Part shown: positions 1-64,000 of the stretch, one piece after another
Position numbering within the stretch: position 1 is the first letter of the stretch
Layout: each line of letters opens with the position of its first letter
Source of the DNA: Chloroflexota bacterium
Lineage (GTDB): Bacteria > Chloroflexota > UBA11872
DNA: 64,000 bases
Assembly (NCBI GenBank): GCA_965262745.1
Contig: OZ253558.1
Span: 1,090,567-1,154,566 of the forward strand
Direction: 5' to 3'
The notes under the pieces: generated by a model
The model's input: the letters and a program-made list of their open reading frames with translations, nothing else
Databases searched by the model: none
What the model was told of the DNA's origin: nothing
Program-made: the position numbers and the translations under genes

Positions 1-1391
1 CGGCCGGGTTCTCGGCAACCAAGGCCGATGCGCTGCGGCGGGCAATGAGCCGCAAGCGCTCCCTGGCGCATATCCAGGCGCTCCAAGACGATCTGATGCA
101 GGGCATGGTCCGCAACGGCATCCCCGCGCCGACGGCGGAGCAGATCTATGCCCAGATCGAAGGCTACGCGGGCTATGGATTTCCCGAGGCCCATTCCTGC
201 GCCTTCGCTCTGTTGGTGTACGTCTCGGCCTGGCTCAAGGTGCACCACCACACGGAGTTCACCTGCGCCATCCTCAACAGCCAGCCCATGGGCTTCTACA
301 GCCCTCACACACTGATCGGCGACGCCCAGCGGCACGAGGTGACCGTGCATCCCGTGGACATCCAGCACAGCAGCTTCGAGTGCACGGTCGAGCCGGACGG
401 CGCGGTGCGCTTGGGCTATCGCTATGTGGAGGGCTTGGGCGAGGCCCACCGCAAGCGCCTGGATGGGGGTCTCACCCGCGGGCCGTATCGCTCCTTGGAA
501 GACTTCTGCCGCCGGACGCGGTTGCCGATCAACGTCTTGGAAGCGCTGGCCACCGCCGGAGCCTTCCGCAGTCTGGGGCTGAGCCGGCGTGCGGCTCTCT
601 GGCAGGTGCGGGCCTACGCGCCCACGGCCCGTGGCGGGGAGTTTCCCGGCCTTGTGGCCGACCTGGAAGAGCCGGTTGCGCTGCCGTCGGCCGACGCGCT
701 GGTGCAGGTCCGGATGGACTTCGCCGCCACCGGCCTCTCAACCCGCTGGCGCGGCCTGGAATTCCTGCGGCCGGCTCTGGCACAAGCCGGCGTGCTGCGC
801 GCCGCCGACCTGCAAGACCTCGCCGCCACGCGGCGGCGTGCAGGCCCGGACGGTGCATCGCAGCCACACACGCCCAAGAGGCGGCGGCGCGCTCACATCC
901 ACCGGGTCTCAGTCCCGACAACCGTGCCCCGACCGAACCGCCGCAGGCGCCACGGTCAAGGCCGACCGCCACGCCAACCCATGGCAGGACGCTACGGCGA
1001 GCGGGCCCACCGCACGGGAAATAGCTACGACGGGCGGAGCAGCGGCCGGCAGTTCCAGGGCTTGGGCGACAGCGGTGTTCCCGAAACCCTGCGCGAACAG
1101 GCCCGCACCGGAATCATGGTCACCGTGGCCGGCATCGTGATCAACCGTCAGCACCCGCCCACCGCGCGTGGCTACACCTTCCTCTCCCTGGAAGATGAAA
1201 CCGGGCTGGTCAACGTCATCATTCGCCCGCCGGTCTTCACCCGCTACCAGCGCGCGATCCTGGATTCCCCGGTGATGCTGGTCGTCGGCGAGCTCCAGGA
1301 CGAGCACGGCGCCGTGCAGGTCATGGCCCACACCTGCACACCCGTCACGTCCAACAGCCTGGGCGCGCCGCCCGCTCGTGATTGGCAGTGA
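1..1391 (+). CDS. dnaE2: DnaE-family DNA polymerase III alpha subunit, C-terminal part (error-prone DnaE2/ImuC-like), 5'-truncated by the window edge
   Basis: Frame-3 ORF 45..1391 is open back to nt 1. It carries an FPEAHSCAFALLVYVSAWLKVHHHTEF motif typical of DnaE2 and a C-terminal OB-fold-like block (GIMVTVAGIVINRQHPP...FLSLEDETG). An Arg/Pro-rich low-complexity stretch at about nt 820-1080 is atypical for the family. Confidence 0.55.
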   Translation, partial: AGFSATKADALRRAMSRKRSLAHIQALQDDLMQGMVRNGIPAPTAEQIYAQIEGYAGYGFPEAHSCAFALLVYVSAWLKVHHHTEFTCAILNSQPMGFYSPHTLIGDAQRHEVTVHPVDIQHSSFECTVEPDGAVRLGYRYVEGLGEAHRKRLDGGLTRGPYRSLEDFCRRTRLPINVLEALATAGAFRSLGLSRRAALWQVRAYAPTARGGEFPGLVADLEEPVALPSADALVQVRMDFAATGLSTRWRGLEFLRPALAQAGVLRAADLQDLAATRRRAGPDGASQPHTPKRRRRAHIHRVSVPTTVPRPNRRRRHGQGRPPRQPMAGRYGERAHRTGNSYDGRSSGRQFQGLGDSGVPETLREQARTGIMVTVAGIVINRQHPPTARGYTFLSLEDETGLVNVIIRPPVFTRYQRAILDSPVMLVVGELQDEHGAVQVMAHTCTPVTSNSLGAPPARDWQ

Positions 1392-1394
1392 GCC

Positions 1395-2009
1395 GTGGGC
1401 ACGGTTCTGCCGTCGCTTTCTTCGGGAACCCGCAATGTGCTCCCCGTCCCGTTCCGATGTGTATTTACCATGACCCAGCCGAAGCGGTATGCCGTCCTAT
1501 CGTGCGGCAAGCGTAAGCGAGCTTTGGGTATCCAGACGGATGCACGAAGACGAAGACCCATGACTCTCACAGAAAGCACTGCGACCCAACAGCTAAGTTT
1601 GTCCGAAGAACTCGTGCTGATGCTCCTCAACGAGGAGACCGGCTATTTTCACCAAGTCCCCGGCTGGCATTTGAACTGCGCCGTCGTCGACGCCGTCCTC
1701 GCGAAACTTTCACTCATATCTCGCATTGATACGGATATGGAATCTCTGTTCCTTTTGGAAGAGACAGCAACAGGCAATCCCGCTCTGGACCTTATCCTCA
1801 AGGAAATTGCAAGCGAACCAGTGCAACGAAATGCCCAGTTCTGGATCGAACGGCTCGCACCCCGCGCGGAGTCAATCATTGATTTGACGCTGGATCGCTT
1901 GGTTAGGCTGAAGATCCTGGACTCCCACGAGGGCGAATTCTGGACGCTGTCTCGTAGTGTCCTGCAGACGGAACTGTTGAACAGCTCCCCAGAAGGCACT
2001 GCGGTTTAG
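1395..2009 (+). CDS. GOLPH3/GPP34-family protein (phosphoinositide-binding Golgi phosphoprotein 3-like)
   Basis: The ORF has a GPP34-like core (LSEELVLMLLNEETGYF...AVVDAVLAKLSL...LDLILKEI). The true start is probably an internal ATG at 1470 or 1560. GC here is clearly below that of the flanks. Confidence 0.45.
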   Translation: MGTVLPSLSSGTRNVLPVPFRCVFTMTQPKRYAVLSCGKRKRALGIQTDARRRRPMTLTESTATQQLSLSEELVLMLLNEETGYFHQVPGWHLNCAVVDAVLAKLSLISRIDTDMESLFLLEETATGNPALDLILKEIASEPVQRNAQFWIERLAPRAESIIDLTLDRLVRLKILDSHEGEFWTLSRSVLQTELLNSSPEGTAV

Positions 2010-2165
2010 TTCGTAAGAACGCGCATCGGCAAGGCGATCTTCAACAACGAGATTCCTGACCCGAGAGATATCATAATTGTTTGCCTCATCAATACGTGCG
2101 ATGTATTTCGCTTTATATTCCAGCTTGAAGACGAGGATGAAGAACGGATCCAGTTCATCTGCAAG

Positions 2166-3589
2166 ATGGATTTGATCGGCCGATCCATCGCCGATGCGGT
2201 TGCCCAAAGCCTTGCCGGCCCGTTGCTTCGACGTTCCTCCCTGACCAAGAAGATTCCGACGGTCTCGCTGCGTCGATTGCTTCTCAATCCACATGTCCGC
2301 AGCGGAAACATTCCCGCCCTCTTCGCAGATCTCGCAGAAGACTACGGCCCTGTGTTTGCGATCCGGCCGCCGTTGGCGGAACCCTTGATCTTCTTGGCTG
2401 GTCCCGAGACAAACCGCTGGGTGCATCGGAGCGGGCGCATGCACCTGCGCGCCAAGGACTTTTCGCCGATTTCGAGAAGGTCTATGGTGCCTCTGGAGTA
2501 CTACCATCGCTTGATGGCGCCGATCATTTCCGGCTTCGCAAGTCCATGGGGCCGGCGTATTCTCACGGGAGACTAGCTGGGCAGCTGGATCAGCTCTATC
2601 ACCATGTCCATACATATATGGCGCATTGGACGGTTGGAGACTCGGCGTCAGCGACCACCATGTGCCGGCGAATGATTAACGCGCAGATCTCGCCACTTTC
2701 GGTCAGCGTTGATTCGCAGGACATCATCGACGATCTCATGAAGTACAAGGAGCGAGCGCTCAACACACACATCGTGAACGTCTTGCCCAAATTCATGCTG
2801 TATACCCCGGGAATGAGACGCCGGGCGAAAGCCATCGGCACCTTGCTGGAACGGGTTCAGAGCGTCCATACAGCCGCCCAACGGGCTGGATGTCCGCGGA
2901 ACCTTGCGGATGACATCCTAAGCCTACACGCCAGCGATCCGCAGTTCCTCCCTGAGTCGAATCTGCGTTTCGCCCTTTCGGCAGCGCTGACTGCCAGTGT
3001 GTACCTTGGCGATGCGCTGAGCTTCGCGGTCTACGCCATGGCGTCACAACTCGAGCTTTACGAAGAGATTCGGAATGAAGCCGATGTTCTATTTGCAAAC
3101 GGCGACCCGGATCAGGAAGACCTCAACCCATCGGCAGGCGGAATCGACGTCACGCACCGATTCCTCATGGAGTGCCTGCGTATGTACGCGATCGTCCCGA
3201 TGTCGATTCGAAACGTGATGAATACGTGTGTGGTCAAGGACTACGAACTACCAATAGGGTCACGGATCTACATCGCCCAAACAGCCGCGCATTATATGAG
3301 CGATGTCTTCCCCGACCCCTTCTCATTCGATATCGACCGTTACAAGCCTCCGCGCAATGAGCATCGTAGCCCCGGGTACGCCCCGTATGGGCCGGGCCCG
3401 CACACCTGTCTCGGCTCACGGTGGATGGACCTGCAGCGGGCGGTCAACGTGCTGATGATCACGCACTACTTCAACCTTGAAATATCCCCCGCGAACTTCA
3501 AGCTCCGGTTCAGCCCACTTCCATCGATGAAGCCGAGCAAGAAGCTGAAGTTCGTTATCGCTGAGCGGAGGCGCGAGGTAAGCGTCTAA
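2166..3589 (+). pseudogene. Cytochrome P450, split by a frameshift around nt 2546-2576 into ORFs 2166..2576 and 2546..3589
   Basis: The C-terminal ORF has the EXXR motif (ECLRMY) and the heme-binding loop FxxGxHxCxG (YGPGPHTCLGSRW). The N-terminal ORF has a P450-type N-terminus. The two frames overlap by about 30 nt and sum to about 475 aa, a normal P450 length. Confidence 0.65.
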
Positions 3590-3628
3590 TGCACCTGGGA
3601 TCGCCCGAGTGACAGGGGCAGCGAGAGC

Positions 3629-4666
3629 CTAAAGGGGTTTGCGAGCCAGGAAACAGTACAACGGCGTGAAGATCTCGGCCCTGCCGCCTGCGACGCAGGC
3701 ATTGGCGGTCCGATTCAGCAGCCCGACGACGTCCGCGGAGCCCTTCGGGAAAATCCCCAGCGCCTCGACCAGCCTAGATGTCCCGATGAACGCCTTGCGG
3801 CCTAGCGGAGTCCTGTACAGGGTGGTACCCAGCGCCTTACGCCGGGTCACCATGGGCTGATACCACGGCGTGGTCAGGCCATTCTCCGCGACGGCCCGGT
3901 CCCGACCCTCGATGATCTGAAATCCCGCCGTTTCAAGGGCTCGGTTCACCTCGCCCATAGTCGCGATATCCTTGAGCGCGATGCCGTGCATCAGATCCTG
4001 CTTGATGGCCCGGTGCCGGTTGTCGTCGGGATCGAACTTGTCCGTCATGCACATTTCCTGACCCCAGAAGAGGGCTCCGGGTTTCAGCACGCGGTAGATC
4101 TCGGCGAACGCGCCCGCCTTGTCCGGAGCATGGCACGTCGATTCGATCGCGTAGCCCCGGTCGAACGTGTCGTCCGCGATGGCGCCCATGTCCATGAAGT
4201 TGCATGCGAGGTAGTCGGCCATGTGGTCGAGTCCCGCCTCAGCGTTTAGCGATTTCGCGTTGTCCAACTGGATTTCATTGTTATTGACCCCGACGACCCT
4301 GACACCAGCCTCCCGGATGACCCGGCGCATCGGGCCGCCGATCCCGCAACCGACATCGATCACCGTCATGCCCTTGCGCAATTCCAGCTTGGCGATCATC
4401 AGTCGCTGGTGCCGGGTCTTGGAGTCCTCCAGGCTCTCCCGCGGCGACAGCGGCGCGAAGTGGAGGGATTCGCCCCAACCGAACACCATGAACTCGCCGC
4501 AAAGGTCGTAGTATTCCTTGACGGTTTGGGTGTGGTCGTAGGCCGTCGCGCCGGCATTCTCCGCGGTCGTTCTGTGCATCCATCCATCGAAGTGTTTCAC
4601 ACGACGGCGGGTGTCCATCCCACGGTACGCAGCCTTCAGCCCGTTGGATAGTTTGCGGAGTTGCAT
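3629..4666 (-). CDS. Sterol 24-C-methyltransferase (ERG6/SMT1-type SAM-dependent methyltransferase)
   Basis: Recalled from memory of yeast Erg6, blocks align along the whole length. Examples: YYDLCGEFMVFGWGESLHF vs ATDFYEYGWGSSFHF, IDVGCGIGGPMRRV vs LDVGCGVGGPAREI, VVGVNNNEIQLDNAK vs VIGLNNNDYQIAKAK, and YAIESTCHAPDKAGAFAEIYRVLKPG vs [26 protein letters not shown]. The C-terminal sterol-MT domain also matches (AGGRAEIFTPLYCFLARKP vs AGGKSKLFTPMMLFVARKP). Confidence 0.8.
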   Translation of the reverse strand: MQLRKLSNGLKAAYRGMDTRRRVKHFDGWMHRTTAENAGATAYDHTQTVKEYYDLCGEFMVFGWGESLHFAPLSPRESLEDSKTRHQRLMIAKLELRKGMTVIDVGCGIGGPMRRVIREAGVRVVGVNNNEIQLDNAKSLNAEAGLDHMADYLACNFMDMGAIADDTFDRGYAIESTCHAPDKAGAFAEIYRVLKPGALFWGQEMCMTDKFDPDDNRHRAIKQDLMHGIALKDIATMGEVNRALETAGFQIIEGRDRAVAENGLTTPWYQPMVTRRKALGTTLYRTPLGRKAFIGTSRLVEALGIFPKGSADVVGLLNRTANACVAGGRAEIFTPLYCFLARKPL

Positions 4667-4942
4667 AAGCTCCCTGTGAAAATAGGAATTGCATGCCTAG
4701 CTAGAGTATCAATTCAGGGGCTGGGTGCGCAAGAGTGAACCGATTGTCATAGCTCTATGCCGTCAAAGCACGCCCGGTGCGTCAATCACCAAGATCTATG
4801 TACCAGTAGAAGGAGAGATCGCCATAAGCTATAGAACACTTAGCCAGGAGGATTGACCACCCTGGGAACCAGATTGACAACCATTGCTGGAGCCTGGATG
4901 CAAGGAGCAGCGATGGCGGACAGAGAGGGGCCGAGAGTGGAG

Positions 4943-7199
4943 CTAGTGGACGTGGTTCGCCGCTGGGAGTCGGGCAACAGCCAACGGCGAGGCCGCCAGC
5001 ACTCCCAGCCCGAGCGCGGTCGTCAGTGCAGAGCCCAACAGCGCCGACCCAGTGGTCGCGAGCGTGCGGACTGCCGCTTCCTCCGGGTTGCGCAGGCGGG
5101 CGAACTCTTCCCGGTAGCGATGAATCACATGGATGGTGTAGTCCACGCCGATCCCGATCGAGAGCGCCGTGATGATTGACGTGATGAGCGAGTAGGGGAT
5201 ACCCAGCAGCGCCATGGTGCCCAGCACACAGATGAGCACGAGCACGATGGGACCCACCGCGACGATCGCCAGCGCCGGCTGGCAAGCGTCACCCAGAAGA
5301 AGACGGCGAGGACGGTAAGGGCCGCCGCGATCGTCGTGGCGACCGCCGCTGTCTGTCGCGCAGTGACTGAGTCGGTGACAGTGATCGAGATGATGCTCTC
5401 CGATGTCGCGGTAATGGCGTCGTCGTCGCCGGCCCAGAGTTCCTCAAGTTCCCGCTGAAGCTCCTTGGTTTGCGTGGGATCGCTTCGGTAGCTCGGGAAC
5501 TGGAGCAGCATGGCGTCGATGCCCTGCGGATTGTTGACCAGCACGCGCGCGACGGCGGGACCCAGGGCTTCAAGCCTGTCGAGGACTGCCTGCATCAGCG
5601 CTGGATCGAGTTGCACCCCTGCCGAGGCTTCCCGGAAGAGCGCCGCAAGTTCTGGGTCGTACTTGTCGCCGGGCTCCCCGCTGTCGGTGGTCCAGTCGCG
5701 CAGCAGCAACTCATACGATGTCTGAATCGGTCCAGCGGCGGTCGACGGGCGCCGGGTTTCGTCCTGAAAGGCGGTTGTGAGGTCGCGCACGTTGAGAAGC
5801 GTGCGGGTCTCCGTAGCCTCGGCCTTGATGAGCACATTGGTCACCTCGCTCGAGCCACCGACGGCCGCTTCGAGGGTGTCCATATCCGCGAGCACGGTTC
5901 CACCTCTGGGGAGGACGTCGCGGATGCTGAATTCCGACTTCAGCCCGGGGGTTGCAATCCCGAGCCCAACGGTGACCGCGAGCACGACGAGGATGTAGGG
6001 GGCCGGCCAGCGGGTCACGCTCCGGCCCAGCAGCCCAGCCAGACGCTCAATGCCCGGCAACGCATTCACGATTGGGTGGGCTGGCTTCAACGTGCCGCGC
6101 GACTCGCGCCGCCGGTCGATGATCGTCCGGCCGGGACCAGCGTCAGCATGACGACTAGGCTCATCCCGACGCCCAGCCCCGCGACGATGCCGAAGTCGCC
6201 AACGATTCCGATCGGGGAGAACAGGCTGGCCAACATACCTACGATGGTGGTGACGGCGGCCAGTAGCAGCGGGACGGCGACGTTACGCAGTCCCAAGCGA
6301 ATGGCCACGAGCACATCCTCACCCTCCGCACGTTGCTCGCGATAGTGCGAGATGGTCTGAATGGCATAGTCCACCGTGAGGCCGATCACGATGATCGGCA
6401 CCATCGTGGTCAGCGAGTTCGGTGGGCCGATCAGACCCAGGGCATTCGGCCCCAGCCAGCCTTCCGCACCGATAATCCAAATGATGGACGTGAGAAGTCC
6501 GCCCAGCGTCAGCCACATGTCTGACAACGTGCGCATGAAGAGCAGCAGCAGCAACGCGATCAGCAGGAAGGCCGCGCCTATCAGCGGCATCATCCCCGTC
6601 TCGGTGGCTACCTTGTTCTCGTCCTCAATCACGATGAACGACACGCTGCTTGCGCGCAGCGGCCCCTCAGCCGCGGCGGCCAGTTCGTTGATCTTGCGCT
6701 CAGCGTCTGCAACTCGCGCGTCGCCGGTGTCGAGCAGGCGAATGTTGGCGATGGCGATCCGCGTGCCGTCCGTATCGGTTCCGGTCATCGCCGCGAGGGC
6801 CGGCTGGATCTCCGGGAGTACGCGAACGGTGTCGATTTGCGCCTGCGTGACCGACTCGAAGCCGTCCACACCGAGCAGGAACTTGACCAGCGACGAAGGC
6901 GCGATGACCGGATCGGCAGGCGCCAGAAGCTCTTGCACGCCCGGGTCGCTGACAACGTCATTGAGGAGGGCGTCCATCTGGGAGAGGCCGGTGGGCGTGA
7001 GCGCTTCCCCTCGAAATAGAAGCGTAACGGCGCTGATCTCACCGTGGTCTCCGAAGAGCTCGTTGGTCTCATCCATCGCTTCGGCAACGGCGCTGCCGTC
7101 GGGCAGCGTGTCCGCGGTCTCCGGGGGCGGCGCGTGGGATAAGGCCAGCAACCTTGCCGCCCTCTGCGAGCCGTGCCACATCCGCGCCCACGGCAACAA
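4943..7199 (-). pseudogene. MMPL/RND-superfamily lipid transporter (HpnN/BstA-like), 5'-truncated and frameshifted
   Basis: Three minus-strand ORF pieces are collinear with one MMPL protein. ORF 6087..7199 holds periplasmic domain 1 and the first TM bundle (GLTVDYAIQTISHYREQ). ORF 5125..6090 holds periplasmic domain 2. ORF 4943..5257 holds the second TM bundle (GVDYTIHVIHRYREE). The frames differ between pieces, and TM1 and the N-terminus are missing. Confidence 0.6.
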
Positions 7200-7386
7200 G
7201 CCGCGTCAGGTGAGCTACCTGCGGCCAGCGGCCACGCCAGCCGAGCATCCAGAGCAGCCCCCTCAGCGCCCCCACGTGCGCTACGAACGGCGGCGCGGCC
7301 AGTTGGTCCGTCGCTGGACGAAAGCGGAACGGGCGGCGTGGGCGATCGAGCGTGAGGCGCGCAGCCAGCGCGCAGGCGAGCAGTGA
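7130..7386 (+). pseudogene. HNH endonuclease C-terminal remnant
   Basis: The C-terminal tail of plus ORF 6376..7386 reads WDKASNLAALCEPCHIRAHGNK, an HNH-type motif. No upstream nuclease body is present, since the upstream sequence is antisense to the MMPL gene. Confidence 0.3.
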
Positions 7387-7822
7387 CTCGCGCACCAACG
7401 CCAGATGGGATGCGACCCCTGCCCGCCACCGGCGAGAACCCCCACGCGCGGCGAACTCGCCGCTGAGTCGGCCAAAAGTGCCGTGCTCAACGCCCTAATC
7501 TTCGGCGTCGTCATTGCGGCCGGCGGTGCCTTCGTCCAGTTAGTGCTGCTGGGCTAGCCGTCCGGCGCGGCGGGCTACCTCGGCCCTGGGCGAATCAAGT
7601 TGTCCATACCGGCGCCCCGGAGCTTGGCCTCCAGCGCGGCCGTCGTGCGCTAACCGTAGCCTCAACCGCCGGCGTGTCGACGTCCGGTGGCGGAATCTGT
7701 GCCGCACCCCACGAGCAACGCGACCCACCACCGGGTATTGCTGTACGCCCACACCCAAAAGACCGACGCCAGGGGGGCGCGGCCACGGAGCTTGCCGTCG
7801 TCGATTCGTCCCTGGAGTTGCT

Positions 7823-9085
7823 TCAGAGGACCGTCTTGGGGCGCTCCTTGGTCGGATCGAAGAAGGGGACGCGTGCCACCTCGGCGTCGACGATGCCGTC
7901 CTTGGGGAGCAGCACGTTGACACGGGTGCCTCGCCGCCAGTGCGTCCGAGGCATCACCGCCAGGGCGATATTCGATCCGACGCTTGGGGACCAGAAGGCG
8001 CTGGTGACGTAGCCCACGTCATGGCCGGCGTCGAGGTCCTTGACCAGGTAGAAGTCCTCGTTGTACCAGGTGATCGGTTGACCGCCGACCCTCAAACCAA
8101 CCAGGCGCTGCTGCACTCCCTCGTCCTTGATCCTGGCCAGTGCGTCTCTACCTATAAAGTTGCTCTTGTTCAGATCCACCTGCCAGCCGAGCCGGACTTC
8201 ATAGGGATTGTTCTCGATGTCCAAGTCCTGGCCGTAGGACAGGATTCCGGCCTCCAGGCGCCGGATGTGACTGGGAGCGATCACGCGCAGGTTGAACTCC
8301 GCGCCCTGCTCCAGGATGTAAGGCCAGACATCGTCCGCGTGAAGCATGGCGTCGTGCAGGTATATCTCGAAGCCGACCTCAGCCGAGAAGCCTGTGCGCG
8401 AAATCGTTACCGCGTGGCCGTTCAGCGTCTCGTGAATCAGTCCGTAGTAGGGAATGTCTCTCACGTGCGAGCCGAACATCTTCTCCAGCAGCGGGGCCGA
8501 CTTGGGCCCCTGAATCTGGACCGGGGCCACGTCGATCTCGTTGATGTCGACGTTGTATCCGGCGCTGGCGTTGACCCCCTGCGCCCAGAGGAGCACGTCG
8601 GAATCCGAGATGCTGAACCAGAACTCGTCATCGGCGACCCGCAGCAGCACCGGGTCGTTGATGACGCCGCCGTGCTGGTTGCACAGGATCACGTAGCGCG
8701 CCTGCATCGGTGGCAATAGCGCGTGAACGTCACGCGTGATCAGCAGGTTGACGAAGTCGGCGGCGTCCGGGCCTTTGACCTGGATCTGACGCTCCACCGC
8801 AACGTCCCACATGCTCACGTGCTCAGTGAGGTAGCGGTACTCCTCGAGCAGCCCGCCATCCTCGGGTTTGATGTACGCGCGCGGGTGGTACAGGTGGTTG
8901 TAGGTCGTGTAGGCCCAACATCCGGCGGCCTTCGACAGGTGCCACCACGGAGACTTTCTGATGCGCGTCGATATGAGGATCCGTGCGTCGCTGTCCCCGC
9001 TCTGCCGCAGGTTGATCGGCACCCGACGCCGCTTGAGTCCGTCGATCACCAGCGTTTGCGTCACCTGAGGACCTCCAGTCGCCAT
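7823..9085 (-). CDS. Aminomethyltransferase-family protein (GcvT/DmdA-like folate-binding)
   Basis: The 420-aa ORF has GcvT-family architecture. It lies next to a dimethylglycine dehydrogenase-family gene. Confidence 0.65.
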   Translation of the reverse strand: MATGGPQVTQTLVIDGLKRRRVPINLRQSGDSDARILISTRIRKSPWWHLSKAAGCWAYTTYNHLYHPRAYIKPEDGGLLEEYRYLTEHVSMWDVAVERQIQVKGPDAADFVNLLITRDVHALLPPMQARYVILCNQHGGVINDPVLLRVADDEFWFSISDSDVLLWAQGVNASAGYNVDINEIDVAPVQIQGPKSAPLLEKMFGSHVRDIPYYGLIHETLNGHAVTISRTGFSAEVGFEIYLHDAMLHADDVWPYILEQGAEFNLRVIAPSHIRRLEAGILSYGQDLDIENNPYEVRLGWQVDLNKSNFIGRDALARIKDEGVQQRLVGLRVGGQPITWYNEDFYLVKDLDAGHDVGYVTSAFWSPSVGSNIALAVMPRTHWRRGTRVNVLLPKDGIVDAEVARVPFFDPTKERPKTVL

Positions 9086-9204
9086 CGGTCGTTGTACCGC
9101 TTCGGCCTGTCGCCAACCGAGGGCGTCGCGTAACTTCTTGTCATTCCAGCGAAAAGCCTACCCCGTACTCGATACCGGGCCGGAATCCAGGCCCCACCCA
9201 ACCT

Positions 9205-9341
9205 GGAACCGCGCAGGGTTCTCCCAGCACATTCATAGCCAGTCGGGGTTATGCGAACGTACCCAATCCGGAGGGAACCAGTGCAACTCACGCCTTCATC
9301 CGCCTGCCGTCCAGATCGTATAGCGGTTCATTCGCCACCGT
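9205..9341. repeat. Copy A of an approximately 137-bp imperfect direct repeat (about 85% identity to 11105..11240)
   Basis: Direct alignment of the two stretches matches. The last 60 bp (ccttcatccgcctgccgtcc.gatcgtatagcggttcattcgccaccgt) are near identical. Confidence 0.85.
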
Positions 9342-11012
9342 GAACGTATAGCTCGCCGCGCCGAGCGTGGGCGGCGGGCCGCAGCCCGGAGCGGTGGCGA
9401 CGTCGGGGAGCGCGGTGGCGCTGTGATGCAGGCGCAGCATCAGCTGGTCGTCGGCCTGCCAGGGCGCGGCGCAGGCCCGCCAGCGCCACGCCTGCCCGCC
9501 GGAGTCGGTGGCGGCCGTGGTGGCGTCGTCGAGGCGCAGCCGCAGGGTGACCGTGCCGTCCAGCGCGATGACGTCCAGGTAGTGGTTGGCCAGCGGCGCG
9601 GCCACGGAGAGCTCAAGCTGGAGCTGCTGGGCCTCCCAGATCAGCCGCTGGATGGTGGCGGCGGTGTCGCCGACGGTGAACGCCGCTGGCTGGAGCACGC
9701 CGCGGCTGCCGTCCGCACCCACGCCGGCCCCGATGGCCACCGGATCGAAGAACGCCTCATGCACCGTTCGCGCCGGCGCCGTGACCTGGATCGTGAAGGC
9801 AATGTAGGCGTCGTCCGGCATGAAGTTGCACGGAATATCTTTGTAGTGCTGCGTGTGGTAGTGCACGCGATAGGTGCCGGCGGGCAGCGGACGGGCGGTG
9901 GCCAGCGCGTGGTCGTAGCCAGTGCTGGACTGGTCGTCGTCGTCGATGATCCGGGCCTGGAAGCGCTCGTGGTCCGGGCCGCTGAGCCAATACTGGTTGT
10001 ACTGTGGGTCCGATCGTTCGATCGTCTGCGTGTAAACGTTGGTCACCGTCGCCGTCCCCGAGGCCAGCGGAATGTCGAAGGGGATTGGGGTCAGCGGATC
10101 GGCGCGATTGATCCGTTCCAACAGAATCCTGCCGCGGACACAGTCTTCGTAGCCAGGGACGCCTTCCCCAGCCCGCAGCTCGGCAGCCAGCGCCGCGATC
10201 TTGGCCCGCAGGTCCGTCATGGACACCACCGGCGGCGGCGGCGACTCCGCCCCGTCGGTGATGAACACCGTGCCGGCGCCGTCCGCCGCCCGCGTCTGGC
10301 CCGTCGCCCCGCCCGCGTCCCGCGCCGGCAGCCACGCCCGGCTCAGCGTGTCCACGCTGTAGTCCCACTGTTGCTCCCGGTAGAAGTTGGATCGCGTGAA
10401 TTGCAGCGCGGGCGCAGTCGCGCGCCCCGCCGCCCCGCCGCTCGCCGCGGCGGAGGTATAGGGCTCGAGCGGCGTTTGCAGGAAGAGCACCCCTTGCCGG
10501 TCGTCCCAGGCGGTGACGCGCTGCGCCACCGCATAGACCGCGTCCGCGCGCGCCTCGGCCTCGGTCAGGAAGGTATGGGTGCCGCGCACCACCACCACCA
10601 GCGCCGCCGGCCCCGTCCCCTTGAGGTATTCGTGCACCGTGAAGCGCAGCTCCTGCACCGGGCGATAGGTGGGCGCGACGCCGGGAGTGCTGGGCACCGT
10701 CTCAACTGCCGCCGCCGCCGCCTGCAGCGAGGCCCGCACGATCACCGGCGAGGTGAAGACCTGCTCCTCCAGCGACGGCGCGACCTGCCAGGTGATGTCC
10801 GGATAGTCCTGCACGATCGGGGTCGGCGTCGGCCGCAGGAGCGCCGGCGTGGGCGCGGGCATTGCCGGCGCGGGGTCGGGTGCCGCCATATCTGTGGCCG
10901 GGGCGGTCGCGGGAGCGCCCGCCGGTCCGCAGGCGGCGGCCAAGGCGAGCAGCAGACCGAGCGTCAGGCACCGCCAGGCGCGCCGTGGCAGCATGCGGGG
11001 CCAAGGCGGCAT
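9288..11012 (-). CDS. Secreted lipoprotein of unknown function with a Pro/Ala/Thr-rich linker
   Basis: There is a signal peptide and lipobox (MLPRRAWRCLTLGLLLALAAACG). The ORF is callable from 11132 but the likely start is near 11012. Its last 15 aa (ANEPLYDLDGRRMKA) are encoded by repeat copy A and mirror the C-terminus of the downstream DMGDH gene. Confidence 0.5.
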   Translation of the reverse strand: MPPWPRMLPRRAWRCLTLGLLLALAAACGPAGAPATAPATDMAAPDPAPAMPAPTPALLRPTPTPIVQDYPDITWQVAPSLEEQVFTSPVIVRASLQAAAAAVETVPSTPGVAPTYRPVQELRFTVHEYLKGTGPAALVVVVRGTHTFLTEAEARADAVYAVAQRVTAWDDRQGVLFLQTPLEPYTSAAASGGAAGRATAPALQFTRSNFYREQQWDYSVDTLSRAWLPARDAGGATGQTRAADGAGTVFITDGAESPPPPVVSMTDLRAKIAALAAELRAGEGVPGYEDCVRGRILLERINRADPLTPIPFDIPLASGTATVTNVYTQTIERSDPQYNQYWLSGPDHERFQARIIDDDDQSSTGYDHALATARPLPAGTYRVHYHTQHYKDIPCNFMPDDAYIAFTIQVTAPARTVHEAFFDPVAIGAGVGADGSRGVLQPAAFTVGDTAATIQRLIWEAQQLQLELSVAAPLANHYLDVIALDGTVTLRLRLDDATTAATDSGGQAWRWRACAAPWQADDQLMLRLHHSATALPDVATAPGCGPPPTLGAASYTFTVANEPLYDLDGRRMKA

Positions 11013-11104
11013 CGTGGTCCTCCTAAGGCGTGGGCGTGGGGTGGTGCGCCTGGGTCGCCCGCGCGCCTTACGTGTCATTGTCGGAAAGACCGCAGCGGAT
11101 CTCC

Positions 11105-11240
11105 GGAACCGCGAAGGCTTCTCGCAGCACATTCATCGCCTGTGAGGGCTATGCAAACGTCCCCAATTCGGAGGGACCCCTGCGGCTCACACCTTCATCC
11201 GCCTGCCGTCCGGATCGTATAGCGGTTCATTCGCCACCGT
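11105..11240. repeat. Copy B of the approximately 137-bp direct repeat, covering the DMGDH 3' end and downstream spacer
   Basis: See copy A. Confidence 0.85.
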
Positions 11241-13655
11241 CGCTTGCAGGCGCTCGCCAAAGTAAAGGACGTCGACGGTTGTTCCTGCCGCGGCATGGTC
11301 GACGGGCAGATAGCCATACACGATGCCGCGGCTGATGGAGTGGCCGTAGTTGGCGCTGGTCGCGTAGCCCAGCACGCGGTCGCCGTCCAGGATGGGCTCC
11401 TTGCCCACGACCACGCAGCTGGAGTCGTCGAGCGTCATGCAGCACAGACGGCGCGTCAGTCCCTGCGCCCGCAATTTGCCGAGCGCCTCCCTGCCGACAA
11501 ACTCGCCTTTTCTCATCCGCACCGCGAATCCCAGGCCCGCCTCGAATGGGTTGTACTCGGTGTGGATGTCGTTTCCCCAGAGCCGGTAGCCCTTTTCCAA
11601 CCGCAGCGAGTCGAACGCGCCGCCGCCCGCGGCGATCAGGCCGAGCGGCTGGCCCGCCTCCCAGAGTGCGTCCCACAGCCGCAACCCCTGCTCGGCGGGA
11701 GCGTAGATCTCCCACCCAAGCTCGCCCACATATGAGATGCGCAGCGCCAGCGCGGGAACCCCGCCAACGGTGATCGCCTTCGCGGTCATGTAAGGGAATG
11801 CGGCGTCGCTCACGTCGTCCTCGCAGACGCGGCTGAGCACTTCTCGTGCCTTCGGTCCCCACAGACCGAGGCAGCATTGCCCCGACGAGACATCGGCCAC
11901 GCTCACCGAGCGGTCATCCGGCAGATGCGACCGGATCCAGTCCAGATCGTGCGGTCCCGTAGCTCCGGAGGTGACCACCAGGAAGCGCTCGCTGCCGAGC
12001 CGCGTAACCGTCAGGTCGCACTTGATTCCCCCGCTCGGCGTGAGCATCGGCGTGTAGGTGATCGACCCGACGGGCCTGTCCATCTGGTTGGACGCGAGTC
12101 GTTGCAGTGCCTCAAGCGCGCCGCGCCCGGTCACCTCGAACTTTGCGAATGGGCTGAGGTCGAACAGGGCCGCGCGCTCACGGGTGGCCACGTGCTCGGC
12201 CGCCACCGTCGGCGACCATTCACGCGCCGCCCAGCCGGCACGCGATTCGCCGGTGACGGGGAGTGAGTCGAGCAGGTCCCGGTTGGCGTCGTGCCACTGC
12301 GGCCGTTCCCAACCAGCGTTCTCGAAGAACACGGCGCCGAGTTCCCTTTGCCGCGCAAAGAAGGGCGTCAGCCGGATGTTCCGGGGATTGGTCGCCTGCT
12401 GCCGCGGGTGGATGATGTCGTACACCTCGCGGTATTGCTGCGCCGCCCGCGCCCGGACATAGGGACGGCTGAGCGCGTGGGGGTGGAAGCGCCTGATGTC
12501 GCACTCTCGAAGGTCGGTGGTCGGCTCGCCGTTCACGATCCACTCGGCGACCGCCTTGCCGACGCCTCCGGCGTGCGTGATCCACACGGCCTGCGCCGAC
12601 CAGAATCCGCGCACCTCGGGCGACTCGCCAAGCACAGGAAACCCGTCGGTGGTGAACGAGAACAGGCCGTTGAACTTCCGCGTCAAGCCCGCGCCCACGA
12701 GGCTGGGAAGCACCTCCCGCGCCGCCGCCATCCCACTCTCGAAGTGTTCCGGCGTGAACGACATCTCGGCCGGGGCGATGGGCGCCTCCCCGTGGTCGAG
12801 GATGTCATCCGCTTCCACAACCAGGGGTTCGTGGCGGTATGAGCCAATGCCGACGGCCTCACCCACCTGGCGGAAATACATGGACTTGTCCTGGTGGCGC
12901 ACGATCGGCAGGGAGATGTCCTCGGTGCTGCCGGTCAGGTCAGGCAGCGGCGTGGTAACCGCGTAGATGTGCTGCAGTGGCGACAGCGGTATGGGCACCC
13001 CGGCCTCGGCGCCGAGCCTCGGTGCCCAGATGCCGACGGCAGAGACCACCAGGTCTGTCGTGATGTCGCCCTGGGTGGTGTGCACCGCGGCAATGCGGCC
13101 GTCGGCGATTCCGAAGCCGGTGACCTTGACGTTGCCATGGAACGCCGCGCCGTTTCGCTCGGCCTCGCGCGCCATCGCCTCGGCCGGCCTGGTCGCGTTC
13201 GTCTGGATGTCTGAAGGGACATAGATCGCGCCCAGCACGCGCTCGGAAAGCAGCGGGAAGAGACTGCGCGCCTCGGCGGCGCTGAGCAGGTGGGCCTCTA
13301 CGCCCCAGCTCAGGCCGTAGCCGACCTTTCGTTTCAGGTCGGCGAGCCGCTCAGGAGTCCAAGCCACCTCCAGACTGCCGACGGTTTTGGCGCACGGAAC
13401 GCCGTCGAGCTCCAATTGCGACCACAGATCAACGGTGGTGCGCGCGAAGCTCGTCATGGTCTTGGAAGGGTTGACCTGGAAGACCAGTCCCGGCGCGTGA
13501 GACGTGGAACCGCCGGTTTCGAAGAGTGGGCCCTGATCGACGACAACGATGTCCCGCCACCCGAGCGTTGTCAGGTGGTAGGCCACGCTGCAACCGGCGA
13601 TCCCGGCGCCAACGACGACTGCTCTAGCGTGTCTCGGCATCATGCCGTCAGGCAC
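11187..13655 (-). CDS. Dimethylglycine/sarcosine dehydrogenase-family protein (FAD oxidoreductase N-domain plus GcvT-like C-domain)
   Basis: The 822-aa ORF has a Rossmann GxGxxG N-terminus (AVVVGAGIAGCSVAYHL) and a C-terminal aminomethyltransferase-like folate-binding domain. Confidence 0.8.
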   Translation of the reverse strand: MPDGMMPRHARAVVVGAGIAGCSVAYHLTTLGWRDIVVVDQGPLFETGGSTSHAPGLVFQVNPSKTMTSFARTTVDLWSQLELDGVPCAKTVGSLEVAWTPERLADLKRKVGYGLSWGVEAHLLSAAEARSLFPLLSERVLGAIYVPSDIQTNATRPAEAMAREAERNGAAFHGNVKVTGFGIADGRIAAVHTTQGDITTDLVVSAVGIWAPRLGAEAGVPIPLSPLQHIYAVTTPLPDLTGSTEDISLPIVRHQDKSMYFRQVGEAVGIGSYRHEPLVVEADDILDHGEAPIAPAEMSFTPEHFESGMAAAREVLPSLVGAGLTRKFNGLFSFTTDGFPVLGESPEVRGFWSAQAVWITHAGGVGKAVAEWIVNGEPTTDLRECDIRRFHPHALSRPYVRARAAQQYREVYDIIHPRQQATNPRNIRLTPFFARQRELGAVFFENAGWERPQWHDANRDLLDSLPVTGESRAGWAAREWSPTVAAEHVATRERAALFDLSPFAKFEVTGRGALEALQRLASNQMDRPVGSITYTPMLTPSGGIKCDLTVTRLGSERFLVVTSGATGPHDLDWIRSHLPDDRSVSVADVSSGQCCLGLWGPKAREVLSRVCEDDVSDAAFPYMTAKAITVGGVPALALRISYVGELGWEIYAPAEQGLRLWDALWEAGQPLGLIAAGGGAFDSLRLEKGYRLWGNDIHTEYNPFEAGLGFAVRMRKGEFVGREALGKLRAQGLTRRLCCMTLDDSSCVVVGKEPILDGDRVLGYATSANYGHSISRGIVYGYLPVDHAAAGTTVDVLYFGERLQATVANEPLYDPDGRRMKV

Positions 13656-13721
13656 CTCGTATGTCTCCTCGACAGGACGACGCCGCCAAGCGATTTGGAG
13701 CTACCGGCTGCCAGGCCTGCC

Positions 13722-14600
13722 TCAGTATTCATACCGCGCGGCAAACTCCGGCTGATGTTTGCTCAGCCACGCTCGCAGCGGGACGGTCTCGTCGGAGGTC
13801 TCCATGCGCCTACCGGAGCCTTCGATGGTGTCAAGCAGCTGTCGGCGAATCGGGTCCCCTAGGTTGCGCGCCTCGTGCCCGTGCGGTAGCACGTTGTCCG
13901 AGTGCAACCAGCGGTATGCATAAGCGTAGAACAAGACTTTCCGCGTCACTTGCGAGTAGTTTGGACTGCCGCTATGCCACAATCGGGCATCGAAGATCAC
14001 CGCGTCACCGGCACGCGAGAGAATGGGCTCGGCGCCGGGAACAAGACCGCCGGCCCCCGGCTTGACCTCGATGCTTCGTCGTCGGTGGCTTCCCGGAATC
14101 ACCCAGAAATTGCCCATGTCGCGTCTGGTGACATCCGTCAGAAAATAGCCGGCTTTCAGCGACAGTCGCGCTGGAATCTCGATCTCGGCCATGTCAAGAG
14201 ATCTGCGGCCGTTATCTTGATGCCACCCCCCGGGTCCCCGTGGACCGTCGCACGGCTCTGGCGGCGTGAGCATGAGATGCGTGTTTTGCAGGAAGATATT
14301 CCAGCCAAGAATCCCCCAAACCTTAGGAAAGGTCGTCGGGTGATCGATGAGGTTTACGAATGCCGGAGCGAGCCCCACCGCGTTCAAGTGCTGCACCCGG
14401 TTGGTGACGCCGGCATAGGTTTCGCCGGCCGCGAGTCGGCCGTCTCGATGCAGACGGTCGATCACATCGACCAGCCCTGCCGCGTGATCCTGGGTAAGCG
14501 CGCCCTCGACATGCAAATACCCGTTGCGCTCGAAGGCTTTCCCTTCCTCCGCGGTGAGCGCATGCCTCAGGCAGTCGGCGTCCAATGTTTGCCCCCCCAC
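13722..14600 (-). CDS. Phytanoyl-CoA dioxygenase (PhyH)-family Fe(II)/2-oxoglutarate oxygenase
   Basis: A HxD...H facial triad sits in a PhyH-like context (GGWHQDNG ... LWHSGSPN). Confidence 0.7.
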   Translation of the reverse strand: MGGQTLDADCLRHALTAEEGKAFERNGYLHVEGALTQDHAAGLVDVIDRLHRDGRLAAGETYAGVTNRVQHLNAVGLAPAFVNLIDHPTTFPKVWGILGWNIFLQNTHLMLTPPEPCDGPRGPGGWHQDNGRRSLDMAEIEIPARLSLKAGYFLTDVTRRDMGNFWVIPGSHRRRSIEVKPGAGGLVPGAEPILSRAGDAVIFDARLWHSGSPNYSQVTRKVLFYAYAYRWLHSDNVLPHGHEARNLGDPIRRQLLDTIEGSGRRMETSDETVPLRAWLSKHQPEFAARYEY

Positions 14601-14654
14601 GCACGCGCCTGCGACGCGAACCTAGCACACGGCGCAAGTGGCGGCAGCACTTAT

Positions 14655-15218
14655 CTAGACCGCGCTCTCGGGCATCCGCTCCCACTCCTCGCGCAGGACC
14701 CCGTAGTAGACAAAGTCCACATGTTCGTCCCGCATCTTGCGATGGCCCCGCAGCAAGCCCTCACGCGTCATGCCGACTTTTTCCATGACGCGCCACGACT
14801 GACGGTTCCTCACATCCGAGCGCGCGAAGACTTTGTGCAGGGCGTATCTCTCGAACCCCCAGTCGATGACGGCCCGAGCTGCCTCCGGCACAATTCCGCG
14901 ACCCCACGCCTGCCTAGCCAGTGCGTAGCCCATCTCAGCTATCTCGTGCCGCACATTAACATGCAAGCTTATGCTGCCGACAACCTGCCGCTCCCAGACT
15001 ATCGCGAACGTTGGTTCGGTCGACCAATCATCAAGAATCCTTCGTGCGACGTACTCCACCGCATCATCGTGCGTGTACGGATGGGGAATCGGCAGATATC
15101 GTCCGACCTCGGGGCCCGACGCGTAGGCCAGCACGTCGTCGACATCACCGAATTCGAACGGCTGCAGCAAGAGCCGCTCCGTCTTCAACTCGACGCGCTC
15201 GTTCGGATCGTGGCTCAT
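14655..15218 (-). CDS. GNAT-family N-acetyltransferase (RimJ/RimL-like)
   Basis: The GNAT core is present (ERLLLQPFEFGD ... GYALARQAWGRG). The ORF extends to 15491 but the first plausible start is MSHDPNE at 15218, just below the upstream gene stop at 15233. Confidence 0.65.
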   Translation of the reverse strand: MSHDPNERVELKTERLLLQPFEFGDVDDVLAYASGPEVGRYLPIPHPYTHDDAVEYVARRILDDWSTEPTFAIVWERQVVGSISLHVNVRHEIAEMGYALARQAWGRGIVPEAARAVIDWGFERYALHKVFARSDVRNRQSWRVMEKVGMTREGLLRGHRKMRDEHVDFVYYGVLREEWERMPESAV

Positions 15219-15232
15219 CGCTTCATCGCTAG

Positions 15233-16210
15233 TTAGTCCTCCGACAGCCCGGCGAACCTTGCCGCGTTCGCGCCGAGGATCAGCCGCTTTTCCTCGTCCG
15301 AGAGGAAGTTCGCATGCGTCGTGACCATCGTGAGGTTCTGCTTGTACGTGCAGCGGCCCTCGGTCCATGGCCAGTCCGTGCCCCACATCACACGCTCCGC
15401 GCCGGCGCCCTTGACCAGCCCCTCCAGTAGCGCGAGTCCGTTGGCGTACGGGTACTCCCATTCCGGGCCTTTCAGCCGGCCGTTCGTCCACGCGATCTCA
15501 TCCCCAAAGAAGATCGTGATGGCGGCGATGTCGGTGTAGAGGTTCTCGTGCCTGTTGAGCAGCCCCACGAAGGGCTCCAACGACGGAAACGGCGGGCGGC
15601 AGTTCGCCAGCCATTGGTCGCCCCAGGTGAAGCACCCCCAATGGGTCAGCAGGAACCGCACCGACGGGAAGTCGCGCGCGACCGGTTCGAATAGGTTGAG
15701 GAACTCCTGATAGTCCGAAACGCAGGCACGCAAGCGAGGATCGTTCCAGCGTTCCCAGGCCATGACGATCGGCACGTCGCGCTCCGCACACAGCTCGTAG
15801 ACCTTGCGCAGGCCGGGGTCGGACGGCCAGTGGCCGGTATAGGCCGGGAACAGCTTGAGCCCCACCGCCCCCGCGTCGAGATCCGCCCGGATCCGGTCGA
15901 GGTAGCCCGGTCGATCGGGGTTGATGTGATCGGTGAACCAGATGAAGCGATCGTGGTCGGCCGCCTTCAGCGCGTCGAGGAAATACTCCTTGGTGATCCG
16001 GTTGATGGCCGGATCGTCCCAGGTGTCGCCGAGGTCCGGCCAGATGTCCTCGGCCGTGTAGCTGATCAGAAAGCACTTGTCCACGCCGGCATAGTTCATC
16101 TCGTCGAGCAGCAGCTCGGCCGACATCGGGTGCCAGGTGTAGTGCATCCGGATACTGCGCTCAACGCCGTGCGCCTTCTCCAAGATGTGGACTTGGGTGT
16201 CGATGATCAT
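15233..16210 (-). CDS. Amidohydrolase-2 family metal-dependent hydrolase (TIM barrel)
   Basis: The protein starts with the metal-ligand motif IDTQVHI and has an HxH-like pattern. Its 325-aa length fits the PF04909-like family. Confidence 0.65.
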   Translation of the reverse strand: MIIDTQVHILEKAHGVERSIRMHYTWHPMSAELLLDEMNYAGVDKCFLISYTAEDIWPDLGDTWDDPAINRITKEYFLDALKAADHDRFIWFTDHINPDRPGYLDRIRADLDAGAVGLKLFPAYTGHWPSDPGLRKVYELCAERDVPIVMAWERWNDPRLRACVSDYQEFLNLFEPVARDFPSVRFLLTHWGCFTWGDQWLANCRPPFPSLEPFVGLLNRHENLYTDIAAITIFFGDEIAWTNGRLKGPEWEYPYANGLALLEGLVKGAGAERVMWGTDWPWTEGRCTYKQNLTMVTTHANFLSDEEKRLILGANAARFAGLSED

Positions 16211-16437
16211 TCGTGCCTCGTTTCTCGGGCATGCGGCCGACGCGTCTTGGTCGCAAAGTCCGCAGCTGTGACCGCAGCGTACTCAGATCGCCCGTGCCTG
16301 GCCCTCAGAGTGCGGGAAGCGGGTCACCCTGACGCAGGCCGGAGCCTCACCTAGCCACCACGGCCCGCGAGCCGCAGGCGAGGAATCTAAGGGGCAGGCC
16401 ATCAGGCTCAGCGCCTGTCGCCTGCTCACTCCTTTCG

Positions 16438-17547
16438 GTGGTCCAGAGCTATGCTGATCCGCATATGGGCGCCGGCTCGGTGCCCGAGGACCCGGCCTAC
16501 CGAACCTCCGCATTGCCCGACCACCGCATCGTTCTCACCTACGACCCTGACGGGACGCTCGTCGACCGCGTCCGCGCCGCACTGCCGCACCGTTCGCTCG
16601 AGATCGTCCGGGCGCTGTCGGCGGACGCCGTGCCCGGCGCGATGCCCGGCACGACGATCTTCTTTGGCAACTACCTCGCCCCGTCGGCGCTGCGACAGGC
16701 GGGCGCGCTGCGCTGGATTCAGACGGTGGGCGCCGGCGTCGACGTGCTGCTGTCCGTCGATCTCGCGGCCACCGACATCGTCGTCACGAATACCAGCGGC
16801 GCCTTCGGCGCCCAGATAGCCGAGCACGCGCTATCGCTCATGTTCGCCCTGGCCCGTCGCCTGCCTGGCGCGCTGCGGTCGCAGGCGGCCCGGCACTACG
16901 CCCCCGAACCCCGCGATGAACTGTTCGAGCTGGCCGGCAAGACTATTGGCATCGTGGGCTTCGGCGACGTCGGCCAGGCGCTGGCGCGGCGCGCGCGTGG
17001 GATTGGCATGCGGGTAATCGCCATGCGGCGACGGCCACGCGGCTCACCTGTAGCCCACCCGTTGATACCGAATCTGCCGCTCGACCCGCTCGCCGGCTCG
17101 GACCCCGACGATCCGTCGGCACTCGCGGACGAGATCGTTGGACCCGACCGCCTGGACGACTTGCTGCGCGACTCCGACGTGGTGGTGAACGCCGCGCCGT
17201 TGACGCCCGCAACGGTGCGCCTCTTCGTCCGGGAACATTTCGCGCGCATGCGGCCGACCGCGTGCTTCATCAACGTGGGCCGCGGTGAGACGGTGGATCA
17301 GGACGCCCTCATCGACGCGCTCCGCGACGGTGTCATCGCCGGCGCCAGCCTGGATGTCACCACCCCCGAGCCGCTGCCGCCCGATTCACCCCTGTGGGCG
17401 CTGCCCAACGTGATTCTCACCGCCCACTACGCCGGCTGGTCCAACACCATGCTCGACCGCATCTACGCGATCTTCACGGACAACCTAGGCCGCTTCGATC
17501 GCGGCGATCCCCTCCGCAACCAAGTGGATGTGCGCGCCGGCTATTGA
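16438..17547 (+). CDS. D-isomer-specific 2-hydroxyacid dehydrogenase-family NAD-binding oxidoreductase
   Basis: It has the NAD-binding motif GKTIGIVGFGDVGQA and the catalytic region FINVGRGETVD...LDVTTPEPLP...LTAHYAGWS. Confidence 0.8.
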   Translation: MVQSYADPHMGAGSVPEDPAYRTSALPDHRIVLTYDPDGTLVDRVRAALPHRSLEIVRALSADAVPGAMPGTTIFFGNYLAPSALRQAGALRWIQTVGAGVDVLLSVDLAATDIVVTNTSGAFGAQIAEHALSLMFALARRLPGALRSQAARHYAPEPRDELFELAGKTIGIVGFGDVGQALARRARGIGMRVIAMRRRPRGSPVAHPLIPNLPLDPLAGSDPDDPSALADEIVGPDRLDDLLRDSDVVVNAAPLTPATVRLFVREHFARMRPTACFINVGRGETVDQDALIDALRDGVIAGASLDVTTPEPLPPDSPLWALPNVILTAHYAGWSNTMLDRIYAIFTDNLGRFDRGDPLRNQVDVRAGY

Positions 17548-17645
17548 TCAGCTCCGCGCTGGCCAGAACGGATCACCAACCTTTTCTGCGATTTGCGCGT
17601 CGGGTTCGGCAATCCGGATCCGATTCGCGACAAGCCTCAACCTGA

Positions 17646-18068
17646 TCAGTCCTCATCCGCCGTAAGGTCCCTATGTGATATCGGTGGCGTTCCGGGAACG
17701 CAGCTCCACGGTTCCCGGTGAACCTCGCTGCCATCGGCTCGGGTGATATGCCAGCTCGCGCTTTCGGGCTCAATGTCTCTGCAATGCTCAATCTTCGCCG
17801 TCCGAATGCACTTGCCGTCGAGGACATAGCTGGTCGCAGACGCGACCCTATGCATAGTTCCATCTCCCGAAATGCGATCTATGGCGAACATCCCCATCTG
17901 GATGTGTCTGTCCAGTTCGTCATCGAACGGCCGGCCATGTACTGCCTCCGCCTCGGCTACGTCGAACAACAAAACCTGTTCCACAGTGTGACCCTCGACG
18001 ATGACATCGATCCATCGCACAGTTACGCCCCGAATCTGCCCGGTTCGCTCAGTGACCTCGGCGGTCAT
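17646..18068 (-). CDS. Hypothetical protein (140 aa), last gene of the 3-gene cassette
   Basis: The ORF overlaps the upstream ADP-ribosylglycohydrolase gene by 4 nt, which suggests translational coupling. I recognise no family for it. Confidence 0.4.
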
Positions 18069-19132
18069 GACGAGTGGCGCTGGTGCAGCACAGCGGGCAA
18101 GGACTGCCGCGCGTGGTCATAGAGGCTGTCGGCCATTGACGTGATCTCCGTCGCCATCGTGAGCAAGTTTCGCCATTGCACCGGAATTGCTTCGGCTCCA
18201 TAAGTGGCGCCGGCGATCTGCCCGTAGATTGCAGCGGTGGTGTCGGCGTCGTCTCCGAGGTTTGCAGCCAGAAGAGCCCCCTCACGAAAGTCCTCGGACT
18301 TGTGAAAGGCCCAGAGAGCCGCCTCCATCGATTCCACAACGTAGCCCGTTCCTCTGATTGCTGGCGGTTCTCGATGCTTGAACGACCCGTCGGCGACGTC
18401 GGCAATCTTTTCCGCCAAGGGGCTTCTTTCCCAATGACCTTCCGCCGGGCAATAGCGTGCGGACAGGAGCGTCTTTTTGTCGACGCCACGCAACGCCCCG
18501 ACTAGCAGGCCGGAGAAGTAGCGGCAACCGTCAACTGCTTCTTCGGCCCCATGGGTGGTTCGCGAGCTATCAGCGCTTCTTCTGATTGCTTGGGAAACAT
18601 CGCCTGCAAAGTACATCGGCACCGGAGCCAGCCGCATGAGTGACCCATTACCGGCGGAATAAGGGTCGGAAGAGCCCGCAAAGGGTTCGTCGGACTCCAT
18701 GAAGCGTGACAACGCACGTGCGACGGTGTTCCCGATGTCGAAGCATGTGCCAGTGGACGAGAGATAGCCCTCATCACGCCAACGCACATAGCGTCGCATC
18801 TGGTCCATCGGGTCAAACTCGCCCCGCTCGATCAAGCTCGCGGCGAGGCACAGGGCCATGGATGTGTCGTCAGTCCACTGGCCGGGTTCTAAGTTAAACG
18901 GTCCGCCACCGATCATGTCGTCGATTGCCTGGAAAGTTCCGGGCCGATTGAACTCCAGCGTGGTGCCGAGCGCGTCACCCGCCGCTAGACCTAGCAGGCT
19001 TCCGCGAAAACGGTCCCGTGTCGCTGGCTCAGTCAAGGTCAATGATGAGGCGGCAATGGTCGCTCGGGCCCCAGTCGTCAGGACTGTTGAGGGCGTGCAC
19101 CGACACGCGGTCGGCGATGTTCTCCGTGGCAA
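18065..19132 (-). CDS. ADP-ribosylglycohydrolase (ARH/DraG-family)
   Basis: The ARH N-terminal motif is [22 protein letters not shown], and the family sequence continues in the rest of the ORF. The real start is probably downstream of 19132. Confidence 0.75.
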
Positions 19133-19826
19133 AGACGTAGTCGGCTTGCGCCCAGGCCTGCGCGGGCGTCGCGCCGATGGATTGGAAAGTCACCACATCG
19201 CCGCGGTCGCTGCGGCGCCCCTCAGGCATGACCTCGCGAAAGCCCAGCGCCTGCATCCGGTCGAAGGCTGTCTGGAAATGCAGGGCCTCGCGTTCGTTCC
19301 AGATCGTTGTCGGATGGGCACTCCAGCCTGGGTAGATGACCCAATCGCCAGCGGCAATGACGCGGCTCTGGCGGCCGACCAAGCGCGCCAGATCAGAGAT
19401 CAGCCGGTGAACCGAGCCAATGCACTCTCGGCGACTCGGCGAGCCCGACTCGCGCGTAAAGGCGTTGTACGCGGGGGCCATGGAGACGACGATAAGCGAC
19501 TCGTCTCCGTCGATCGGGTTCACTATCGCGGCTCCGAGCGTGCCCCACTCGCTCGTGTAGAAGTCGTGGCTGAAGTGATCGCCCATCGGCAGAGTCGCGA
19601 TGAAGCTGACGGAGACCCGGTTGGAAAGCCTGGCCACGACTGAGGGATACCCCAGGGAGGCGTTGTGGTGGTCGGGCCAAAGCCTGTGGTCGACTTCGAC
19701 GTCGTGACGGAGCTCGTCGGGCAGGGGTGACGCCTCCTGCAGCAGCGCAATATCGACACCGGCCATCCGGAGCAGCTCGTTCCATGATTTGCGCGAGTGC
19801 GCCATGTTCCAGCAAACGATCTTCAT
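19029..19826 (-). CDS. Endonuclease/exonuclease/phosphatase (EEP)-family protein
   Basis: The EEP start block is [15 protein letters not shown]...DIALLQEA, and the C-terminus has DH motifs ([12 protein letters not shown]). Confidence 0.7.
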
Positions 19827-20179
19827 GGGGTTCTCCCGGCAGGCAGTTCAGCATTCGTTCGACCATGGGTCCGGCCCGAGAATCCATCGTTTCCGGGCGG
19901 CCCAAGAGCCAGGCGATTGGCGTCTCGCACCTGACCCACGACGAACTCGCTGTGTGGATTGATGATGCCTACATCGTGTCATTCCTGGTTCGGACGGTTT
20001 CTCTCGCGGTACTGGAGTTCGTAGTCGAAATGCTCGATCCGAGCCATCCTGGGTTGCCCTCCCGGCAGGCGACTTGGGAGGATCACCCCGCTCCGTCGTC
20101 GCCCACGAGCCTCAATATTCGTTCGAGCGGGATCTCTGCCTGGATCTGTTCCGGGAGCTACTCACAAGTCCGATAGATC

Positions 20180-20385
20180 GCACTCACCAGGCTGTCGCCA
20201 CGCCCGAACCGCTGCCGCCGGATTCCCCCCTGTGGGCGCTGCCAAACGTGATGCTCACCGCCCACTACGCCGACTGGTCCGACACCATGCTCGACCGCAT
20301 CTACGCAATCTTCACCGACAACCTCCGCCGCTTTGATCGCGGCGAGCCCCTCCGCAACCAGCTCGACGTGCGGGCTGGATATTAG
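20180..20385 (+). pseudogene. Duplicated 3' fragment (about 65 codons) of the 2-hydroxyacid dehydrogenase gene
   Basis: Nt 20180..20385 are about 88% identical to 17345..17547. The remnant encodes PEPLPPDSPLWALPNVMLTAHYADWSDTMLDRIYAIFTDNLRRFDRGEPLRNQLDVRAGY, against the same tail in the intact gene, and ends at the equivalent stop. Confidence 0.85.
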
Positions 20386-20676
20386 GTGGCTCCCGCCAGT
20401 ACGGTTCCAACGAGCCTCGCTTTCAACGGTCGACCGGATTCGAATACCACGGCGTGCTCTGGCCATGTTGTGCATCGGGAGCCGAACAAAGCCGCTCCAA
20501 CAAGGCACTCCACAGTCTGTCGCCGTTTAGTTCCGACAGCACCCGGCACACACCCAGCAGGCCGTCGCCAACGGTCAAGGGCGTCCGCACGTCTACATCG
20601 TCGCATCACCGAAGCGGCAAGCGTACTCTTTGCCCCGGCAGACCTACCAACCCATGCTCGCCGTCACATAAAGCAT

Positions 20677-21330
20677 TTAGTAGATACGCGCGAGGTTCCG
20701 CACCGCGTCCCGAAACACTTGACAGCTTTTCGATCGGTTCCTATCCACGTCCAGGAAAGGCGCTATTTGCTCAGCCCACTCAGCCTTGGCCCGCCCCATC
20801 TCGGGGTACCCCGCTCTAAGGAGCCGCGCCGATCCACCTTGGTATATGGCGTCCGCCAAAACCTCCCACGTTCCGCATATACTGTCCTGAGAGTATCTGT
20901 TCAGAACTGAATTCTTTGCGTTGGGATAGGCAGCCTTTATAGCGTCGCGATCGCCCAGTAGCCACGCCTCAATTTCCTCGATGGCGATCCTAAATACCGT
21001 TTGTGGACGCGGGTAGCATGCCTGGAGCACATTGAGCAGTTGTTGCTTGAATGACAGGCAATCTCTATCGTCCAAGTCCACAATCACCAGTACTGCCTGG
21101 CAAGATCCGAGACTCCTACCATATCCGCGCAAGAGGCGAGGCAGGTGATCCAGTAGCAGTCGCTTCGTTGGATCCGGCACACCGTACAGATTCCTCGGTA
21201 TACGACCAATACCTCGGTAGGAATGAATCCTCCACGAATGCATGGTATTATTTTGACCTAGAATCTTTTCCAGAATAGCCTTGACCGTGATACTTCCAGA
21301 TCTATCCTCAACCAATATTTCGAAATGCAC
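20677..21330 (-). CDS. DUF4276-like protein (predicted TOPRIM/OLD-like nuclease partner)
   Basis: The N-terminus reads HFEILVEDRSGSITVKAILEKILG, followed by an acidic VIVDLDD block typical of DUF4276. The likely GTG start at 21330 lies 4 nt after the ATPase stop. GC is lower than the flanks. Confidence 0.6.
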   Translation of the reverse strand: MHFEILVEDRSGSITVKAILEKILGQNNTMHSWRIHSYRGIGRIPRNLYGVPDPTKRLLLDHLPRLLRGYGRSLGSCQAVLVIVDLDDRDCLSFKQQLLNVLQACYPRPQTVFRIAIEEIEAWLLGDRDAIKAAYPNAKNSVLNRYSQDSICGTWEVLADAIYQGGSARLLRAGYPEMGRAKAEWAEQIAPFLDVDRNRSKSCQVFRDAVRNLARIY

Positions 21331-21334
21331 TTGT

Positions 21335-22618
21335 CTACTGCTGATCGAAGTAGTCGCTGTACCAGAGACCGCCAAGCGGCAGACCTTCTTCGACCAGAGC
21401 TCGGACAATATGATCGTTGCTCGCCCTAGTAATGGTCGCGAAGCCGTCCGCCGATTTCTCCAAGATCCACGTTTCCTCGGGTGTCAGAGCATCGACGAAG
21501 TAGGGTTGGTGGGTCGTGACAAATATCTGGGGCGCGTTCCGGCGCCCCGAGGCGTGGCGGCGAAACTCATCGGCCAGCAATTCCAATAGTTTGTGATAGA
21601 GACCGTTTTCCGGCTCCTCGATGCATATGAACGGCGGCGGCTGCTGATCCTCCAGCATCAGCAGATACGCAAAGACTTTGAGTGTGCCGTCGGACACTTG
21701 CTGCGCGTAGAACGGGTCAGCGAAGCCCTTATCGTTGAAGCGCAGCAGCAAGCGACCGTCAGGACTGCGTTCCGTATCGATGCGGTCGATGCCGGGAACT
21801 CTCCTGGCAATCCGTCCAAGGATGCGTTCAAACCTATCGCGGTGCTCCCGCTCCATGAATTGCACGACGTTGCCCAGATTGTCTCCGTGGATATTCAGAT
21901 GCCGCTGGGGTCCAGCCATTGGCAACCCGCGCGCGGCGTCCGGCGTAAAGTAGCTCAGATACCAGCCTTCGATAAACTGACGAAAAGCCGCGATTCTCGG
22001 ATGTTGCTTCAGTGCCCCCAGGGTTGCAATACCCAGCTTGCGCTTGTCCTGAAGTTCAATAATCTCCCGTCCCGCGCCCTCCTCGTTTTCTAACCCTCTC
22101 AGTAGCGCTGAAAGGTCCACTTCCAGTCGGCCATCTTCATCGACCTGCAAACCCTGCACCTCGCCTGCCCAGGCCATTCCCTTGCCCTCGTTCAGCATCA
22201 AGAACGAAAATGGCCAGCCGCGTCTCTGTCCTCGACGACGCTGGCGCAGGCGTTCGCGTGAAACATAGGGGCGGCCCGAATCGTCCTTGTCGATCGCAAA
22301 TTCGTATGTGATCGGTCGAGCCTTCGAATCCTGCCGGTAATAGACCTCGAACTCGATGGGGGTGTCGCTACCCTGTGATCGTATGCGGTCGAACCCGCCG
22401 CGCCCACGCACGTCGCAGGCCTCTTCGACACCGAGCTTCAGGCAATCCGCCAGGAATCCGAAAGCATCGAATAGGGAGCTCTTGCCAACCCCGTTCTTTC
22501 CAATCACCGCCGTCAGCGGCTCTAACGGCTGGGCGGCAGGCGTGTTCCACAGCTTGCCTAGGGTGATGTCGTGCAACACCCGGTAGTTCCTGATGCCGAT
22601 GCCTTCGATACGGGCCAT
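21335..22618 (-). CDS. AAA_21/ABC-type ATPase (OLD/AbiL/PARIS-AriA-like ATPase component)
   Basis: There is a Walker A (GKNGVGKSSLFDAF) near the N-terminus, and a distal signature/Walker B region (FICIEEPENGLYHKLL...VTTHQP). Confidence 0.75.
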   Translation of the reverse strand: MARIEGIGIRNYRVLHDITLGKLWNTPAAQPLEPLTAVIGKNGVGKSSLFDAFGFLADCLKLGVEEACDVRGRGGFDRIRSQGSDTPIEFEVYYRQDSKARPITYEFAIDKDDSGRPYVSRERLRQRRRGQRRGWPFSFLMLNEGKGMAWAGEVQGLQVDEDGRLEVDLSALLRGLENEEGAGREIIELQDKRKLGIATLGALKQHPRIAAFRQFIEGWYLSYFTPDAARGLPMAGPQRHLNIHGDNLGNVVQFMEREHRDRFERILGRIARRVPGIDRIDTERSPDGRLLLRFNDKGFADPFYAQQVSDGTLKVFAYLLMLEDQQPPPFICIEEPENGLYHKLLELLADEFRRHASGRRNAPQIFVTTHQPYFVDALTPEETWILEKSADGFATITRASNDHIVRALVEEGLPLGGLWYSDYFDQQ

Positions 22619-22788
22619 GCGGTCAGTTTCTCTCGTTTAGCGCAGCACCGCTAGCAGCATAGCGTCGAGCAGGCTTGTTTCCACTGCCGCGAGGACAGAG
22701 AGCGGATAGGGCGTTGGCCAAGCGCCCGCGGTCGACGTCGCGGACCTTCTCGGGCCTCCAACAGATTGCGCACTGTCGCCACTTCGAA

Positions 22789-22835
22789 TGGTGCCCAGGA
22801 CGGGACTGGAACCCGCACAGCCCGGAGGCCACCAG
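22789..22835 (-). other. tRNA 3'-end remnant (variable arm, T-arm, acceptor 3' strand and CCA), a probable island att-site duplicate
   Basis: The reverse complement (tggcctccgggctgtgcgggttccagtcccgtcctgggcacca) matches the 3' 45 nt of the intact tRNA-Leu at 35720..35803 with 3 mismatches. The 5' part does not fold as a tRNA. Confidence 0.6.
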
Positions 22836-23031
22836 ACCCTAAACCGAGGTCAACCCACCGCCAGGCACTGCCGCAGCGCCTTGACCATGGCCGGTCGCTG
22901 CTCACGGCTCCTCGTGCCGACCGGATTGGCGATCGCCCGCATCACGACCTGTTGATCGGACGCTGAGAAGCGTAATCCCCGGCGCTGCTCCGCGGATGCC
23001 TGATACCCGCCACAGCCTCTGTCGCCCTGCA

Positions 23032-26000
23032 CTACGCGGGTGTGAGCGGGCTCTCAGCCTCGTCGTGGGCCATTTCAAACAGCCGCGCCAGGGCGTTGGC
23101 CAGGTGCATTTGGCGGGGCGTGCGGCAGCGCACGGCGAGCAAGCCCGGACTGGCCACGACTACCGCCAGGCACTTGGCGCGGCTGGTGGCGACGTTCAAG
23201 CGGTTGAGGCTGTAGAGAAACTCCATGCCACGCGGCGCCTCGTCGGCAGAGCTTGTGGCCATCGAGTAGATGGAAATCGGGGCTTCCTGGCCTTGGAACT
23301 TATCGACAGTGCCGATTCGCAACTCCCGGAGCTCAGGTCGGGATGCAAGCTCCCCGATCTGGCGGTTGTAGGGCGTGATGATGAGCACGTCTTGAGCGGT
23401 CAGCGCGTGGGTCGCGCCTTCGGCGTCAGTCCATGAGGCGCGCGACCGGAGCAACCGGTCGACGCTCTCGGCAATCGCCGCCGCCTCTTCCTCGGAGTCG
23501 CTGATGCGGCGCTCGTGCGACACGGCCACGAAGCGCAGTCCTGTCCCGAGGAACGGGGACGAGCCGGCCAGGTCCAAGTTCTCGCGGCCGGGATGCGCGC
23601 GCAGGTTGTCCTCGTAGAAGACTTCCGAGGTGAACTCACAGATGCTGGGATGCAGGCGCCACGTGCCGTCGAGAAACAGTCCGAAGTCCTTGGGCATCAC
23701 TCGTGCGTCATCGAGTACGTGCGCCAGCACCGAACGATCCGCGCCTGGCGGATGCACGCCCTGCAGCGGCTGATCCAGCTGCTGCGGGTCGCCCAGCAGC
23801 AACAGGCTCTTGGCGCAACGTGCCGAGGCCAAGGCGTCGGCCAGCGACATCTGCCCGGCCTCGTCGATGCAGAGCACGTCCACCAAGCCCTCCGCGTCGT
23901 CACGCGCCCAGAGCCAGGAAGTTCCGCCCACCACGTCAAGCGTTCCTCTGGCCAGGGCCATGCACGCATCCTCGGTTTTCGCGAGGGGTACCGCGTCCGC
24001 GAATTCGGGCTCGGCTGACCGGTAGCGGGTCCGCTGGCCGATCCTGACCGGGACGCCGCGCTCGCGGGCCACCCGCGCCGTCTTCTCCAGCAACTCACCG
24101 ATCACCTTGTGGCTGTTGGCCGTCACGCCCACGCGCTTACCCGCCTCCACGAGGTCCACGATCATCTCGGCACCAACCGTGCTCTTGCCCGAGCCGGGCG
24201 GTCCCTGGATCGCCAGGTAGCTCTCGTCCAGCATCTGCACCAGCCGCCGGGCCGCATCCTGCGCATCCTCGCCGTCCGCCGTCAGCGGTGATCCGTCGGT
24301 CTGTCCAACCCGTGGCGGACAGCGCATCAACAGGTCTCGGGCCGCCTGGTACGGCCCGGGCGCGTCGATCCCGTGCTCAATCACCCACGTCGCCAGATTC
24401 CGAAGGCTCGACGGTTTTGGCCCTGGATTGACATATTCGTAGGCGATCAGTGATGTCGGCGCCGGTGCTGCCCGGTTGGACCCAACCTTCAGGTCGATCA
24501 CGCCGTCTCGATCGTTTACCGCGACCACTTCGCCGATCGAATTTCCGTGCTGATCGCGTGGCCGGTCGCCGACTTCGATCTTGTGGTCCTGTGGCGGGAA
24601 CCGAAAGCTGTAGATCTTGGAACGCGACTTGGGCCTGGGATCGGCCCGACTGCGCACGTAGCTGAGCTGGCCCAGCGCGTCCGTCTCGCCGACTCGCTCT
24701 TCGTCGGTGAGTTCGTCCTTCAGGTGGAAATAGCGCCACCAGAACGCCTTATCCTCGCGCCGGTGCCAGTCGAGCAGCTGCGCCAGGAGCCACCGCCCGC
24801 GTTGGCTCGGATCTTCGAGCGACCTGCCGTCCGTCAAGTCCTCGGGCAGGCCCGCTGTCAGCTGGGCCACGAGTTCCTGCACCTCCCGCTGGGCCTCCGT
24901 GTCCTCGGTCTCTTCGGGAGGCTTGACCGTAGGACGCGGCGGGGCTTCGGCGCCGACTTCGTTCACCAGCGCGGCGCGCTGGACTTCCAGCCACTCGCGC
25001 AGATAGCAGGTGGAAAGACAGTCGTCGCGGTTATAGGCCCTGATCTTCTCCAGCAGGCCGTCCCGGTCGGTCCCGTCCTCGGGTTCGAGCCAGTTCTCGA
25101 ACTCCACGATGCTCTCGCCCGCATCGCGTAGATCGATTTCCCGCTTGAATCCGTAGAGCGGCTCCAGCCGCTTGATGGAGTAGCTCTCCACCGAAGCGCG
25201 AACGCCCTGCCGCACGACGCGGTAGAGGTCCACGAACACACTGCCCCGCAGCAGCTGGTCCACCTCTGACTCACGCGTGGCGTAGCGCCCCGCCAGCCGC
25301 TTCATTGCCCCTGTCTCGTAGGGCGCGTAGTGATAGACGTGCATGTCCGGGTGGCCAGTCCGGCGCTCCATGATGAGGTCGATACAGTCCTCGAACGCCT
25401 TACGCTCGGCCGCCGGCGACACGGTGCCGTCCGCGATCGACCAGAACGCGTGAAACCTGGGGTCGCCCGCGGCGTCCGTCTGTCCCGGCTCGATCACGCC
25501 GAAGAGGTAGTCGATGCCGTCGATCTCGTCCGAGCCATAGAACGGATCGCCCTCCAGGTCCAGGAACAGGTCACCGGGCGACGGCTCCGGCAACAGCCAG
25601 AGACCGCGGTCCGGAACAACCACGTCCTCGCGGTCGCGTTCGGGCGGGATGCGCTCCGAGATCACCTGGCCTTCGCCGCGCACCTGGATCGCCGCCTGGG
25701 CCTGCACCCGGGCCAGCGAAACCGGGCTGACGCCGTCCAGCTGTTCCGGCAGCGGCCGCGACGGATCGGCCAGCCCACCCCGTGTGGTCACGTCAATGGC
25801 GTGCAGGGCGCGTCGCTGGCGGGACGTCAGGTTGGCCACCAACGCCAGATCGTCTTCCCGACGCCACTGGGCTCGGCATTCCTGGTTCCACCTGCAGAAG
25901 TCGCAGTGCTGCATGGGTTCCGGCTTGGTCGAGATTGGAAACGCCGATTCGGAGTCGTCGAGCAGCGTCTCGAACTGCCGCGCGACCAGGCGGTAGTAGG

Positions 26001-26577
26001 CCCCGTAGTCGGCGACCCGAAGGCTCGCGGTCCTGCGCGCGACGCCGCCCAGCACCAGATGCATCCGTTCCGGCGGCCGCCCCTGCATTCTCCCGAGCAG
26101 GTCTGAATACATGCTGATCTGCAAGACGGCGGGGGCCGTGGGTTGCCGCGCCAGCTTGGTGTCCCAGACTTCATAGCTCCATGCCCCGAGGTCGCTGGGT
26201 TTCTCGACGCGGCGCAGGAAGTCCGCGTACCCCAGCCGCCGGTCGCCGAGCAGCACGGCCTGGTAGATCACGTCAACGCCATCTCGCATCGCCTGCAGCG
26301 TGGCGGCGTGCTCGGATTCAACCACTCGGGACGGAGACACGGTGTCGGGCGGCCGGATTTCCCTGATTCCCAGGTTCTCGGCGTCCAGCGATTCCAGGAA
26401 GCGCGCCTCATACTCCCGACCGCGCCGCGCCAAACGGTCGAGCACTGGGTCGTCACGAAACGGCCGTTTGAGGTCATGCAGAACCGCGGCGCGCTCCAGG
26501 TTGGCCAGGTGCCGGCACTCCAGGAACGCGACCAGATCGGTGGCGGAGTAGACCAGACGCCTATCAATCAGTTGCAT
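23032..26577 (-). CDS. RecB-like nuclease + RNaseH-like domain + SF1 (Upf1/Dna2-like) helicase fusion protein (TM0106-family N-terminal region)
   Basis: The 1181-aa ORF has an N-terminal RecB/Cas4-like region with a Cys cluster (HCDFCRWNQEC). It has a C-terminal Walker A (GPPGSGKST), a Walker B (CIDEAGQ) and SF1 motifs (GDPQQL, VATSRAK). Confidence 0.7.
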   Translation of the reverse strand: MQLIDRRLVYSATDLVAFLECRHLANLERAAVLHDLKRPFRDDPVLDRLARRGREYEARFLESLDAENLGIREIRPPDTVSPSRVVESEHAATLQAMRDGVDVIYQAVLLGDRRLGYADFLRRVEKPSDLGAWSYEVWDTKLARQPTAPAVLQISMYSDLLGRMQGRPPERMHLVLGGVARRTASLRVADYGAYYRLVARQFETLLDDSESAFPISTKPEPMQHCDFCRWNQECRAQWRREDDLALVANLTSRQRRALHAIDVTTRGGLADPSRPLPEQLDGVSPVSLARVQAQAAIQVRGEGQVISERIPPERDREDVVVPDRGLWLLPEPSPGDLFLDLEGDPFYGSDEIDGIDYLFGVIEPGQTDAAGDPRFHAFWSIADGTVSPAAERKAFEDCIDLIMERRTGHPDMHVYHYAPYETGAMKRLAGRYATRESEVDQLLRGSVFVDLYRVVRQGVRASVESYSIKRLEPLYGFKREIDLRDAGESIVEFENWLEPEDGTDRDGLLEKIRAYNRDDCLSTCYLREWLEVQRAALVNEVGAEAPPRPTVKPPEETEDTEAQREVQELVAQLTAGLPEDLTDGRSLEDPSQRGRWLLAQLLDWHRREDKAFWWRYFHLKDELTDEERVGETDALGQLSYVRSRADPRPKSRSKIYSFRFPPQDHKIEVGDRPRDQHGNSIGEVVAVNDRDGVIDLKVGSNRAAPAPTSLIAYEYVNPGPKPSSLRNLATWVIEHGIDAPGPYQAARDLLMRCPPRVGQTDGSPLTADGEDAQDAARRLVQMLDESYLAIQGPPGSGKSTVGAEMIVDLVEAGKRVGVTANSHKVIGELLEKTARVARERGVPVRIGQRTRYRSAEPEFADAVPLAKTEDACMALARGTLDVVGGTSWLWARDDAEGLVDVLCIDEAGQMSLADALASARCAKSLLLLGDPQQLDQPLQGVHPPGADRSVLAHVLDDARVMPKDFGLFLDGTWRLHPSICEFTSEVFYEDNLRAHPGRENLDLAGSSPFLGTGLRFVAVSHERRISDSEEEAAAIAESVDRLLRSRASWTDAEGATHALTAQDVLIITPYNRQIGELASRPELRELRIGTVDKFQGQEAPISIYSMATSSADEAPRGMEFLYSLNRLNVATSRAKCLAVVVASPGLLAVRCRTPRQMHLANALARLFEMAHDEAESPLTPA

Positions 26578-26723
26578 CGCCGATTCACCAGCCCGTCCCC
26601 ATGGCCGACGGCTTCACCCCGGCCACGCGTGCGATCAGCGCGAGCGCGTTGCCAACATACTCCGCGAGGCGACACCGGGCCAGATTGTGGGCCGCCTGCC
26701 GCGGCATGAAGCTGGGGCGACGC

Positions 26724-27452
26724 TCACAGCGGCAGCAGGTGCCCCGCTTCGCGCAGCCGCTGACGCCGCTGTTGCGCGTCCGGCATCGCTCTAACCACCA
26801 GCCCCCAGAAGTCCGGCCCGTGGTTCTTTATTGACAGGTGCGCCAGCTCGTGCACCACGATGTACTCGACAAGGGCAGGCTCCAACATCATCGCCCGCCA
26901 GTTGAAGCGCAGCGTGCCGTCCGGCGCGCAGCTCCCCCAGCGCCGGCGTTGATCGCGGATCAGCACGCGCGGCCAGTCGCCGTGACCCAGGCGCGGCCAC
27001 CAGCGCTCCACGCTAGTTGGCAGGCGGTCTGCCGCCCGCCTCCGATACCAGGCCACGAGGGCGCGCTGGGCACTGCGGGTTCGCTCACTATCGGACGCCC
27101 CCGTTGGCACCGTGACGCGGAACCGCCAGTGATCGAAGCGCACGCTCACCGACCTGACGTCGGCGTGCTCGACCAGCAAACGCACGTTGCGGCCCAGGTA
27201 AGGCAACGTCTCACCGCTCACAAAGCGCTTCGGCGCGGCGGCCAGCGTCTCCGCGGTGCTGCGGCGCATGATCCAGGCCGCCCGCTTGCGCACGATCCCC
27301 CGCAACTCCTCGGCGGGCGTCGAAACAGGCGCGGCGACCTGGACCCCGCCCCCGTCCACGGTGATCTGCACCGTCTTCCTGCGCCGCTGACTGCGCTGCA
27401 CCTCGAACTCGATCGTGCTCTCGCCGAAACGGACGGATCCCCGCTCACTCAC
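26724..27452 (-). CDS. DUF45/YgjP-like M48-type zinc metallohydrolase
   Basis: The HExxH motif (VVHELAHL) sits in a YgjP-like context. The ORF overlaps the hsdR stop by 4 nt. Confidence 0.65.
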   Translation of the reverse strand: MSERGSVRFGESTIEFEVQRSQRRRKTVQITVDGGGVQVAAPVSTPAEELRGIVRKRAAWIMRRSTAETLAAAPKRFVSGETLPYLGRNVRLLVEHADVRSVSVRFDHWRFRVTVPTGASDSERTRSAQRALVAWYRRRAADRLPTSVERWWPRLGHGDWPRVLIRDQRRRWGSCAPDGTLRFNWRAMMLEPALVEYIVVHELAHLSIKNHGPDFWGLVVRAMPDAQQRRQRLREAGHLLPL

Positions 27453-30400
27453 GATCCCGACCTCTGACGCGCCACGTCCACGATCTGGTGCGCCAGCTCG
27501 TCCAAGCGCTCTTCCGTGAAGTCCCCCGTGCCTCGCAGCTCCCGCTTGATATCCCGGCGCATCTCGCGCTGCACTTCAAGGTTCGACTGCCAATCGATCA
27601 CGTCGCTGTGACGCTGGATGGCGCGTTCGATCGCGCGCGCCACGGCCGTCGTCTGCTCGTCCAGGGCAGTGCGATAGGAGCCTGAAGCTTCGCCCGCGTC
27701 CACGCTCGGAGAGGCCAGCAACTCGTAGACCGCAAACGACACTGGCGAGAGCCCGTGCTGCGCGGCGATGTCCGCTTCGCTTTGGACCTGCTTGCGCAAT
27801 TCGGCCAGTCGCCGGCAGGCCTCGGCAGCGTCGATCAGCCGCTGACGCAGTTCCTGGATGATGCGGTCCAATTGCTCCGAGAGCTTCTCATAGAACGCCG
27901 GGTTTTCCGCCAGTCGCTCGTTGATCTGGGCGCGGACCGCGTGCTCCATCAGCGACGCCCGCGCTTCGTCGTGCGGCAGGTCGGCAATCTTCGCCTCGAA
28001 GTCCTGATCCAGGATCGAGAGCGGCTGCATCAGGCTGCGCACCTTGGCGTCGATGCGCTCGTCGATCAGGCCCTTCACCTTCGCGCCAATATCGGTCCAA
28101 TCCAACTCCGCGTCCTCGCGCAGGAACTGCGCCCGCACATAGGCGCGAATCGCCGTCAGCCGCGCCAACCGCTGTACGTAGGGCTCGGCGCCCGGGTCCG
28201 GCAGGTAGCGGTCCATCAGGCGGGCGAACTGACGGTAGTCCGCGCTGAATCGCTCGAACAGGTCGGCCTTGAACGCGTCCTCCGAGGCGGCATCCGGCGC
28301 AAACAGCGCCGCGCAGTCCCACACGTTGCTCAGGTCGCGGCCCTTGAAGTGCGACTCCGCCTGCACCGCCGCGGCCTCGATCGCCGGCCCGGGATCCTCC
28401 TCCAGCTCGCGCATGGAGTCCTGCACGTCTGGCCAGTCGAACGTCGCCAGCGCCGCCTCCAGGTCCCGCGAGACCCCGTGATAGTCGATCACCAGGCCGT
28501 GCCGCTTCTCCGTGTCCACGTTGTCCGGCCGGTGCGCGAAGCGCCGGTTCACGCGGGCAATCGCCTGCAGCAGGCCGTGTTCCCGCAGCCCACGGTCCAG
28601 GTAGAGCACCTGCTCCACCGGCGCGTCAAACCCGGTCAGCAGCATGTCCACCACCACCAGGATCTGCGGCTCGCCCTCGGGGTCCACGAACGCGCCGGTG
28701 ATCTGCTCCTGGTTGAGATCGCGCGCCGCGGCGAACTCCGGGCCGTCGTTGTTATCGGTGGTGATGATCGGATAGGCGCTCAGCCCAAAGGTCTTCAGGC
28801 GCTCCGCGTAGCGCAGCGCCGCCGCCCGGCTGGGCGCCACCACCTGCGCCTTGAACCCGTTCGGCTGCACCTTGGCCTTGAAGTGCTGGGCAATATCCAG
28901 CGCGATCATCTCGATGCGACGCTCCGCCTCCGCCACCGTCTCCTTGTTCGCGTAGCGCCGCCGGATGCGCGCCTGCGTCTCCTCGGACTCCTGGCCGAAC
29001 ATCTCCTCGAACAGCGTGTCCAGCGTCTCCGGCCCCTCGATGTGCAGTTCCGGCAGCCGCGCCTCGTAGAGGATCGGCACGGTGGCGCCGTCGGCGACCG
29101 ACTGCGGAATCGTGTAGGAGTCGATCAGCGAACCGAATCGCCGCATCGTGCTGTGACCGAAGTCCTTGTCGATGGGCGTGCCCGTAAAGCCGATCAGCGC
29201 TGCGTTGGGAAGGGCCTTGGACATGCGCGCGCCCAGCAATCCGTATTGCGTGCGGTGCGCCTCGTCCACCATCACCACCACCTGCTCCGATGGGTTCAGC
29301 ACATCCAGCCGGCCCTTGGGAGTCGTCAGCGCGTCCTCGAACTTCTGGATTGTCGTCATCACCGTGCGGCCGCCGCCGCTTCTCAGCAGCCGGCGCAGGT
29401 TGCGGGCGTTGGTCGCCTGCTCAGGCGCCGGAAAGCCGCAGCGTTGGAAGGTGCCGCTGATCTGCCGGTCCAACTGCGTGCGGTCGGTCACCACCACGAT
29501 CGTCGGGTTGTGCAGCCGCGGCTCGCGCCGCAGCTTGGTGGCCAGCCACAGCATCGTCAGCGACTTGCCCGAGCCCTGCGTGTGCCACACCACCCCGCCG
29601 CGCTCCTCGGGACGGCGGCCCGTCAACAATCGCTCCAGCGCCGCTCGCACCGCGCGGTACTGCTGATAGCGCGGCAGCTTCTTCACCAGCTTGCCGGCCT
29701 GCGGCTCGTAGACCACGTAGTCGCGCAGGATGTCCAGTAGCGTGGCCGGCGCCAGCAGCCCCACGATCAGCCGCGCCTGGCCCTCTGGTTCCACCCCGAA
29801 GCGCTGCCGCGCCTCGGCTTCCGAATAGGGCAGCACCGACTTCCATTCCACGTAGGCGTTCTCGGGCGCGCCCAGCGTCGCGTACGCCGCCGCGGCTCCG
29901 CAGTGCGCCACGCACAGCAGGTTGGTGTGGAACAGCTCCGGCGCGCCCGTCCCGTGCCACTCGGGCCCCGCTTCTTGGTAGCGACGCAGCTGGCGCACCG
30001 CCTGCGTCCGCCACACGTCCAGCAGCGACGGCGATTTCGCCTCCATCACCACCAGCGGCACGCCGTTCACGAACAACACCAGGTCCGGCTTCACCACCCG
30101 CTGGTCGTCTTCCTGGTTGCGCCGCTCGTTACCCCGACGCACCCGGAACTGCGTCGTCACCACGAACTCGTTCAGCCCGCCCTCCGGATGATCGAAGTCG
30201 AAGAAGCGCGCAATCCGGCTCTGGCGACCACTGGGCGTGTCCACCCCCAGCGGCATGCCGTAGATCAGGTGCTCGTGCACGCGCTGATTGCGGGCCATGC
30301 CGCTGAAGTCGCTGCGCTCCAGATCAGCCACCACCCAGTCCGCCTGCGACTCGGTCATCCAGGCGTTCAACCGCAGCAACGCCCGCCGCAACCGCCCCTT

Positions 30401-30538
30401 TAGCAACACCTCCCGCTCGTCCCCGCGCTCCGCCGCCAGCGTTTCGCGTGGGACGTACGTCCAGCCCAGTCTTTCAAGCAGCTCCCGCGCCGGGTTCTCG
30501 GCGTGATGGAGCTCATTGAGCCTGGCGGGAGTGGTCAT
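27449..30538 (-). CDS. hsdR: Type I restriction enzyme R subunit (HsdR)
   Basis: The 1029-aa ORF has helicase motifs (DEAHRTQ, FTGTP) in HsdR-type architecture. It lies in an operon with hsdS and hsdM. Confidence 0.9.
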   Translation of the reverse strand: MTTPARLNELHHAENPARELLERLGWTYVPRETLAAERGDEREVLLKGRLRRALLRLNAWMTESQADWVVADLERSDFSGMARNQRVHEHLIYGMPLGVDTPSGRQSRIARFFDFDHPEGGLNEFVVTTQFRVRRGNERRNQEDDQRVVKPDLVLFVNGVPLVVMEAKSPSLLDVWRTQAVRQLRRYQEAGPEWHGTGAPELFHTNLLCVAHCGAAAAYATLGAPENAYVEWKSVLPYSEAEARQRFGVEPEGQARLIVGLLAPATLLDILRDYVVYEPQAGKLVKKLPRYQQYRAVRAALERLLTGRRPEERGGVVWHTQGSGKSLTMLWLATKLRREPRLHNPTIVVVTDRTQLDRQISGTFQRCGFPAPEQATNARNLRRLLRSGGGRTVMTTIQKFEDALTTPKGRLDVLNPSEQVVVMVDEAHRTQYGLLGARMSKALPNAALIGFTGTPIDKDFGHSTMRRFGSLIDSYTIPQSVADGATVPILYEARLPELHIEGPETLDTLFEEMFGQESEETQARIRRRYANKETVAEAERRIEMIALDIAQHFKAKVQPNGFKAQVVAPSRAAALRYAERLKTFGLSAYPIITTDNNDGPEFAAARDLNQEQITGAFVDPEGEPQILVVVDMLLTGFDAPVEQVLYLDRGLREHGLLQAIARVNRRFAHRPDNVDTEKRHGLVIDYHGVSRDLEAALATFDWPDVQDSMRELEEDPGPAIEAAAVQAESHFKGRDLSNVWDCAALFAPDAASEDAFKADLFERFSADYRQFARLMDRYLPDPGAEPYVQRLARLTAIRAYVRAQFLREDAELDWTDIGAKVKGLIDERIDAKVRSLMQPLSILDQDFEAKIADLPHDEARASLMEHAVRAQINERLAENPAFYEKLSEQLDRIIQELRQRLIDAAEACRRLAELRKQVQSEADIAAQHGLSPVSFAVYELLASPSVDAGEASGSYRTALDEQTTAVARAIERAIQRHSDVIDWQSNLEVQREMRRDIKRELRGTGDFTEERLDELAHQIVDVARQRSGS

Positions 30539-30906
30539 GGGCTCTCCCCGCGGGAGTCCTCCAACATCTTTCGCAGCTGCGGCAGCATGCTTGGGATCGC
30601 ATCTTGAATTATCGACCAGATGATGACGTCACTGATGTGCAAATAGGAGTGCGCCAAGCGATTGCGGACCCCGATGATTGCGCGCCAGGGAATCATGGGA
30701 TATGCCTCACGCGCGTCGGATGGGATATGCGTTGCCGCCTCACCGATCAGTTGGATGTTGCGCAACGTGGCGTCGTGGATGAGACCGTCGGCTGCGAAGG
30801 CGTCCTGATCCAGTCCATCCGTATATGACAGGACTTTCTCGGCGAACTCGATCATGTCCTGAACGTAAAGATTCCAGCGTCGACCTTCTTCATGGGTCTC
30901 ACACAT
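30535..30906 (-). CDS. HepT-like (DUF86) toxin of a HepT/MNT toxin-antitoxin pair
   Basis: The RX4HXY-like motif is present (RNRLAHSY). The start at 30906 overlaps the MNT stop by 8 nt. Confidence 0.65.
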   Translation of the reverse strand: MCETHEEGRRWNLYVQDMIEFAEKVLSYTDGLDQDAFAADGLIHDATLRNIQLIGEAATHIPSDAREAYPMIPWRAIIGVRNRLAHSYLHISDVIIWSIIQDAIPSMLPQLRKMLEDSRGESP

Positions 30907-31216
30907 CCACGGCCTCCCGTTCCACGTGCGGACGCATTTCGGCCCGAACGTCCTCCCGGGTCGCCAGTTCCACCGGTCGTTGCAGCAGGTCTTCCAGGTA
31001 GAACTGGGCTCCGAAGTAGGTCCGCCAGTTCGGAGGAGCGTCGAACCGCACCAGGATGTCAACGTCGCTCCCGTCGGTACCTTCGTCCCGGGCATAGGAG
31101 CCGAACAGGGCGAGATCCGCGACGCCGAATCGCTCCGCCAGCACCGGCCGGTGGGCTCGGAGCATCTCCAGCACTTCCGCTCTGGTCATGGCGTCACTCC
31201 GTCGAGGCGGGCGCAT
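30899..31216 (-). CDS. MNT-type nucleotidyltransferase antitoxin (PF01909-like)
   Basis: The 105-aa ORF has the GS...D.D nucleotidyltransferase motif (LFGSYARDEGTDGSDVDILV). Confidence 0.75.
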   Translation of the reverse strand: MRPPRRSDAMTRAEVLEMLRAHRPVLAERFGVADLALFGSYARDEGTDGSDVDILVRFDAPPNWRTYFGAQFYLEDLLQRPVELATREDVRAEMRPHVEREAVDV

Positions 31217-31370
31217 GCATTACGACTGGCAGCCTGGCATCCTCGTGTTCGCCCCCGCGCTCCGCCGCCAGTGTTTCCCGTGGCACGAAGGTCGAACCCA
31301 GCTTCTCAAGCAGCTCTCGGGCCGGGTTCTCGGCGTGATGGAGCGCGTTGAGCTTCGCGGGCTGGCTCAC
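31194..31370 (-). pseudogene. Duplicated 5' end of hsdR (about 40 codons), open as a 58-codon GTG-initiated ORF ending just before the MNT start
   Basis: The reverse complement translates to VSQPAKLNALHHAENPARELLEKLGSTFVPRETLAAERGG. The authentic HsdR N-terminus is MTTPARLNELHHAENPARELLERLGWTYVPRETLAAERGD. DNA identity to 30400..30538 is about 85%. Confidence 0.7.
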
Positions 31371-31924
31371 GACCTATTCGACCCTGTGGCCTTGCTGATG
31401 GCTCGACTTGCACCGTCCAGCCGACGCATTAGGTGATTCGCCAGCGTCAGAAGCTCAAGTGCAACGTCAGAATCATCCTCGAGCCCGTGCTCATGCGCAC
31501 GCGGATTCCTAATGCCCGTCATCGCCCCGGCATAGATATCCATGTAGCCAAGCTGTTCGTCACGGTCAGAGTTCGACTGAAAATCATTCATACAAAGAGT
31601 GGGTGAATTAACACTAAATGCTTTTCGCATAAGACTCGCACCATCCTGACCCAATATACCCGACTTTTGCTTGACTTCATTGTTCATGCATTTCAAAGCT
31701 TCTTCAACAGCCCGCGCATAGTGACCATCAGCAAACAATTGGCGGCTCACTGAACGAAGCGCCTCGCTTGTCACCACATCGTCGAATCGGTCAAGGACGG
31801 TTCGCTCGTCGGAGTGAGCACGATCCCGCCTTGATAACGTTCTCCCCAAGCCTGCCTCGTCTGCATCCATTTGAACATCGTTGGCTGCCTTGAGCCAGCC
31901 ACGATAACCTCCACGGTTAGCCAA
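31367..31924 (-). CDS. Hypothetical protein embedded in the type I R-M operon (possibly TIGR02391/PF09509-like)
   Basis: This is a 185-aa, lower-GC ORF. Recognisable blocks include ALKCMNNEVKQK and IRNPRAHE...LELLTLANHLMRRL. The family call is from memory only. Confidence 0.35.
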   Translation of the reverse strand: MANRGGYRGWLKAANDVQMDADEAGLGRTLSRRDRAHSDERTVLDRFDDVVTSEALRSVSRQLFADGHYARAVEEALKCMNNEVKQKSGILGQDGASLMRKAFSVNSPTLCMNDFQSNSDRDEQLGYMDIYAGAMTGIRNPRAHEHGLEDDSDVALELLTLANHLMRRLDGASRAISKATGSNRS

Positions 31925-31927
31925 GCG

Positions 31928-32716
31928 TCATTCATCCTTCCGACCGTACAGGTGTCGTGCCATGCTTCGAAAGATTTGGTCAATTTGATCGGCTGTAGCG
32001 CTAGAATCAATATGAATCTGACTGTCAATGTGTACAGATGGGTCAGCAGTCGCTACAGATACCGTAGTAGCCGAATTCAGTAAATCGTTGCCTTGAGGCG
32101 ATGGGTCCGCGCTTGGCTGAACATCATCCGGGATTTGTGATTTCGCACCGTCTGGCATGTTTTCTAGGGCATGGCCGATCGTTATCAGCCGCTCACTTCC
32201 ACTTACCTGTTGGATGATCCCAAGGTAGCGTGCATTTGCCATAACGATATTCCCAGCTTCCGCACGGTATCCATCGGGAACCCCTACCAGACCCAGTTCA
32301 TCTTTCAGCACATCGTCGGCAGGGACTCGCTGGTTCTTTAGCCGGCCGTACAGCTGGTTGAACGGATCGATCCGACCAATCGCATGCTCGAATTCCATCC
32401 GTAGCTTCGCCTGCCGTTCAACCGATTCATCGACGATAGATCTACCCTCTGGTGTGAGTTCCAGGAAATCCGCTTGATAGCCTCCTGATGTAAGGCCATA
32501 GCGTCCTGAACTCGTAACAAGCTCGCGGCTCGGACCGCTTTCCGGGGCACGGCCCAGCCTGTCAAACAGGGTTAGTCGCCGCATCCGGTCTCCCGCGCCT
32601 TCCATGGCGATGGTGCGTGCAATCGATAGCGCGTCCTCAAAGGTGACAGTCGGATAGGTCTTGGATGGACCGCGGCTTCGACGCGGGCTCGATGCGGTGT
32701 CCTTGGAATCTGTCAT
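31928..32716 (-). CDS. Hypothetical protein (262 aa), lower GC, between hsdS and the preceding unknown gene
   Basis: The ORF is clean and packed 4 nt from its neighbours. I recognise no family. Confidence 0.4.
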   Translation of the reverse strand: MTDSKDTASSPRRSRGPSKTYPTVTFEDALSIARTIAMEGAGDRMRRLTLFDRLGRAPESGPSRELVTSSGRYGLTSGGYQADFLELTPEGRSIVDESVERQAKLRMEFEHAIGRIDPFNQLYGRLKNQRVPADDVLKDELGLVGVPDGYRAEAGNIVMANARYLGIIQQVSGSERLITIGHALENMPDGAKSQIPDDVQPSADPSPQGNDLLNSATTVSVATADPSVHIDSQIHIDSSATADQIDQIFRSMARHLYGRKDE

Positions 32717-34011
32717 CGTTCCCCCTCTGTCGCTATCGGAACCCTCAAGGATCCCGTCAACAGTGTGTCCGTCATTGACGCTTTTAGCGATTGTACAGAG
32801 AATCGCTCCTGGAACGTCATTTCAATCGCACCCCTCGCACCGGCTATGATCTCGGCGATAGCCCGCTGCTCGCAAAGCGATGGGAGGGCAACGGTGAGTG
32901 ATCCTACTTGCTCAAGGTTGATATTCGCCTGCGCCAACTCTGAGCGAAGATCATCGACCTGCTTCTGTACCATCTTTCCGCTTAGCATGAGCGCCGTGAA
33001 CTCGGGCGTAGCCCGCTGATTCTTGGCCAATCGAACAATTGCGAGAGCCTGATTAACATTCGCGGGAAGGTGTTCACTCGTAATCAGAGCTGATCGACCG
33101 AGTGCACCAGCAATGCTCAAGAGGATGTCACCGGCTTGTAATATCGATCGCGAAAGCATCTGGTGGGTTTCACCGGTGATAAAGCGCAGTTCTCCACCTG
33201 TCACCAACCCGTCAGCGATGTTCTCGACGCGCAGGAATCGCACACCTGCTGGCACGTACTCGTGGCCCAAGGTGGTTGGCGTCGTTCCCTTGGTGATTCG
33301 CTCACATATCGCCTTCAGCCGCACGACTTGCCAGTCTGCCGGGATGATTCCCAGGCCGGGCACGCTGCGCCATTCGGTATGCCAGCCGGGAACGCCGCGG
33401 GTGAGGAGGTCGTGGAGCAGGGCGTCGCGCAGGCGCTCGGTGGCGCTGATGACCGCCTCGGTGTGTTCGATGGCCTCGTCAATGGCATCCAGCACGGCGG
33501 CGATAGCACACTGTTCCGACAGCGGTGGTAGAAGAATCGGTAGGGAACGCGTTGCATCCAGCGTCAGACCGAATCGCGTGATCCCGTTCGCCACACGAGC
33601 AAACTCTCGGCGTGATGCCTGAGAGCCCAATGCTTCTGCAAGGAATTGACCTTCTACGACCGTCGGCCGCGGTCGCGCCATTCCAAGGTGATAGCCGCAC
33701 AAGACATTAGGCATCGTGTCTGTGACATAAGCGGCGATACCTATTTCGTCAGGGGTTTCGGAGTCTTTTGTGAAGAGCACGTCACCACGCTTCAGGCTCC
33801 AGCGCTTGTGCTCTTTCGCAGTCGCCGTAGCTTCCATGAACGGCATTCCAGGTCCGATGAGTCGATTGTAAAACACGTCCGTATAGTTGCAGAGTTGAAC
33901 TGGTATTTCACTGTCCATTTTCTTCTTGTCTACTCCACTAAAGGCAATAGCTGCCACGTCCCCCAGCTGCACCACTCGCCACCCGTCCGGCAACTCACTC
34001 AGATCGCGCAT
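32713..34011 (-). CDS. hsdS: Type I restriction-modification specificity subunit (HsdS)
   Basis: The ORF has two target-recognition domains separated by conserved helical spacers, and sits between hsdM and hsdR. Confidence 0.8.
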   Translation of the reverse strand: MRDLSELPDGWRVVQLGDVAAIAFSGVDKKKMDSEIPVQLCNYTDVFYNRLIGPGMPFMEATATAKEHKRWSLKRGDVLFTKDSETPDEIGIAAYVTDTMPNVLCGYHLGMARPRPTVVEGQFLAEALGSQASRREFARVANGITRFGLTLDATRSLPILLPPLSEQCAIAAVLDAIDEAIEHTEAVISATERLRDALLHDLLTRGVPGWHTEWRSVPGLGIIPADWQVVRLKAICERITKGTTPTTLGHEYVPAGVRFLRVENIADGLVTGGELRFITGETHQMLSRSILQAGDILLSIAGALGRSALITSEHLPANVNQALAIVRLAKNQRATPEFTALMLSGKMVQKQVDDLRSELAQANINLEQVGSLTVALPSLCEQRAIAEIIAGARGAIEMTFQERFSVQSLKASMTDTLLTGSLRVPIATEGER

Positions 34012-34093
34012 GAGTTCCCGCCAGTGTTCATGGCCAAGCCGCTCACGCCATCGCGCCCATTCGGCTCATCAGGCACGGTCATGACCGGCTGCA

Positions 34094-35623
34094 TTAGCGC
34101 TCATAACCCAGCTCCGCCAGCAGCTTGTCCATCTTCGCCACCGCCTCATCGCGCCGCCGTTCGGCCTCTCGCAGCTGCGCCAGCGCCTCCTCCACGCTGA
34201 GCACCTCTATGGGCTCGCTGGTATCCACGTAGCGGCTGATGTTGAGGTTGAAGTCGTTGGCCTCGATCTCCGCCAGGTCGGCCACGTGGGCGAAGCGCTC
34301 GACATCCTCGAAGCCGCGGTAGGCGGCGACGATCTTTTGGATGTGCTCCCGGTCCAGGAAGTTCTGCGCCTTGCCCTGGCGGAAATAGCCCTCCTGCGCC
34401 GCGTCCACGAACAGCACCTTGCCGCGCCGCTCGCTGGGCTTGGCCTTGTTGAGCACGCAGATGGCCACCGGGATGCTGGCTCCGTAGAAGAGGTTGGGCG
34501 CCAGGCCGATCACGGCCTCGAAAAGGTCGCTTTCGACGATGCCGCGGCGGATCTTGCCCTCGGCGCCACCACGGAACAGCACCCCGTGCGGCATCACCAC
34601 GCCCACCATGCCCGTCATGGTGGTGACGGCCAGCATGTGCAGCAGGAACGCCAGGTCGCCCCTGGTGCGCGGCGGAATCGCGCCATAGCGGTCGAAGCGG
34701 TGATGCGGGTCGTCGGGCGCGAAATCGTGGCCCCAGTTCTTGAGGCTGAACGGGGGATTCGCGATCACCCGGTCGAAGGCCAGCAGGCGGCCGGCGTTGT
34801 CCAGCAGGCGCGGCTCGGCGATCACGTCGCCTTCCTCCAGCCGCGCGGCGGACAGCCCATGCAGCAGCAGGTTGAGCTTGCCGGCGGCCAGCGTGCCTCG
34901 GTTGCGCTCCTGCCCGTGCAGCACCAGGTTGCGCCGGTCGCCCCCCTGCTCCTGCACGAACTGCGCGGTGTAGATGAGCATGCCGCCCGAGCCGGCCGTC
35001 GGGTCGCAGATGCGCATGCCCTCACGCGGCTGCAGCAGCTCGACGATCAGCCGCACCACCGGGCGCGGGGTGTAGAACTCGCCGCCCTTCTTGCCGGCGT
35101 CGTCGGCGAACTGATTGATCAAGTATTCGTAGGCGTCGCCCAGCACGTTGTCCGAGCCGCCGTCCGCGCCGCGCAGGTTCGCGTCGCGCAGGTCAAGCTC
35201 GCTGAAGTGGTTGAGCAGTTGGCGGATGATGCGCTCGCGGTTGGCCGGGCTGCCCAGCCGGGATTCGTCGTTCCAGTTGACGCTGGTCAGCACGCCGTCC
35301 AGCCGCTGCACGTTCTCAATTTCGATGTTGTGCCCGGCCACGTTGAGGGTCTCGCCCAGGTTCATGGACGCCCTCACCAGGGCGGGCCAGCGAGCGGATT
35401 CCGGCACGAAGAACTCGTGCTCGTCGTGGTCCGTCAGTGCCGTCTGGCGCGGCACGCCCGAGGCCACGGCGGCCTCGACCTCTTCGTCGAACCGGTCCGA
35501 CAACCGCTTCAGGAACAGCACCGCAAAGATGTAGTTCTTGTAATCCGCCGCGTCGATCTGCCCGCGCAGGATGTCCGCGGCCTGCCAGAGCTTGGATTGC
35601 AGTTCCTGCTGACTGAGCGGCAT
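34094..35623 (-). CDS. hsdM: Type I restriction-modification N6-adenine DNA methyltransferase (HsdM)
   Basis: There is a SAM-binding motif, the catalytic NPPF motif (ANPPFSLKNW) and an HsdM N-terminal domain. The real start is MPLSQQELQSKLW at 35623, and the longer ORF would run into the tRNA. Confidence 0.9.
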   Translation of the reverse strand: MPLSQQELQSKLWQAADILRGQIDAADYKNYIFAVLFLKRLSDRFDEEVEAAVASGVPRQTALTDHDEHEFFVPESARWPALVRASMNLGETLNVAGHNIEIENVQRLDGVLTSVNWNDESRLGSPANRERIIRQLLNHFSELDLRDANLRGADGGSDNVLGDAYEYLINQFADDAGKKGGEFYTPRPVVRLIVELLQPREGMRICDPTAGSGGMLIYTAQFVQEQGGDRRNLVLHGQERNRGTLAAGKLNLLLHGLSAARLEEGDVIAEPRLLDNAGRLLAFDRVIANPPFSLKNWGHDFAPDDPHHRFDRYGAIPPRTRGDLAFLLHMLAVTTMTGMVGVVMPHGVLFRGGAEGKIRRGIVESDLFEAVIGLAPNLFYGASIPVAICVLNKAKPSERRGKVLFVDAAQEGYFRQGKAQNFLDREHIQKIVAAYRGFEDVERFAHVADLAEIEANDFNLNISRYVDTSEPIEVLSVEEALAQLREAERRRDEAVAKMDKLLAELGYER

Positions 35624-35719
35624 CGGTTCTCCCTGTGGCGCTGTGGGGGCGTAGGTACTGATGGCGCCGACAAGCGAGTCTCGCAGATGCTCACGGCGCG
35701 GCCGCGCGGTGTGAACGGG

Positions 35720-35803
35720 TGCCGAGGGCGGGACTCGAACCCGCACAGCCCGGAGGCCACTAGCCCCTCAAGCTAGCGCGTCTACCAATTCCGCCACCTC
35801 GGC
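35720..35803 (-). tRNA. tRNA-Leu (anticodon GAG), type II with a long variable arm
   Basis: The reverse complement gccgaggtggcggaattggtagacgcgctagcttgaggggctagtggcctccgggctgtgcgggttcgagtcccgccctcggca folds as a cloverleaf by hand. It has a 7-bp acceptor stem, a D-arm, an anticodon loop ttGAGgg, a 15-nt variable arm and a T-arm gcggg/ttcgagt/cccgc. Confidence 0.8.
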
Positions 35804-35902
35804 CGGGCGGTTGATTATAGGCGCGGCCGCGAAGGGTCGTTTGGCCGGGCGCCCCGCGCAGGCGGATGGCGTACGCTGAATGAAACTGAACGCCTGTCGG
35901 TA

Positions 35903-36349
35903 GTGTTTATGTCAAGCACCGCTCACGTTGCATGGCTCCGATTGTCCCCACGCTCCGGCCAGAACCTTGACGTCAGCAGCCTCAGCTTCGTCGCCGACGT
36001 CGGCATCGAGGGCGACCGCCACGCCAAGCCCGACACCCGCAATCAAGTGCTGCTCATGGACACCGAAACCCTCGACGCGCTGGAGCTCGCGCCCGGTGAC
36101 ATTCGCGAGAACGTCGCCACGCGCGGCATCGACCTCGCGTCGCTGCGTGAGGGCGACCGCTTGGGCATCGGCGCGGAGGCCGAGGTGGTGATCTCCCATC
36201 CCTGCGACCCCTGCTCCAAGATGGACGCGTTGCGGCCCGGACTTCAGGAAGAGATACGCGGACGCCGGGGCATGCTCGCCAACGTCAGCGCCAGTGGCGT
36301 GGTCGTTGCTGGAGACCCCATCACCTCCACGTCCGCCGCGGAGGCCTGA
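35903..36349 (+). CDS. MOSC-domain protein
   Basis: The 148-aa ORF contains GDRH and a conserved C-terminal Cys (HPCDPC). Confidence 0.6.
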   Translation: MFMSSTAHVAWLRLSPRSGQNLDVSSLSFVADVGIEGDRHAKPDTRNQVLLMDTETLDALELAPGDIRENVATRGIDLASLREGDRLGIGAEAEVVISHPCDPCSKMDALRPGLQEEIRGRRGMLANVSASGVVVAGDPITSTSAAEA

Positions 36350-36398
36350 CCGCCGCCGCGCATCCCGGCGCCGGAACCCCGCGCCCTCAGGAGGTCGC

Positions 36399-36929
36399 AT
36401 GAATCTCTACATCCTGCGGCACGGCAAGGCTGAACCCCTGGGACCGGCGTATCCCCGCGACGACGAGCGCCCGCTCAGCCCTGGAGGATGGCGGCGAACC
36501 GAACGGTCGGCAAAGGGCATGGCGTCCGCGAACGTCGCCGTCGGCGCGATCATCTCCAGCCCGTTGCTGCGCGCCCGCCAAACCGCCGAGATCGTTCACC
36601 TGGGACTCGGCGTCGCCGCGGAGATCGAATATTCCGACGCCCTTGCCACCGGTGATCTCATGGGCATCCTCTCGGCGGTCCGGTCCCATGAGCGCAGTAA
36701 GGGCGTCATGCTGGTTGGGCACGAGCCAACGCTGAGCCAGCTGATCTCGATCTTGGCGTTCGGCGCGCCGGGCGGGGCGCTCGATCTCAAGCCCGGCGGG
36801 CTGTGCAAGCTCCAGACGTATGCCATCGGGCTGCGGCAATGCGCCATGGTTCGGTGGTTCCTGACGCCCAAACAGCTGGCAGCGCTGGGCCGGCGCTCGC
36901 CTGCGGGCAATCGGGGCGCGGCGGCGTAG
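36399..36929 (+). CDS. sixA: Phosphohistidine phosphatase SixA-like (histidine phosphatase superfamily)
   Basis: It has the RHG motif ([10 protein letters not shown]) and a downstream catalytic His (LVGHEPT). The start is taken at MNLYIL. Confidence 0.65.
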
Positions 36930-37077
36930 AGCGGCCGAAAAGGTCCCCACGTATGGAGACCTTTGCAAAACCGTCATTTCCGCGAAACCGGGAAGCCAGC
37001 AACAGTGCGTACACATTGGCGGACACTGGTTCATCGACACAGACGCCTCCACCTGGGAGTCAGGCAAAGGTCTCCGT

Positions 37078-38316
37078 ATGAAACGCTGCGCGAGCTCGAC
37101 CCTGGCGTGTGCGCTAGCACGGACCGGACCGCGGGCCTTCGCAGCGGCGGCGGTTGGATCAGCATTGGCCGTCTCCATCGCCTGCGACGGCGGCTCGCCG
37201 TCCGTGATCCGCGTGCCGCTCGAGCGCATCACGATAGCTGCATCGTCGCCGGCGCCGAGCCCTGTAGCTGATCTTCCTGCCGGCCGACCCCGCCCCACTC
37301 CCACGTCTCCGGTGAGCGTGCCCACCCCCACGCCCAGCCCTTCCCCGACGCCGAGCCCAACACCCGCACCCACGGCCACGCCAGCCGCGGCGCCAACGGC
37401 CACGCCATCGCCCACGCCGACACCCAAACCCACGCCGACCCCGACGCCCGCGGCGACGCCAACGCCCACTCCAACGCCGTCCTTTCCCGAGACCCCGCCC
37501 CCGCTCCGCTGGATCGCCTACCAAGCGGACACCGGCCGCAACCTCGAAATCTTCGTCATCGCCAGCGACGGCACCGCCCGCAGGCAGCTCACCTTCAACC
37601 CCGCCGACGACGCGCAGCCCGCGTGGTCGCCCGACGGGACAACCATCGCCTTCGCCAGCAACCGGGACGGGGAATTCCGCATCTGGTTGATGGACGACCT
37701 CGGCCGCAGTATTCGTCCGCTCACCCAGGGTCCGGGCGACTCCCGCCCCGCGTGGTCGGCCGATGGCCGCCAGATCGCCTTCCAGTCTCAGCGCCGAGGC
37801 AGCCCCGACATTTGGATCGTGGATGTCGAGACGGCAACCGAAACGCTGGTGGTTGGCAGCGGCCGCGCCGAGACCTCGCCATCGTTCGCGCCCGACGGCA
37901 GCCGGGTGGCGTATAGCGCCGATCGATTTGGGCAGTACGACGTATTCACGGTGGCCGTTGATGGCACCGACGAACAGCGGTTGACCGACGCCGCCGCCCA
38001 CGACCTCGAGCCGAGCTGGTCGCCGGACGGCGAGCGCGTGGCCTACACCACATTCCGCGACCGCATCCCGTACGTCGCCATCGTCAACGCCGACGGCACG
38101 GGCAAGGCCGTGCTCGCGCTTTCCGAATTCAGATCCACCGTGGGGGATCGGGACCCCGTCTGGACGGCGGACGGCCGCGCGTTGATCTATGTGACGGCTG
38201 ATCCCGACTCGTCTAATCTGGCGCTGATGTGGGCCGATGGTTCGGGCCGGAGCCTCTTCGTGTATCGCTTTGGTGATGACTCAGCACCCTCACCCGGTCC
38301 CGCGGTAGCCCCATGA
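37078..38316 (+). CDS. Secreted TolB-like PD40 beta-propeller protein with a Pro/Thr/Ala-rich linker
   Basis: A signal peptide and a PT linker (nt about 37260-37500) precede repeated PD40 units ([65 protein letters not shown]). Confidence 0.65.
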
Positions 38317-39605
38317 GCCGCGGCGCAGAGATCGCGCGCCGCTCCGCGTTCTTCCTCGTCCGCATCAGCCTCTTCTGGTTCGGCCTGTCGTTCCTGTGGG
38401 GCGGCATGAACATCCAGCTCCTGCCGACCCGCGTGCCGGAGCTGGTCGGCGACGAGGTCAAGGGCACCGCCATCGGCGTGATCGTCGTCGTGGGCCTCAT
38501 CGTGGCCATCATCGTCCAGCCGCTGGCCGGCGCCGTCAGCGACCGCGCGCGCCTGCGCTGGGGACGGCGGCGGCCCCTCATGGCGGCGGGCATCGCCGCG
38601 ACCATCCCGTGCCTGCTGTTCGTCGCCTACGCGCCCAACTACGGCCTGCTCTTCGTGGCGATGGTGCTGCTCCAAATCGCCGCCAACATCGCCCACGGCC
38701 CCTATCAAGGCGTGATCCCGGACCAGGTGCCGCGCGAGGCGCGTGGCCGCGCGTCTGGATTCTTCGGGCTCGCCAACCTCACCGGCACGCTGGCGGGCGC
38801 CGGCATCGCCGGCATGTGGCTCAGCATGGCCGAGCAGGGCCAAGAACCCAACCCGTTCTTCGCCCCCGCGCTCTTCACCATCATGGTCGTCCTGGCCGTG
38901 TTCTCAGTAGCAGCCTGGCTGGCCGCGCGGGAGAAGCCGCCGCCCGAGACGGTTCCTTTCGAAGGAGTCCTGCACGAGGTTCGCCTGCGACTGCGCGAGC
39001 TCACCCAGAACTCGGCCTTCGTGTGGCTCATGCTCTCGCGGCTGCTGTACTTCATGGGCCTGCAGGCCATGGACAACTTCATCCAGCTTTTCCTGAAAGG
39101 GGACCGCGCGGACGGCGGCCTGGCCGAGACCGACCCCGAGTTGAAGACCACCATCGTCCTGGCCGCGGTCCTCTTGACGGCGCTCATCACCACCGTTCCC
39201 GCCGGATGGCTGGCCGACCGCTACGGCAAGCTGCGGCTGGTGGCGGCAGCCGCCGGGCTGGGGCTCCTCGCCGCCGCCGTGCTCATGACGTCGGATTCGT
39301 ACTGGCAAGTCGTGCTGTTCGCCGCCGTGCTCGGCGTCGGCGTCGGCCTCTTCACCGCCGCGGACTGGGCCGTGGCCATCGACCTCATTCCCGACCAGCG
39401 CGCGCCCGGTCTCTACATGGGCCTCTCAAACGTCGCCACCGCCGGCGGCGACGGCCTGGCTACGCTCTCCGCCGGCATCGCCCTCGACCTATTCGGCTAC
39501 CGCGCCGTCTTCGCCATGATGGCCGTCTTCTTCGGCCTGAGCATCGTCGTCCTCCCCATCGTCCGCGCCCGCCTCGCCGCCGCGCACGCGCCACCGCCTA
39601 CGTGA
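38313..39605 (+). CDS. MFS transporter
   Basis: The 430-aa ORF is hydrophobic throughout with about 12 predicted TM segments. A GRRRPLM motif follows the first TM helices. Confidence 0.7.
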
Positions 39606-39957
39606 TGTAGGGGCGCCCCTTGTGCGCGCCCGCCTCGTATCGCACCGTCCAGTCTCCCCCCTTGACGGACGATCTGGCCCGTACTTGATGGAATCCCCGC
39701 GCGACCCCTCGTCATACGCCCGTGAGCCGGTGGCCCACGCCGTCCGACTCCCTCTCCCCATGGGAGTGTCCAGACTGGGGAGATGGGTTACAGGTGTTCG
39801 GAGACATGGTTTACACATTTAGGCCAGATCCCGCCTAACCGGCTCAACCGCTTGGCGCTCATCGCCGCCCCGCCCATGGAACGAATCTACCGATCCACGC
39901 GTACTATCCATTGAAGCACCCAGCACCCAACGCCACCAACGCACGGGAGGCGGATCC

Positions 39958-42102
39958 GTGAGAGGCCATCGCCTGGCTTGGCGGCCGATCGTCGCTTTAC
40001 TGGCCGCGGTCGGGCTGGTGGCGAGCCTGTCAAGCTGCGGGCCGGAGACACCGGATGCGCCGAGCCCGGTTGCGCCTGGGGCGTCGTCGGCGGAAGTCGA
40101 TGGATCTGCCCATGCAGTCCGATCGCCGCTGCCCGCGGGAGCGGCCGAATCCCCCTTATCCACCACGCCGTCCGTGTCGCCGACGAACCAACAGGCGTCC
40201 GCGGCAGATCCCGCAGATACACCGGCCCAAGCACCGTTGACAACGAGGGAAGTGGTCCGAGAGGTTTCGGTGGAGCGCTCAATAGCAACGACGCCATGCT
40301 GGGGCAATCCGCCGACGGGCGTGGTGCAGTGGATTCCCGACGGTGGTGAAATCATCTTTATCTTCAATGCTCGAGTCTATGCTGCGGCGGCTGATGGGAG
40401 CAGCTTGCGGCATTTCGCGGACGCGCGGACGCAGTCGTCTTCTCATGAATCTTGGGGGACGGCGACCGAATTCCATGTCGCTCCCGACGGCGCAAGCCTG
40501 GCGTACGCCACGTGCGAGTTTCCGAGACTTGGTGCGGGGTCGCAGCCACACTCTTCGGACTACCAGCAGGATCTGGTAGTCGCGAGTCTCGATGGCGGGG
40601 AGCGCCGGCGGCTCACGGACTCCGCGGCCCTTGAGGGGCTCCCGACCTATTTGCGGTACGAGTCATGGGAGAGTCACCCGGCCTGGTCCCCCGATGGCAC
40701 ACAGATTGCCTATGTTTCCACCCAGCGACCATCGCTAGAACGCTTTACGCACCTGTACATCATGCAGGCCGACGGTGACAAACAACGAATGCTACCGGGG
40801 GGATTCGATTTCGTGGCCGGCCGAGCGCCGGCGTGGTCGCCGGATGGTCGCTGGCTGGCCGTCACGGGGGTCGGCGACGTCGAGAAGTGGATATTGGCCA
40901 GCCGGGAGGGGCGCAAGCTTGAGGGAGCCGCAGCTTGGGCCCTCCACCTCGTCGATGTCGCGACCGGAAAGGAGTTCGTGCGGCTTTCGGATGCCGTCAG
41001 CAGCGCATCCTGGTCTCCGGACGGTCAGCGGCTGGCATTTGCGAAGCCTGATGGCGCCGAGGTGGCGCTCTACACCATCGCCTCTGACGCGACGGACGCC
41101 CAGCGGGTGACGACGATCACGGGTTGGCATCCCCGCTACGGAGAGCCGGACCCGACTCGCGCCTGGATCGAGACGGTGGCCTGGTCGCCGGATGGCTCGA
41201 AGATTCTGTACTCGTGCGGTGGAATCTGTGTGGTGGACGTCAACGACGCACCGGCGAGTGAAGCGCCTCCGTCCAAGGAAGCGTCGTCGGCCAATGACGA
41301 TGTTAGCGCGGTGCCGAGCCGAGAGGCGGAGAAACGCCCGACAGTACTGCCCGGGGACGTGGCCGCGTGGTCGCCGGACGGCTCGCGGATCGTGACTGTC
41401 GACAAATACTCGAATGTGCGCACGATGGCCCCCGACGGCTCTGACCTGCGAACTCTGGTGGCGCCGGACACGGAGGGAGATCTCCAGAGCGCGTACGACT
41501 TACGACAAGCGGAGATCGCCGCGTGTAGCGCGGGGACGGCCGTCCCCAAGCCGGAGGCCAATCCCGACTTGGTGCGCGACTGCGAGACGCTGCTTCGGGT
41601 GCGGGATGCGCTACGCGGAACCGCCGAGTTGAATTGGGCCTCCAACCGCTCCATCGGCGAGTGGGACGGCCTGCAGGTCAGCGGGTGGCCACGGCGAATC
41701 TTCGAGATCTCTCTCAATGGGCGCGGCCTGACCGGGGAGATTCCCCCGGTGTTGGGCGAGCTGACGCACCTGCGGCGGCTGAATCTCAGTGGGAACAAAC
41801 TGAGCGGCGCAATCCCGCCCGAGTTGGGCCAGTTGACACAGCTTGCGCGGCTGGACTTGTCCGACAACTCGTTGACGGGAAGCATTCCCCCCGAGCTAGG
41901 CGCGCTAATCCGTCTGGTCGAATTGCGGCTCAACAACAACCAGTTGACGGGTCCAATCCCGCTGGAGGTTGGCCAATTGGCCAACCTAGAATTTGTCTTC
42001 CTGCGAGTCAATGGCCTGACTGGCTGCATCCCGCCCGCACTACTGACGGGTCCCCGAACTGATTTGCATGGCCAATGGCTGCCGGCGTGCGAGGCGGGAT
42101 GA
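39958..42102 (+). CDS. Secreted PD40 beta-propeller protein with C-terminal plant-type leucine-rich repeats
   Basis: There is a signal peptide and lipobox-like SSCGP, then multiple PD40 units (AWSPDGTQIAYVS, AWSPDGRWLAV, SWSPDGQRLAFA, AWSPDGSKILYS, AWSPDGSRIV). The C-terminus has five LRRs of the LxxLxxLxLSxNxLSGxIPxxLG type. Confidence 0.7.
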   Translation: MRGHRLAWRPIVALLAAVGLVASLSSCGPETPDAPSPVAPGASSAEVDGSAHAVRSPLPAGAAESPLSTTPSVSPTNQQASAADPADTPAQAPLTTREVVREVSVERSIATTPCWGNPPTGVVQWIPDGGEIIFIFNARVYAAAADGSSLRHFADARTQSSSHESWGTATEFHVAPDGASLAYATCEFPRLGAGSQPHSSDYQQDLVVASLDGGERRRLTDSAALEGLPTYLRYESWESHPAWSPDGTQIAYVSTQRPSLERFTHLYIMQADGDKQRMLPGGFDFVAGRAPAWSPDGRWLAVTGVGDVEKWILASREGRKLEGAAAWALHLVDVATGKEFVRLSDAVSSASWSPDGQRLAFAKPDGAEVALYTIASDATDAQRVTTITGWHPRYGEPDPTRAWIETVAWSPDGSKILYSCGGICVVDVNDAPASEAPPSKEASSANDDVSAVPSREAEKRPTVLPGDVAAWSPDGSRIVTVDKYSNVRTMAPDGSDLRTLVAPDTEGDLQSAYDLRQAEIAACSAGTAVPKPEANPDLVRDCETLLRVRDALRGTAELNWASNRSIGEWDGLQVSGWPRRIFEISLNGRGLTGEIPPVLGELTHLRRLNLSGNKLSGAIPPELGQLTQLARLDLSDNSLTGSIPPELGALIRLVELRLNNNQLTGPIPLEVGQLANLEFVFLRVNGLTGCIPPALLTGPRTDLHGQWLPACEAG

Positions 42103-42299
42103 TGCGTCGCCTGGGCCGGCTGACACGGCATGCCCACGAGGGCGCAACTCGCCGTTTCCCCCGACGGGCAGCCGTCGCCGGTTGGCTTGTGCTATTTGGG
42201 ATGGCCGTGCTGCTGGCGCTGGCGAGTTGCGCCGCGGGCCAGCAAGCTCACACCTAAGAAACTAGTCACTACCGCACGCACGACTGACAAGGCAGAGCC

Positions 42300-43316
42300 A
42301 TGACCGCCACACCGTCCGTCTACAAGCTCAACCTGCCGCCGGCGACCTACGTCTCGGTCCCGGCCGACCGTCTGCAACGCTTCGTGCGCGACGCCGCCCT
42401 GGCCTTGGGCCTCCCCGACGCCCACGCCGCCCAACTGGCCGAGATGCTCACCGCCAACGATCTGCGCGGCGTCCACTCCCACGGCACGCGGATGATCGCC
42501 CACTATGCCGACGAGCTTCGCGGCGGCCGGCTCAACCCGGCCCCCAATCCGCGCGTCACCCGTGAGACTCCGGTGAGTCTGACCGTGGACGGCGACGGCG
42601 GTCTCGGGTATTTCGCCTCCCACCTGGCCACGGAACGGGCCATCGCCAAGTCACTCGACATCGGCGTCGCCGTGGCCGTCACGCGGAATCACGGTCACAT
42701 CGGCGCCGCCGGCATCTACGCCCGCATGACCCTTCCGCACGACCTGCTGTGTTTCGTCACCAGCGGCTCGCGTCCCAACCTCGAGCCGGGCATGCCGGTC
42801 TACAGCTCGGCGATTGGCTCGCCGCTGTGCATCAGCGCCCCCGCCGGCGAAGCGGACCCATTGGTGGTCGACTTCTCGCCGGTGTACGACCTGCGCTCGT
42901 CGCCGCACCGCGAGCAGCTCGAAGACTGGATCCCCGGCACGATCTTTCGCTGCATCGGGCTGGGCAACATCGCCCAAGCGTGGGGCGGGATTCTGGCCGG
43001 CGTGCCTCAAGAGGCTGACGCCCCGCCGCCCCGCTTCGCATCGGCGCACCAGGCCGCGGCATTCATGATGTTCCGCATCGACCTGTTCCTCGACCCAGCG
43101 GAGTTCCGGCGTCAGATGGACGTGCTGGCAGAGCGCATCGCCGAGTTGGCGCCGCTCCCGGGCTTCCCCAAAGCGCAATTCGCCGGCGGACCGGAAGCCG
43201 AGCGCGCGCGCCGCTACGCGGTTGAGGGCATCCCCGTTGGAGACGAGCACCGCCGCGACCTGGAGACCCTCGCCGACGCGCTGGGCCTCGCCACGCCCTG
43301 GAAACGCACCGGCTAA
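42300..43316 (+). CDS. Ldh_2-family (malate/L-lactate/sulfolactate dehydrogenase type 2) oxidoreductase
   Basis: The family core is present (HGTRMIAHYADEL...VTRNHGHIGAAGIYA). Confidence 0.65.
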   Translation: MTATPSVYKLNLPPATYVSVPADRLQRFVRDAALALGLPDAHAAQLAEMLTANDLRGVHSHGTRMIAHYADELRGGRLNPAPNPRVTRETPVSLTVDGDGGLGYFASHLATERAIAKSLDIGVAVAVTRNHGHIGAAGIYARMTLPHDLLCFVTSGSRPNLEPGMPVYSSAIGSPLCISAPAGEADPLVVDFSPVYDLRSSPHREQLEDWIPGTIFRCIGLGNIAQAWGGILAGVPQEADAPPPRFASAHQAAAFMMFRIDLFLDPAEFRRQMDVLAERIAELAPLPGFPKAQFAGGPEAERARRYAVEGIPVGDEHRRDLETLADALGLATPWKRTG

Positions 43317-43352
43317 GTTCCATCGCCCACGCGGCACCGCAACGGCTCAGCC

Positions 43353-43643
43353 CTAGGGGCGGGTTTCAATCCCGCCCCTCGTATGTTGCAAGCCCCTCGG
43401 TTCGTCCGGGGGAAGCACCGAGCCGGAACCGACCGTACGCCCCCGCCCGCGGCGCCCCAAACCCGTTCGTGGTGAGCCTGTCGAACCACGTCCCGGCGTG
43501 CCTGGACCGGAGGGTAGGGGCGGTTCGCGAACCGCCCTCCGGGTCCACGCGCGCGGCGCTAAACGACCGGGTAGGGACAACCCTCGTGGTTGCCCTTGGA
43601 TTCTGTTTCGCCCGTTCGCGGGCGCAAGCCCGCTCCGACCCAA
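43353..43643. repeat. Cluster of REP-like palindromic elements (GTAGGG + GC-rich hairpin)
   Basis: Units sit at 43353-43379, 43512-43537 (gggtaggggcggttcgcgaaccgccc), 43569-43595 and about 43607-43635 in a 350-bp intergenic spacer. Confidence 0.6.
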
Positions 43644-43673
43644 GGGGTCGCGCCTACTCGCGCGGAGGACCGC

Positions 43674-44480
43674 CTAGTCGGTACACCCCAGCAGCACCCG
43701 CCGCATCGGATCGGTCTGTCGCGCGACGAACTCCGGCGAGTGGTGCCATTCCGGGCGCACGTCGTAGACCTGCGTGGACCACTTGTAGACCACCCACACC
43801 AGCCGGCGCGGGCGCGACGTCCGGTTGGGCATCGCCGTATGCCAGATATTCGTGTCGTTGATCAAGCACGTCCCCGCCGGCGCCGGCAGCGGCACCATGC
43901 CGGGCAGCGCCCGCGGCTGCCCGTCGTGGTTAGCCCAGGGCGGCGGCCGGTTTGGATCCTTGTGGCTACCGGGGACCACCGCCGTCGGTCCAACGTCCTC
44001 GGTCACGTCGTCCAGATAGATCGTCAGCCGCATATACGGGCCGCCGTCACGGTGCCAGAGCGTCGCGGCCGGCGAGTTCGGCGCCCGATAGTTGCCCATC
44101 CCGCTCGACAAGAGGACCACGTCGTGGTTCCGCGCCGCCTGGACGATTGGCAACACCGTCGGCAGGTCCATCAGTTCCTCGAACAACGGATCGAGCTCGA
44201 AGAACCGGTGCAGGTCGATCGACCCGACGCCCTTGACCGACGTGGACGCGCCGTCGACTACCGCTGACGGCACGTTCTCGTAGTCGGCGATCAGCGCGTC
44301 GAAGCGCTCGCGAATCGGCGCCAGGCGCTCGGCGCTGATCGCGTTTGGCACGACCGTATAGCCGACGTGGTCGAGCCGTCGCACGTGCATGAACAGCTCG
44401 TGCACATTTGGGATCGCTTCCATCAGGTCACCACTCACATGCGCCCGGGCGGCGCGCACTAGCCATCGAACGCGGCGCAA
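43674..44480 (-). CDS. Phytanoyl-CoA dioxygenase (PhyH)-family protein
   Basis: The Fe(II)/2OG oxygenase core is present (LWHRDGG ... IWHTAMPN). Confidence 0.6.
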   Translation of the reverse strand: MRRVRWLVRAARAHVSGDLMEAIPNVHELFMHVRRLDHVGYTVVPNAISAERLAPIRERFDALIADYENVPSAVVDGASTSVKGVGSIDLHRFFELDPLFEELMDLPTVLPIVQAARNHDVVLLSSGMGNYRAPNSPAATLWHRDGGPYMRLTIYLDDVTEDVGPTAVVPGSHKDPNRPPPWANHDGQPRALPGMVPLPAPAGTCLINDTNIWHTAMPNRTSRPRRLVWVVYKWSTQVYDVRPEWHHSPEFVARQTDPMRRVLLGCTD

Positions 44481-44497
44481 GCATACGCCGCCGCGCG

Positions 44498-45505
44498 CTA
44501 CGCCACCGGCTCCAGATCGACCGCCCGCCCCAGACGCATTGCCTCATAGAGCCCATCGGCCAACTGGACCGCGCGCACGCCGTCGGCGCTGTCGGCCAGC
44601 GGCCGTTCGCCCGTCCGCACAGCCGTGACGAACGAACCCAGCATGTCGGCAGGGCCCCAAGACTCACTCACCCGCTCCGGCGTCTCCACCACCACGCCTC
44701 CGCCGCCGTCGACGACCCGCGCGTGGTTCATATCGTCCCAGAGTTCGGCGCGGCGCACGGCATCGTTCACGCCGCCCCAGTAGGTTCCGCCACTCTCAGA
44801 CTTGCCAAATTCGCCCACGACGACCTGTGCCAGCCCACCGCCGGCAAACTTGATCGTCGCCGTGAGGGTGTCGGGGAGTTGGGCGCGGCGCACATAGCGG
44901 CCGCCGGTCCCGTAAACCCGTAGCGGGCGCGAGCCAAGCAAATGACCGGCCAGGTCCAGCGCGTGGCTGCCAATCGTCCCGAGCACTCCGCCGTGCTCGG
45001 CCTCGCCCTCCCACATGCCGCCCAAGGAGTCGACGGTGGCCTGTAGCACAGTCGTCTGCGGCTGCGTCACCGTTGAGCGAACCAATTGGACGCCGGGCGC
45101 CGCGCGCAACGAAAAGTCGACGCAGGCCACCACGCCAGCCTCGCGCACCGCCGCATGCGCCCGCAGCGCCTCGGGAAGCTTCGTCGCCAGGGGCGCCTCC
45201 ACAAATACATGCTTGCCCGCGCGAGCCGCGGCGGCTACCAGCCGCGCATGCGAGTCCGGCCGGGTGGCGATGAGCACCGCCTTGACCTGGCTTCGGTGCA
45301 GCACCGCCTCGACGTCGTCGTCCGCCCGAGGCCCCTCGAATTCAGCCGCAAGGCGCTCCGCAGCCTCGATGTCTTGATCGACGCACCACACCAGGCGGCT
45401 GTCCGATCGCTGCGCCACCGCTCGGGCCAGGCGGCCGCCCATCTTGCCGCACCCGATGAGCGCAATCGGCAGTGGGGACCCGGCGTCGCCGTTCATATTC
45501 GACAC
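44498..45505 (-). CDS. Gfo/Idh/MocA-family NAD(P)-dependent oxidoreductase
   Basis: The N-terminal Rossmann motif is IALIGCGKMGGRLARA, and the family's C-terminal alpha/beta domain follows. Confidence 0.75.
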   Translation of the reverse strand: MSNMNGDAGSPLPIALIGCGKMGGRLARAVAQRSDSRLVWCVDQDIEAAERLAAEFEGPRADDDVEAVLHRSQVKAVLIATRPDSHARLVAAAARAGKHVFVEAPLATKLPEALRAHAAVREAGVVACVDFSLRAAPGVQLVRSTVTQPQTTVLQATVDSLGGMWEGEAEHGGVLGTIGSHALDLAGHLLGSRPLRVYGTGGRYVRRAQLPDTLTATIKFAGGGLAQVVVGEFGKSESGGTYWGGVNDAVRRAELWDDMNHARVVDGGGGVVVETPERVSESWGPADMLGSFVTAVRTGERPLADSADGVRAVQLADGLYEAMRLGRAVDLEPVA

Positions 45506-45623
45506 CGACTTGCGCGCACGGTGCGTAACATCACGCCGACGCGCGGCGATCTAGCGCCAGAGACAGTGTTTCCCCGCACATCTGACGTCACATGTACGCC
45601 ACACGGCTCATGCCTGTCGTATA

Positions 45624-46823
45624 GTGACGAAACAATTCGACATAATGCCTGAACAGCCCATGCCCGACGGTTCGGAACGGCTTGCCTCGCGACTGCACCG
45701 TGGCGAGATCATAAGTCTCAGTGCCGCGTTGGCCGTCTTCGTGATCGTTGGAGCCATTGGGCTGTTCGTCTGGCGCAGCAACAGCACGGAGCTTGCGGCG
45801 CCGGTGTCGGTATCGACCCCTACCGTCAAGGCGCGTCCGCCCGCTCCCCCGCCACAACCCACGGCCGACGCGACATCGGTCGCCAGCGCAACCCCAGCGG
45901 TTAGCCCAGACGTCGATCCGATCACGATCACCAAGGAAGAGATCCCCGATCCTCTTGACCTGATCGCGACCTGGCCCAGCGACCGGCCGTTCTCCCTGCT
46001 CCTGCTGGGATTGGACCAGCGACCGGGCGAGGCCACGGGGCGCACGGATGCCATGGTGCTCACCCGAGTCGAGCCGGCAAACAAATCCGCGGCCCTCATC
46101 TCGATCCCGCGCGACCTGTGCGTGGCCAATTGCCGCACGGAACCCTATCGCATCAACTCGATCTACCAGAATGAAGGACCCGACGTGCTCCGGCAGCGCG
46201 TCGGCGAAATCATGGGCATCAATGTGGACTACCTGATCGTGCTTGACTTCTACGGCTTTCGGCAGCTCATTGACTTCTTCGGCGGCGTCGAGATCGATGT
46301 GACCAAGACGATCTACGACGAGAGCTTTCCGAACGCCACCGACACCGGCTTCGAGCCCTTCTACGTCGAGGCCGGCATCAACCTCTTCGACGGTGACAAG
46401 GCGCTGCGCTACGCGCGCTCCCGGCATCAGGACGGGGCCTTTGCTCGCGATCAACGGCAGCAGCAGATTCTGCTCGCGCTCCGCGAGCAGATCCTGACCC
46501 CTCGCACGCTCCTGCAGTCGCCGGCGTTCCTCGAGCGGCTCCGCGATACATTCAAGACCAACGTGCCGCTTGAGTTCGTGCCCTCGATGTTGAAGCTCGC
46601 GCTTGCCATCGACTCCACGCGCGTCGTCCAGGGAGCGGTGGGGTTGGATCGCGGCCTTTCGGCCACGGTTATCGCCGAAAACGGCGCCTACGTGCTCGAA
46701 CCCAACGTGCCGCTCATCCAGGCCTACGCCGCCGAGCTCGTCCGCCAGGGCGAGGCCCTGCCGGCGTCGGAAAGCACGGCGGACGGACCCCAATTCGCCG
46801 ACCGCCAGCACCTCGAACCCTAG
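45624..46823 (+). CDS. LytR-CpsA-Psr (LCP)-family cell-envelope phosphotransferase
   Basis: An N-terminal TM anchor precedes the LCP core (LGLDQRPGEATGRTDAMVLTRV...ISIPRD...LRYARSRH). Confidence 0.75.
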   Translation: MTKQFDIMPEQPMPDGSERLASRLHRGEIISLSAALAVFVIVGAIGLFVWRSNSTELAAPVSVSTPTVKARPPAPPPQPTADATSVASATPAVSPDVDPITITKEEIPDPLDLIATWPSDRPFSLLLLGLDQRPGEATGRTDAMVLTRVEPANKSAALISIPRDLCVANCRTEPYRINSIYQNEGPDVLRQRVGEIMGINVDYLIVLDFYGFRQLIDFFGGVEIDVTKTIYDESFPNATDTGFEPFYVEAGINLFDGDKALRYARSRHQDGAFARDQRQQQILLALREQILTPRTLLQSPAFLERLRDTFKTNVPLEFVPSMLKLALAIDSTRVVQGAVGLDRGLSATVIAENGAYVLEPNVPLIQAYAAELVRQGEALPASESTADGPQFADRQHLEP

Positions 46824-46827
46824 CGCG

Positions 46828-47634
46828 TCACTCCTCGGGCCTCCGGGCCACGACGTAGATCTCGGAAGGTTCGTAGGCAACCTCCAGCGCCCGGCGCACG
46901 ATACCGGCCACCCGCGTCAACTCGTCGCGCGTGTGGCGCAACTCCGCGCTCACCTCATGCAGCGCCGCCTCGAGATCCGCCGCGTAGCGCGTCCGCGCAA
47001 CGCGGCCGCCCAACCAGCGCGTCACGGTGTCTTCATCCGGCACGGTTGTGCTATCCGGCGATGGCCCCGCCGTTATGTCAAGATCGTCGAGGCGCACCGG
47101 CAACCCGCGCGCGGAGGTCGGATTGACACCAGAGGCCTGCACCTCAAGCCCCGCGCGCCGACATAGAAACTCGAGCAGATCGACGTCATAGGGCCGCACG
47201 TGCGTCGGGTCCTTCCAGAACTCGTGGGAGATTGTCGGCAGGCTGCCCGGATTCGGCGTGGCAAGGATCAATGTCCCACCAGCGACCAGGCGGCTTCCGC
47301 TGAGCCGCACCAGCGCGGCGCCCTCCTCAACCGGAAAGTGCTCAATCACATGCAGGGCGCTCACCACATCAAAGGTCTCGGGCGTCGACTGCAAGTAGTC
47401 GAGCGCCTCGGCCTCGATGACCTGGTGCGCCCCAGCATGCGCCAGCATGGCTCCATCCAGGTCGACGCCGTGCGTCTCCAGTCCCGCCGCCGCCGCGACA
47501 TCCAGGAACTCGCCGCGGCCGCAGCCCACGTCAAGCATCCGTCCGGCCGCGGGCAGGAACCGCGCGTACCAGGCGCGCGCGTCGCGGACCATTTCGGGAC
47601 CGAATTCGCGGAACGCGTACCAGTCGGCCGCCAT
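46828..47634 (-). CDS. Class I SAM-dependent methyltransferase
   Basis: It has motif I (LDVGCGRGEF) and motif post-I (ETHGVDLD). Confidence 0.65.
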   Translation of the reverse strand: MAADWYAFREFGPEMVRDARAWYARFLPAAGRMLDVGCGRGEFLDVAAAAGLETHGVDLDGAMLAHAGAHQVIEAEALDYLQSTPETFDVVSALHVIEHFPVEEGAALVRLSGSRLVAGGTLILATPNPGSLPTISHEFWKDPTHVRPYDVDLLEFLCRRAGLEVQASGVNPTSARGLPVRLDDLDITAGPSPDSTTVPDEDTVTRWLGGRVARTRYAADLEAALHEVSAELRHTRDELTRVAGIVRRALEVAYEPSEIYVVARRPEE

Positions 47635-47752
47635 CAGCGCGCGGCCCGGCGGACGTGTGCAGCGAAAGGTGTGGTCATGTGGATATCAGAAACGGCAGCT
47701 CGCGGCCCGCGCTCGACCGTACAATACCGAGCCGTCTTTGAGACCATGATGC

Positions 47753-48556
47753 GTGCGCAACGACGACGTCGAGATCTTCGCCATCGGCACTGAGCTTGTG
47801 ACGGGGCTGATCCTCGACACCAATTCGCACTGGCTGGCCGGCGAGGTTGCCGTGGCCGGCGGCGAGGTGCGACGCATCACGGTGCTGGCCGACGACCTCG
47901 AGGTGCTCACTGCAGAGTTGCGCGCCGCGGTCGCCCGCCGTGCCCGCGTCATCATTACTACCGGCGGCTTGGGACCGACGCCCGACGACCTGACCGTCGA
48001 CGCCGTAGCCAAGCTGGCGGGCTGTGGCGTCGCGACGCCGCCCGAGGTGCTCGCGGACTATGCGCGCCGGCGCGGCATCAGTCTCGAAGAAGCCTCGACC
48101 CCGCCGCGAATCAAGATGGGAACCGTGCCGGCGGCGGCGCGCGTTCATCTCAATCCGGTGGGATGGGCGCCCTGCTTCACAGTGCAGGTCGACGAGTCGA
48201 GCATCTGGTGCACGCCGGGGCCGCCGCGCGAGGTTGAGGGCTGTTTCCGCACCCACATCCAGCCCGTCATCGAACAATTGTTCGCGGGCCAATCGGCGCG
48301 GATGCGCGTCTTCATCGACGCTCACGAGTCCGAGACCTCGCCGCTCATGCAGTCGGTCATGCGCCGCATCCCGTCCGCCTACCTCAAAGCCTACGTCGGC
48401 CTCTCGAACCCCCACGGGCTGCCCGTCGACATCGTCGTGCGCAGCATGGACGGCGTGGCGCCCAACGCGCTGCTCCAGCAGACCTACGACGAGTTTTGCG
48501 CCGTGGCCGCCGAGTCGGGCAAGACCGTAACCCTGGAGGCGCCGGCCGGGTCGTAG
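47753..48556 (+). CDS. CinA-like molybdopterin-binding (MoCF-biosynthesis) domain protein
   Basis: The CinA N-domain signature is present (VEIFAIGTELVTG...ITTGGLGPTPDD). Confidence 0.6.
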   Translation: MRNDDVEIFAIGTELVTGLILDTNSHWLAGEVAVAGGEVRRITVLADDLEVLTAELRAAVARRARVIITTGGLGPTPDDLTVDAVAKLAGCGVATPPEVLADYARRRGISLEEASTPPRIKMGTVPAAARVHLNPVGWAPCFTVQVDESSIWCTPGPPREVEGCFRTHIQPVIEQLFAGQSARMRVFIDAHESETSPLMQSVMRRIPSAYLKAYVGLSNPHGLPVDIVVRSMDGVAPNALLQQTYDEFCAVAAESGKTVTLEAPAGS

Positions 48557-48599
48557 CCCACCGCCGCAGTAGACTGCGCCCGCCTGATCGGTTTCCGCC

Positions 48600-50615
48600 A
48601 TGGCGATTCCCATGCAGTCCCGCTGGTCGGACGAAGACGCGCGCGGCCTCGACGCCCTCGGACTTCGGGTGTACACCTCCAGGCTCATCGGCGCCGAACC
48701 GGCGTTGGTGCTGCACGGCGGCGGCAACACGTCGGTCAAGCTCGACGACCGCGACCACCGCGGACGTCCCTGCCGCGCGCTGGCGATCAAGGGCAGCGGG
48801 TCCGACCTGCGCACCATCGAAGCCGCGGACTTCGCGCGCCTGCGTCTGGATGACCTCCAGGCATTGCGCCCTCGGACCGAGATGCCGGACGACGACATGG
48901 TGGCCTATCTCGCGCGCAGCGTGCTGGACCCGAATGCCCCGCGCCCGTCGATCGAGACGCTGCTTCACGCCTTCCTGCCCGATGCCTGGGTCGACCACTC
49001 GCACGCCGACGCCGTGCTGGCCCTCACCAACCAGGCCGACGGCCACCGACTCCTGCGCGAGGTCTATGGCGATCGGGTAGCCATCGTGCCCTACGTGCTG
49101 CCCGGCTTCAGCTTGGCGCAGCTCGCCGCCGACGTCTACGCCGCCCACCCCGGCGCCGAGGGTCTGGTGCTCGACATGCACGGCCTCGTCACGTTCGGCG
49201 CGACGGCGCGCGAGTCGTACGAGCGGCACATCGAGTTTGTGACCTTGGCGGAGAAGCGTGTCCAGCCGCACCTGCCGACAAGGGGGAGCGAGCCTGGCGA
49301 TCACGCGGCGGCGGCCAAGCTGGCGCCGGTCCTGCGAGGCGCGCTCTCTACTGCATCGCGGGTCATCGTGCGCTACGACGGGTCGCCTCGGGTGCGCGCG
49401 TTCATCGACCGGCCCGACCTAGAGCAGATCTCGCAGCAAGGCCCGGTCACGCCCGACCACGTGCTGCGCACGAAGCGGCTGCCGCTGGTCCTGCGAACCA
49501 CAGACCCCGACGGCGTCCACGGCGCCGTTGCCGCCTACCGTTCGGCCTACGAGCATTACTTGGATGAGTACGGCGACGCCGCTACACCCCGGCACGATTC
49601 CGCACCACGCGTCATCCTGGTTCCCGGCATCGGCATGCTCACCACCGGCGCCTCGTGGGATGAGGCCGGCATGGTGGCCGACATGTATCGCCACACAATG
49701 GACGTCATCGAGGCCGCCAGCGCCATCGGGTCCTACCGTGCCCTCCCGCCGCACGACCTATATGCCATGGAGTACTGGCCGCTCGAGCTCTACAAGCTCA
49801 CCCGGGCGCCGCCGGAACGAGCCTTGGCGCGCCGGGTCGCGCTGGTCACGGGCGCTGGGCGAGGTATCGGCCGCGCCATCGCCGAGGCGCTTGCCGCGCG
49901 CGGCGCCTACGTGTTCGTCACCGATGTCGACTTCGAGGCCGCATCAGATGTCGCCCAGACCATTGCCGCCCACGGCGATCACGCGCAGGCGCTGCCGCTG
50001 GACGTCACGAGCGAGCACGACACGACGCGAGCCTTCGCCACTGCCGCCGCGCAGACGGGCGGCGTGGACATCGTGGTCTCCAACGCCGGCATCGCGGCCG
50101 CCGCGCCGATTGACGAACTGGCGCTCGACACCTGGCAACGAAGCCTCGACGTCAACGCCACCGGGCACTTTCTCGTGTGCCGCGCCGCGCTGCGCCAGCT
50201 GCGGGCGCAGGGTATTGGCGGAAGCATCGTGCTCGTCTGCACCAAAAACGCGCTCGATCCGGGAGCCGGATTTGGCGCCTACAGCGCCGCGAAGGCGGCG
50301 CAGCTTCAGCTCGGCCGCGTGCTCGCCATAGAAGCGGGACCCGACCGCATTCGCGTCAACATGGTCAACCCTGACGCCGTGTTCGAAAACTCCGGCCTAT
50401 GGGACGCCGACCTGCGCGCCGGGCGCGCGTCAGCGCACGGCGTGGCCGTTGAGGACCTCGAAGCGTTCTACGCGCAGCGGAACCTGCTGCGCCAGCGCGT
50501 CACCGGCCAGGATGTCGCCGAGGCCGTGGCCTTCCTCGCATCGGACCTGGCCGCCAAGACGACCGGCGCCGTGATCCCCGTTGATGGCGGCCTGCGCGGA
50601 GCGTTTCCCCGTTAG
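48600..50615 (+). CDS. Bifunctional class II aldolase/short-chain dehydrogenase (rhamnulose-1-phosphate aldolase/alcohol dehydrogenase-like)
   Basis: The 671-aa ORF has an N-terminal class II aldolase/adducin domain. Its C-terminal SDR domain has TGAGRGIGRA, NAG and a YxxxK-type motif (YSAAKAA). Confidence 0.8.
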   Translation: MAIPMQSRWSDEDARGLDALGLRVYTSRLIGAEPALVLHGGGNTSVKLDDRDHRGRPCRALAIKGSGSDLRTIEAADFARLRLDDLQALRPRTEMPDDDMVAYLARSVLDPNAPRPSIETLLHAFLPDAWVDHSHADAVLALTNQADGHRLLREVYGDRVAIVPYVLPGFSLAQLAADVYAAHPGAEGLVLDMHGLVTFGATARESYERHIEFVTLAEKRVQPHLPTRGSEPGDHAAAAKLAPVLRGALSTASRVIVRYDGSPRVRAFIDRPDLEQISQQGPVTPDHVLRTKRLPLVLRTTDPDGVHGAVAAYRSAYEHYLDEYGDAATPRHDSAPRVILVPGIGMLTTGASWDEAGMVADMYRHTMDVIEAASAIGSYRALPPHDLYAMEYWPLELYKLTRAPPERALARRVALVTGAGRGIGRAIAEALAARGAYVFVTDVDFEAASDVAQTIAAHGDHAQALPLDVTSEHDTTRAFATAAAQTGGVDIVVSNAGIAAAAPIDELALDTWQRSLDVNATGHFLVCRAALRQLRAQGIGGSIVLVCTKNALDPGAGFGAYSAAKAAQLQLGRVLAIEAGPDRIRVNMVNPDAVFENSGLWDADLRAGRASAHGVAVEDLEAFYAQRNLLRQRVTGQDVAEAVAFLASDLAAKTTGAVIPVDGGLRGAFPR

Positions 50616-50818
50616 GTGGTCCTGTAACCGGCGAGGCGCGAAACCTGGCGTCGGCCTGGAGCGACAGCAGTCTGGACCCGTTTCACCAGACAGTCCGGTC
50701 CGCTCTCCCTTGGTGAAAGAAGACTCCGGTCCCCTCTCCATTGATGGCAGAGGAATAGGGTGAGGCTGCCGGATCGCTCAACCCGCCAGCCACTCCCACG
50801 ACCTACGCGGGCCGAACG

Positions 50819-51277
50819 CTAGTGGCCGCAGGCCCCCGCCGTAACTCCGGCCCCGTCGGTGTTGAACGAGCTGCCGCAGCCGCAGGTCGTCTCCGCGTTG
50901 GGATTTCGCACCGAGAATCCGCGGCCCATCATGCTGTCGATGAAGTCGATCTCAGCGCCGGCAATCAAATGCGCCGTATGCCCGTCGATGTAAACGTCAA
51001 TGCCGTTCGACTGCGCCGTGATATCGGTCGGCTCCGGCTCGTGGGCCAGTGCCATCGCGTATTCGTAGCCCGCGCAGCCACCGCCCGTAACTGCGACCTT
51101 GAGCGCGCCCTGTGCGTGCCCGCGCTCCGTCAGGATCTCGCCGAACGCGCGCGCCGCTCGATTGGTGACCGTCACCGGCGAGGGCGGCGGCGGAGCGGCC
51201 ATGGGCAGCCCGAGTCGTTGTTCAGCCGGTCCATCCATCGGCAGAGCGATGCGCTCGTCGGTCTCCACTGCGCTCAT
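50819..51277 (-). CDS. HesB/IscA/ErpA-family iron-sulfur cluster insertion protein
   Basis: It has the three conserved Cys, including the C-terminal CGCGSSF signature. It also carries N- and C-terminal extensions. Confidence 0.7.
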   Translation of the reverse strand: MSAVETDERIALPMDGPAEQRLGLPMAAPPPPSPVTVTNRAARAFGEILTERGHAQGALKVAVTGGGCAGYEYAMALAHEPEPTDITAQSNGIDVYIDGHTAHLIAGAEIDFIDSMMGRGFSVRNPNAETTCGCGSSFNTDGAGVTAGACGH

Positions 51278-51456
51278 CGTGCGTCGTTCCTTACTGGACA
51301 GGTCGTTCGCAGCCTCATTCCGAAGCTAGCACGAGCGCGGCCCCACGGCGAGCCGGGTAGCGAGCCACGCTAGTCCCGTCATTCCCGCGGAAGCAGAAAT
51401 CCAGGCTCAGCTCACCGGCGGATCAAGCGAGCGTCCTGCGCGATCGCCCTCGGTTC

Positions 51457-52593
51457 ATGGGCCGCCCTGCCGCATCCTCAAGTCCAAGTGCCTCACCACC
51501 ACAAACCGCGGCGCCCGTGCACCACTCCAGCGCGGCCGCTGCCTGTGAAATAATCCGCCGCCGCAGTTCCTGCCAAAGGTCGCCCCCCATACTCGCCAGA
51601 TCAGCGCTCCCCTCCGCGCGGCGCCGCGTGCTCGACGCCATCCACCGCGCCCGGCGCCCCCTCGTGCTCTCACACCGAGATCCGGATGCGGACAGCCTCG
51701 GGTCCGCCCTCGCGCTCGGCGGTGCATTCGCCCAGCTGGGCGTCGAGGCCGTGCTCGCGATCCACGCCTCGGAGCGCATCGGGGCGCCGTTGAACGAGCT
51801 GCCCGGGGTCGCCGGCGTGGTTCCCCTGAGCACCGCGCTGGCTACCGCCAACCACGACATCGTGTTTGTCGTCGACACTGCCAGTCCCGCCCTCTTGGGC
51901 GGCGAGCCGGCCACGCGCCTAGCGCTGCTCACCGACCGGCCCGTCGTCAACATCGACCATCACGACTCGAATCAAGGCTACGGCACCATCAACTACGTTG
52001 AGTCCATGGCCGCGGCCACGGCCGAGGTGCTGTGGGGAATCTTGGCGGTCGCCGGCATACCGCTGACCCCAGACATGGCGACCAATCTCCAAGCGGGTCT
52101 CGTCGGCGACACCCTGGGATTTCAGATCGCCGACACCTCGCCCCGGACCCTCCGGGCGGCCGCCAGCCTGCTGGAAGCCGGCGGCGAGACGCATGGCATC
52201 CCACGCCGGGTCCTCAGCGCGCGAACCATGGTGGGCACCCGCCTCTACGGGGCGGCTTTGGCGGCCGCGACGACGTCCGCGGACGGTCGCATCGTGTGGA
52301 CCAGCGTCACCCAAGCCATGGCAGCGTCGGTGGGGGCCAGCGTTCAAAACTCACACGGGCTGCCCAATGCCCTGCAAGAAGTCGTGGGCGCGGAGATCGC
52401 GGCTGTCTTCTATGAAATCGGTGCAGCGACCACCCGCGGAAGTCTGCGCTCCACCGGCCGCCCGATCCAGGAAGTCGCGGAGCATTTCGGTGGCGGCGGC
52501 CATCAGCTCGCGGCCGGCCTCACGATCCAGCAGCCGATCGCGGTCGCGCAGCGGCTGGTGCTCGATCGGCTCAAGCTGCTGCTCGACGCCTGA
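51457..52593 (+). CDS. DHH-family phosphoesterase (NrnA-like oligoribonuclease/pAp phosphatase)
   Basis: The DHH motif reads NIDHHDSNQ, and the C-terminal DHHA1 region has GGGH (FGGGGHQLAAG). The real start is probably downstream of 51457. Confidence 0.7.
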   Translation: MGRPAASSSPSASPPQTAAPVHHSSAAAACEIIRRRSSCQRSPPILARSALPSARRRVLDAIHRARRPLVLSHRDPDADSLGSALALGGAFAQLGVEAVLAIHASERIGAPLNELPGVAGVVPLSTALATANHDIVFVVDTASPALLGGEPATRLALLTDRPVVNIDHHDSNQGYGTINYVESMAAATAEVLWGILAVAGIPLTPDMATNLQAGLVGDTLGFQIADTSPRTLRAAASLLEAGGETHGIPRRVLSARTMVGTRLYGAALAAATTSADGRIVWTSVTQAMAASVGASVQNSHGLPNALQEVVGAEIAAVFYEIGAATTRGSLRSTGRPIQEVAEHFGGGGHQLAAGLTIQQPIAVAQRLVLDRLKLLLDA

Positions 52594-52725
52594 GCGCCGC
52601 CGCGTGAGTGCCGGTGGCGATTGCTAGACTCCTCCGGCGCGCGGCGAAGCTGCCGGCGTTGAATCCGGTCCTGGTATCCGCCCGCAAAACCCTGTGGGTG
52701 GTGGCACGACCCCGAGGCGAGGTCG

Positions 52726-53442
52726 ATGGGCGAACGGCTCTCCCGGCTGGCGCCGACGATCATCGTGGGCGTGGCGGCATTGCTGCTAGCTGCGTGCGGT
52801 GACGCCGACACCGGCAATGTGCCGTCCGTGTCGCCATCCCCATCGCCGCGGACCACCGTGGCGACGACCGTGACCACACCGGCCCCAGTTCTCACGCCAA
52901 CGGCGGCGCCCTCCCCGGTACTGACCCGCCAGGCAATCCCCCAGACGCTGCAAACCCGCAGCGCCACGCCGCTGGCCACCGCAGCTGCCTCGCCTGCCAT
53001 CGCGCCGCCGCTGACGGCTTCGCCCGTCGCCACGCCGGCGCTGACCGCGCCGCCCCCACCCATCACGACGACGCCGACTGCGATCGTCCCCCCGCCCGGC
53101 GCGCGGGCCTCCGTCGGTCGCGTGGCCACCGCGGAGAATGTCGATGGTCTACAGCGGCCGGTGGGTGAGACCAGCACCTTCGAGCCCACGCAGCGGGTCT
53201 ACATCGCGGTCGAATTCATCGACGTGCAGACCGGTGCCGAGCTCGGCTTTTCCTGGCAGGCCGATGGTGGCTGCGCCGGCAGCTACACCCTGCCGCCTCG
53301 GTCGGCGCTGCGGCGTGGCTTCTTTGGCTTCTTCATCGACGAGACCGAATGCATCGGTCGTTACGTGGTGGAAATCCTGGTGGATGGCGTGGCCCATGCC
53401 GAGACCACCTTCGCCGTGGGAGCCGCCCAGCCCATCGGTTGA
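52726..53442 (+). CDS. Secreted lipoprotein of unknown function with a Pro/Thr/Ala-rich linker
   Basis: There is a signal peptide plus lipobox (LLLAACG) followed by a PT-rich linker. The C-terminal domain is of unknown function. Confidence 0.4.
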   Translation: MGERLSRLAPTIIVGVAALLLAACGDADTGNVPSVSPSPSPRTTVATTVTTPAPVLTPTAAPSPVLTRQAIPQTLQTRSATPLATAAASPAIAPPLTASPVATPALTAPPPPITTTPTAIVPPPGARASVGRVATAENVDGLQRPVGETSTFEPTQRVYIAVEFIDVQTGAELGFSWQADGGCAGSYTLPPRSALRRGFFGFFIDETECIGRYVVEILVDGVAHAETTFAVGAAQPIG

Positions 53443-53504
53443 CCCCTGAGGCCGCCGGTGGTTTGCTGCGTACATCCCCGCTCCACGATTGCCCGAGGTG
53501 CCCC

Positions 53505-54611
53505 GTGAAGGTGACCCGCGTTTCCGCCGAGGTCTACGCCAAGCCGCATGACCCGCCGATCACCAACGGCAAGTACACCTACACCCATTCCAAGAACGTC
53601 GTCGTCCGCATTCAGACCGACGAAGGCATCGAAGGTGTCGGCATTTGCGGCGGACTCGGCCTGCCCTCAGGGCGCGACGTGCTGGTCTCCCTGATCGAGA
53701 ACATGTCCGAGGCAGTCATCGGCGAGGACCCCTTCAACGTCGAGCGCATCTGGGACCGCCTCTACCAGCCCAAGATCTTTGGCCGCAAGGGCTTGACCAC
53801 GCGGGCGCTCTCGGCCATCGACATCGCCTTGTGGGATGTCATAGCCCGCGCCGTGGGACAGCCGCTCTACCGGCTTCTCGGCGGCTACACGGACGAAGTG
53901 CGCGCCTACATCGCCGGCGGCTACTACGAGGCCGGCAAGGGCATTCCCGAGCTGCAAGACGAGATGCTCGGCTACGTCGAGCAAGGCGCCAATGCCGTCA
54001 AGATGAAGATCGGCGCGGTGTCGCTGCGCGAGGATGAGCGCCGCGTGGCCGCCGTGCGCGACGCCATCGGCGACGACGTGGACCTGCTCGTCGACGCCAA
54101 CAACGCGTATGTCGCGGCCGACGCCGTGCGCATGGCGCGCATCCTCGAGACCTACAACGCCTTCTGGTTCGAAGAACCCGTCTCGCCCGACAACATGCGG
54201 GGCAGCGCCGCCGTCGCCAACGCCTCCAGCGTGCCCGTCGCCGCCGGCGAGAACGAGTACACCCGCTGGGGCTTTCGCGAGCTGTTTGAGACCGACGCCG
54301 TGCGCATCGCCAATCCCGACGCCATGGTGCTGGGCGGCGTGACCGAGTACCGCCGCGTGGCCGCGCTGGCCGCGGCCTACGAGATCCCCATCGCGCCGCA
54401 CGGCCTGCAGGAGATTCACATCCACCTGCTCGCCGCGTTCCCCCTCCCGCTCATCCTCGAGTTCTACAACCCGAACGTCGCCGGCCTCAACGAGGTCATG
54501 TTCCACGAGAAGCTCGAGTTGACCGACCGGGGCACCGTGATGCTGCCGCAGGGACCTGGCCTGGGCGTCGAGTTCAACTGGGAAGCCCTCCAGCAGTACC
54601 GCGAGGAATAG
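53505..54611 (+). CDS. Mandelate racemase/muconate lactonizing enzyme-family (enolase superfamily) protein
   Basis: The metal-ligand and catalytic blocks are KMKIG, LLVDANNAY and FEEP. The start is called at GTG 53505, which fits the family N-terminus better than the long ATG ORF from 53349. Confidence 0.75.
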   Translation: MKVTRVSAEVYAKPHDPPITNGKYTYTHSKNVVVRIQTDEGIEGVGICGGLGLPSGRDVLVSLIENMSEAVIGEDPFNVERIWDRLYQPKIFGRKGLTTRALSAIDIALWDVIARAVGQPLYRLLGGYTDEVRAYIAGGYYEAGKGIPELQDEMLGYVEQGANAVKMKIGAVSLREDERRVAAVRDAIGDDVDLLVDANNAYVAADAVRMARILETYNAFWFEEPVSPDNMRGSAAVANASSVPVAAGENEYTRWGFRELFETDAVRIANPDAMVLGGVTEYRRVAALAAAYEIPIAPHGLQEIHIHLLAAFPLPLILEFYNPNVAGLNEVMFHEKLELTDRGTVMLPQGPGLGVEFNWEALQQYREE

Positions 54612-54649
54612 CGCTGGGAGGGCTCGCATCCGCGTCCTGCGACCGCGCT

Positions 54650-54678
54650 TTCGTAGGGACGGTTCGCGAAGCGCCCTG
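54650..54678. repeat. REP-like palindromic element
   Basis: The unit reads gtagggacggttcgcgaagcgccc in an intergenic spacer. Confidence 0.6.
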
Positions 54679-54778
54679 CCCCAATCGCTCGTAGCCGGGC
54701 GTATCGAGCGCGATCTCCCGTTCGACCACGCGCCAGCCGTGTGGAACTATCGCGCAGTTCGATTCCGCTGCGAGTGCA

Positions 54779-55579
54779 ATGCGACCAAACAAACTGCGAG
54801 AACTGCTCAACACCGGCCAGCCCTCGGTCGGCACCCACATCTTGACCTCCTGGCCGGGCGTCGTGGAGCTCGCCGGACAGACCGGCGTCCTCGACTACGT
54901 GGAATTCGTCGGCGAGTACGCGCCCTACGACCTCTACGCGCTCGAGAACCTCGGACGCGCGGTCGAGCTGTTCGATCACCTCAGCGCCATGATGAAGATC
55001 GAGCAAGAACCCCGCACCTTCCTCGCCATTCGTGCCATCGGCTCGGGCATTCAGAATGTCCTCTTTGCCGATGTGCACTCACCGGCCGAGGCTGCGGACT
55101 GCGTGGCCGCGGTGCGCGCCGAGACTCCCTCCACCGGCGGACGCCACGGGGCCGGCGCCCGCCGCGACGTGGGCTATGGCTGGGAAAATGCCGGCGGCGG
55201 CAAGGCTTTTGTGCAGGCCCTTGAAGATTCCGTGGTGGCGCTGATGATCGAGAAAGACGGCGCCGTCAGGGACATCGAGAACATTCTTGCGGTCAAGGGC
55301 GTCGACATGCTGCAGTTCGGACCCGCGGACTACGCCATGAGCATCGATTTGCCCGGTGACTACTGGCATCCGCGCTGCCGCGCGGCGGAGGAGCACGTGA
55401 TCAAGACCGCGCTCGCCATGGGCAAGCATCCGCGCGCCGAGATCACCACGCCGGATGAAGCCAAGTACTACCTCGACCAGGGCGTGCGCCATTTCTCGAT
55501 CGGCACCGACGTCCAGATTCTGCGCGACTGGTGGCAGCAGAGCGCCGAGGGCGTACGGGACGCCATCGCCGGGCACTAG
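54779..55579 (+). CDS. HpcH/HpaI-family aldolase (2-keto-3-deoxy acid aldolase)
   Basis: The 266-aa ORF has a TIM-barrel aldolase core, with LAIRAIGSG and VALMIEK blocks. Confidence 0.7.
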   Translation: MRPNKLRELLNTGQPSVGTHILTSWPGVVELAGQTGVLDYVEFVGEYAPYDLYALENLGRAVELFDHLSAMMKIEQEPRTFLAIRAIGSGIQNVLFADVHSPAEAADCVAAVRAETPSTGGRHGAGARRDVGYGWENAGGGKAFVQALEDSVVALMIEKDGAVRDIENILAVKGVDMLQFGPADYAMSIDLPGDYWHPRCRAAEEHVIKTALAMGKHPRAEITTPDEAKYYLDQGVRHFSIGTDVQILRDWWQQSAEGVRDAIAGH

Positions 55580-55594
55580 CTCCCGGCAGGCTCC

Positions 55595-56236
55595 ATGCAC
55601 GCCGTCGTCGCGCTCGGCGGTGACGCCGATCCAACCCACGTTCGCCGGGCGCTCGCGCGCGCAAAACTGGTCATCGCCGCGGATGGCGGCGCAGCGCACG
55701 TCGAGGCCGCCGGCGGCGTGTGCGACGTGATCGTCGGCGATATGGATTCGGTGTGTCCGGAGACGCTGGACCAAGCGCGCAACGCCGGCGCGGACATCCG
55801 CGACTTTCCCACCGCCAAGGACGCAACCGACGGCGAGCTGGCGCTCCAAGAAGCCGTGAGCCGCGGAGCGACGTCCATCACCATCGTGGGCGCGCTCGGA
55901 GGCCCGCGCGTGGATCACCTGCTGGCCAACGTCGCGCTGCTAGCGCACCCCAGCCTCCGCCGCCTGGACACCGTGATCGAGGACGCCTCGCAACGGCTCT
56001 GGCTGGTGACCAAATCTTCAACCTGGCGCGGCGAGGTCGCCGACCGCGTCACGCTGCTGGCCGTCGCCGGCGACGCGCACGGCGTGACCACCCAGGGTCT
56101 GCGCTATGCCCTGCGCGACGGCACGCTCCGGCACGGCTCCAGCCTCGGCGTCAGCAACGAGATGACCGCCCCGCGGGCCGAGCTCTCCGTCGCCCGCGGC
56201 TCGGTCCTCGTCATCCACCAACGGCAATCCGGGTAG
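55595..56236 (+). CDS. Thiamine pyrophosphokinase
   Basis: The family signatures are VIAADGGA and VIVGDMDS, and the 213-aa length fits. Confidence 0.7.
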   Translation: MHAVVALGGDADPTHVRRALARAKLVIAADGGAAHVEAAGGVCDVIVGDMDSVCPETLDQARNAGADIRDFPTAKDATDGELALQEAVSRGATSITIVGALGGPRVDHLLANVALLAHPSLRRLDTVIEDASQRLWLVTKSSTWRGEVADRVTLLAVAGDAHGVTTQGLRYALRDGTLRHGSSLGVSNEMTAPRAELSVARGSVLVIHQRQSG

Positions 56237-56288
56237 GGACGGTTCGCGCAGCGCAATCCGGGTAGGGGCGATTCGCGAATCGCCCTCT
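56228..56288. repeat. Two tandem REP-like palindromic elements
   Basis: The units are gggtagggacggttcgcgcagcgc and gggtaggggcgattcgcgaatcgccc. The core gggcgattcgcgaatcgccc is a perfect 20-nt palindrome. Confidence 0.65.
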
Positions 56289-56653
56289 CCACGGCGCCCG
56301 CCGCCTACGAGATGCCCCGCCGCCCACGCTCTACCCGGTGTCCCACGCTGCGTGCAGCGTGGGACCGGCCACGGTCCAACATCCCAGTCGACGTGCCGCC
56401 CAGGAATACCACCAAAAAGCCATTCCCAACCTCACCTGCCCTTCCAGATCCTTATGTCAAGCCAAACGCAGTGAGGAATCTAAGACCTTCGTCTCCAGAC
56501 GCAAGCAGTGAACCTCCGGCGGCCCCAACCTGGCCCACCGCGGACCACGCAAGCATGAATGCGCCGAAAGAAAAGTCTGAGGCCGCAAAGTGCGGTGTAG
56601 AATCTGGTGCCGGCGGGCAATGGCGCCCGGCCAGGTGAATCTGGAGGCCGCAT

Positions 56654-56983
56654 ATGGGATCCAGGAAACAGGTCCTCATTGGGACCGCAGTGCTCTTCGC
56701 CGCCGTTGTCGCGACGCTCCTCGGGATATGGCTTTGGCTGCTGGTGTCGCCCATACCAGCGTCTACCGAGGCCGTGGCGATCCCCAACGGCACCACGACG
56801 ACCTTTCGTCCAGAGATCGCCGCGGAAAACTTCGCCGCTGGGATTGCAACCACGCTTGTCGCCGTGGTCTACATCAGCGCTGTCGCGGCCGTCCTATGGT
56901 TCATGCTCACCGTAGCTTGGCGGGCCTTTGCATATCTAGGGCATCGGAACCGGGAGTACGAACAGCGGCGTACGGGCGCCTGA
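56654..56983 (+). CDS. Small hypothetical membrane protein
   Basis: The 109-aa ORF has three predicted hydrophobic helices. I recognise no family. Confidence 0.3.
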   Translation: MGSRKQVLIGTAVLFAAVVATLLGIWLWLLVSPIPASTEAVAIPNGTTTTFRPEIAAENFAAGIATTLVAVVYISAVAAVLWFMLTVAWRAFAYLGHRNREYEQRRTGA

Positions 56984-57038
56984 CGAGGGTCTAAGGCAGT
57001 CGAGACTCGGCACCGGTCAGTCCAGGGCCGCCCGCCCC

Positions 57039-57404
57039 TCAGTTCGCCGACGGCTCCCCCGCCAGCATGCTCTCGCGGACCGTCGACGCATCCGCAGGCA
57101 GATCGGGGTCACCGTGGTAGCTCTGTTCCCGATAGCTCATCGACGTCCGCGACAGCCAGGCCAGCCGCGCGCGCCACTGCCCGCCGCCACCGCCGTTCTT
57201 GAGCTGCCGCAGCACCTCCAGGCGGGCCTCGGCCCGAGCTCGCAGAAAGGCGCATGCAAACTCGTCGTCGACGCGAATCCAGTTCCGCAGCGTATGACGC
57301 GTGACGCCTGCCAGCGCCGCGCAATCCTGCAGCGTCAAGCCGTCGCCGGCCGCCGCCACCAAGCGGCGGCGCACCGTCGGAGTGAGTTTCGTTGGTCGAG
57401 CCAT
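57039..57404 (-). CDS. Helix-turn-helix DNA-binding protein (terminase-small-subunit/transposase-OrfA-like HTH)
   Basis: The HTH reads LTLQDCAALAGVTRHTLRNWIR. The upstream region is lower in GC. Confidence 0.4.
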   Translation of the reverse strand: MARPTKLTPTVRRRLVAAAGDGLTLQDCAALAGVTRHTLRNWIRVDDEFACAFLRARAEARLEVLRQLKNGGGGGQWRARLAWLSRTSMSYREQSYHGDPDLPADASTVRESMLAGEPSAN

Positions 57405-57666
57405 GCGTTACTATTGTAACTACAGATTCCCTCTTGTTCCAAACCCACTTTCCCGGCCCGGCAGGTATTTCGACGACGAAGTTAAACCCCGAACAGGCAA
57501 AAAAACTGCCACCACGCACGAACAACCCTCACCGGAAATGCCTATCACCCGCCACGTCTGGACTGTCCGGGGACTAGCGCTCGCCCCACGCCCCGCGGGA
57601 TTCGGCCCTAGCAGCCCATAGACTTGAGCGGGGGAGGCACGGGGTCCCGCCCGGCCAGGAGCACGC

Positions 57667-59421
57667 GTGGCGGAACTGGACCTGTTCGGCGAGCTGGCGG
57701 TTATCGGCGGCCTGGCCGTGGCCGCCGCAATCGGCCTGCACCGCTTCGGACTTCCCTCAACGGTCGGGTTCCTGATCACCGGCGCCATCGCTGGACCGCA
57801 TGGCCTCGGGCTGGTTGGCGACTCGGAGCACATTGAGCAAATCGCCGAAATCGGCGTGATTTTGCTCCTGTTCGCGGTCGGGCTCGAGTTCTCGCTCTCG
57901 CGTCTGCGCTTCATCTGGAAGGCGGTCGCGTTTGGAGGCTCCTTGCAGGTCGGCGTCACCACCCTTGCGACGCTCGCCATTCTCCTGATCGCGGGAGACA
58001 CGGTCCCGCGCGGCATCGTCTTCGGGCTTGTCGTGGCGCTGTCGAGCACGGTTGTCGTGCTGCGCGTGCTCACGGTCCGCGGCGAGTTGGATGCGCCGCA
58101 CGGACGCTTCATCGTGGGCGCGCTGATCTTCCAGGACCTACTGGTGATCCCGCTCACGCTGCTCGTGCCGGCGCTGGCTGGCGGCAACAACAGTGGCGTC
58201 GCTTTGGAGGTCGCGTGGGAGTTGGCGCGCGCGGTCTTGGCCGTGGTCGCCCTGCTCGTCGTGGCTCGATTCCTGATCCCGCGAATCTTCCGCGCCGTGG
58301 ACGCCACCCGCACGCGCGAGGTGTTTCTGCTGACCGTGATTTCGATCGCCCTCGGTTCCGCGTGGCTGATGAACCAACTGGGGCTATCGGTCGCCCTCGG
58401 AGCGTTCCTCGCGGGCATGCTCCTCGCCGACACCGACTACGGTCACCGCGCGACAAGCGACATCATCCCGCTCCGCGACGCCTTCACCAGCTTTTTCTTC
58501 ATCTCGCTGGGAATGATTGTCGACTGGCAAGTCTTCGTGGACCATCCGGTCCTCGCGGTGCTCATCGTGCTCGGCCTCGTATTTGGCAAGGCCCTCGTGG
58601 CATCGGTGGCGGCGCTGGCGATGCGAAATCCGGCGAGCGTGGCCTGGCGGTCGGGCATCTACCTAGCGCAGTTCGGCGAGTTCGGCTACGTGGTGCTCCT
58701 CCTTGGCGCCAGCGTGGGCCTGGTCTCCGCCCCGGAGCTACGCCTCGTCGTCACCACCGGGGTCGTGAGCATGGTGTTGTCGCGGGTGCTGATGCATTGG
58801 ACCGGCGGCCTGCATGCGGGGGAGAAACTGCTGCGCCCGTTGGAACGGCTGCTGCGCGCGCGCGGCATCGACGAGCCGACCGTGCAGGACGCGCACCTCA
58901 CTGACCACGCGGTGATCGCGGGCTACGGGGTCGCGGGGCGGCTGCTCGCGCGCACGCTGGCACAGGCCGAGGTTCCCTACGTCGTCCTGGAAGTCGACGC
59001 CGACCGCGTACGCGAGGGCCGGCGCGAGCATGCCCACGTCTACTACGGCGACGTCACCAGCCCGGAGGCACTGGCGCATGCACGCCTCAACCACGCACGC
59101 GTGTTGGTTCTCGTCATCAACGACCCGCTCGCCGTGCGCCGCGCGATCGCTGCCGTGCGGACAGATTCGCCGGACGTGCCAATCCTCGCCCGGACTCGCT
59201 ACCTATCCGAGCGTGACGGCCTGGTCGCCTTGGGAGCCAGCCACGTCGTCTGCGAGGAAGTGGAAGGCGGAACGGAAATGACGGCGCGCGTGCTCAAGGC
59301 CCTTGGCCTCGACGCTCCCGCGATTCACGCCCAGATCGACACGGCGCTCGGCTCTTCGACCGACGAATACCTCGCCGGCGCGATGGACGACTGGACCGAA
59401 CCCGCCGACCAGAAGCCATGA
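57667..59421 (+). CDS. Kef-type monovalent cation:proton antiporter (CPA2) with a C-terminal TrkA-N/RCK domain
   Basis: The 584-aa ORF has about 12 TM helices. The C-terminal Rossmann motif reads VIAGYGVAGRLLAR. Confidence 0.8.
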   Translation: MAELDLFGELAVIGGLAVAAAIGLHRFGLPSTVGFLITGAIAGPHGLGLVGDSEHIEQIAEIGVILLLFAVGLEFSLSRLRFIWKAVAFGGSLQVGVTTLATLAILLIAGDTVPRGIVFGLVVALSSTVVVLRVLTVRGELDAPHGRFIVGALIFQDLLVIPLTLLVPALAGGNNSGVALEVAWELARAVLAVVALLVVARFLIPRIFRAVDATRTREVFLLTVISIALGSAWLMNQLGLSVALGAFLAGMLLADTDYGHRATSDIIPLRDAFTSFFFISLGMIVDWQVFVDHPVLAVLIVLGLVFGKALVASVAALAMRNPASVAWRSGIYLAQFGEFGYVVLLLGASVGLVSAPELRLVVTTGVVSMVLSRVLMHWTGGLHAGEKLLRPLERLLRARGIDEPTVQDAHLTDHAVIAGYGVAGRLLARTLAQAEVPYVVLEVDADRVREGRREHAHVYYGDVTSPEALAHARLNHARVLVLVINDPLAVRRAIAAVRTDSPDVPILARTRYLSERDGLVALGASHVVCEEVEGGTEMTARVLKALGLDAPAIHAQIDTALGSSTDEYLAGAMDDWTEPADQKP

Positions 59422-59685
59422 CAGCCGGCCTGGAGCTTCCGGCGATGCGCTGACCCGGTCGTTAGGCTAGCGGCGCTCATCGGATCCAGACCACATTTCG
59501 GGCTCCGGCCCCAGGTTGAATCCCTTTCCGCGCGACCGCTCACCGCACCCGCGCGCCTCGGCGGCCCTGCAAAACGTCGAGCCCCTCAGCACGTCCCGTG
59601 CGGCGTGGGATGCGGACGCATAGAATTGGGCAAGTCGTCGAAGTGCGATCACCGTGATCGCCACGCGCAACAAGAAGCGCCGCAT

Positions 59686-60567
59686 ATGGAAAAGAACACT
59701 CTCACCGTCAAGCGAGGCCTGGCCCAGATGCTCAAGGGCGGCGTGATCATGGACGTCGTCAACGCCGAGCAGGCGAAGATCGCCGAGGACGCCGGCGCGG
59801 CGGCCGTGATGGCCCTCGAGCGCGTGCCGGCTGACATCCGCGCGGATGGCGGCGTGGCGCGCATGGCCGATCCCGAGAAGATCATCGAGATCCAAACGGC
59901 GGTGACCATTCCGGTCATGGCCAAGTGCCGCATCGGCCACTTCGTCGAGGCCGAGCTGCTCCAGGCCCTCGGCGTCGACTACATCGACGAATCGGAGGTC
60001 CTTACGCCCGCCGACGAGGCGCACCACGTGGACAAGCAGGGATTTGACGTGCCGTTCGTCTGCGGCTGCCGCAACCTTGGCGAGGCGCTGCGCCGCATCG
60101 GCGAAGGCGCGGCCATGATCCGCACCAAGGGCGAGGCCGGCACCGGGGACATCGTCGAGGCCGTGCGCCACATGCGCGCGGTGATGGGCGACCTGCGCCG
60201 CCTCACGACCATGCGCGAGGACGAATGGCCAACCTTTGCGAAGGACATTCAGGCGCCGATCGACCTGGTCGCGGCGGTGGCGCGCGAAGGCCGGCTGCCG
60301 GTGGTGAACTTCGCCGCGGGCGGCGTGGCGACTCCGGCCGACGCCGCGCTGATGATGCGCCTCGGCGCCGACGGCGTCTTCGTCGGCAGCGGCATCTTCA
60401 AGTCAAGCGATCCAGCGGCGCGAGCCAAGGCGGTCGTCGAGGCCACCACGCACTTTCAAGACGCCAGCATCATCGCGACCGCCTCGCGCGGCCTTGGCGA
60501 GCCGATGGCGGGCATTGCCCGCGACACCCTCGAGCCGGAGGAGCTACTCGCTAGTCGTGGGTGGTAG
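59686..60567 (+). CDS. pdxS: Pyridoxal 5'-phosphate synthase lyase subunit PdxS
   Basis: PdxS blocks are present ([37 protein letters not shown]). The start is taken at MEKNTL. Confidence 0.9.
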
Positions 60568-60579
60568 GCCTCCGCGAGC

Positions 60580-61158
60580 GTGACCGCCGTCATCGGCGTG
60601 CTGGCCCTGCAGGGCGACTTTGCCGAGCATGTCGCCATGCTCCGGAGCCTGGGGGTCGAAACGCGCGAGGTGCGCGTGCCCCGCGATCTCACCGGGTTGG
60701 ACGGGCTCGTGATCCCGGGCGGCGAGAGCACGACCATTGGGCAGCTGCTGGAGACCTACGCGCTGCTCGAGCCGGTCCGCGCTCGCGGCGCGTCCGGGTT
60801 TCCCATCTGGGGAACTTGCGCGGGGCTGATCCTGCTCGCCAGGGACGTCGGAACCCCCCAGCCCGTGCTCGGCTTGATGGACATCGCGGTTGAACGCAAC
60901 GCCTTCGGACGCCAGACCGATAGCTTCGAAACCGATCTCGAGTTTTGCGGCTTGTCAGGCGGCGCGCTGCATGCGGTGTTCATCCGTGCACCCATCGTGA
61001 GTCGCGTGGGCGACAGCGTGGAGGTGCTCGCGCGGCTCGACGACGGCCGCATCGTGGCCGTGCGGCAAGAAAACCTGCTGGGAACGGCATTCCACCCCGA
61101 GTTGACACCCGACACGCGCCTGCACAGTCTGTTCGTGGAAATGGCGCAGGCCTCGTGA
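60580..61158 (+). CDS. pdxT: Pyridoxal 5'-phosphate synthase glutaminase subunit PdxT
   Basis: It has the GATase triad context (GTCAG, GTAFHPE). It follows pdxS by 12 nt. Confidence 0.85.
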   Translation: MTAVIGVLALQGDFAEHVAMLRSLGVETREVRVPRDLTGLDGLVIPGGESTTIGQLLETYALLEPVRARGASGFPIWGTCAGLILLARDVGTPQPVLGLMDIAVERNAFGRQTDSFETDLEFCGLSGGALHAVFIRAPIVSRVGDSVEVLARLDDGRIVAVRQENLLGTAFHPELTPDTRLHSLFVEMAQAS

Positions 61159-61172
61159 ACGTCTCCAGCTCC

Positions 61173-62150
61173 ATGCTCGGGCCCTGGCACGTGCCCACGC
61201 TCGTCGGCACGTTCGTCCTGGCCAACCTGCCGCGCGTGGACGTGGTGACCTACCACGGTCGCCATGTCCCCGCGCTCATGGCTGCCGGCGCCGCGCTGCC
61301 CGGAGTGGCGCCCGACCTGCAAGCGGTCGGGGCGTGGACCGGACCCCGTCTCCGGGGATTCGGCCTGTTGCGCTGTGCACCGGCGGCGCGCCGCGCCAGC
61401 GTGCAGGCCCTTACGCTGCTGGCCCCGCGCACCCCTCGCGACTCAGCGCGCCCACTGCAGTTGGAAATCGCCGAGGCCATGCTGCAACGCCTTGCCGTAT
61501 GCGCAGCGGCACAGGGGCGTCCAATCCTCGTGGCGCGTCTGTGGGAGGACAGCCCATACGCCCCGGCCTTCACGGCCAACGGTTTCTCGACCGCGGCAAT
61601 CGAAAACGAATATGAGCGATCGCCCGGGCCGGTTGGCGACCCGCCCGCGATCGAGGGGCTGCGCGCTCAGGAAGCTCCCGACGCCTGGGACGTGATGCAA
61701 CTCTATCGTGCGATTACACCGGCCGCCGTGCTGCGGGCCGAGGCACGGACCATGGAGGAGATGGAGCAACCGCCGCCGCGCACGTCGGGACTCAGACCCT
61801 GGCTAAGCGCGATGGACATTGAACGCAACGTGGTCGCCGACGAGCACGGACTCGTCGCCTGGCTGGAGCTGCGCCTGGATGCCGGGGAGAGTCATCGGCT
61901 CACGCTGATGCTCCACCCGCGCGGCAATCACCTGGCACCCGCGATGGTGCGCTGGGCCCTGTGGCGCTTGGCCGCCGCGGCGCCGCGCCCCGTGCGCATC
62001 GGGGTCCGCGAGGCCCACTCGCCAATCGGCGCCGCCCTGGAGGCGTTGGGATTCACGCTTGCCAGCACCCGTGCGCTCATGGTCAAGGACGTGGCCGAGC
62101 GCGTGGCCGCCCGGGTGCCCGGCGTGGTGCTGGATGGAGCGCCTGGGTAA
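61173..62150 (+). CDS. Hypothetical protein, possibly a tandem GNAT-like acyltransferase
   Basis: This is the in-frame continuation of ORF 60945..62150 past the pdxT stop. I see weak GNAT-like blocks only. Confidence 0.35.
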   Translation: MLGPWHVPTLVGTFVLANLPRVDVVTYHGRHVPALMAAGAALPGVAPDLQAVGAWTGPRLRGFGLLRCAPAARRASVQALTLLAPRTPRDSARPLQLEIAEAMLQRLAVCAAAQGRPILVARLWEDSPYAPAFTANGFSTAAIENEYERSPGPVGDPPAIEGLRAQEAPDAWDVMQLYRAITPAAVLRAEARTMEEMEQPPPRTSGLRPWLSAMDIERNVVADEHGLVAWLELRLDAGESHRLTLMLHPRGNHLAPAMVRWALWRLAAAAPRPVRIGVREAHSPIGAALEALGFTLASTRALMVKDVAERVAARVPGVVLDGAPG

Positions 62151-63642
62151 TCCCATGGAAGATCCAGCCGGACCGCTCACGGCCGCCGCCGGGCCGATAC
62201 CGCATCCGGCGGCCTCGGATCGCGAGGAGCTTGACCGGCTCGTGGCCGCGCTGCCGTCCGCGATGCGGGACGCGCTGCAGGCCTTGCCTGAATGGGAGAC
62301 GCTCGTCGAACTCGTGCTCGACATCGGCCGCTGTCCTGAAGCGCGGCTCGACAGCCGGTCGGTGGCGCTCATGGACCGCGAGGTCACGGGAGACGATCTG
62401 CATCAGGTCGTGGCGGCCATTGGCGCCTTCACCGCCGACAATCGCGCGGGTATCGCCCGCACCCTGCACCGCTTCTCGGCGCTGCGCAATCGCTCGGGCA
62501 GCATCGTCGGGCTCACCATCCGACGGGGGCGGGCGCTGCACGGCACCACGCACGTGGTGGCCGACATCGTCACCTCACGGTGCAATCTGCTGCTGCTCGG
62601 GCCGCCGGGCGTGGGCAAGACCACGATGCTGCGGGAGATTGCCCGCGTCTTGGCCAGCGACGAGGACCGCCGGGTCGTCGTGGTGGACACGTCGAACGAG
62701 ATCGCGGGCGACGGCGACATTCCGCACGCGGGCATCGGGCGCGCGCGCCGCATGCAGGTAGCGCAGCCGGACCTGCAGCACCGCGTCATGATCGAAGCGG
62801 TCGAGAACCACATGCCCGAAGTCGTGGTCGTCGATGAGATCGGCACCGAAGCCGAGGCCCGCGCCGCCCGCACGATCGCCGAGCGCGGCGTGCAACTCGT
62901 GGCCACGGCCCACGGCCAGACACTCGAAAACGTGCTGCTCAACCCGTTGCTGGCCGACCTCGTCGGCGGCGTCGAGGCGGTGACCCTCGGCGATGACGAG
63001 GCGCGCCGCCGCGGCACGCAGAAAACCGTGTTGGAGCGCCGCGCGCCGCCTAGCTTCCACATCCTCATCGAGCTGCACAGCCGCGACACGTTCGTGATCT
63101 ACACCGACGTCGCCGAGACGGTTGACGCGCTGCTGCGCGGGCTGCCGGCTCCCGGCGAGCGCCGCGTGCGCTTGGCCGATGGACGCGCCGAGCGCGAGCA
63201 GATCAACCAGCCGCCGCGTGATCCCGCCCGCCCTCCGCTCGCGTTGCGCGGGCCCAGCGCCGCGAATCCGAACCGCGCGGCGACCGGCAGTCTCCAAATC
63301 CTCCCGTTCGGCGTCGGGCGCAATCGCCTGGAGCAGGCCATCGTGAACACGGGCGTCGACGCTCGGCTTGTGCGGGACCTCGGCGGCGCAGAGGTCGTGA
63401 TGACGCTGCGCAGCTTCTTCCGCCGCCGTCCCCGCCTGCTGCGCGATGCTGAAGCCCGGGGAACGCCGGTCTACGTGCTGCGCAGCAACACCGTCTTGCA
63501 AATGGAGTCGTGCCTGACCGAGATGGTCGAGGCCGGCGCGGCAGCCAACGGTGACGCGTCGGCCCAGCCCCGCCCAGACGCGTCTGGGCCCAGTGGTCCC
63601 GCACAGCGGCTGCGGCTGGCCCTCACACAACCACGCACGTGA
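62134..63642 (+). CDS. P-loop ATPase of the SpoIIIAA/Ycf45-like (R3H-associated) family
   Basis: It has a Walker A (LLGPPGVGKTT) and a Walker B (VVVVDEIG). The start choice is uncertain. Confidence 0.5.
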   Translation: MERLGNPMEDPAGPLTAAAGPIPHPAASDREELDRLVAALPSAMRDALQALPEWETLVELVLDIGRCPEARLDSRSVALMDREVTGDDLHQVVAAIGAFTADNRAGIARTLHRFSALRNRSGSIVGLTIRRGRALHGTTHVVADIVTSRCNLLLLGPPGVGKTTMLREIARVLASDEDRRVVVVDTSNEIAGDGDIPHAGIGRARRMQVAQPDLQHRVMIEAVENHMPEVVVVDEIGTEAEARAARTIAERGVQLVATAHGQTLENVLLNPLLADLVGGVEAVTLGDDEARRRGTQKTVLERRAPPSFHILIELHSRDTFVIYTDVAETVDALLRGLPAPGERRVRLADGRAEREQINQPPRDPARPPLALRGPSAANPNRAATGSLQILPFGVGRNRLEQAIVNTGVDARLVRDLGGAEVVMTLRSFFRRRPRLLRDAEARGTPVYVLRSNTVLQMESCLTEMVEAGAAANGDASAQPRPDASGPSGPAQRLRLALTQPRT

Positions 63643-64000
63643 GCGTCGACGGCAAGCGGCGCGGGCTGTTCATTGCCTTCGAAGGGCCCGAGGGCTGCGG
63701 AAAATCCACCCAGGCGCGGCTGCTGGCCGATCGCCTGCAGCGCGCCGGCTTGGACGTGCTGCTGTCGCGCGAGCCCGGCGGCACCGATTTTGGCGAACGG
63801 TTGCGGACGCTCATGCTCCGGGAGCGATCCTTGCCGGACTTGGAGCCGCGCGTGCAGGCGCTGCTCATGCTCGCGGCGCGCGCCCAGCACGTCGCTGAGC
63901 GCCTCCGCCCCTGGCTCAGCGGCGGCGGCGTCGTGGTGTGCGACCGGTTCGCCGCGTCGACGCTGGCGTACCAGGGCGCCGGCTTTGGTCTCGACGCCGA
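63639..64000 (+). CDS. tmk: Thymidylate kinase, 3'-truncated by the window edge
   Basis: From GTG at 63639 the frame reads VSVDGKRRGLFIAFEGPEGCGKSTQARLLADRL...LSREPGGT...CDRF and stays open to the window end. This ORF is absent from the supplied track because it has no stop codon. Confidence 0.8.
   Translation, partial: MSVDGKRRGLFIAFEGPEGCGKSTQARLLADRLQRAGLDVLLSREPGGTDFGERLRTLMLRERSLPDLEPRVQALLMLAARAQHVAERLRPWLSGGGVVVCDRFAASTLAYQGAGFGLDA

Follow-up and report, generated by a model that had tools for sequence, protein, structure and literature searches.

The region downstream of tRNA-Leu(GAG) on this Chloroflexota chromosome is best read as an additive defence hotspot, built up in several separate events and now without a recombinase; we give this reading a probability of about 0.72. 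The window (the whole 64-kb stretch of DNA that was analysed) holds two variable slots, slot 1 extending from the tRNA to a helicase cassette and slot 2 from the helicase to a 2-hydroxyacid dehydrogenase gene. Slot 1 is occupied here by a 9.07-kb type I restriction-modification (RM) cassette with HepT/MNT and HEPN-like genes, and slot 2 by HEC-01 and a 2.6-kb insertion. The comparison covered about ten relatives and reached no more than 10 kb to either side of the matched gene in each. In these comparisons the marks of an additive hotspot are apparent: conserved flanks around variable cargo, enrichment of that cargo in defence genes, and mobile-element activity at the same site.

The right flank is formed by a MOSC-domain gene (35903-36349, plus strand; identified from its translation and a PF03473 match on orthologs), followed by SixA-like, PD40 and MFS genes in an order that is syntenic in L001-L004, L012, L013 and L018. 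On the left lies a D-2-hydroxyacid dehydrogenase gene (Pfam; 16438-17547, plus strand), which is syntenic with amidohydrolase and DAO/GcvT genes in L012, L013, L014 and L015. The variable region reaches this gene at 17.5 kb, so that about 18 kb separate the dehydrogenase stop from the tRNA. The sequence-only reading had placed the outer edge of the defence island at a partial tRNA copy near 22.8 kb; that limit does not hold, as HEC-01 adjoins the copy and the variable region runs on to 17.5 kb.

The sole tRNA called by ARAGORN in the 64-kb window is the intact tRNA-Leu(GAG) at 35718-35803 on the minus strand, which the sequence-only reading had located at 35720-35803. It is 100% identical in L001-L004, L012, L013 and L018. 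Tyrosine integrases lie directly 3' of the same tRNA in L002 and L006. In L011 and L014, inserted DNA is bounded by perfect 55-nt repeats of the tRNA segment 32-86, which spans the anticodon loop and everything 3' of it. The L014 repeat, on the contig that also yielded L002, is found 76.6 kb downstream of the tRNA in direct orientation, and integrases lie at both ends; the L011 repeat adjoins low-GC DNA. Similarity between genomes stops right after the tRNA ...GGCACC in every case, the RM junction of the window included. Because of the integrases beside the tRNA in L002 and L006 and the perfect repeats in L011 and L014, the 3' portion of tRNA-Leu(GAG), about 55 nt from the anticodon loop to ...GGCACC, is recognized as a genuine attB for tyrosine integrases in this lineage.

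A decayed copy of this same 3' portion, from the anticodon loop to ...CCA, lies at the junction of the helicase and HEC-01 (22790-22848, minus strand) and has the form of an attR-type scar. It was found by repeat search, alignment and blastn-short, and it corresponds to the minus-strand tRNA 3' fragment in direct orientation already noted at 22789-22835. The repeat search within the window pairs it with 35718-35776 (59 nt, 86% identity, direct orientation), while blastn-short aligns 43 nt to tRNA-Leu at 93% (E=4e-12); its 3' terminus reads ...GGGCACCA. The first nucleotide of the 45-nt core is no more than 1 nt away from where the 55-nt repeats of L011 and L014 begin. Alignment of this core gives exactly three mismatches (T-loop G>C, T-stem C>T and acceptor C>G), the same number of differences from the resident tRNA as first reported. 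The T-loop change leaves a C at position 57, which in tRNAs is usually a conserved purine. ARAGORN does not call the remnant as a tRNA and finds no complete independent tRNA at 22.8 kb, nor does the remnant match the Rfam tRNA family even at E<=10; its interpretation as an independent functional tRNA gene was rejected on these grounds. A search of IMG/VR and JGI metagenomes with a 23-mer of the remnant gave no exact match.

Orthologs of the remnant are found in L012 and L013 (97.5% identity) and in L015, a more distant relative. The L015 ortholog retains the tRNA base at all three positions that are mismatched in the window and has seven private changes; the three mismatches are thus ascribed to decay rather than to a foreign attP. 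Two origins had been offered for the remnant, an attP derived from the tRNA of another host and an old, decaying island, and the L015 comparison favours the latter over the former. In its anatomy the remnant matches a scar of tRNA-targeted integration.

Evidence for separate events comes from L012 and L013, which are 95-96% identical to the window at the nucleotide level and syntenic on both flanks. The tRNA, a 209-bp spacer, the helicase, the remnant, HEC-01 and the dehydrogenase are all present in these genomes, but 17546-20186 and 26648-35717 are both missing, the latter being the whole RM cluster, which is replaced by the spacer. Since this spacer has no counterpart in the window, L012 and L013 are not simple deletion derivatives. 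L001 likewise has the tRNA, the spacer and the helicase in succession. Against L012, L013 and L001, the only polymorphic segment within the 12.9-kb interval between tRNA and remnant is 26648-35717, the helicase and remnant remaining in place in L012 and L013 and the helicase in L001. The interval therefore resolves into two layers, an older 4-kb unit of tRNA, helicase and remnant and the 9.07-kb RM cassette, because L012 and L013 carry everything but the latter. For the same reason the remnant predates the RM cassette and is not its att partner. It is decaying neutrally.

The sequence-only reading had instead proposed a single tRNA-targeted island. Its gene list between the tRNA and the remnant (helicase-nuclease, DUF45, hsdR, HepT/MNT, two others, hsdS and hsdM) is the same by Pfam and PADLOC, and the scar anatomy and the use of the tRNA as attB in relatives bear out the targeting. 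A single 12.9-kb island of helicase and RM genes, bounded by tRNA and remnant and later deprived of its integrase, is nevertheless very improbable. Orientation and extent of the direct repeat agree with it, and L018 (about 85% identical) also has the RM cassette and helicase contiguous, but L018 has no remnant, an LRR gene replacing HEC-01 there; L012 and L013 lack the RM cassette and yet retain the tRNA, the helicase and the remnant; and the cassette moves by itself in L017 and L019. In a comparison with L012, L013 and L001 for an empty tRNA-Leu site, the 12.9 kb was not gone as a unit from any of them, only 26648-35717 being missing. An integrase-mediated island of this size was thus set aside as a candidate: it adjoins an intact tRNA, yet shows no distal repeat from the same event, no integrase and no presence or absence as a unit.

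The RM cassette with its embedded genes (26648-35717, minus strand; limits from blastn breakpoints against L012, L013 and L001) is present in the window and in L018, where both junctions are conserved, and absent from L012, L013 and L001. It abuts the tRNA 3' end exactly, with hsdM starting about 95 bp beyond. All of its genes are on the minus strand. The methyltransferase gene hsdM (34094-35623; Pfam N6_Mtase and HsdM_N; PADLOC MTase_I, 1e-145) encodes 509 aa, the same length as in relatives. It is followed by the specificity subunit gene hsdS (32713-34011; two stretches of Pfam Methylase_S; PADLOC Specificity_I), whose G+C content is low (0.55-0.59). Two genes are embedded next in the operon (31367-32716), a 262-aa ORF without a family (31928-32716) and a Hypoth_Ymh/HEPN-like gene (31367-31924; PF09509; PADLOC PD-Lambda-3_B/Aga_HEPN); this slot varies, being taken up by a TIR gene in L019 and by different small ORFs in L017 and L018. 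Just upstream of hsdR is an MNT/HepT toxin-antitoxin pair (30535-31216; PADLOC PDC-S09), consisting of MNT (30899-31216, NTP_transf_2) and HepT (30535-~30906, HepT-like). The restriction subunit gene hsdR (27449-30538; Pfam HSDR_N, SWI2_SNF2 and T1RH-like_C; PADLOC REase_I, 1e-142) has an imperfect duplicate of its 5' end in the window (121 nt, 83% identity). The last gene of the cassette encodes a YgjP-like (DUF45) metallopeptidase (26724-27452; PF01863, 1.5e-52) and accompanies hsdR in L017, L018 and L019. HsdM, HsdS and HsdR are all present at full length, the matches spanning the full domains, and together constitute a predicted type I RM system.

Elsewhere the cassette is found in unrelated contexts at 89-95% identity. 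In L017 an integrase lies 1.7 kb beyond its YgjP gene, and in L019 a Replic_Relax gene (PF13814) and other defence genes lie alongside. In the window the cassette contains no integrase, and its distal end shows no tRNA-like scar and no terminal repeats above chance. The absence of an integrase or a degenerate fragment of one, the former reported and the latter suggested as a check by the sequence-only reading, was confirmed: Pfam found no Phage_integrase match in any sizeable ORF between 9 and 42 kb, and a tblastn search of the entire 64 kb with six integrases of related loci gave nothing beyond noise (best E=0.07). The lack of an integrase fragment, a distal repeat and terminal repeats speaks against an integrase-mediated origin of the RM cassette, which is suggested by where its junction lies.

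The helicase cassette between the two slots has similarity limits against relatives at 22980 and 26647 (minus strand); in L001, L003, L006, L011, L012, L014, L018 and L020 these limits fall at 22980-23069 and 26647-26678. It encodes a TM0106-family RecB-like nuclease fused to an SF1 helicase (23032-26577, minus strand; Pfam RNase_H_2 and AAA_11/12/30). In relatives without the RM cassette it lies directly downstream of tRNA-Leu, and in L020 the helicase is in a housekeeping neighbourhood. A search with the gene gave 6878 homologs; over the 120 listed, identity declines gradually from 97% to 64%. Because the family is very widespread in Chloroflexota and identity is smoothly graded, the helicase could have been next to the tRNA ancestrally and not be island cargo; the remnant would then need another origin.

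Immediately past the remnant is a candidate HEC-01 system, a defence pair recognized by PADLOC and Pfam outside the interval originally considered (20677-22618, minus strand). The adjacent genes, HEC-01A (21335-22618; ABC/AAA_21 ATPase; PADLOC 1.6e-190) and HEC-01B (20677-21408; DUF4276/TOPRIM-like; PADLOC 1.1e-88), have low G+C (0.54-0.59). The pair is absent from L001, L014 and L018 and has an unrelated context in L016. Among the genomes examined, the remnant is present only in those with HEC-01 (the window, L012, L013 and L015), and relative to L001 the window-specific segment 20384-22979 holds both, with HEC-01 on the 3' side of the remnant just as islands sit beside a tRNA. The remnant might thus belong to slot 2, either because the HEC-01 segment came from a donor in which it lay directly downstream of tRNA-Leu, or because an integrase delivered HEC-01 at a tRNA-like pseudo-site, the remnant acting as a secondary attB. 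Taken together these two variants are unlikely: HEC-01 is not bounded by a matching repeat on its far side, the L016 pair is similar only over 20690-22674, without the remnant, and L011 has HEC-01 without it. In L011 the helicase and HEC-01 are adjacent and the ends of the spacer between them are homologous, with an unrelated 133-bp patch at the expected place of the remnant, which weighs against the layered reading.

Beyond HEC-01, a separate 2.64-kb insertion (17546-20186, minus strand; Pfam) carries an unknown 140-aa ORF, an ADP-ribosylglycohydrolase and an EEP-family ORF; it is present in L001 and L011. Its far end is marked by a displaced second copy of the 3'-terminal 197 nt of the dehydrogenase gene (20187-20383, plus strand), identified by repeat search and translation and 88% identical to 17349-17545, which occurs as a single copy in L012 and L013. 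With the duplicated hsdR 5' end, this makes two other insertions in the window that have an imperfect duplicate of the end of a neighbouring gene and no recombinase. They speak for an integrase-free origin of the remnant through homology-facilitated illegitimate recombination: incoming DNA would have been anchored by homology in the tRNA/MOSC flank and linked through an illegitimate joint within the recipient tRNA, whose 3' part would remain as the diverged duplicate. We consider this quite improbable, since such a joint could fall anywhere, whereas the 5' limit of the remnant coincides to within 1 nt with that of the repeats flanking integrase-bearing DNA in L011 and L014.

For the layered hotspot, the following course of events is proposed. 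An old integrase-mediated insertion at the tRNA would have displaced the former tRNA 3' end and the downstream DNA away from the tRNA gene, leaving the remnant as its attR scar and the helicase cassette as its surviving cargo. The RM cassette would have come later, at the same tRNA nucleotide and probably on an integrase-bearing element, whose integrase and distal repeat, together with the spacer of about 210 bp, may then have been lost, possibly in one deletion event. Forms with and without the RM cassette would now be alternative alleles, exchanged or lost by homologous recombination through the conserved tRNA/MOSC flank on one side and the helicase on the other.

Islands and prophages that target tRNA genes by means of tyrosine integrases reportedly include a class with an anticodon-loop sublocation. 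The present locus resembles these in the position of insertions on the tRNA 3' side, the direct repeat that begins in the anticodon loop and ends with the tRNA (a perfect match over 55 nt in L011 and L014), the integrase beside the tRNA in L002 and L006, and the successive insertions that push older, decaying repeats outward. It differs in that the window lacks an integrase, no distal repeat accompanies the RM cassette, and the sole repeat of the window is unpaired with the most recent insertion.

The cDHS1 and cDHS2 loci of Pseudomonas aeruginosa belong to the additive core defence hotspots, which have core genes and a tRNA or tmRNA at their borders (PMC10250203). As there, conserved flanks (MOSC/SixA and dehydrogenase/amidohydrolase) surround a tRNA landing pad, and the defence cargo varies among relatives between type I RM, ZacABC (slot 1 of L003), HEC-01, an Avs-like gene (1505 aa, slot 2 of L006) and nothing; slot 1 of L011 and L014 has Trypsin_2 modules downstream of the 55-nt repeat and integrase-bearing DNA upstream of it. 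By analogy, transfer of cargo through flanking homology is plausible. In contrast to cDHS1 and cDHS2, this hotspot belongs to uncultured Chloroflexota, is small (about 18 kb) and is split into two slots by the helicase cassette. Multi-gene immune systems with further defence genes embedded in them have also been described, including an Hma system with HEC-01, although no protection by HEC-01 was detected and its defence role is not established (bioRxiv 10.1101/2024.01.29.577857). The nesting of HepT/MNT, the HEPN-like Ymh gene and the ORF without a family in the RM operon, at a slot that varies among relatives, is similar; HEC-01A and HEC-01B of the window match the PADLOC models strongly but, unlike the Hma-embedded pair, are free-standing. 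The locus as a whole, an additive defence hotspot that lacks an integrase and encloses a decayed att scar, is a feature of an already known kind.

The tRNA-Leu(GAG) gene (35718-35803, minus strand) is the sole tRNA called by ARAGORN in the 64-kb window, and 12.9 kb downstream there is a partial copy of it, arranged as a direct repeat. A repeat search pairs 22790-22848 with 35718-35776 (59 nt, 86% identity), blastn-short aligns 43 nt at 93% (E=4e-12), and pairwise alignment of the 45-nt core of this remnant gives exactly three mismatches to the tRNA, with the terminus ...GGGCACCA. The sequence-only reading took the pair as the bounds of a single 12.9-kb island, devoid of an integrase, holding a helicase-nuclease and a type I restriction-modification (RM) cluster of YgjP (DUF45), hsdR, MNT/HepT, two further genes, hsdS and hsdM. 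The arrangement itself is confirmed, with PADLOC and Pfam supporting the gene content, and so is the absence of an integrase: none was detected by Pfam among the sizeable ORFs, and a tblastn search of the whole 64-kb window with six related integrases returned only noise (best E=0.07). ARAGORN calls no complete independent tRNA at 22.8 kb. A full-length pseudo-tRNA was rejected, since the remnant has no Rfam tRNA match even at E<=10 and its upstream part is unlike the 5' half of the tRNA. Weak similarity upstream of the core is common to the orthologous locus L015 and to a tRNA-like element in locus L007 (tRNA-Gln by ARAGORN).

The single-island account does not hold when related genomes are compared. 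L012 and L013, two loci reached through a HEC-01A homolog, share 95-96% identity with the window as well as synteny on both flanks, and they hold the tRNA, the helicase and the remnant without the RM cluster. Window 35718-39598 aligns with L012 5782-1902, window 20187-26647 with L012 12431-5993 as one block containing HEC-01, the remnant and the helicase, and window 15194-17545 with L012 14630-12235. The window has two extra segments, namely 26648-35717, which is the whole RM cluster in place of a 209-bp spacer, and 17546-20186. The L012 spacer recurs in L013 and in L001 (83%), and the 70 bp of it nearest the helicase recur in L011; since the spacer has no counterpart in the window, L012 is not a simple deletion derivative. 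In L018 (~85% identical), the RM cassette lies between tRNA and helicase with both junctions conserved, an LRR gene stands where HEC-01 would be, and the remnant is absent. At the level of sequence comparison, the locus is thereby shown to be composite, with an RM cassette whose presence or absence does not follow that of the remnant, and the 12.9-kb interval is best described as an older ~4-kb tRNA-helicase-remnant part plus a separate 9.07-kb RM cassette. Nor is the remnant the edge of the defence region: HEC-01 lies immediately beyond it, followed by the 2.64-kb segment, so the variable, defence-rich region reaches from ~17.5 kb to the tRNA.

When the MOSC protein encoded beside the tRNA served as query, ten loci were recovered; one (L010) belongs to a Candidatus Eisenbacteria MAG and the other nine to Chloroflexota MAGs. 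In eight of the ten, the same tRNA-Leu(GAG) adjoins the MOSC gene; exact-protein look-ups with the window's MOSC and MFS genes gave zero matches. Close relatives are also represented in the ENA samples ERZ25074053, ERZ28763718, ERZ25071132 and ERZ21862620. Directly downstream of this tRNA, L002 and L006 carry tyrosine integrases that are 52% identical to one another. L002 and L014 belong to one contig, on which tRNA positions 32-86 are repeated perfectly (55 nt) and in direct orientation 76.6 kb downstream of the tRNA, with a second integrase just inside the copy. The same perfect 55-nt copy is found in L011, preceded by low-GC DNA. In all genomes compared, similarity stops immediately past ...GGCACC, and since this includes the window's tRNA/hsdM junction, the RM cassette sits exactly where integrase-made junctions fall. 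On this comparative evidence, tRNA-Leu(GAG) is shown to be a working attB in the relatives. An anticodon-loop class of integrases was reportedly described by Williams in 2002; the locus presented here carries decayed scars that would derive from such enzymes.

The tRNA end in the window (35715-35720) reads ...GGCACCC, with CCA not encoded, while the RM-less L012 (5780-5786) reads ...GGCACCA; the base following CC is, judging from these ends, dictated by whatever DNA occupies the att site. Two further elements look like tRNA-like relics: an 88-nt 'tRNA-Gln(ttg)' of ARAGORN in L007 (2321-2408), 87% identical to tRNA-Leu over 47 nt and with ~35 nt of upstream flank in common with the window's remnant, and a 95-nt 'tRNA-Phe(gaa)' in L014 (8795-8889), with only an 18-nt match to tRNA-Leu. 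Both adjoin an EEP-family gene.

The age of the remnant can be judged from L015 (~82% identical), which has an orthologous copy in the same helicase/HEC-01A spacer. This copy shows seven private differences from the tRNA, and it has the tRNA base at all three positions where the remnants of the window and L012 (97.5% identical to each other) differ. The three mismatches therefore reflect lineage-specific decay of a once-matching sequence, as one of two options offered earlier had it; the other, an attP derived from another host's tRNA, is disfavoured by the same bases. The remnant 23-mer has zero exact matches in IMG/VR and JGI metagenomes and the tRNA 39-mer zero in IMG/VR, so that no donor tRNA or phage attP was identified. 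The earlier interpretation as tRNA-targeted integration is partly right, on mechanism and decay; on the unit and its boundaries it is wrong.

The remnant core starts within 1 nt of the start of the perfect 55-nt repeats. We infer that an old integrase-mediated insertion probably left the remnant as its attR scar and the helicase cassette as its surviving cargo. The main rival reading ties the remnant to HEC-01, which it directly adjoins, or to secondary use as an attB. In L011 (9822-9955, against window 22744-22861) the helicase/HEC-01A spacer is homologous at both ends, and an unrelated 133 bp replaces the central 118 bp that contains the remnant. Searches for tRNA-derived scars at 20384-20700, 26601-26760, 17548-17700 and 19827-20190 gave scores only at shuffle level.

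The RM, helicase-nuclease and HEC-01 cassettes all have sharp limits and recur at 82-95% identity in unrelated contexts. The RM cassette is found at 89-95% identity in two such contexts, where only the stretch from hsdM to YgjP is similar: L017, where a tyrosine integrase lies 1.7 kb past YgjP, and L019, which has a Replic_Relax gene, McrBC and GmrSD and, in the hsdS-MNT slot, a TIR gene. For the RM cassette, neither a distal repeat, nor terminal repeats, nor an integrase fragment was found, and direct and inverted terminal repeats of the RM block and the HEC-01 segment scored at shuffle level. The cassette would have been a later arrival at the same tRNA nucleotide, possibly on an L017-like element with its integrase past YgjP; one deletion could then have taken out integrase, distal repeat and spacer, and RM-plus and RM-minus alleles may now segregate by homologous recombination between conserved flanks.

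Between hsdS and MNT, the type I RM operon has a variable slot of its own, occupied by a HEPN-like Ymh gene and an unknown 262-aa ORF in the window (31367-32716), by the TIR-domain gene in L019 (8077-9360), and by small unknown ORFs in L017 (8192-9185) and L018 (6178-6519 and 8449-8922). L018 has in addition a DUF2442 gene between hsdM and hsdS. A 121-nt copy of the hsdR 5' end (83%; 30409-30529 versus 31241-31361) lies just upstream of MNT/HepT, which suggests, from the sequence, that the toxin-antitoxin pair was inserted at the hsdR start and that the copy is a relic of the former 5' end. In L017, L018 and L019 the only match to this relic is their own hsdR 5' end, and blastn detected no second copy upstream of MNT in any of the three.

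The low-GC HEC-01 pair immediately past the remnant (PADLOC; HEC-01A E=1.6e-190, HEC-01B E=1.1e-88) consists of an ABC ATPase and a DUF4276/TOPRIM-like protein, a candidate defence system for which protection was not seen in the original study (bioRxiv 10.1101/2024.01.29.577857). In L016 it adjoins an MmeI-type enzyme, with similarity only over 20690-22674. The helicase is a TM0106-family RecB-like nuclease/helicase with 6878 homologs, of which the 120 listed grade from 97% to 64% identity; its limits of similarity are tight in every relative (22980-23069 and 26647-26678), and in L020 it stands among housekeeping genes near recA. In L006 (1-9612), the helicase and dehydrogenase are ~90% identical to those of the window, the MOSC gene only 73%. 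The helicase-to-dehydrogenase block is inverted there relative to the tRNA and abuts an HTH gene and the tRNA-adjacent integrase. The identities, the inversion and the neighbouring integrase suggest that the block moved horizontally. Its dehydrogenase is N-terminally truncated.

The hotspot has two slots. The first lies between tRNA and helicase. It is occupied by type I RM in the window and in L018 and by ZacABC in L003; L011 and L014 have Trypsin_2 modules on the downstream side of the 55-nt repeat and integrase-bearing DNA on its upstream side, and in L001, L012 and L013 the slot is empty. The second lies between the helicase and the 2-hydroxyacid dehydrogenase gene. HEC-01 fills it in the window and in L011, L012, L013 and L015; L006 has an Avs-like gene of 1505 aa there and L018 the LRR gene, L014 combines an ADP-ribosylglycohydrolase and a restriction-endonuclease-like gene with an unannotated 357-aa ORF, and in L001 this slot is empty.

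The 2.64-kb segment at 17546-20186 encodes an ADP-ribosylglycohydrolase, an EEP-family ORF and an unknown 140-aa ORF, with no recombinase, and is present in L001 and L011 but not in L012/L013. On each side of it lies one copy of an imperfect (88%) 197-nt direct repeat that corresponds to the dehydrogenase 3' end (17349-17545 and 20187-20383); one copy is 90% and the other 87% identical to L012. This duplicated gene end has the same signature as the tRNA repeat. Three insertions in the window thus each carry an imperfect duplicate of a neighbouring gene end: tRNA (59 nt), dehydrogenase (197 nt) and hsdR (121 nt). The latter two hint at a recombinase-free origin of the remnant by homology-facilitated illegitimate recombination, which is possible but unlikely; the coincidence of the remnant limit with that of the 55-nt repeats favours an integrase. 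A broader reading, which seems rather unlikely, is that the turnover of defence cassettes in this Chloroflexota lineage needs no resident recombinase and reflects a general capture mechanism. This could be illegitimate recombination, or the action of integrases supplied in trans on tRNA-like pseudo-sites, where the remnant could still serve as a secondary attB and seed slot 2.

Other repeats occur elsewhere in the window. A 28-nt palindromic motif, GGGTAGGGGCGGTTCGCGAACCGCCCTC, is present four times (43512-43539, 54651-54678, 56231-56258 and 56260-56287, the last two in tandem) and looks like a REP-type intergenic element. A ~140-nt segment is duplicated 1.9 kb apart (9205-9341 and 11105-11240) at both ends of a 614-aa ORF without a Pfam match, beside a DAO/GcvT gene, and is made up of two neighbouring repeat families, one of 75 nt (84%) and one of 68 nt (90%).

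A tRNA with a partial repeat can thus mislead island calling from a single genome, as the repeat is real but is not the partner of the newest and largest insertion; the correct annotation units are the 9.07-kb RM cassette, the helicase cassette, HEC-01 and the 2.6-kb insertion. Additive tRNA-associated defence hotspots have been described in Pseudomonas and Enterobacteria (PMC10250203), and the locus here is of the same kind, but in an under-studied phylum. A two-slot defence hotspot at tRNA-Leu(GAG) is documented in uncultured Chloroflexota, where the site can be compared in its occupied, empty and integrase-bearing states. A pattern so far known chiefly from Proteobacteria thereby gains a phylum, and the concept stays unchanged.

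Follow-up and report, generated by a model that had tools for sequence, protein, structure and literature searches.

A tRNA-bounded island in a Chloroflexota genome carries, beside a type I restriction-modification (R-M) system, one large gene for a putative nuclease-helicase, raising the question of whether its product defends the host against foreign DNA, repairs the host's own DNA or acts on something else. We address this question in a window of 64,000 nucleotides, the whole stretch of DNA that was analysed, and among homologues of the gene in other genomes.

Domain architecture and predicted active sites

The gene encodes 1181 amino acids and has a GC3 of 0.83, like the other real genes of the window. 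Judged by its sequence, the protein is a typical full-length member of the TM0106 family (TIGR03491; COG2251; PF13482 with AAA_11/AAA_12). NCBI names homologues accordingly, and no difference was found between the protein and this family, which is a bioinformatic label. The NCBIfam model TIGR03491 ("TM0106 family RecB-like putative nuclease") matches residues 11-530 over model positions 2-462 of 462, scoring 251.5 bits against a cut-off of 97.45. The original prediction, of a Cas4/RecB-type nuclease with a Cys cluster, an RNase H-like middle region and a Upf1/Dna2-like helicase of superfamily 1, had named TM0106/PDDEXK, RNase H-like, AAA_11 and AAA_12 as the domains to look for. All were matched: RNase_H_2 at residues 337-530 (5.6e-18), AAA_11 at 781-852, AAA_12 at 963-1143 (3.2e-24) and, weakly, PDDEXK_1 at 123-235. 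Profiles of the nuclease and exonuclease domains (the N-terminal 545 residues) found no solved relative among PDB sequences.

The polypeptide combines three modules whose predicted catalytic sites are all intact and strongly conserved (Table 1). Conservation was scored in 136 homologues of 37-85% identity. The predicted active-site residues of the nuclease are D119, E136, D139, K141, Q153 and Y157, of which D119, K141 and Y157 are invariant and the other three invariant or at least 90% conserved. Its four predicted Fe-S ligands, C21 and C225-x2-C228-x5-C234, are invariant, and a helix-hairpin-helix-like stretch, read by eye, follows the nuclease at about residues 244-272. Conserved residues of the exonuclease domain are D340, E342, H416, E421/D450, Y515, N516 and D519; D340, E342, Y515 and D519 are invariant or at least 90% conserved. 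The same holds in the helicase for K798 (the Walker A lysine), E906, Q909, R1126 and R1133. Both helicase motifs of the original prediction are present, Walker A (GPPGSGKST, about 792-801) and CIDEAGQ (903-909), which contains motif II (D905-E906-A-G-Q909), together with GDPQQL (929-934), VDKFQGQE (1091-1098) and R1126...R1133.

The architecture has been noted before. Majorek et al. (2014) described for COG2251 a Cas4-like nuclease, an RNase H-like exonuclease and tandem AAA (helicase) domains, and the PF13482/COG2251 exonuclease groups with the PolB proofreading exonucleases (PMC3985635). A literature search on TM0106, TIGR03491, COG2251, PF13482 and "RecB-like putative nuclease" turned up no study of the family's function, in agreement with the earlier remark that this architecture lacks experimental characterisation.

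Table 1 Features of the 1181-aa gene and its surroundings (positions in the window)
Feature	Position	Strand	Evidence
HEC-01 candidate defence pair (AAA_21 ATPase + DUF4276) of low G+C, immediately beyond the repeat-bounded segment	20677..22618	-	
59-nt partial direct copy (86%) of the tRNA-Leu 3' part, 183 nt past the stop of the 1181-aa gene	22790..22848	-	
Whole gene, TM0106/COG2251-family nuclease-exonuclease-helicase, 1181 aa, ATG start	23032..26577	-	ORF, Pfam, NCBIfam, homologues
SF1B (Upf1/Dna2-like) helicase core, residues 771-1175 (predicted)	23053..24267	-	Pfam, NCBIfam, phmmer, conservation, Foldseek
Putative helical stalk and small beta-barrel before the motor, residues ~560-770	24268..24900	-	Model secondary structure, Foldseek, alignment
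RNase H-like DEDDy 3'-5' exonuclease domain (PF13482), residues ~325-545 (predicted)	24943..25605	-	Pfam, conservation, PolB-exonuclease kinship (PMC3985635)
Cas4/RecB-type PD-(D/E)XK nuclease, residues 1-300 (predicted)	25678..26577	-	TIGR03491, weak PDDEXK_1, conservation, model secondary structure
YgjP-like metallopeptidase, overlapping the end of hsdR; 146 nt upstream of the 1181-aa gene, same strand	26724..27452	-	
Type I restriction subunit HsdR	27449..30538	-	
MNT/HepT toxin-antitoxin pair inside the hsd operon	30535..31216	-	
Hypoth_Ymh, HEPN-type; similar to PD-Lambda-3_B and Aga_HEPN	31367..31924	-	
Type I specificity subunit HsdS	32713..34011	-	
Type I methyltransferase HsdM, longest ORF	34094..35746	-	
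tRNA-Leu(GAG), integration hotspot bounding the segment on its other side	35718..35803	-	Rfam

Structure model

An AlphaFold model computed from a diverse alignment has a pLDDT of 91.1 and a pTM of 0.90; it was used instead of an earlier run on a shallow alignment (at least 64% identity), which was poor (pLDDT 61). The top PDB matches in Foldseek are the Dna2 structures 5EAN and 5EAX (E 1.9e-24), followed by Upf1-like helicases, and the alignments to IGHMBP2 and Upf1 chains span 650-705 columns. As modelled, the overall organisation is closest to that of Dna2. Residues ~560-770, the least conserved part of the protein, probably correspond to the stalk and beta-barrel of Upf1-like/Dna2 helicases.

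Setting of the gene in the window

The tRNA-bounded island and the type I R-M neighbour of the original prediction are both present. The tRNA-Leu gene and the 59-nt copy of its 3' part bracket a 12.9-kb segment (22849-35717) that includes HsdR, HsdS and HsdM; since the longest HsdM reading frame overlaps the tRNA, its real start is probably internal. The 1181-aa gene had been taken for the lead gene of this island, and it is instead the last of a co-directional run, hsdM...hsdR-ygjP-gene. Within the run, the MNT/HepT pair is flanked by a 121-nt direct repeat (30409-30529 / 31241-31361). Promoter and terminator scans of positions 22500-27600 found nothing. The G+C content of the gene (0.668, against a window mean of 0.659) equals that of the genome, and it has diverged in step with the flanking housekeeping genes. 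Rfam detected only this tRNA and no CRISPR repeat family in the 64-kb window, and no cas domain was found among the annotated neighbours. The TM0106 family is not known to be associated with CRISPR arrays.

Distribution and neighbourhoods of homologues

The family is patchy and mobile, and its members lie time and again amid defence systems. At 50% identity the full-length homologues fall into at least 150 clusters; they come from at least a dozen phyla, in a distribution that is not clade-wide. Carriers include Pseudomonas luteola (WP_150345624.1), Ensifer (WP_275028092.1), Rhizobium and Sphingobium. Nearest relatives belong to the same phylum in 52 of 72 cases, suggesting that much of the inheritance is vertical; some belong to another phylum. 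Sixty-nine plasmids carry a member, 26 of them conjugative, and defence genes lie near it in all seven plasmids inspected. These neighbours include DrmD-like and TmtA-like proteins, a Bil-like Ubl/E2/E1 operon, SIR2 with an ATPase, and WYL/HEPN genes. A tblastn search of 50,697 phage genomes gave no family match, and IMG/VR holds about seven full-length copies among 2.9 million viral contigs; a phage origin was rejected on these results. Matches in BFVD are to nidovirus-type helicases only.

The TM0106-helicase gene has no obligatory partner gene. No conserved partner was found across about 95 loci from many phyla, and in an all-against-all clustering of 1222 neighbour ORFs the largest neighbour family spans five of 78 loci. 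Many copies have opposite-strand genes on both sides. A small AbrB/MazE-like upstream gene was considered as a partner and rejected, being confined to three genomes (loci L083-L085).

The association with defence genes extends well beyond this window, to 78 loci spread over many phyla. Among the neighbours that can be recognised, defence systems are the most frequent; many other neighbours are ordinary metabolic genes. Within two genes on either side of the homologues at these loci, PADLOC identified SngC (four times), SngB (three), BrxHI/HII (five), BrxD, MTase_I, DpdF, HEC-05, PsyrT and HamB (two each), as well as type III R-M, IIG R-M and PD-T4-6. The recurrent systems are Shango, type I, III and IIG R-M, BREX/Dpd/DISARM-like helicases, Gabija, Zorya, Hachiman, SIR2 and Bil-like genes. 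Many strong defence matches occur among the 244 immediate neighbours, and the control genes 7-10 kb away also held defence systems (Gabija, Zorya and type I R-M), so that these distal genes give no clean background for an estimate of enrichment. In Erythrobacter and Bradyrhizobium the gene is directly preceded by Shango-like genes on the same strand, and in Hyphomicrobium a type I R-M and YgjP cluster recurs beside the homologue. A second tRNA-Leu island houses a 65% identical homologue (L090) together with an integrase, TIR, HicA and type I R-M. In three of 12 close relatives (L083-L085, 77-84% identity), the gene occupies one conserved, stable housekeeping locus about 3 kb from recA. The original prediction was to fall if orthologues proved to sit predominantly in housekeeping contexts, and these three relatives go part of the way there.

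Proposed function and alternatives

We consider the protein a stand-alone, ATP-driven DNA-degrading machine, most likely a one-gene factor of innate immunity to incoming phage or plasmid DNA, and hold this reading with about even confidence. The original prediction of a single-gene immunity factor survives in part: the defence neighbours, the plasmid copies and the second tRNA-Leu island argue for it, whereas the three relatives near recA argue against it, leaving an immunity reading that is plausible yet drawn from genomic context. In the mechanism that we propose, the SF1B motor would load on a single-stranded tail or DNA end, move 5'->3' and, by analogy with Dna2, pass the strand on which it tracks to the Fe-S PD-(D/E)XK nuclease. 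The DEDDy exonuclease would trim the 3'-ended strand, so that neither strand of a linear or broken duplex would survive. The overall outcome would resemble RecBCD/AddAB degradation, carried out by one protein. In this window it may work alongside the neighbouring type I R-M system and, for example, complete the destruction of restriction fragments. The direction in which the helicase moves, whether the protein acts on DNA or RNA and how it tells self from non-self are points that we infer.

A somewhat unlikely alternative is an accessory enzyme of DNA repair or recombination, which would resect ends at double-strand breaks or stalled forks as a one-polypeptide analogue of Dna2, AddAB or AdnAB and would be carried around by plasmids and islands, as the accessory repair genes imuA-imuB-dnaE2 and SbcCD are. 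The structural match to Dna2, the native G+C, the high conservation and the inheritance largely within phyla are consistent with such a role, as is the locus close to recA. At that locus the L085 homologue abuts imuA-imuB-dnaE2; a dnaE2 orthologue lies 21.6 kb from the gene in our window, in the same convergent orientation, and SbcD-like and SbcC-like genes follow the family member on plasmid pISP0. However, the adjacency to imuA-imuB-dnaE2 is seen in one genome only, and across the 78 loci no repair gene recurs beside the gene, defence systems being its commonest recognisable neighbours. The patchy distribution also argues against a repair role, as does the lack of a LexA-type box (GAACN4GTTC) near the gene; the two in the 64 kb are both elsewhere, against 0.7 expected.

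It is improbable that the target is RNA, with a Upf1-like motor tracking foreign or aberrant transcripts that the two nucleases would degrade, in a manner comparable to the Mokosh helicase. The closest solved sequence relatives of the motor are indeed the RNA helicases IGHMBP2, Upf1, Sen1 and SETX, PADLOC matches MkoA over the helicase part, and HEPN/HepT RNases neighbour the gene in this window. Yet Cas4/RecB-type Fe-S nucleases and PolB-type DEDDy exonucleases act on DNA, the best fold match of the whole protein is a DNA enzyme, the stretch after the nuclease resembles a DNA-binding helix-hairpin-helix, and the effector of Mokosh, a PLD nuclease, is neither fused nor adjacent. Least probable of all is that the gene serves mobile elements rather than host protection, processing DNA ends at plasmid or island establishment or countering host nucleases: plasmids, conjugative ones included, carry it, T4SS, relaxase or replication genes adjoin some copies and others lie in integrase-bearing islands, but most sampled copies are chromosomal and away from transfer genes, the plasmid copies sit among defence genes and not in leading regions, and phages essentially lack the gene, of which IMG/VR contains few copies.

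Immunity against incoming DNA also admits a broader form, possible but put forward tentatively. The TM0106-helicase family could be a widespread immune system of a single gene that has gone unrecognised: a "Dna2 plus proofreading exonuclease" that would attack invading or restricted DNA at its ends and destroy both strands. It could act as a portable substitute for RecBCD and as the nuclease effector of type I R-M and of Shango, to which it is operon-linked in three unrelated lineages; we know of no nuclease in Shango. The repeated coupling to these two systems offers a testable idea of how they finish off DNA.

If the protein is an immune factor, it represents a common defence gene that PADLOC 2.0 and NCBIfam 20.0, which contain no defence model for the TM0106-helicase family, leave unflagged. 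Its enzyme logic, a single chain that unites an Fe-S nuclease with a 3'-5' exonuclease and a 5'-3' motor, would then be new among described single-gene defences. If it is a repair enzyme instead, bacteria would have in it a one-chain equivalent of Dna2-type end resection. On either reading, a function could be given to a large conserved family.

Comparison with known defence and end-processing systems

Dna2 of eukaryotes and archaea (5EAN) has, like the 1181-aa protein, an Fe-S PD-(D/E)XK nuclease ahead of a Upf1-like SF1B helicase on the same chain, together with the beta-barrel/stalk, and is the protein's best Foldseek match over the whole length. However, the TM-score of 0.36-0.40, the identity of 13% and an rmsd of about 26 A suggest that the domains match and their arrangement does not. 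Similarity by phmmer is limited to about 85 helicase residues (1061-1144, 1.1e-8), and an extra DEDDy exonuclease lies between nuclease and helicase; with the low TM-score, these differences argue against orthology to Dna2. A counterpart of Dna2's N-terminal OB/alpha1 region was not apparent. A helicase/nuclease fusion that one sentence in the literature describes as Dna2-like and as accompanying a defence system is similar by that description.

Mokosh shares a Upf1-like (COG1112-type) helicase core, with matches to MkoA (PDLC03920, 1.8e-39) and MkoC (PDLC03924, 3.7e-25). These are confined to the helicase part (profile positions 890-1090 of 1112), and the N-terminal 770 residues are unrelated. 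Membership in Mokosh (MkoA/MkoB or MkoC) was rejected because neither the protein nor its neighbours in the window contain a PLD domain.

Closer in concept are Nhi of Staphylococcus and Hna of Sinorhizobium and E. coli, single-gene nuclease-helicase phage defences that are activated via phage SSB or replication intermediates (PMC10732053). Their genomic lifestyle is also the one proposed here for the 1181-aa protein, although no PADLOC match at E<=0.1 was labelled Nhi or Hna. To our knowledge, neither a DEDDy exonuclease nor an Fe-S Cas4-like nuclease has been reported for them.

AddAB, RecBCD and AdnAB combine helicase motors with RecB-type nucleases, which in AddB carry an Fe-S staple. Starting at a DNA end, these complexes degrade the two strands, and RecBCD also destroys restricted phage DNA. 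They provide the working analogy for the proposed degradation of two strands. They differ in being multi-subunit enzymes with SF1A UvrD-like motors (plus RecD, which ranks 48th and 49th in the Foldseek search), whereas the 1181-aa protein has a single AAA_11/AAA_12 motor, predicted to be SF1B, and a putative DEDDy exonuclease in place of the second RecB nuclease.

Domain architecture and predicted fold of the target protein

Judged by its sequence, the target belongs to the TM0106/COG2251 family; each defining feature that was tested was found. The open reading frame stands as first read, and its GC3 (0.83) is similar to that of other genuine genes in this 66% G+C window. The domain search proposed in the original prediction matched RNase H-like, AAA_11, and AAA_12 domains in Pfam and, weakly, PDDEXK_1, and the NCBIfam model "TM0106 family RecB-like putative nuclease" was matched well above its cut-off. 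Both predicted Walker motifs are in place. In an alignment of 136 sequences (37% to 85% identity), the Fe-S ligands and the nuclease, exonuclease, and helicase residues listed in the table are invariant or at least 90% conserved, indicating purifying selection on all three modules.

Among sequences in the PDB, the helicase part alone has relatives (IGHMBP2, SETX, Upf1, Sen1, Dna2, and nsp13); the nuclease and exonuclease domain profiles recovered no solved relative there by sequence. AlphaFold gave a pLDDT of 61 with a shallow alignment, and a diverse 66-sequence alignment was used instead (pLDDT 91.1, pTM 0.90). When the PDB was searched with this model in Foldseek, the top match was Dna2 (5EAN, E = 1.9e-24), which aligned across the full length at a TM score of only 0.36 to 0.40; Upf1-like helicases came next. 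Residues 560 to 770, comprising helices and a small beta-barrel, probably represent the stalk/1B-type module of Upf1-like motors, and a helix-hairpin-helix-like stretch was seen by eye after the nuclease.

Features of the target protein, the window, and homologue loci (L-numbers, loci in other genomes or plasmids)
Feature	Position	Details
Target gene	23032-26577	minus; ATG start, 1181 codons
TIGR03491	residues 11-530	NCBIfam, 251.5 bits (cut-off 97.45)
PDDEXK_1	residues 123-235	Pfam, weak match
RNase_H_2 (PF13482)	residues 337-530	Pfam
AAA_11	residues 781-852	Pfam
AAA_12	residues 963-1143	Pfam
Fe-S ligands	C21, C225, C228, C234	C...CxxCx5C
PD-(D/E)XK residues	D119, D139, K141, Q153, Y157	
DEDDy exonuclease residues	D340-x-E342, H416, E421, Y515-N516-x-x-D519	
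SF1 helicase motifs	K798, D905-E906, Q909, GDPQQL, Q1095-G1096, R1126...R1133	all kept
Walker motif GPPGSGKST	residues 793-801	
Walker motif CIDEAGQ	residues 903-909	
dnaE2	3-1388	window starts inside gene
Cassette repeat	17349-17545 / 20187-20383	197 nt, direct, 88%
HEC-01 candidate pair	20677-22618	AAA_21 ATPase (PADLOC 1.6e-190), DUF4276 (1.1e-88)
tRNA-Leu copy	22790-22848	59 nt, direct, 86%; copies 35718-35776
Bracketed segment	22849-35717	12.9 kb
MNT/HepT repeat	30409-30529 / 31241-31361	121 nt, direct, 83%
262-aa ORF	31928-32716	G+C 0.545
tRNA-Leu(GAG)	35718-35803	minus
ADP-ribosylglycohydrolase	18065-19132; L082 13547-14536; L093 5271-7007; L094 about 11558-12358	
tRNA-Leu 3' fragments	L082 6297-6332, 8853-8888	
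imuA-imuB-dnaE2 cassette	L085 13545-19157	
Tandem units	L090 13593-14279	three of ~230 nt, parts 94-100% identical
Bil-like operon	L175 4600-7957	Phenylobacterium plasmid pA
Shango-like loci	L031 3994-10004; L036 3994-10004; L041 3993-9977; L037 13851-19636	

Size, spread, and mobility of the family

The architecture is already catalogued, and the family is thus not a new discovery, yet it is functionally blank. COG2251 has been described as a combination of PF13482, a DUF83-like PD-(D/E)XK domain, and tandem AAA domains, with a predicted 3'-5' exonuclease activity and kinship to PolB proofreading domains (Majorek et al. 2014, PMC3985635). A literature search on TM0106, TIGR03491, COG2251, and PF13482 found no functional study, in line with the claim that experimental characterization is lacking; a function for the family would fill a large annotation gap.

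At least 6891 of the 8000 candidates scored in a word-indexed search are relatives of the target, and when 50%-identity representatives were searched exhaustively with HMMER, at least 150 clusters scored E ≤ 1e-201, almost all of them full length (1100 to 1200 aa). Scanning one genome per species gave at least 596 candidate relatives, the best 80 of which span nearly the whole protein at 41% to 68% identity and belong to Chloroflexota, Acidobacteriota, Alpha- and Gammaproteobacteria, Bacteroidota, Actinomycetota, Myxococcota, Planctomycetota, and other groups. Of 72 nearest relatives, 52 come from the same phylum, indicating much vertical descent with some transfer, as between Sulfitobacter and another Rhodobacteraceae genome (96% identity).

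The family is present on 69 plasmids (60 with a full-length copy, 26 conjugative); it was found in none of 50,697 phage genomes, and only about seven IMG/VR contigs hold a full-length copy. Defense-like genes occur in all seven plasmid contexts inspected. These contain VapBC, an integrase, and SNF2; DrmD-like and TmtA-like proteins in the same operon as the homologue; HEPN, DUF3883, and WYL with SbcCD-like genes; DUF2357; dynamin, WYL, and HD; SIR2 and an ATPase; and a Bil-like operon (multiubiquitin-domain protein, E2/UBC, ThiF-type E1, and DUF6527) that leads straight into the TM0106-helicase gene without a change of strand.

The tRNA-bounded locus in the window

The target belongs to a co-directional minus-strand run consisting of tRNA-Leu(GAG), HsdM, HsdS, a 262-aa gene, Hypoth_Ymh/HEPN, MNT/HepT, HsdR, a YgjP-like peptidase, and, after a gap of 146 nt, the target itself, which is therefore the last gene and not the lead gene originally described. 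Just beyond its stop codon lies a copy of the 3' part of the tRNA gene, with a TAG-like anticodon region, not GAG, and an unrelated 5' half. The tRNA and its copy bracket the intervening segment like an element integrated at tRNA-Leu; no integrase was found within it. The description of a tRNA-bounded island beside a type I R-M system holds. The G+C content of the target (0.668) matches the window mean (0.659), as do hsdR and hsdM, and HEC-01, HsdS, Ymh, and HepT have values of 0.53 to 0.585.

A repeat copying the 5' end of hsdR flanks the MNT/HepT pair, which is thus apparently an insertion in the R-M operon. Neither Pfam nor PADLOC matched the 262-aa ORF that separates HsdS from the Ymh/HEPN gene. 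Past the tRNA-Leu fragment is the HEC-01 candidate defense pair, missing from the same site in L082, an 85%-identity relative. Beyond it, an Exo_endo_phos-like gene, an ADP-ribosylglycohydrolase, and a 140-aa gene form a cassette. The 3' end of a 2-hydroxyacid dehydrogenase gene is duplicated on either side of this cassette, suggesting a second insertion event at that gene end.

Genomic contexts of homologues

Pfam annotation of the surroundings of 12 close Chloroflexota relatives showed one conserved locus common to three of them (84%, 82%, and 77% identity), containing DUF3179, gamma-glutamyltranspeptidase, PRPP synthetase, Usp, RecA, ADH, a methyltransferase, a small AbrB/MazE-like gene, the target, and an M20 peptidase. 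One of these three, L085, has an imuA-imuB-dnaE2 mutagenesis cassette abutting the homologue; the dnaE2 of the window is 77% identical to that of L085 and likewise convergent with the target, with 21.6 kb of other genes between. The target has diverged as much as its flanking housekeeping genes, both within these three loci and between the window and L082. A predominance of such contexts would speak against an immunity role, but they characterize this one sublineage and do not predominate overall.

In L082, at the same chromosomal site as the window, the homologue lies among integrases, AbiEii, and a REase-ARP/PDDEXK_13 gene, with an Exo_endo_phos-like gene on its other side. Two further tRNA-Leu fragments are present, one adjoining an integrase, and the position of the target relative to such fragments differs between L082 and the window; the pattern resembles successive integrations into a single tRNA-Leu hotspot. 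Elsewhere, mini-islands in metabolic surroundings pair the target with an NsnB/AriA-like ATPase (three genomes) or an HNH_2 gene. An orthologous ADP-ribosylglycohydrolase (59% to 81% identity) lies a few kilobases from the target in four Chloroflexota genomes with otherwise differing flanks, following the homologue after 1 bp in L082 and fused to the 140-aa protein beside a HEPN_RiboL-PSP gene in L093; the two genes may be linked in function or may travel together as a cassette.

Across 78 loci, any one neighbor family occurs at 5 at most, and many copies have opposite-strand genes on both sides; the target gene is thus autonomous, without a partner gene, and its "standalone" description is borne out. 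Pfam and PADLOC were run on the same 244 immediate (±2) neighbors. The Pfam matches are heterogeneous, including housekeeping enzymes as well as BrxC/D, N6_Mtase, PLDc_2, GmrSD_N, TerB, PIN, HipA, TrwC/TrwB, and DEAD helicases. Strong PADLOC matches were to BrxHI/HII (five), SngC (four), SngB (three), BrxD, type I methyltransferase, DpdF, HEC-05, PsyrT, and HamB (two each), and type III R-M, type IIG R-M, PD-T4-6, and PDC-S01 (one each). Gabija, ZorB, PsyrA, and type I methyltransferases are still present 7 to 10 kb away, which indicates real islands yet spoils that set as a control.

Shango-like genes (SngB/SngC, TerB) lie directly upstream of, and co-directional with, the homologue in two Erythrobacter genomes and Bradyrhizobium (gaps of -46 to 23 bp), and immediately downstream, again co-directional, in a Thermotogae-labelled MAG; Shango is not known to have a nuclease. 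In Hyphomicrobium, a co-directional type I R-M and YgjP cluster follows the homologue. L090 carries a 65%-identity homologue in a tRNA-Leu(CAG) island with an integrase, AlpA, and a divergent type I R-M system carrying TIR and HicA genes. Tandem units lie just downstream of this homologue, before the AlpA/integrase end.

Proposed function and comparison with known systems

The target combines three intact catalytic modules in one chain with a Dna2-like organization, mobility, and a defense neighborhood. It is a candidate stand-alone nuclease-helicase defense protein with a distinctive three-enzyme build, and whether it is in fact an immunity factor, for which the evidence is contextual, we regard as an even call. 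In that role, starting from an end or gap, its SF1B motor would move 5'→3' along a single strand and pass it to the Fe-S nuclease in the manner of Dna2, and the DEDDy exonuclease would remove the 3'-ended strand. Foreign DNA that is linear or nicked, perhaps after cutting by a neighboring restriction enzyme, would in the end be destroyed processively.

The next reading, an accessory end-processing or repair enzyme, appears unlikely. An RNA-directed activity is less probable still: the nearest relatives of the motor are RNA helicases, and MkoA is matched at 1.8e-39, but the whole-chain fold match to Dna2, the PolB-proofreading type of the exonuclease, and the helix-hairpin-helix-like stretch make DNA the more likely substrate. 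That the gene serves the mobile elements themselves is likewise of lower probability.

As an immunity factor, the target would join Nhi and Hna, known single-gene nuclease-helicase defenses to which a PADLOC search showed no family tie. With Mokosh it has the helicase alone in common, the Mokosh PLD nuclease being absent, and RecD falls far behind Dna2 and the Upf1-like helicases as a fold match. The target resembles Dna2 in organization and probable working, yet is not its orthologue, and its Fe-S cysteine pattern is that of Cas4, AddB, and Dna2.

Follow-up and report, generated by a model that had tools for sequence, protein, structure and literature searches.

A relic of the hsdR gene head beside an embedded MNT-HepT pair appears to mark cassette loading into a Chloroflexota type I restriction-modification operon

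Within the window, which is the whole 64,000-nucleotide stretch of Chloroflexota DNA that was analyzed, a type I restriction-modification (R-M) operon carries two copies of the first 43 codons of hsdR. One copy belongs to the intact gene and the other, a relic, precedes an MNT-HepT toxin-antitoxin (TA) pair that lies directly ahead of the intact gene. The relic appears to be a scar of recurrent defense-gene loading into this operon and, at the same time, a crossover point that such loading re-uses. The favored reading, which is probable rather than firm, is that MNT-HepT entered the head of an hsdR gene and left the relic as an insertion scar, later serving as a portable stretch of homology through which cassettes are exchanged and probably also keeping translation coupled.

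The relic and the operon around it

The features of the locus are listed below in the direction of transcription.

35718..35803, minus strand: tRNA-Leu(GAG), directly upstream of the R-M operon (ARAGORN, Rfam)
34094..35623, minus strand: hsdM, with the ATG at 35623 as its probable true start (PF02384 and PF12161)
32713..34011, minus strand: hsdS (PF01420 twice; internal repeat D2)
31928..32716, minus strand: ORF262, low G+C, start overlapping the hsdS stop (ATGA)
31367..31924, minus strand: Ymh-family HEPN gene (PF09509; PADLOC matches PD-Lambda-3_B and Aga_HEPN)
31242..31370, minus strand: hsdR-head relic, a copy of hsdR codons 1-43 with a GTG start (repeat search, profile search)
31194..31370, minus strand: 58-codon ORF, the relic plus a read-through tail (ORF list)
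31190..31241, minus strand: 52-nt spacer that holds a GGAG for MNT (sequence comparison)
30899..31189, minus strand: MNT antitoxin, MntA-like, 96 aa (PF01909, E = 1.3e-15; PDB 1WOT)
30535..30906, minus strand: HepT toxin, 123 aa (PF01934, E = 4.7e-26)
30410..30538, minus strand: intact hsdR head, codons 1-43, the partner of the relic (repeat search, pairwise alignment)
27449..30538, minus strand: intact hsdR, 1029 aa, uninterrupted (PF04313, PF18766, PF22679 and PF11867)
26724..27452, minus strand: YgjP/M48-like metallopeptidase, start overlapping the hsdR stop (PF01863)

The hsdM, hsdS and hsdR domains of a type I R-M system are all present on one strand. Compared with 80 related Chloroflexota type I R-M loci, which with the window give 81 sources, amino acid identity is 74-93% for hsdM and 64-88% for hsdR, and a YgjP-type gene lies 3' of hsdR in nearly all of them. 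Several of these loci are low-coverage long-read MAG contigs that contain errors (L084 at 4x, L085 at 10x). The mechanical hsdM ORF start (35746) overruns into tRNA-Leu(GAG). ORF262 has no Pfam or PADLOC match and a G+C content of 50-55% versus 67% for hsdR. It is 97% identical in amino acid sequence to its counterpart in locus L023, and the Ymh protein is 98% identical to that of L023 and 99% to that of P0001. By sliding identity, the second half of hsdS, from about 33500, is also common to L023 (97-100%).

The order relic, MNT, HepT and hsdR, all on the minus strand, is as originally predicted. The accompanying claim that the TA pair is wedged into the R-M operon agrees with the packing of the genes, which are co-directional and overlapping; no promoter- or terminator-like site was found around the pair on the operon strand. 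The Ymh stop overlaps the relic start (GTGA, 31367-31370). The HepT start overlaps the MNT stop by 8 nt (ATGTGTGA, 30899-30906) and the HepT stop overlaps the hsdR start (ATGA, 30535-30538), both as claimed.

When the two copies of the hsdR head were aligned from their start codons, 104/129 nt (80.6%) and 33/43 aa were identical without an indel (31242-31370 against 30410-30538). A repeat search on the minus strand delimited the direct repeat as 121 nt at 83% identity (30409-30529 / 31241-31361). Thus, the predicted same-strand copy of the hsdR 5' end is real; its identity of 81-83% is below the 85% or so first given, and it spans 43 codons, where roughly 40 had been proposed. The open, GTG-initiated 58-codon frame is present at 31194-31370 and was also called in the Logan contigs L082 and L083; however, it ends 4 nt before MNT (TGA at 31194-31196, ATG at 31189) and not about 20 nt. 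Homology between the relic and hsdR stops past codon 43, and the 82 nt 5' of the two starts are unrelated (35% identity). Since the relic scores E = 9e-23 against a profile built from 80 intact hsdR heads, it is not a chance match. The repeat copies, 832 nt apart and 121-129 nt long (more than 30 bp), are the sole long direct repeat within 9.5 kb. They flank an insert composed only of the spacer, MNT and HepT, with no mobility gene.

The TA pair has the gene arrangement and both motifs of a class I HepT/MntA (type VII) system. Read against the published motifs (PMC7641770), the MNT translation presents GSX10DXD as G30-S31-YARDEGTDGS-D42-V-D44 and the HepT translation presents RX4HXY as R81-NRLA-H86-S-Y88. 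The MNT start at 31189 is conserved, with the same 96-aa product called in L084, L085 and L089, and a GGAG sits 9 nt upstream of the ATG. Relatives of HepT at 88-97% identity all occupy the same operon position. By analogy with the family, HepT would be an RNase that is restrained by MNT adenylylation and may provide a layer of addiction or abortive infection, comparable to PrrC or DarTG2 in other type I operons. The 52-nt spacer resembles the MNT leader of L002 (p<0.0005), and that leader matches hsdR nt 2-41 (p<0.0005); compared with hsdR directly, the spacer gives no significant match. From this chain of similarity, the spacer is probably a decayed, older and shorter hsdR leader that travels with MNT-HepT.

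Recurrence of relics and mosaic structure of the loci

Besides the window, 31 hsdR-head fragments were found in 23 of the 80 loci, giving 32 fragments in 24 of the 81 sources. All 32 lie on the hsdR strand and begin at profile positions 1-14, while their 3' ends vary from 43 to 183 nt. Thirty of the 31 lie between hsdS and hsdR, and the locus of the remaining one has no hsdS match. Relics become more numerous as the hsdS-hsdR interval lengthens, occurring in 2/30 loci with an interval of 0.6-1.2 kb, in 12/21 at 2-3 kb and in 5/6 above 3 kb; hsdS directly abuts hsdR in three loci. The genes behind the relics encode MNT/HepT, antitoxin/PIN, Ymh-HEPN, DUF2971 and unknown cassettes, with up to four relic-bounded cassettes in an array (L005, L025). 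Four distant plasmid type I loci have no relic. Outside this setting, MNT-HepT is accompanied by 70-80 nt of an hsdR head in L090, where the context is not R-M. Another R-M operon (L096-L099) has an 84-nt copy of a methyltransferase gene head (94-98% identity) within a 79-codon ORF overlapping the start of MNT; MNT-HepT and then the intact methyltransferase gene follow.

The original prediction had conceded that it would fall if such fragments proved to be common upstream of hsdR regardless of a TA pair. Fragments are indeed frequent, with or without a TA pair, but they sit among genes inserted between hsdS and hsdR, so that the insertion reading is generalized and not refuted.

Junctions between relic and cassette are shared among loci. 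The window, L001, L023, L084, L085, L082 and L083 have in common a junction at +130 and the 52-nt spacer. A leader of about 42 nt ending in CACGCCGAG followed by GAG precedes MNT in L005 (twice), L011, L019, L047 (twice), L021 and L002, and a junction at about +78 is common to L056 and L061. Related TA pairs stand behind other junctions in L089 (+63) and L074 (+121). As judged from these sequences, the junctions are inherited together with the cassette.

The surroundings of the +130 junction have a mosaic structure. Between the window and L023, dS is 0.03 for ORF262/Ymh and about 0.09 for the TA pair versus 0.77 for hsdR, and among loci sharing this junction it is 0.06-0.17 for the TA pair and up to 0.77 for hsdR. 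Therefore, at one or both of these two loci, the neighboring hsdR is not simply the sister of the relic. The nearest relative of the window is L084 (99.3% nucleotide identity over hsdR nt 130-729). L084 matches the window from the relic to YgjP, while its upstream cassette is unrelated and its relic head is of the L001 type. In the window, both the upstream module and the relic head are of the L023 type, the first 37 nt of the relic being identical to those of L023, and the combination with an L084-like downstream block places a crossover inside the relic. Relic nt 38-115 form a window-specific patch for which no donor was found, the best match being 86%. Identity of the window hsdR to those of L023, L001 and L086 falls just past the ATG. 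Sequence comparison thus indicates that flanking modules and hsdR have been swapped among the loci with the +130 junction, the breakpoints lying within the relic and at the start of hsdR. Across the set, 56 locus pairs are at least 90% identical over hsdR nt 130-729, and in 45 of them the sequence 5' of hsdR is unrelated. The first 129 nt of hsdR usually diverge by a few points more than nt 130-729 do, even between loci that carry the same cassette, and head divergence is for this reason not specific evidence of recombination.

No insert-free allele of the Ymh-hsdR junction of the window was found; Ymh directly followed by an intact hsdR occurs only in the distant relatives L016 and L063. Neither a circular or excised intermediate nor a cassette-less hybrid site was seen.

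Probable origin of the relic and proposed translational coupling

In the favored reading, an MNT-HepT cassette with its own hsdR start would have entered an hsdR gene by recombination within its first 130 nt, and the displaced 5' end would have stayed behind as the ORF at 31194-31370. This founding event would be old and common to several other Chloroflexota loci, and the relic-cassette unit would since have moved and been re-flanked through homologous recombination. In general, the hsdS-hsdR interval of hsdM-hsdS-(cassettes)-hsdR-YgjP operons would gather TA and HEPN cassettes, each hsdR-head relic marking the site of one insertion. Because the relic is homologous to every related hsdR head, the two may act as portable homology arms through which cassettes and neighboring modules swap by ordinary recombination. 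No recombinase gene was evident in the cassettes examined. Ribosomes finishing Ymh would start again at the GTGA overlap and stop 4 nt ahead of MNT, and in this way MNT-HepT would be expressed from the R-M transcript.

A bolder and rather doubtful extension is that the hsdR head, or elsewhere the methyltransferase head, constitutes a recombinase-free, integron-like capture site. The cassette unit would then consist of a leader, the genes and a copy of the first codons of the target gene, and any related operon could be entered by homologous recombination with the gene head. The target gene would stay intact and translationally coupled with one relic left per entry, the outcome being ordered arrays of TA and defense cassettes inside R-M operons.

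The geometry of the operons bears on whether the relic also has a function. The hsdR ATG is overlapped by 4 nt by the upstream gene in 33 of 79 loci and lies within 14 nt of it in 22 more. About two-thirds of relic ORFs meet or overlap the next start or fuse in frame to the next gene, which is partly expected since stop codons are rare in DNA of 65% G+C. The proposal in the original prediction that an upstream ORF couples TA expression fits the geometry in the window, where the ORF lies between the Ymh overlap and the MNT ATG, and at other loci. The relic might be kept mainly for a function of its own, as an upstream ORF (or leader) whose translation passes ribosomes on from Ymh to MNT and fixes the ratio in which MNT, HepT and HsdR are made. 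Such a role is compatible with a scar origin but, as the main reason for retention of the relic, is possible at best. In its favor, the GTGA overlap and the 4-nt gap are accompanied by a GGAG inside the 3' end of the relic ORF. In L001 and L085, a 1-nt indel shifts the relic frame, yet the ORF ends in an ATGA overlap with MNT, as does the methyltransferase relic ORF of L098. Several relics (L005, L006, L019, L025, L047) form the in-frame N-terminus of the gene that follows, and the relics of the window and L023 differ by 9 synonymous and 5 non-synonymous changes. Against it, MNT has its own Shine-Dalgarno sequence and that of the relic start is poor, G+C-rich DNA gives long open frames by chance, and the L001 frameshift implies that the peptide itself is not conserved. 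The relic/MNT junction shows no RNA structure or covariation signal, and the synonymous excess could equally reflect exchange with functional hsdR heads.

It is quite unlikely that the TA pair entered this particular hsdR in a single event that duplicated a long stretch of the target (its first 43 or so codons), the copies then diverging in place and the relic having no further role. The best intact match of the relic is its own hsdR head (81%, tied with that of L046), and relics are most like the copy at their own locus in 8 of 13 loci; a true local duplication at the founding event is therefore conceivable. The repeat of L096-L099 also demonstrates that real, recent gene-head duplications beside MNT-HepT do occur, and insertions with long target duplications have been described as a class (PMC2853133). 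However, the same junction and spacer are present in at least four other loci despite the spread in hsdR dS over that of the TA pair, L084 shares the block from the relic to YgjP without the upstream module so that a crossover falls within the relic, and the 19% divergence of the relic far exceeds that of the Ymh module from L023. Of the predicted insertion duplicating the hsdR start, the part that survives is that the relic marks an insertion into an hsdR head; with this divergence and a junction shared by other loci, it is not a fresh local copy.

A dedicated site-specific capture system, with a recombinase that recognizes the hsdR head and inserts cassettes there, is very unlikely. It would account for the arrays of up to four cassettes, their constant orientation and insertion always within the first 183 nt of one gene. 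Yet the relic ends are scattered over 43-183 nt and do not define one core, cassette ends have no conserved motif, the 30 nt preceding the relics being unrelated, and junction classes track cassette lineages and not a common site. No integrase gene was found in the window operon and its flanks or in the gene calls of the loci from the protein look-up. Finally, although decay is common among type I loci and repeats may be collapsed or duplicated in MAG assemblies, a remnant of a second hsdR paralogue or R-M system, or an assembly artifact, is scarcely credible given that only the first 43-183 nt of hsdR, starting within the first 14 nt, were present in all 32 cases with no other hsdR piece beyond, and that independent assemblies from different samples have the same structure (L001, L023, L082-L085).

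Comparison with known systems and significance

Insertion with long target duplication was described for inserts that are R-M systems (Nobusato et al. 2000; Furuta, Abe & Kobayashi 2010, PMC2853133), with repeats of 46-423 bp that are 93-100% identical (PMC2853133). The window resembles these cases in having an insert free of mobility genes between variable direct repeats longer than transposon target duplications. It differs in that a TA/HEPN cassette enters an R-M operon, that the left edge of the repeat is always within 14 nt of the hsdR start, and that relics recur as boundaries of multi-cassette arrays and as crossover points. The identity of the window repeat falls below the published range while that of L096-L099 falls within it.

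[quoted passage not shown] Defense genes inside type I R-M operons are likewise a subject of 'guilt by embedding' (bioRxiv 10.1101/2024.01.29.577857). The window shares with the PrrC and DarTG2 loci the hsdS-hsdR slot, the common strand, the downstream M48/YgjP-type peptidase and a toxin that rides the R-M operon; its cargo, in contrast, is MNT-HepT plus Ymh. The searchable portions of these embedded-toxin papers describe no hsdR-head relic, duplication or cassette array. As in the class I HepT/MntA type VII TA system (Yao et al. 2020, PMC7641770), PF01909 and PF01934 genes are adjacent with the antitoxin first, overlapping frames and both motifs, but here the pair is embedded in an operon with no free-standing promoter region.

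Like integron arrays, these loci hold one-directional, small, promoter-less and mostly TA or defense cassettes with a repeated boundary element and presumed expression from an upstream promoter. Unlike integrons, the boundary is a variable-length fragment of the downstream gene itself; no intI or other integrase was found in or beside the operon, and no shared cassette-end motif or attC-like hairpin signal was found. Integrative elements that enter gene ends, such as tRNA 3' ends, encode an integrase, use a fixed core site and bring a replacement end. The arrangement described here is similar in that incoming DNA supplies the displaced end, leaving the target intact and the original partial, but it is the 5' end of a protein gene that is replaced, breakpoints vary and the genes examined include no recombinase.

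Many defense genes occur inside other defense operons. How genes enter while leaving the host operon intact has, to our knowledge, not been established. While embedded TA systems are already known, the pattern of relic-bounded cassettes is undescribed as far as the literature search reached. It offers a concrete, testable mechanism for the loading and reshuffling of defense operons and a sequence signature for genome-wide detection, namely the first codons of the downstream gene copied before an embedded cassette. Since each insertion into the hsdR head would leave a dated relic, these loci may be read as a record of loading in which acquisition events can be ordered in time.

A copied hsdR head within the operon

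The restriction-modification (R-M) genes of the window and their neighbors are arranged as follows.

35718-35803, minus strand: tRNA-Leu(GAG), about 95 nt upstream of the likely hsdM start
34094 to about 35623, minus strand: hsdM
32713-34011, minus strand: hsdS
31928-32716, minus strand: ORF262, without a family match
31367-31924, minus strand: Ymh-family HEPN gene (PF09509)
31194-31370, minus strand: 58-codon ORF with a GTG start, containing the hsdR relic
30899-31189, minus strand: MNT antitoxin (PF01909), with its ATG at 31189 and GGAG ahead of it
30535-30906, minus strand: HepT toxin (PF01934)
27449-30538, minus strand: hsdR, uninterrupted, 1029 aa
26724-27452, minus strand: YgjP/M48-like peptidase

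A mechanical hsdM ORF starts at GTG 35746 and runs into the tRNA, and the ATG at 35623 is therefore the probable true start. The tRNA was the sole match of an Rfam search. A related locus, L046, has 55 nt of tRNA-Leu at 100% identity, and the window R-M operon may be a tRNA-linked island. Downstream of the operon, 21335-26577 (minus strand) encodes two more defence-like proteins and looks like a defence island. One is an 1181-aa protein with a RNase_H_2/RecB-like region, an SF1 helicase (AAA_11/AAA_12), and a C-terminus that matches PADLOC MkoA/MkoC; the other is a 427-aa AAA_21 (AbiEii-like) ATPase.

Overlaps pack the genes together from hsdS on: ATGA for hsdS/ORF262, GTGA for Ymh/58-codon ORF, 8 nt for MNT/HepT, ATGA for HepT/hsdR and GTGA for hsdR/YgjP. 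The MNT/HepT and HepT/hsdR overlaps were part of the original prediction and were borne out. Between hsdM and YgjP, no sigma-70-like promoter or intrinsic terminator was found on the operon strand, which is weak evidence since Chloroflexota signals may differ. The window proteins carry the class I HepT/MntA motifs (PMC7641770), R81-x4-H86-x-Y88 in HepT and G30-S31-x10-D42-x-D44 in MNT. HepT has no sequence relative in the PDB at E <= 1e-3.

The 58-codon ORF had been proposed to carry a direct copy of the hsdR 5' end, and alignment of the two copies (31242-31370 against 30410-30538) confirmed this. The relic is the first 129 nt of the ORF and copies hsdR codons 1-43 with 104/129 nt (80.6%) and 33/43 residues identical and no indels. 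Homology stops past codon 43, and the sequences 5' of the two start codons are unrelated. A repeat search returned a 121-nt core at 83% as the sole long direct repeat across 9.5 kb, and a profile built from 80 intact hsdR heads gave E = 9e-23 for the relic. The earlier figures of about 40 codons and about 85% identity are corrected to 43 codons and 81-83%. The ORF stops 4 nt, rather than about 20 nt, before the conserved MNT start.

Recurrence of relics between hsdS and hsdR

A scan with one genome per species yielded 80 loci with the same operon, all from Chloroflexota MAGs, with HsdR proteins at 64-88% identity. The opening 240 nt of intact hsdR genes were then built into an nhmmer profile and searched against 81 sources including the window. 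Extra hsdR-head fragments numbered 32 in 24 of the 81 sources, the window counted. Every one lies on the hsdR strand and starts at profile positions 1-14, no more than 14 nt from the start codon. Their ends are dispersed: about 43-48 nt (8 fragments), 54-82 (12), 103-122 (5), 130 (3) and 141-183 (4). Outside the window, 30 of 31 fragments lie between hsdS and hsdR, and the remaining one is in a locus without an hsdS match. The survey covers a single bacterial lineage, for the most part MAGs; relics were absent from four distant type I loci on plasmids, two of which had no cassette.

Three loci have no cassette, and there hsdS and hsdR are separated by 10-11 nt; in 74 loci the interval spans 0.67-7 kb. 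Most cassettes are toxin modules (MNT/HepT, antitoxin with PIN, Ymh HEPN, DUF2971-like and several unknown families). Relic frequency rises with interval length, and it follows that relics accumulate with further gene insertions.

Table. Relic-bearing loci by length of the hsdS-hsdR interval
0.6-1.2 kb: 2 of 30 loci
1.2-2 kb: 3 of 17 loci
2-3 kb: 12 of 21 loci
>3 kb: 5 of 6 loci, with 10 relics altogether

Multi-relic arrays were seen in L005 (6446-10001), with four hsdR-head fragments between MNT, PIN and MNT-HepT cassettes; in L025 (8048-10001), with three fragments; and in L047 (8586-10001), with two tandem leader-MNT-HepT units. At several loci the next cassette gene takes its N-terminus from hsdR, through an in-frame fusion to the hsdR start codon and opening 14-25 codons:

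L005, 8313-8621: hsdR N-terminus fusion
L006, 9154-9384: hsdR N-terminus fusion
L019, 9291-9632: hsdR N-terminus fusion
L025, 8048-8557: hsdR N-terminus fusion
L047, 9302-9640: hsdR N-terminus fusion

The hsdM-hsdS interval is 0.4-1.8 kb in most of the 80 loci compared to 82 nt in the window. A 55-nt, 80% copy of the hsdS start lies about 590 nt upstream of hsdS in L017 (~6790-6845), and L079 has a similar copy. The mechanism that leaves relics may also operate at this second slot.

Junction classes and crossover points

Junctions are inherited together with cassettes, and several independent junctions exist. The break at +130 of hsdR and the same 52-nt spacer (31190-31241 in the window) are common to the window, L023, L001, the long-read contigs L084 and L085, and the Logan contigs L082/L083. 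A leader of about 42 nt, ending in ...CACGCCGAG followed by GAG, precedes MNT in L005 (twice), L011, L019, L047 (twice), L021 and L002, and gives MNT its Shine-Dalgarno sequence. The window spacer is similar to the L002 leader (p<0.0005), and that leader to hsdR nt 2-41 (p<0.0005). By this transitive argument, the spacer is probably an earlier leader that has decayed and now lies within the newer relic; the direct match of spacer to hsdR is not significant. In L056 and L061, a common junction at about +78 stands ahead of a MazE/PIN cassette.

Close relatives of the window HepT also occur behind other junctions. The order in L089 is a Ymh-like gene, a relic of nt 1-63, a different spacer and MNT; the junction in L074 is at +121; and L086 has a 111-codon ORF directly 5' of MNT with a 1-156 relic farther upstream. 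An insert-free allele of the window Ymh-hsdR junction was sought and not found. The search turned up close Ymh relatives only in L082/L083, which carry the L023 allele with relic and MNT, and metagenome scans with Ymh and HepT queries returned nothing useful.

Divergence between the window and L023 changes abruptly along the operon.

Table. Window compared to L023
hsdS second half, ORF262, Ymh: 97-100% identical, dS about 0.03
Relic: 14/129 differences, first 37 nt identical
Spacer: 7/52 differences
MNT-HepT: dS 0.09-0.10
hsdR: dS 0.77, the drop beginning right past the ATG

Compared to L001, the window has a HepT dS of 0.06 and 94% identity over hsdR nt 130-900; the upstream neighbor in L001 is a 442-aa gene unrelated to that of the window. 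The nearest relative is L084 (ENA ERZ25071132, a 4x long-read contig with many indel errors that break gene calls), at 99.2% for the hsdR head, 99.3% for nt 130-729 and 95% for hsdM. The two share one continuous block from relic to YgjP. The 2 kb 5' of this block in L084 are unrelated to the window and L001-like, as is the L084 relic head (ATGACCACTC...), and its hsdS second half and upstream cassette differ from those of the window, which has an L023-like module and an L023-like relic head (GTGAGCCAGCCC...). The simplest reading is that a segment comprising the hsdS second half, ORF262, Ymh and relic nt 1-37 recombined into an L084-like locus, crossing over once in the conserved central part of hsdS and once inside the relic.

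Recombination breakpoints are thus located within the relic and at the hsdR head. Among locus pairs with at least 90% identity over hsdR nt 130-729, the upstream 350 nt were unrelated in 45 of 56, so cassettes are replaced at a much higher rate than hsdR diverges. Greater divergence of the head was considered as a specific signature of recombination and rejected; the head differs by a few points more than nt 130-729 even with the same cassettes.

The region 31367-33500 (minus strand; hsdS second half, ORF262 and Ymh) has a G+C content of 48-57% compared to about 67% in hsdM/hsdR. Its 97-100% identity to L023 and L082/L083 indicates a recent transfer of the module. Since Ymh matches PADLOC PD-Lambda-3_B and Aga_HEPN and ORF262 has no family match, the pair may be an uncharacterised two-gene defence module. 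A 34-nt direct repeat in hsdS (32853-32886 and 33498-33531, 645 nt apart, 76% identical) is the usual conserved central/distal repeat. Near-identity to L023 begins at the central copy, and the second target-recognition domain was therefore swapped along with the cassettes.

Proposed origin, spread and expression of embedded cassettes

The relics are 5' hsdR fragments ahead of inserted cassettes; they recur, and their junction types track cassette lineages. Most likely, founding would be an illegitimate join that places incoming DNA (cassette with hsdR head) within the opening 40-180 nt of a resident hsdR. Template switching, a long-target-duplication route, or homology-facilitated illegitimate recombination with its anchor in hsdR could bring this about. 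The only survivors would be products restoring an intact, coupled hsdR. Because both flanks match the head of any related hsdR, the relic-cassette-hsdR unit could then spread by ordinary homologous recombination, either by double crossover or by circle pop-out between the direct repeats and single-crossover re-entry. The longest identical runs between the window copies are 24 and 19 nt, so pop-out would be rare here. No recombination intermediates were observed in this one lineage of mostly MAGs.

The TA pair is predicted to be co-transcribed with the R-M genes, and the relic ORF could relay ribosomes from Ymh, through the GTGA overlap, to MNT, 4 nt past its stop. Coupling at the hsdR head is generally tight: 33 of 79 loci have a 4-nt overlap there, and another 22 have a gap of <=14 nt. 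Some two-thirds of relic ORFs either run to the start of the following gene or continue into it as an in-frame fusion, which in G+C-rich DNA is to some extent expected. RNA folding at the relic/MNT junction (z = +1.2, no covariation) did not support a regulatory hairpin or switch.

That the relic is mainly a functional upstream ORF is a less probable reading, and one compatible with a scar origin. A private, fresh duplication at the window hsdR, as originally proposed, is unlikely: the junction is common to other loci, and divergence is discordant among segments. Still less probable is a site-specific, integron-like system, given the variable breakpoints and the lack of any recombinase gene or motif among the sequences examined; an att core was rejected on the 43-183 nt spread of relic ends. 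A decayed paralogue or assembly artefact is excluded in practice, since only gene heads were found and relics occur in independent assemblies.

Two cases of MNT-HepT lie outside this type of operon. L090 (3718-4450) has a free-standing pair, 80% to the window HepT, among housekeeping genes, adjoining an IS110 transposase gene and 5' of rnc and smc. Directly 3' of the HepT stop lies a decayed hsdR head of about 70-80 nt, its start codon mutated to CTG. With no hsdR present, this indicates that the cassette left an hsdR locus with an hsdR piece attached. No flanking repeats were found around the free-standing pairs L090-L095. At loci L096-L099, in an operon with ResIII, MNT-HepT directly adjoins the gene of a 930-aa N6/N4 methyltransferase. 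Nucleotides 20-103 of this gene recur upstream of MNT as an 84-nt copy at 94-98% identity, within a 79-codon ORF that has a methyltransferase-like start and ends in an ATGA overlap with MNT (for example, L098 3482-4672). By sequence, this is the same architecture as the hsdR relics at another target gene, with a young repeat. A second MNT copy with a degraded partner lies upstream, and these loci may be a second cassette array in a different R-M type.

The embedding of toxin or HEPN genes in the hsdS-hsdR interval is already known. Earlier work named this slot as a possible hotspot of recombination (PMC12255303) and lists Ymh among the R-M-linked HEPN families (PMC3710099), and inserted R-M genes flanked by long target duplications have been reported (PMC2853133). 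The literature search found papers on embedded TA systems and long target duplications and none on hsdR-head relics. Not found described were the head of the downstream gene itself as a repeated boundary of embedded cassettes, the recurrence of such boundaries in arrays, and their use as crossover points.

In this family, HepT is an RNase that is kept inactive by MNT adenylylation (PMC7641770), and the window pair is predicted to act likewise. By analogy, HepT within the R-M operon may stabilise the operon. It may also serve as a second, abortive layer, a role likened to that of PrrC in EcoprrI (PMC12707154, PMC3710099) and DarTG2 in the EPEC RRDM island (PMC12255303).
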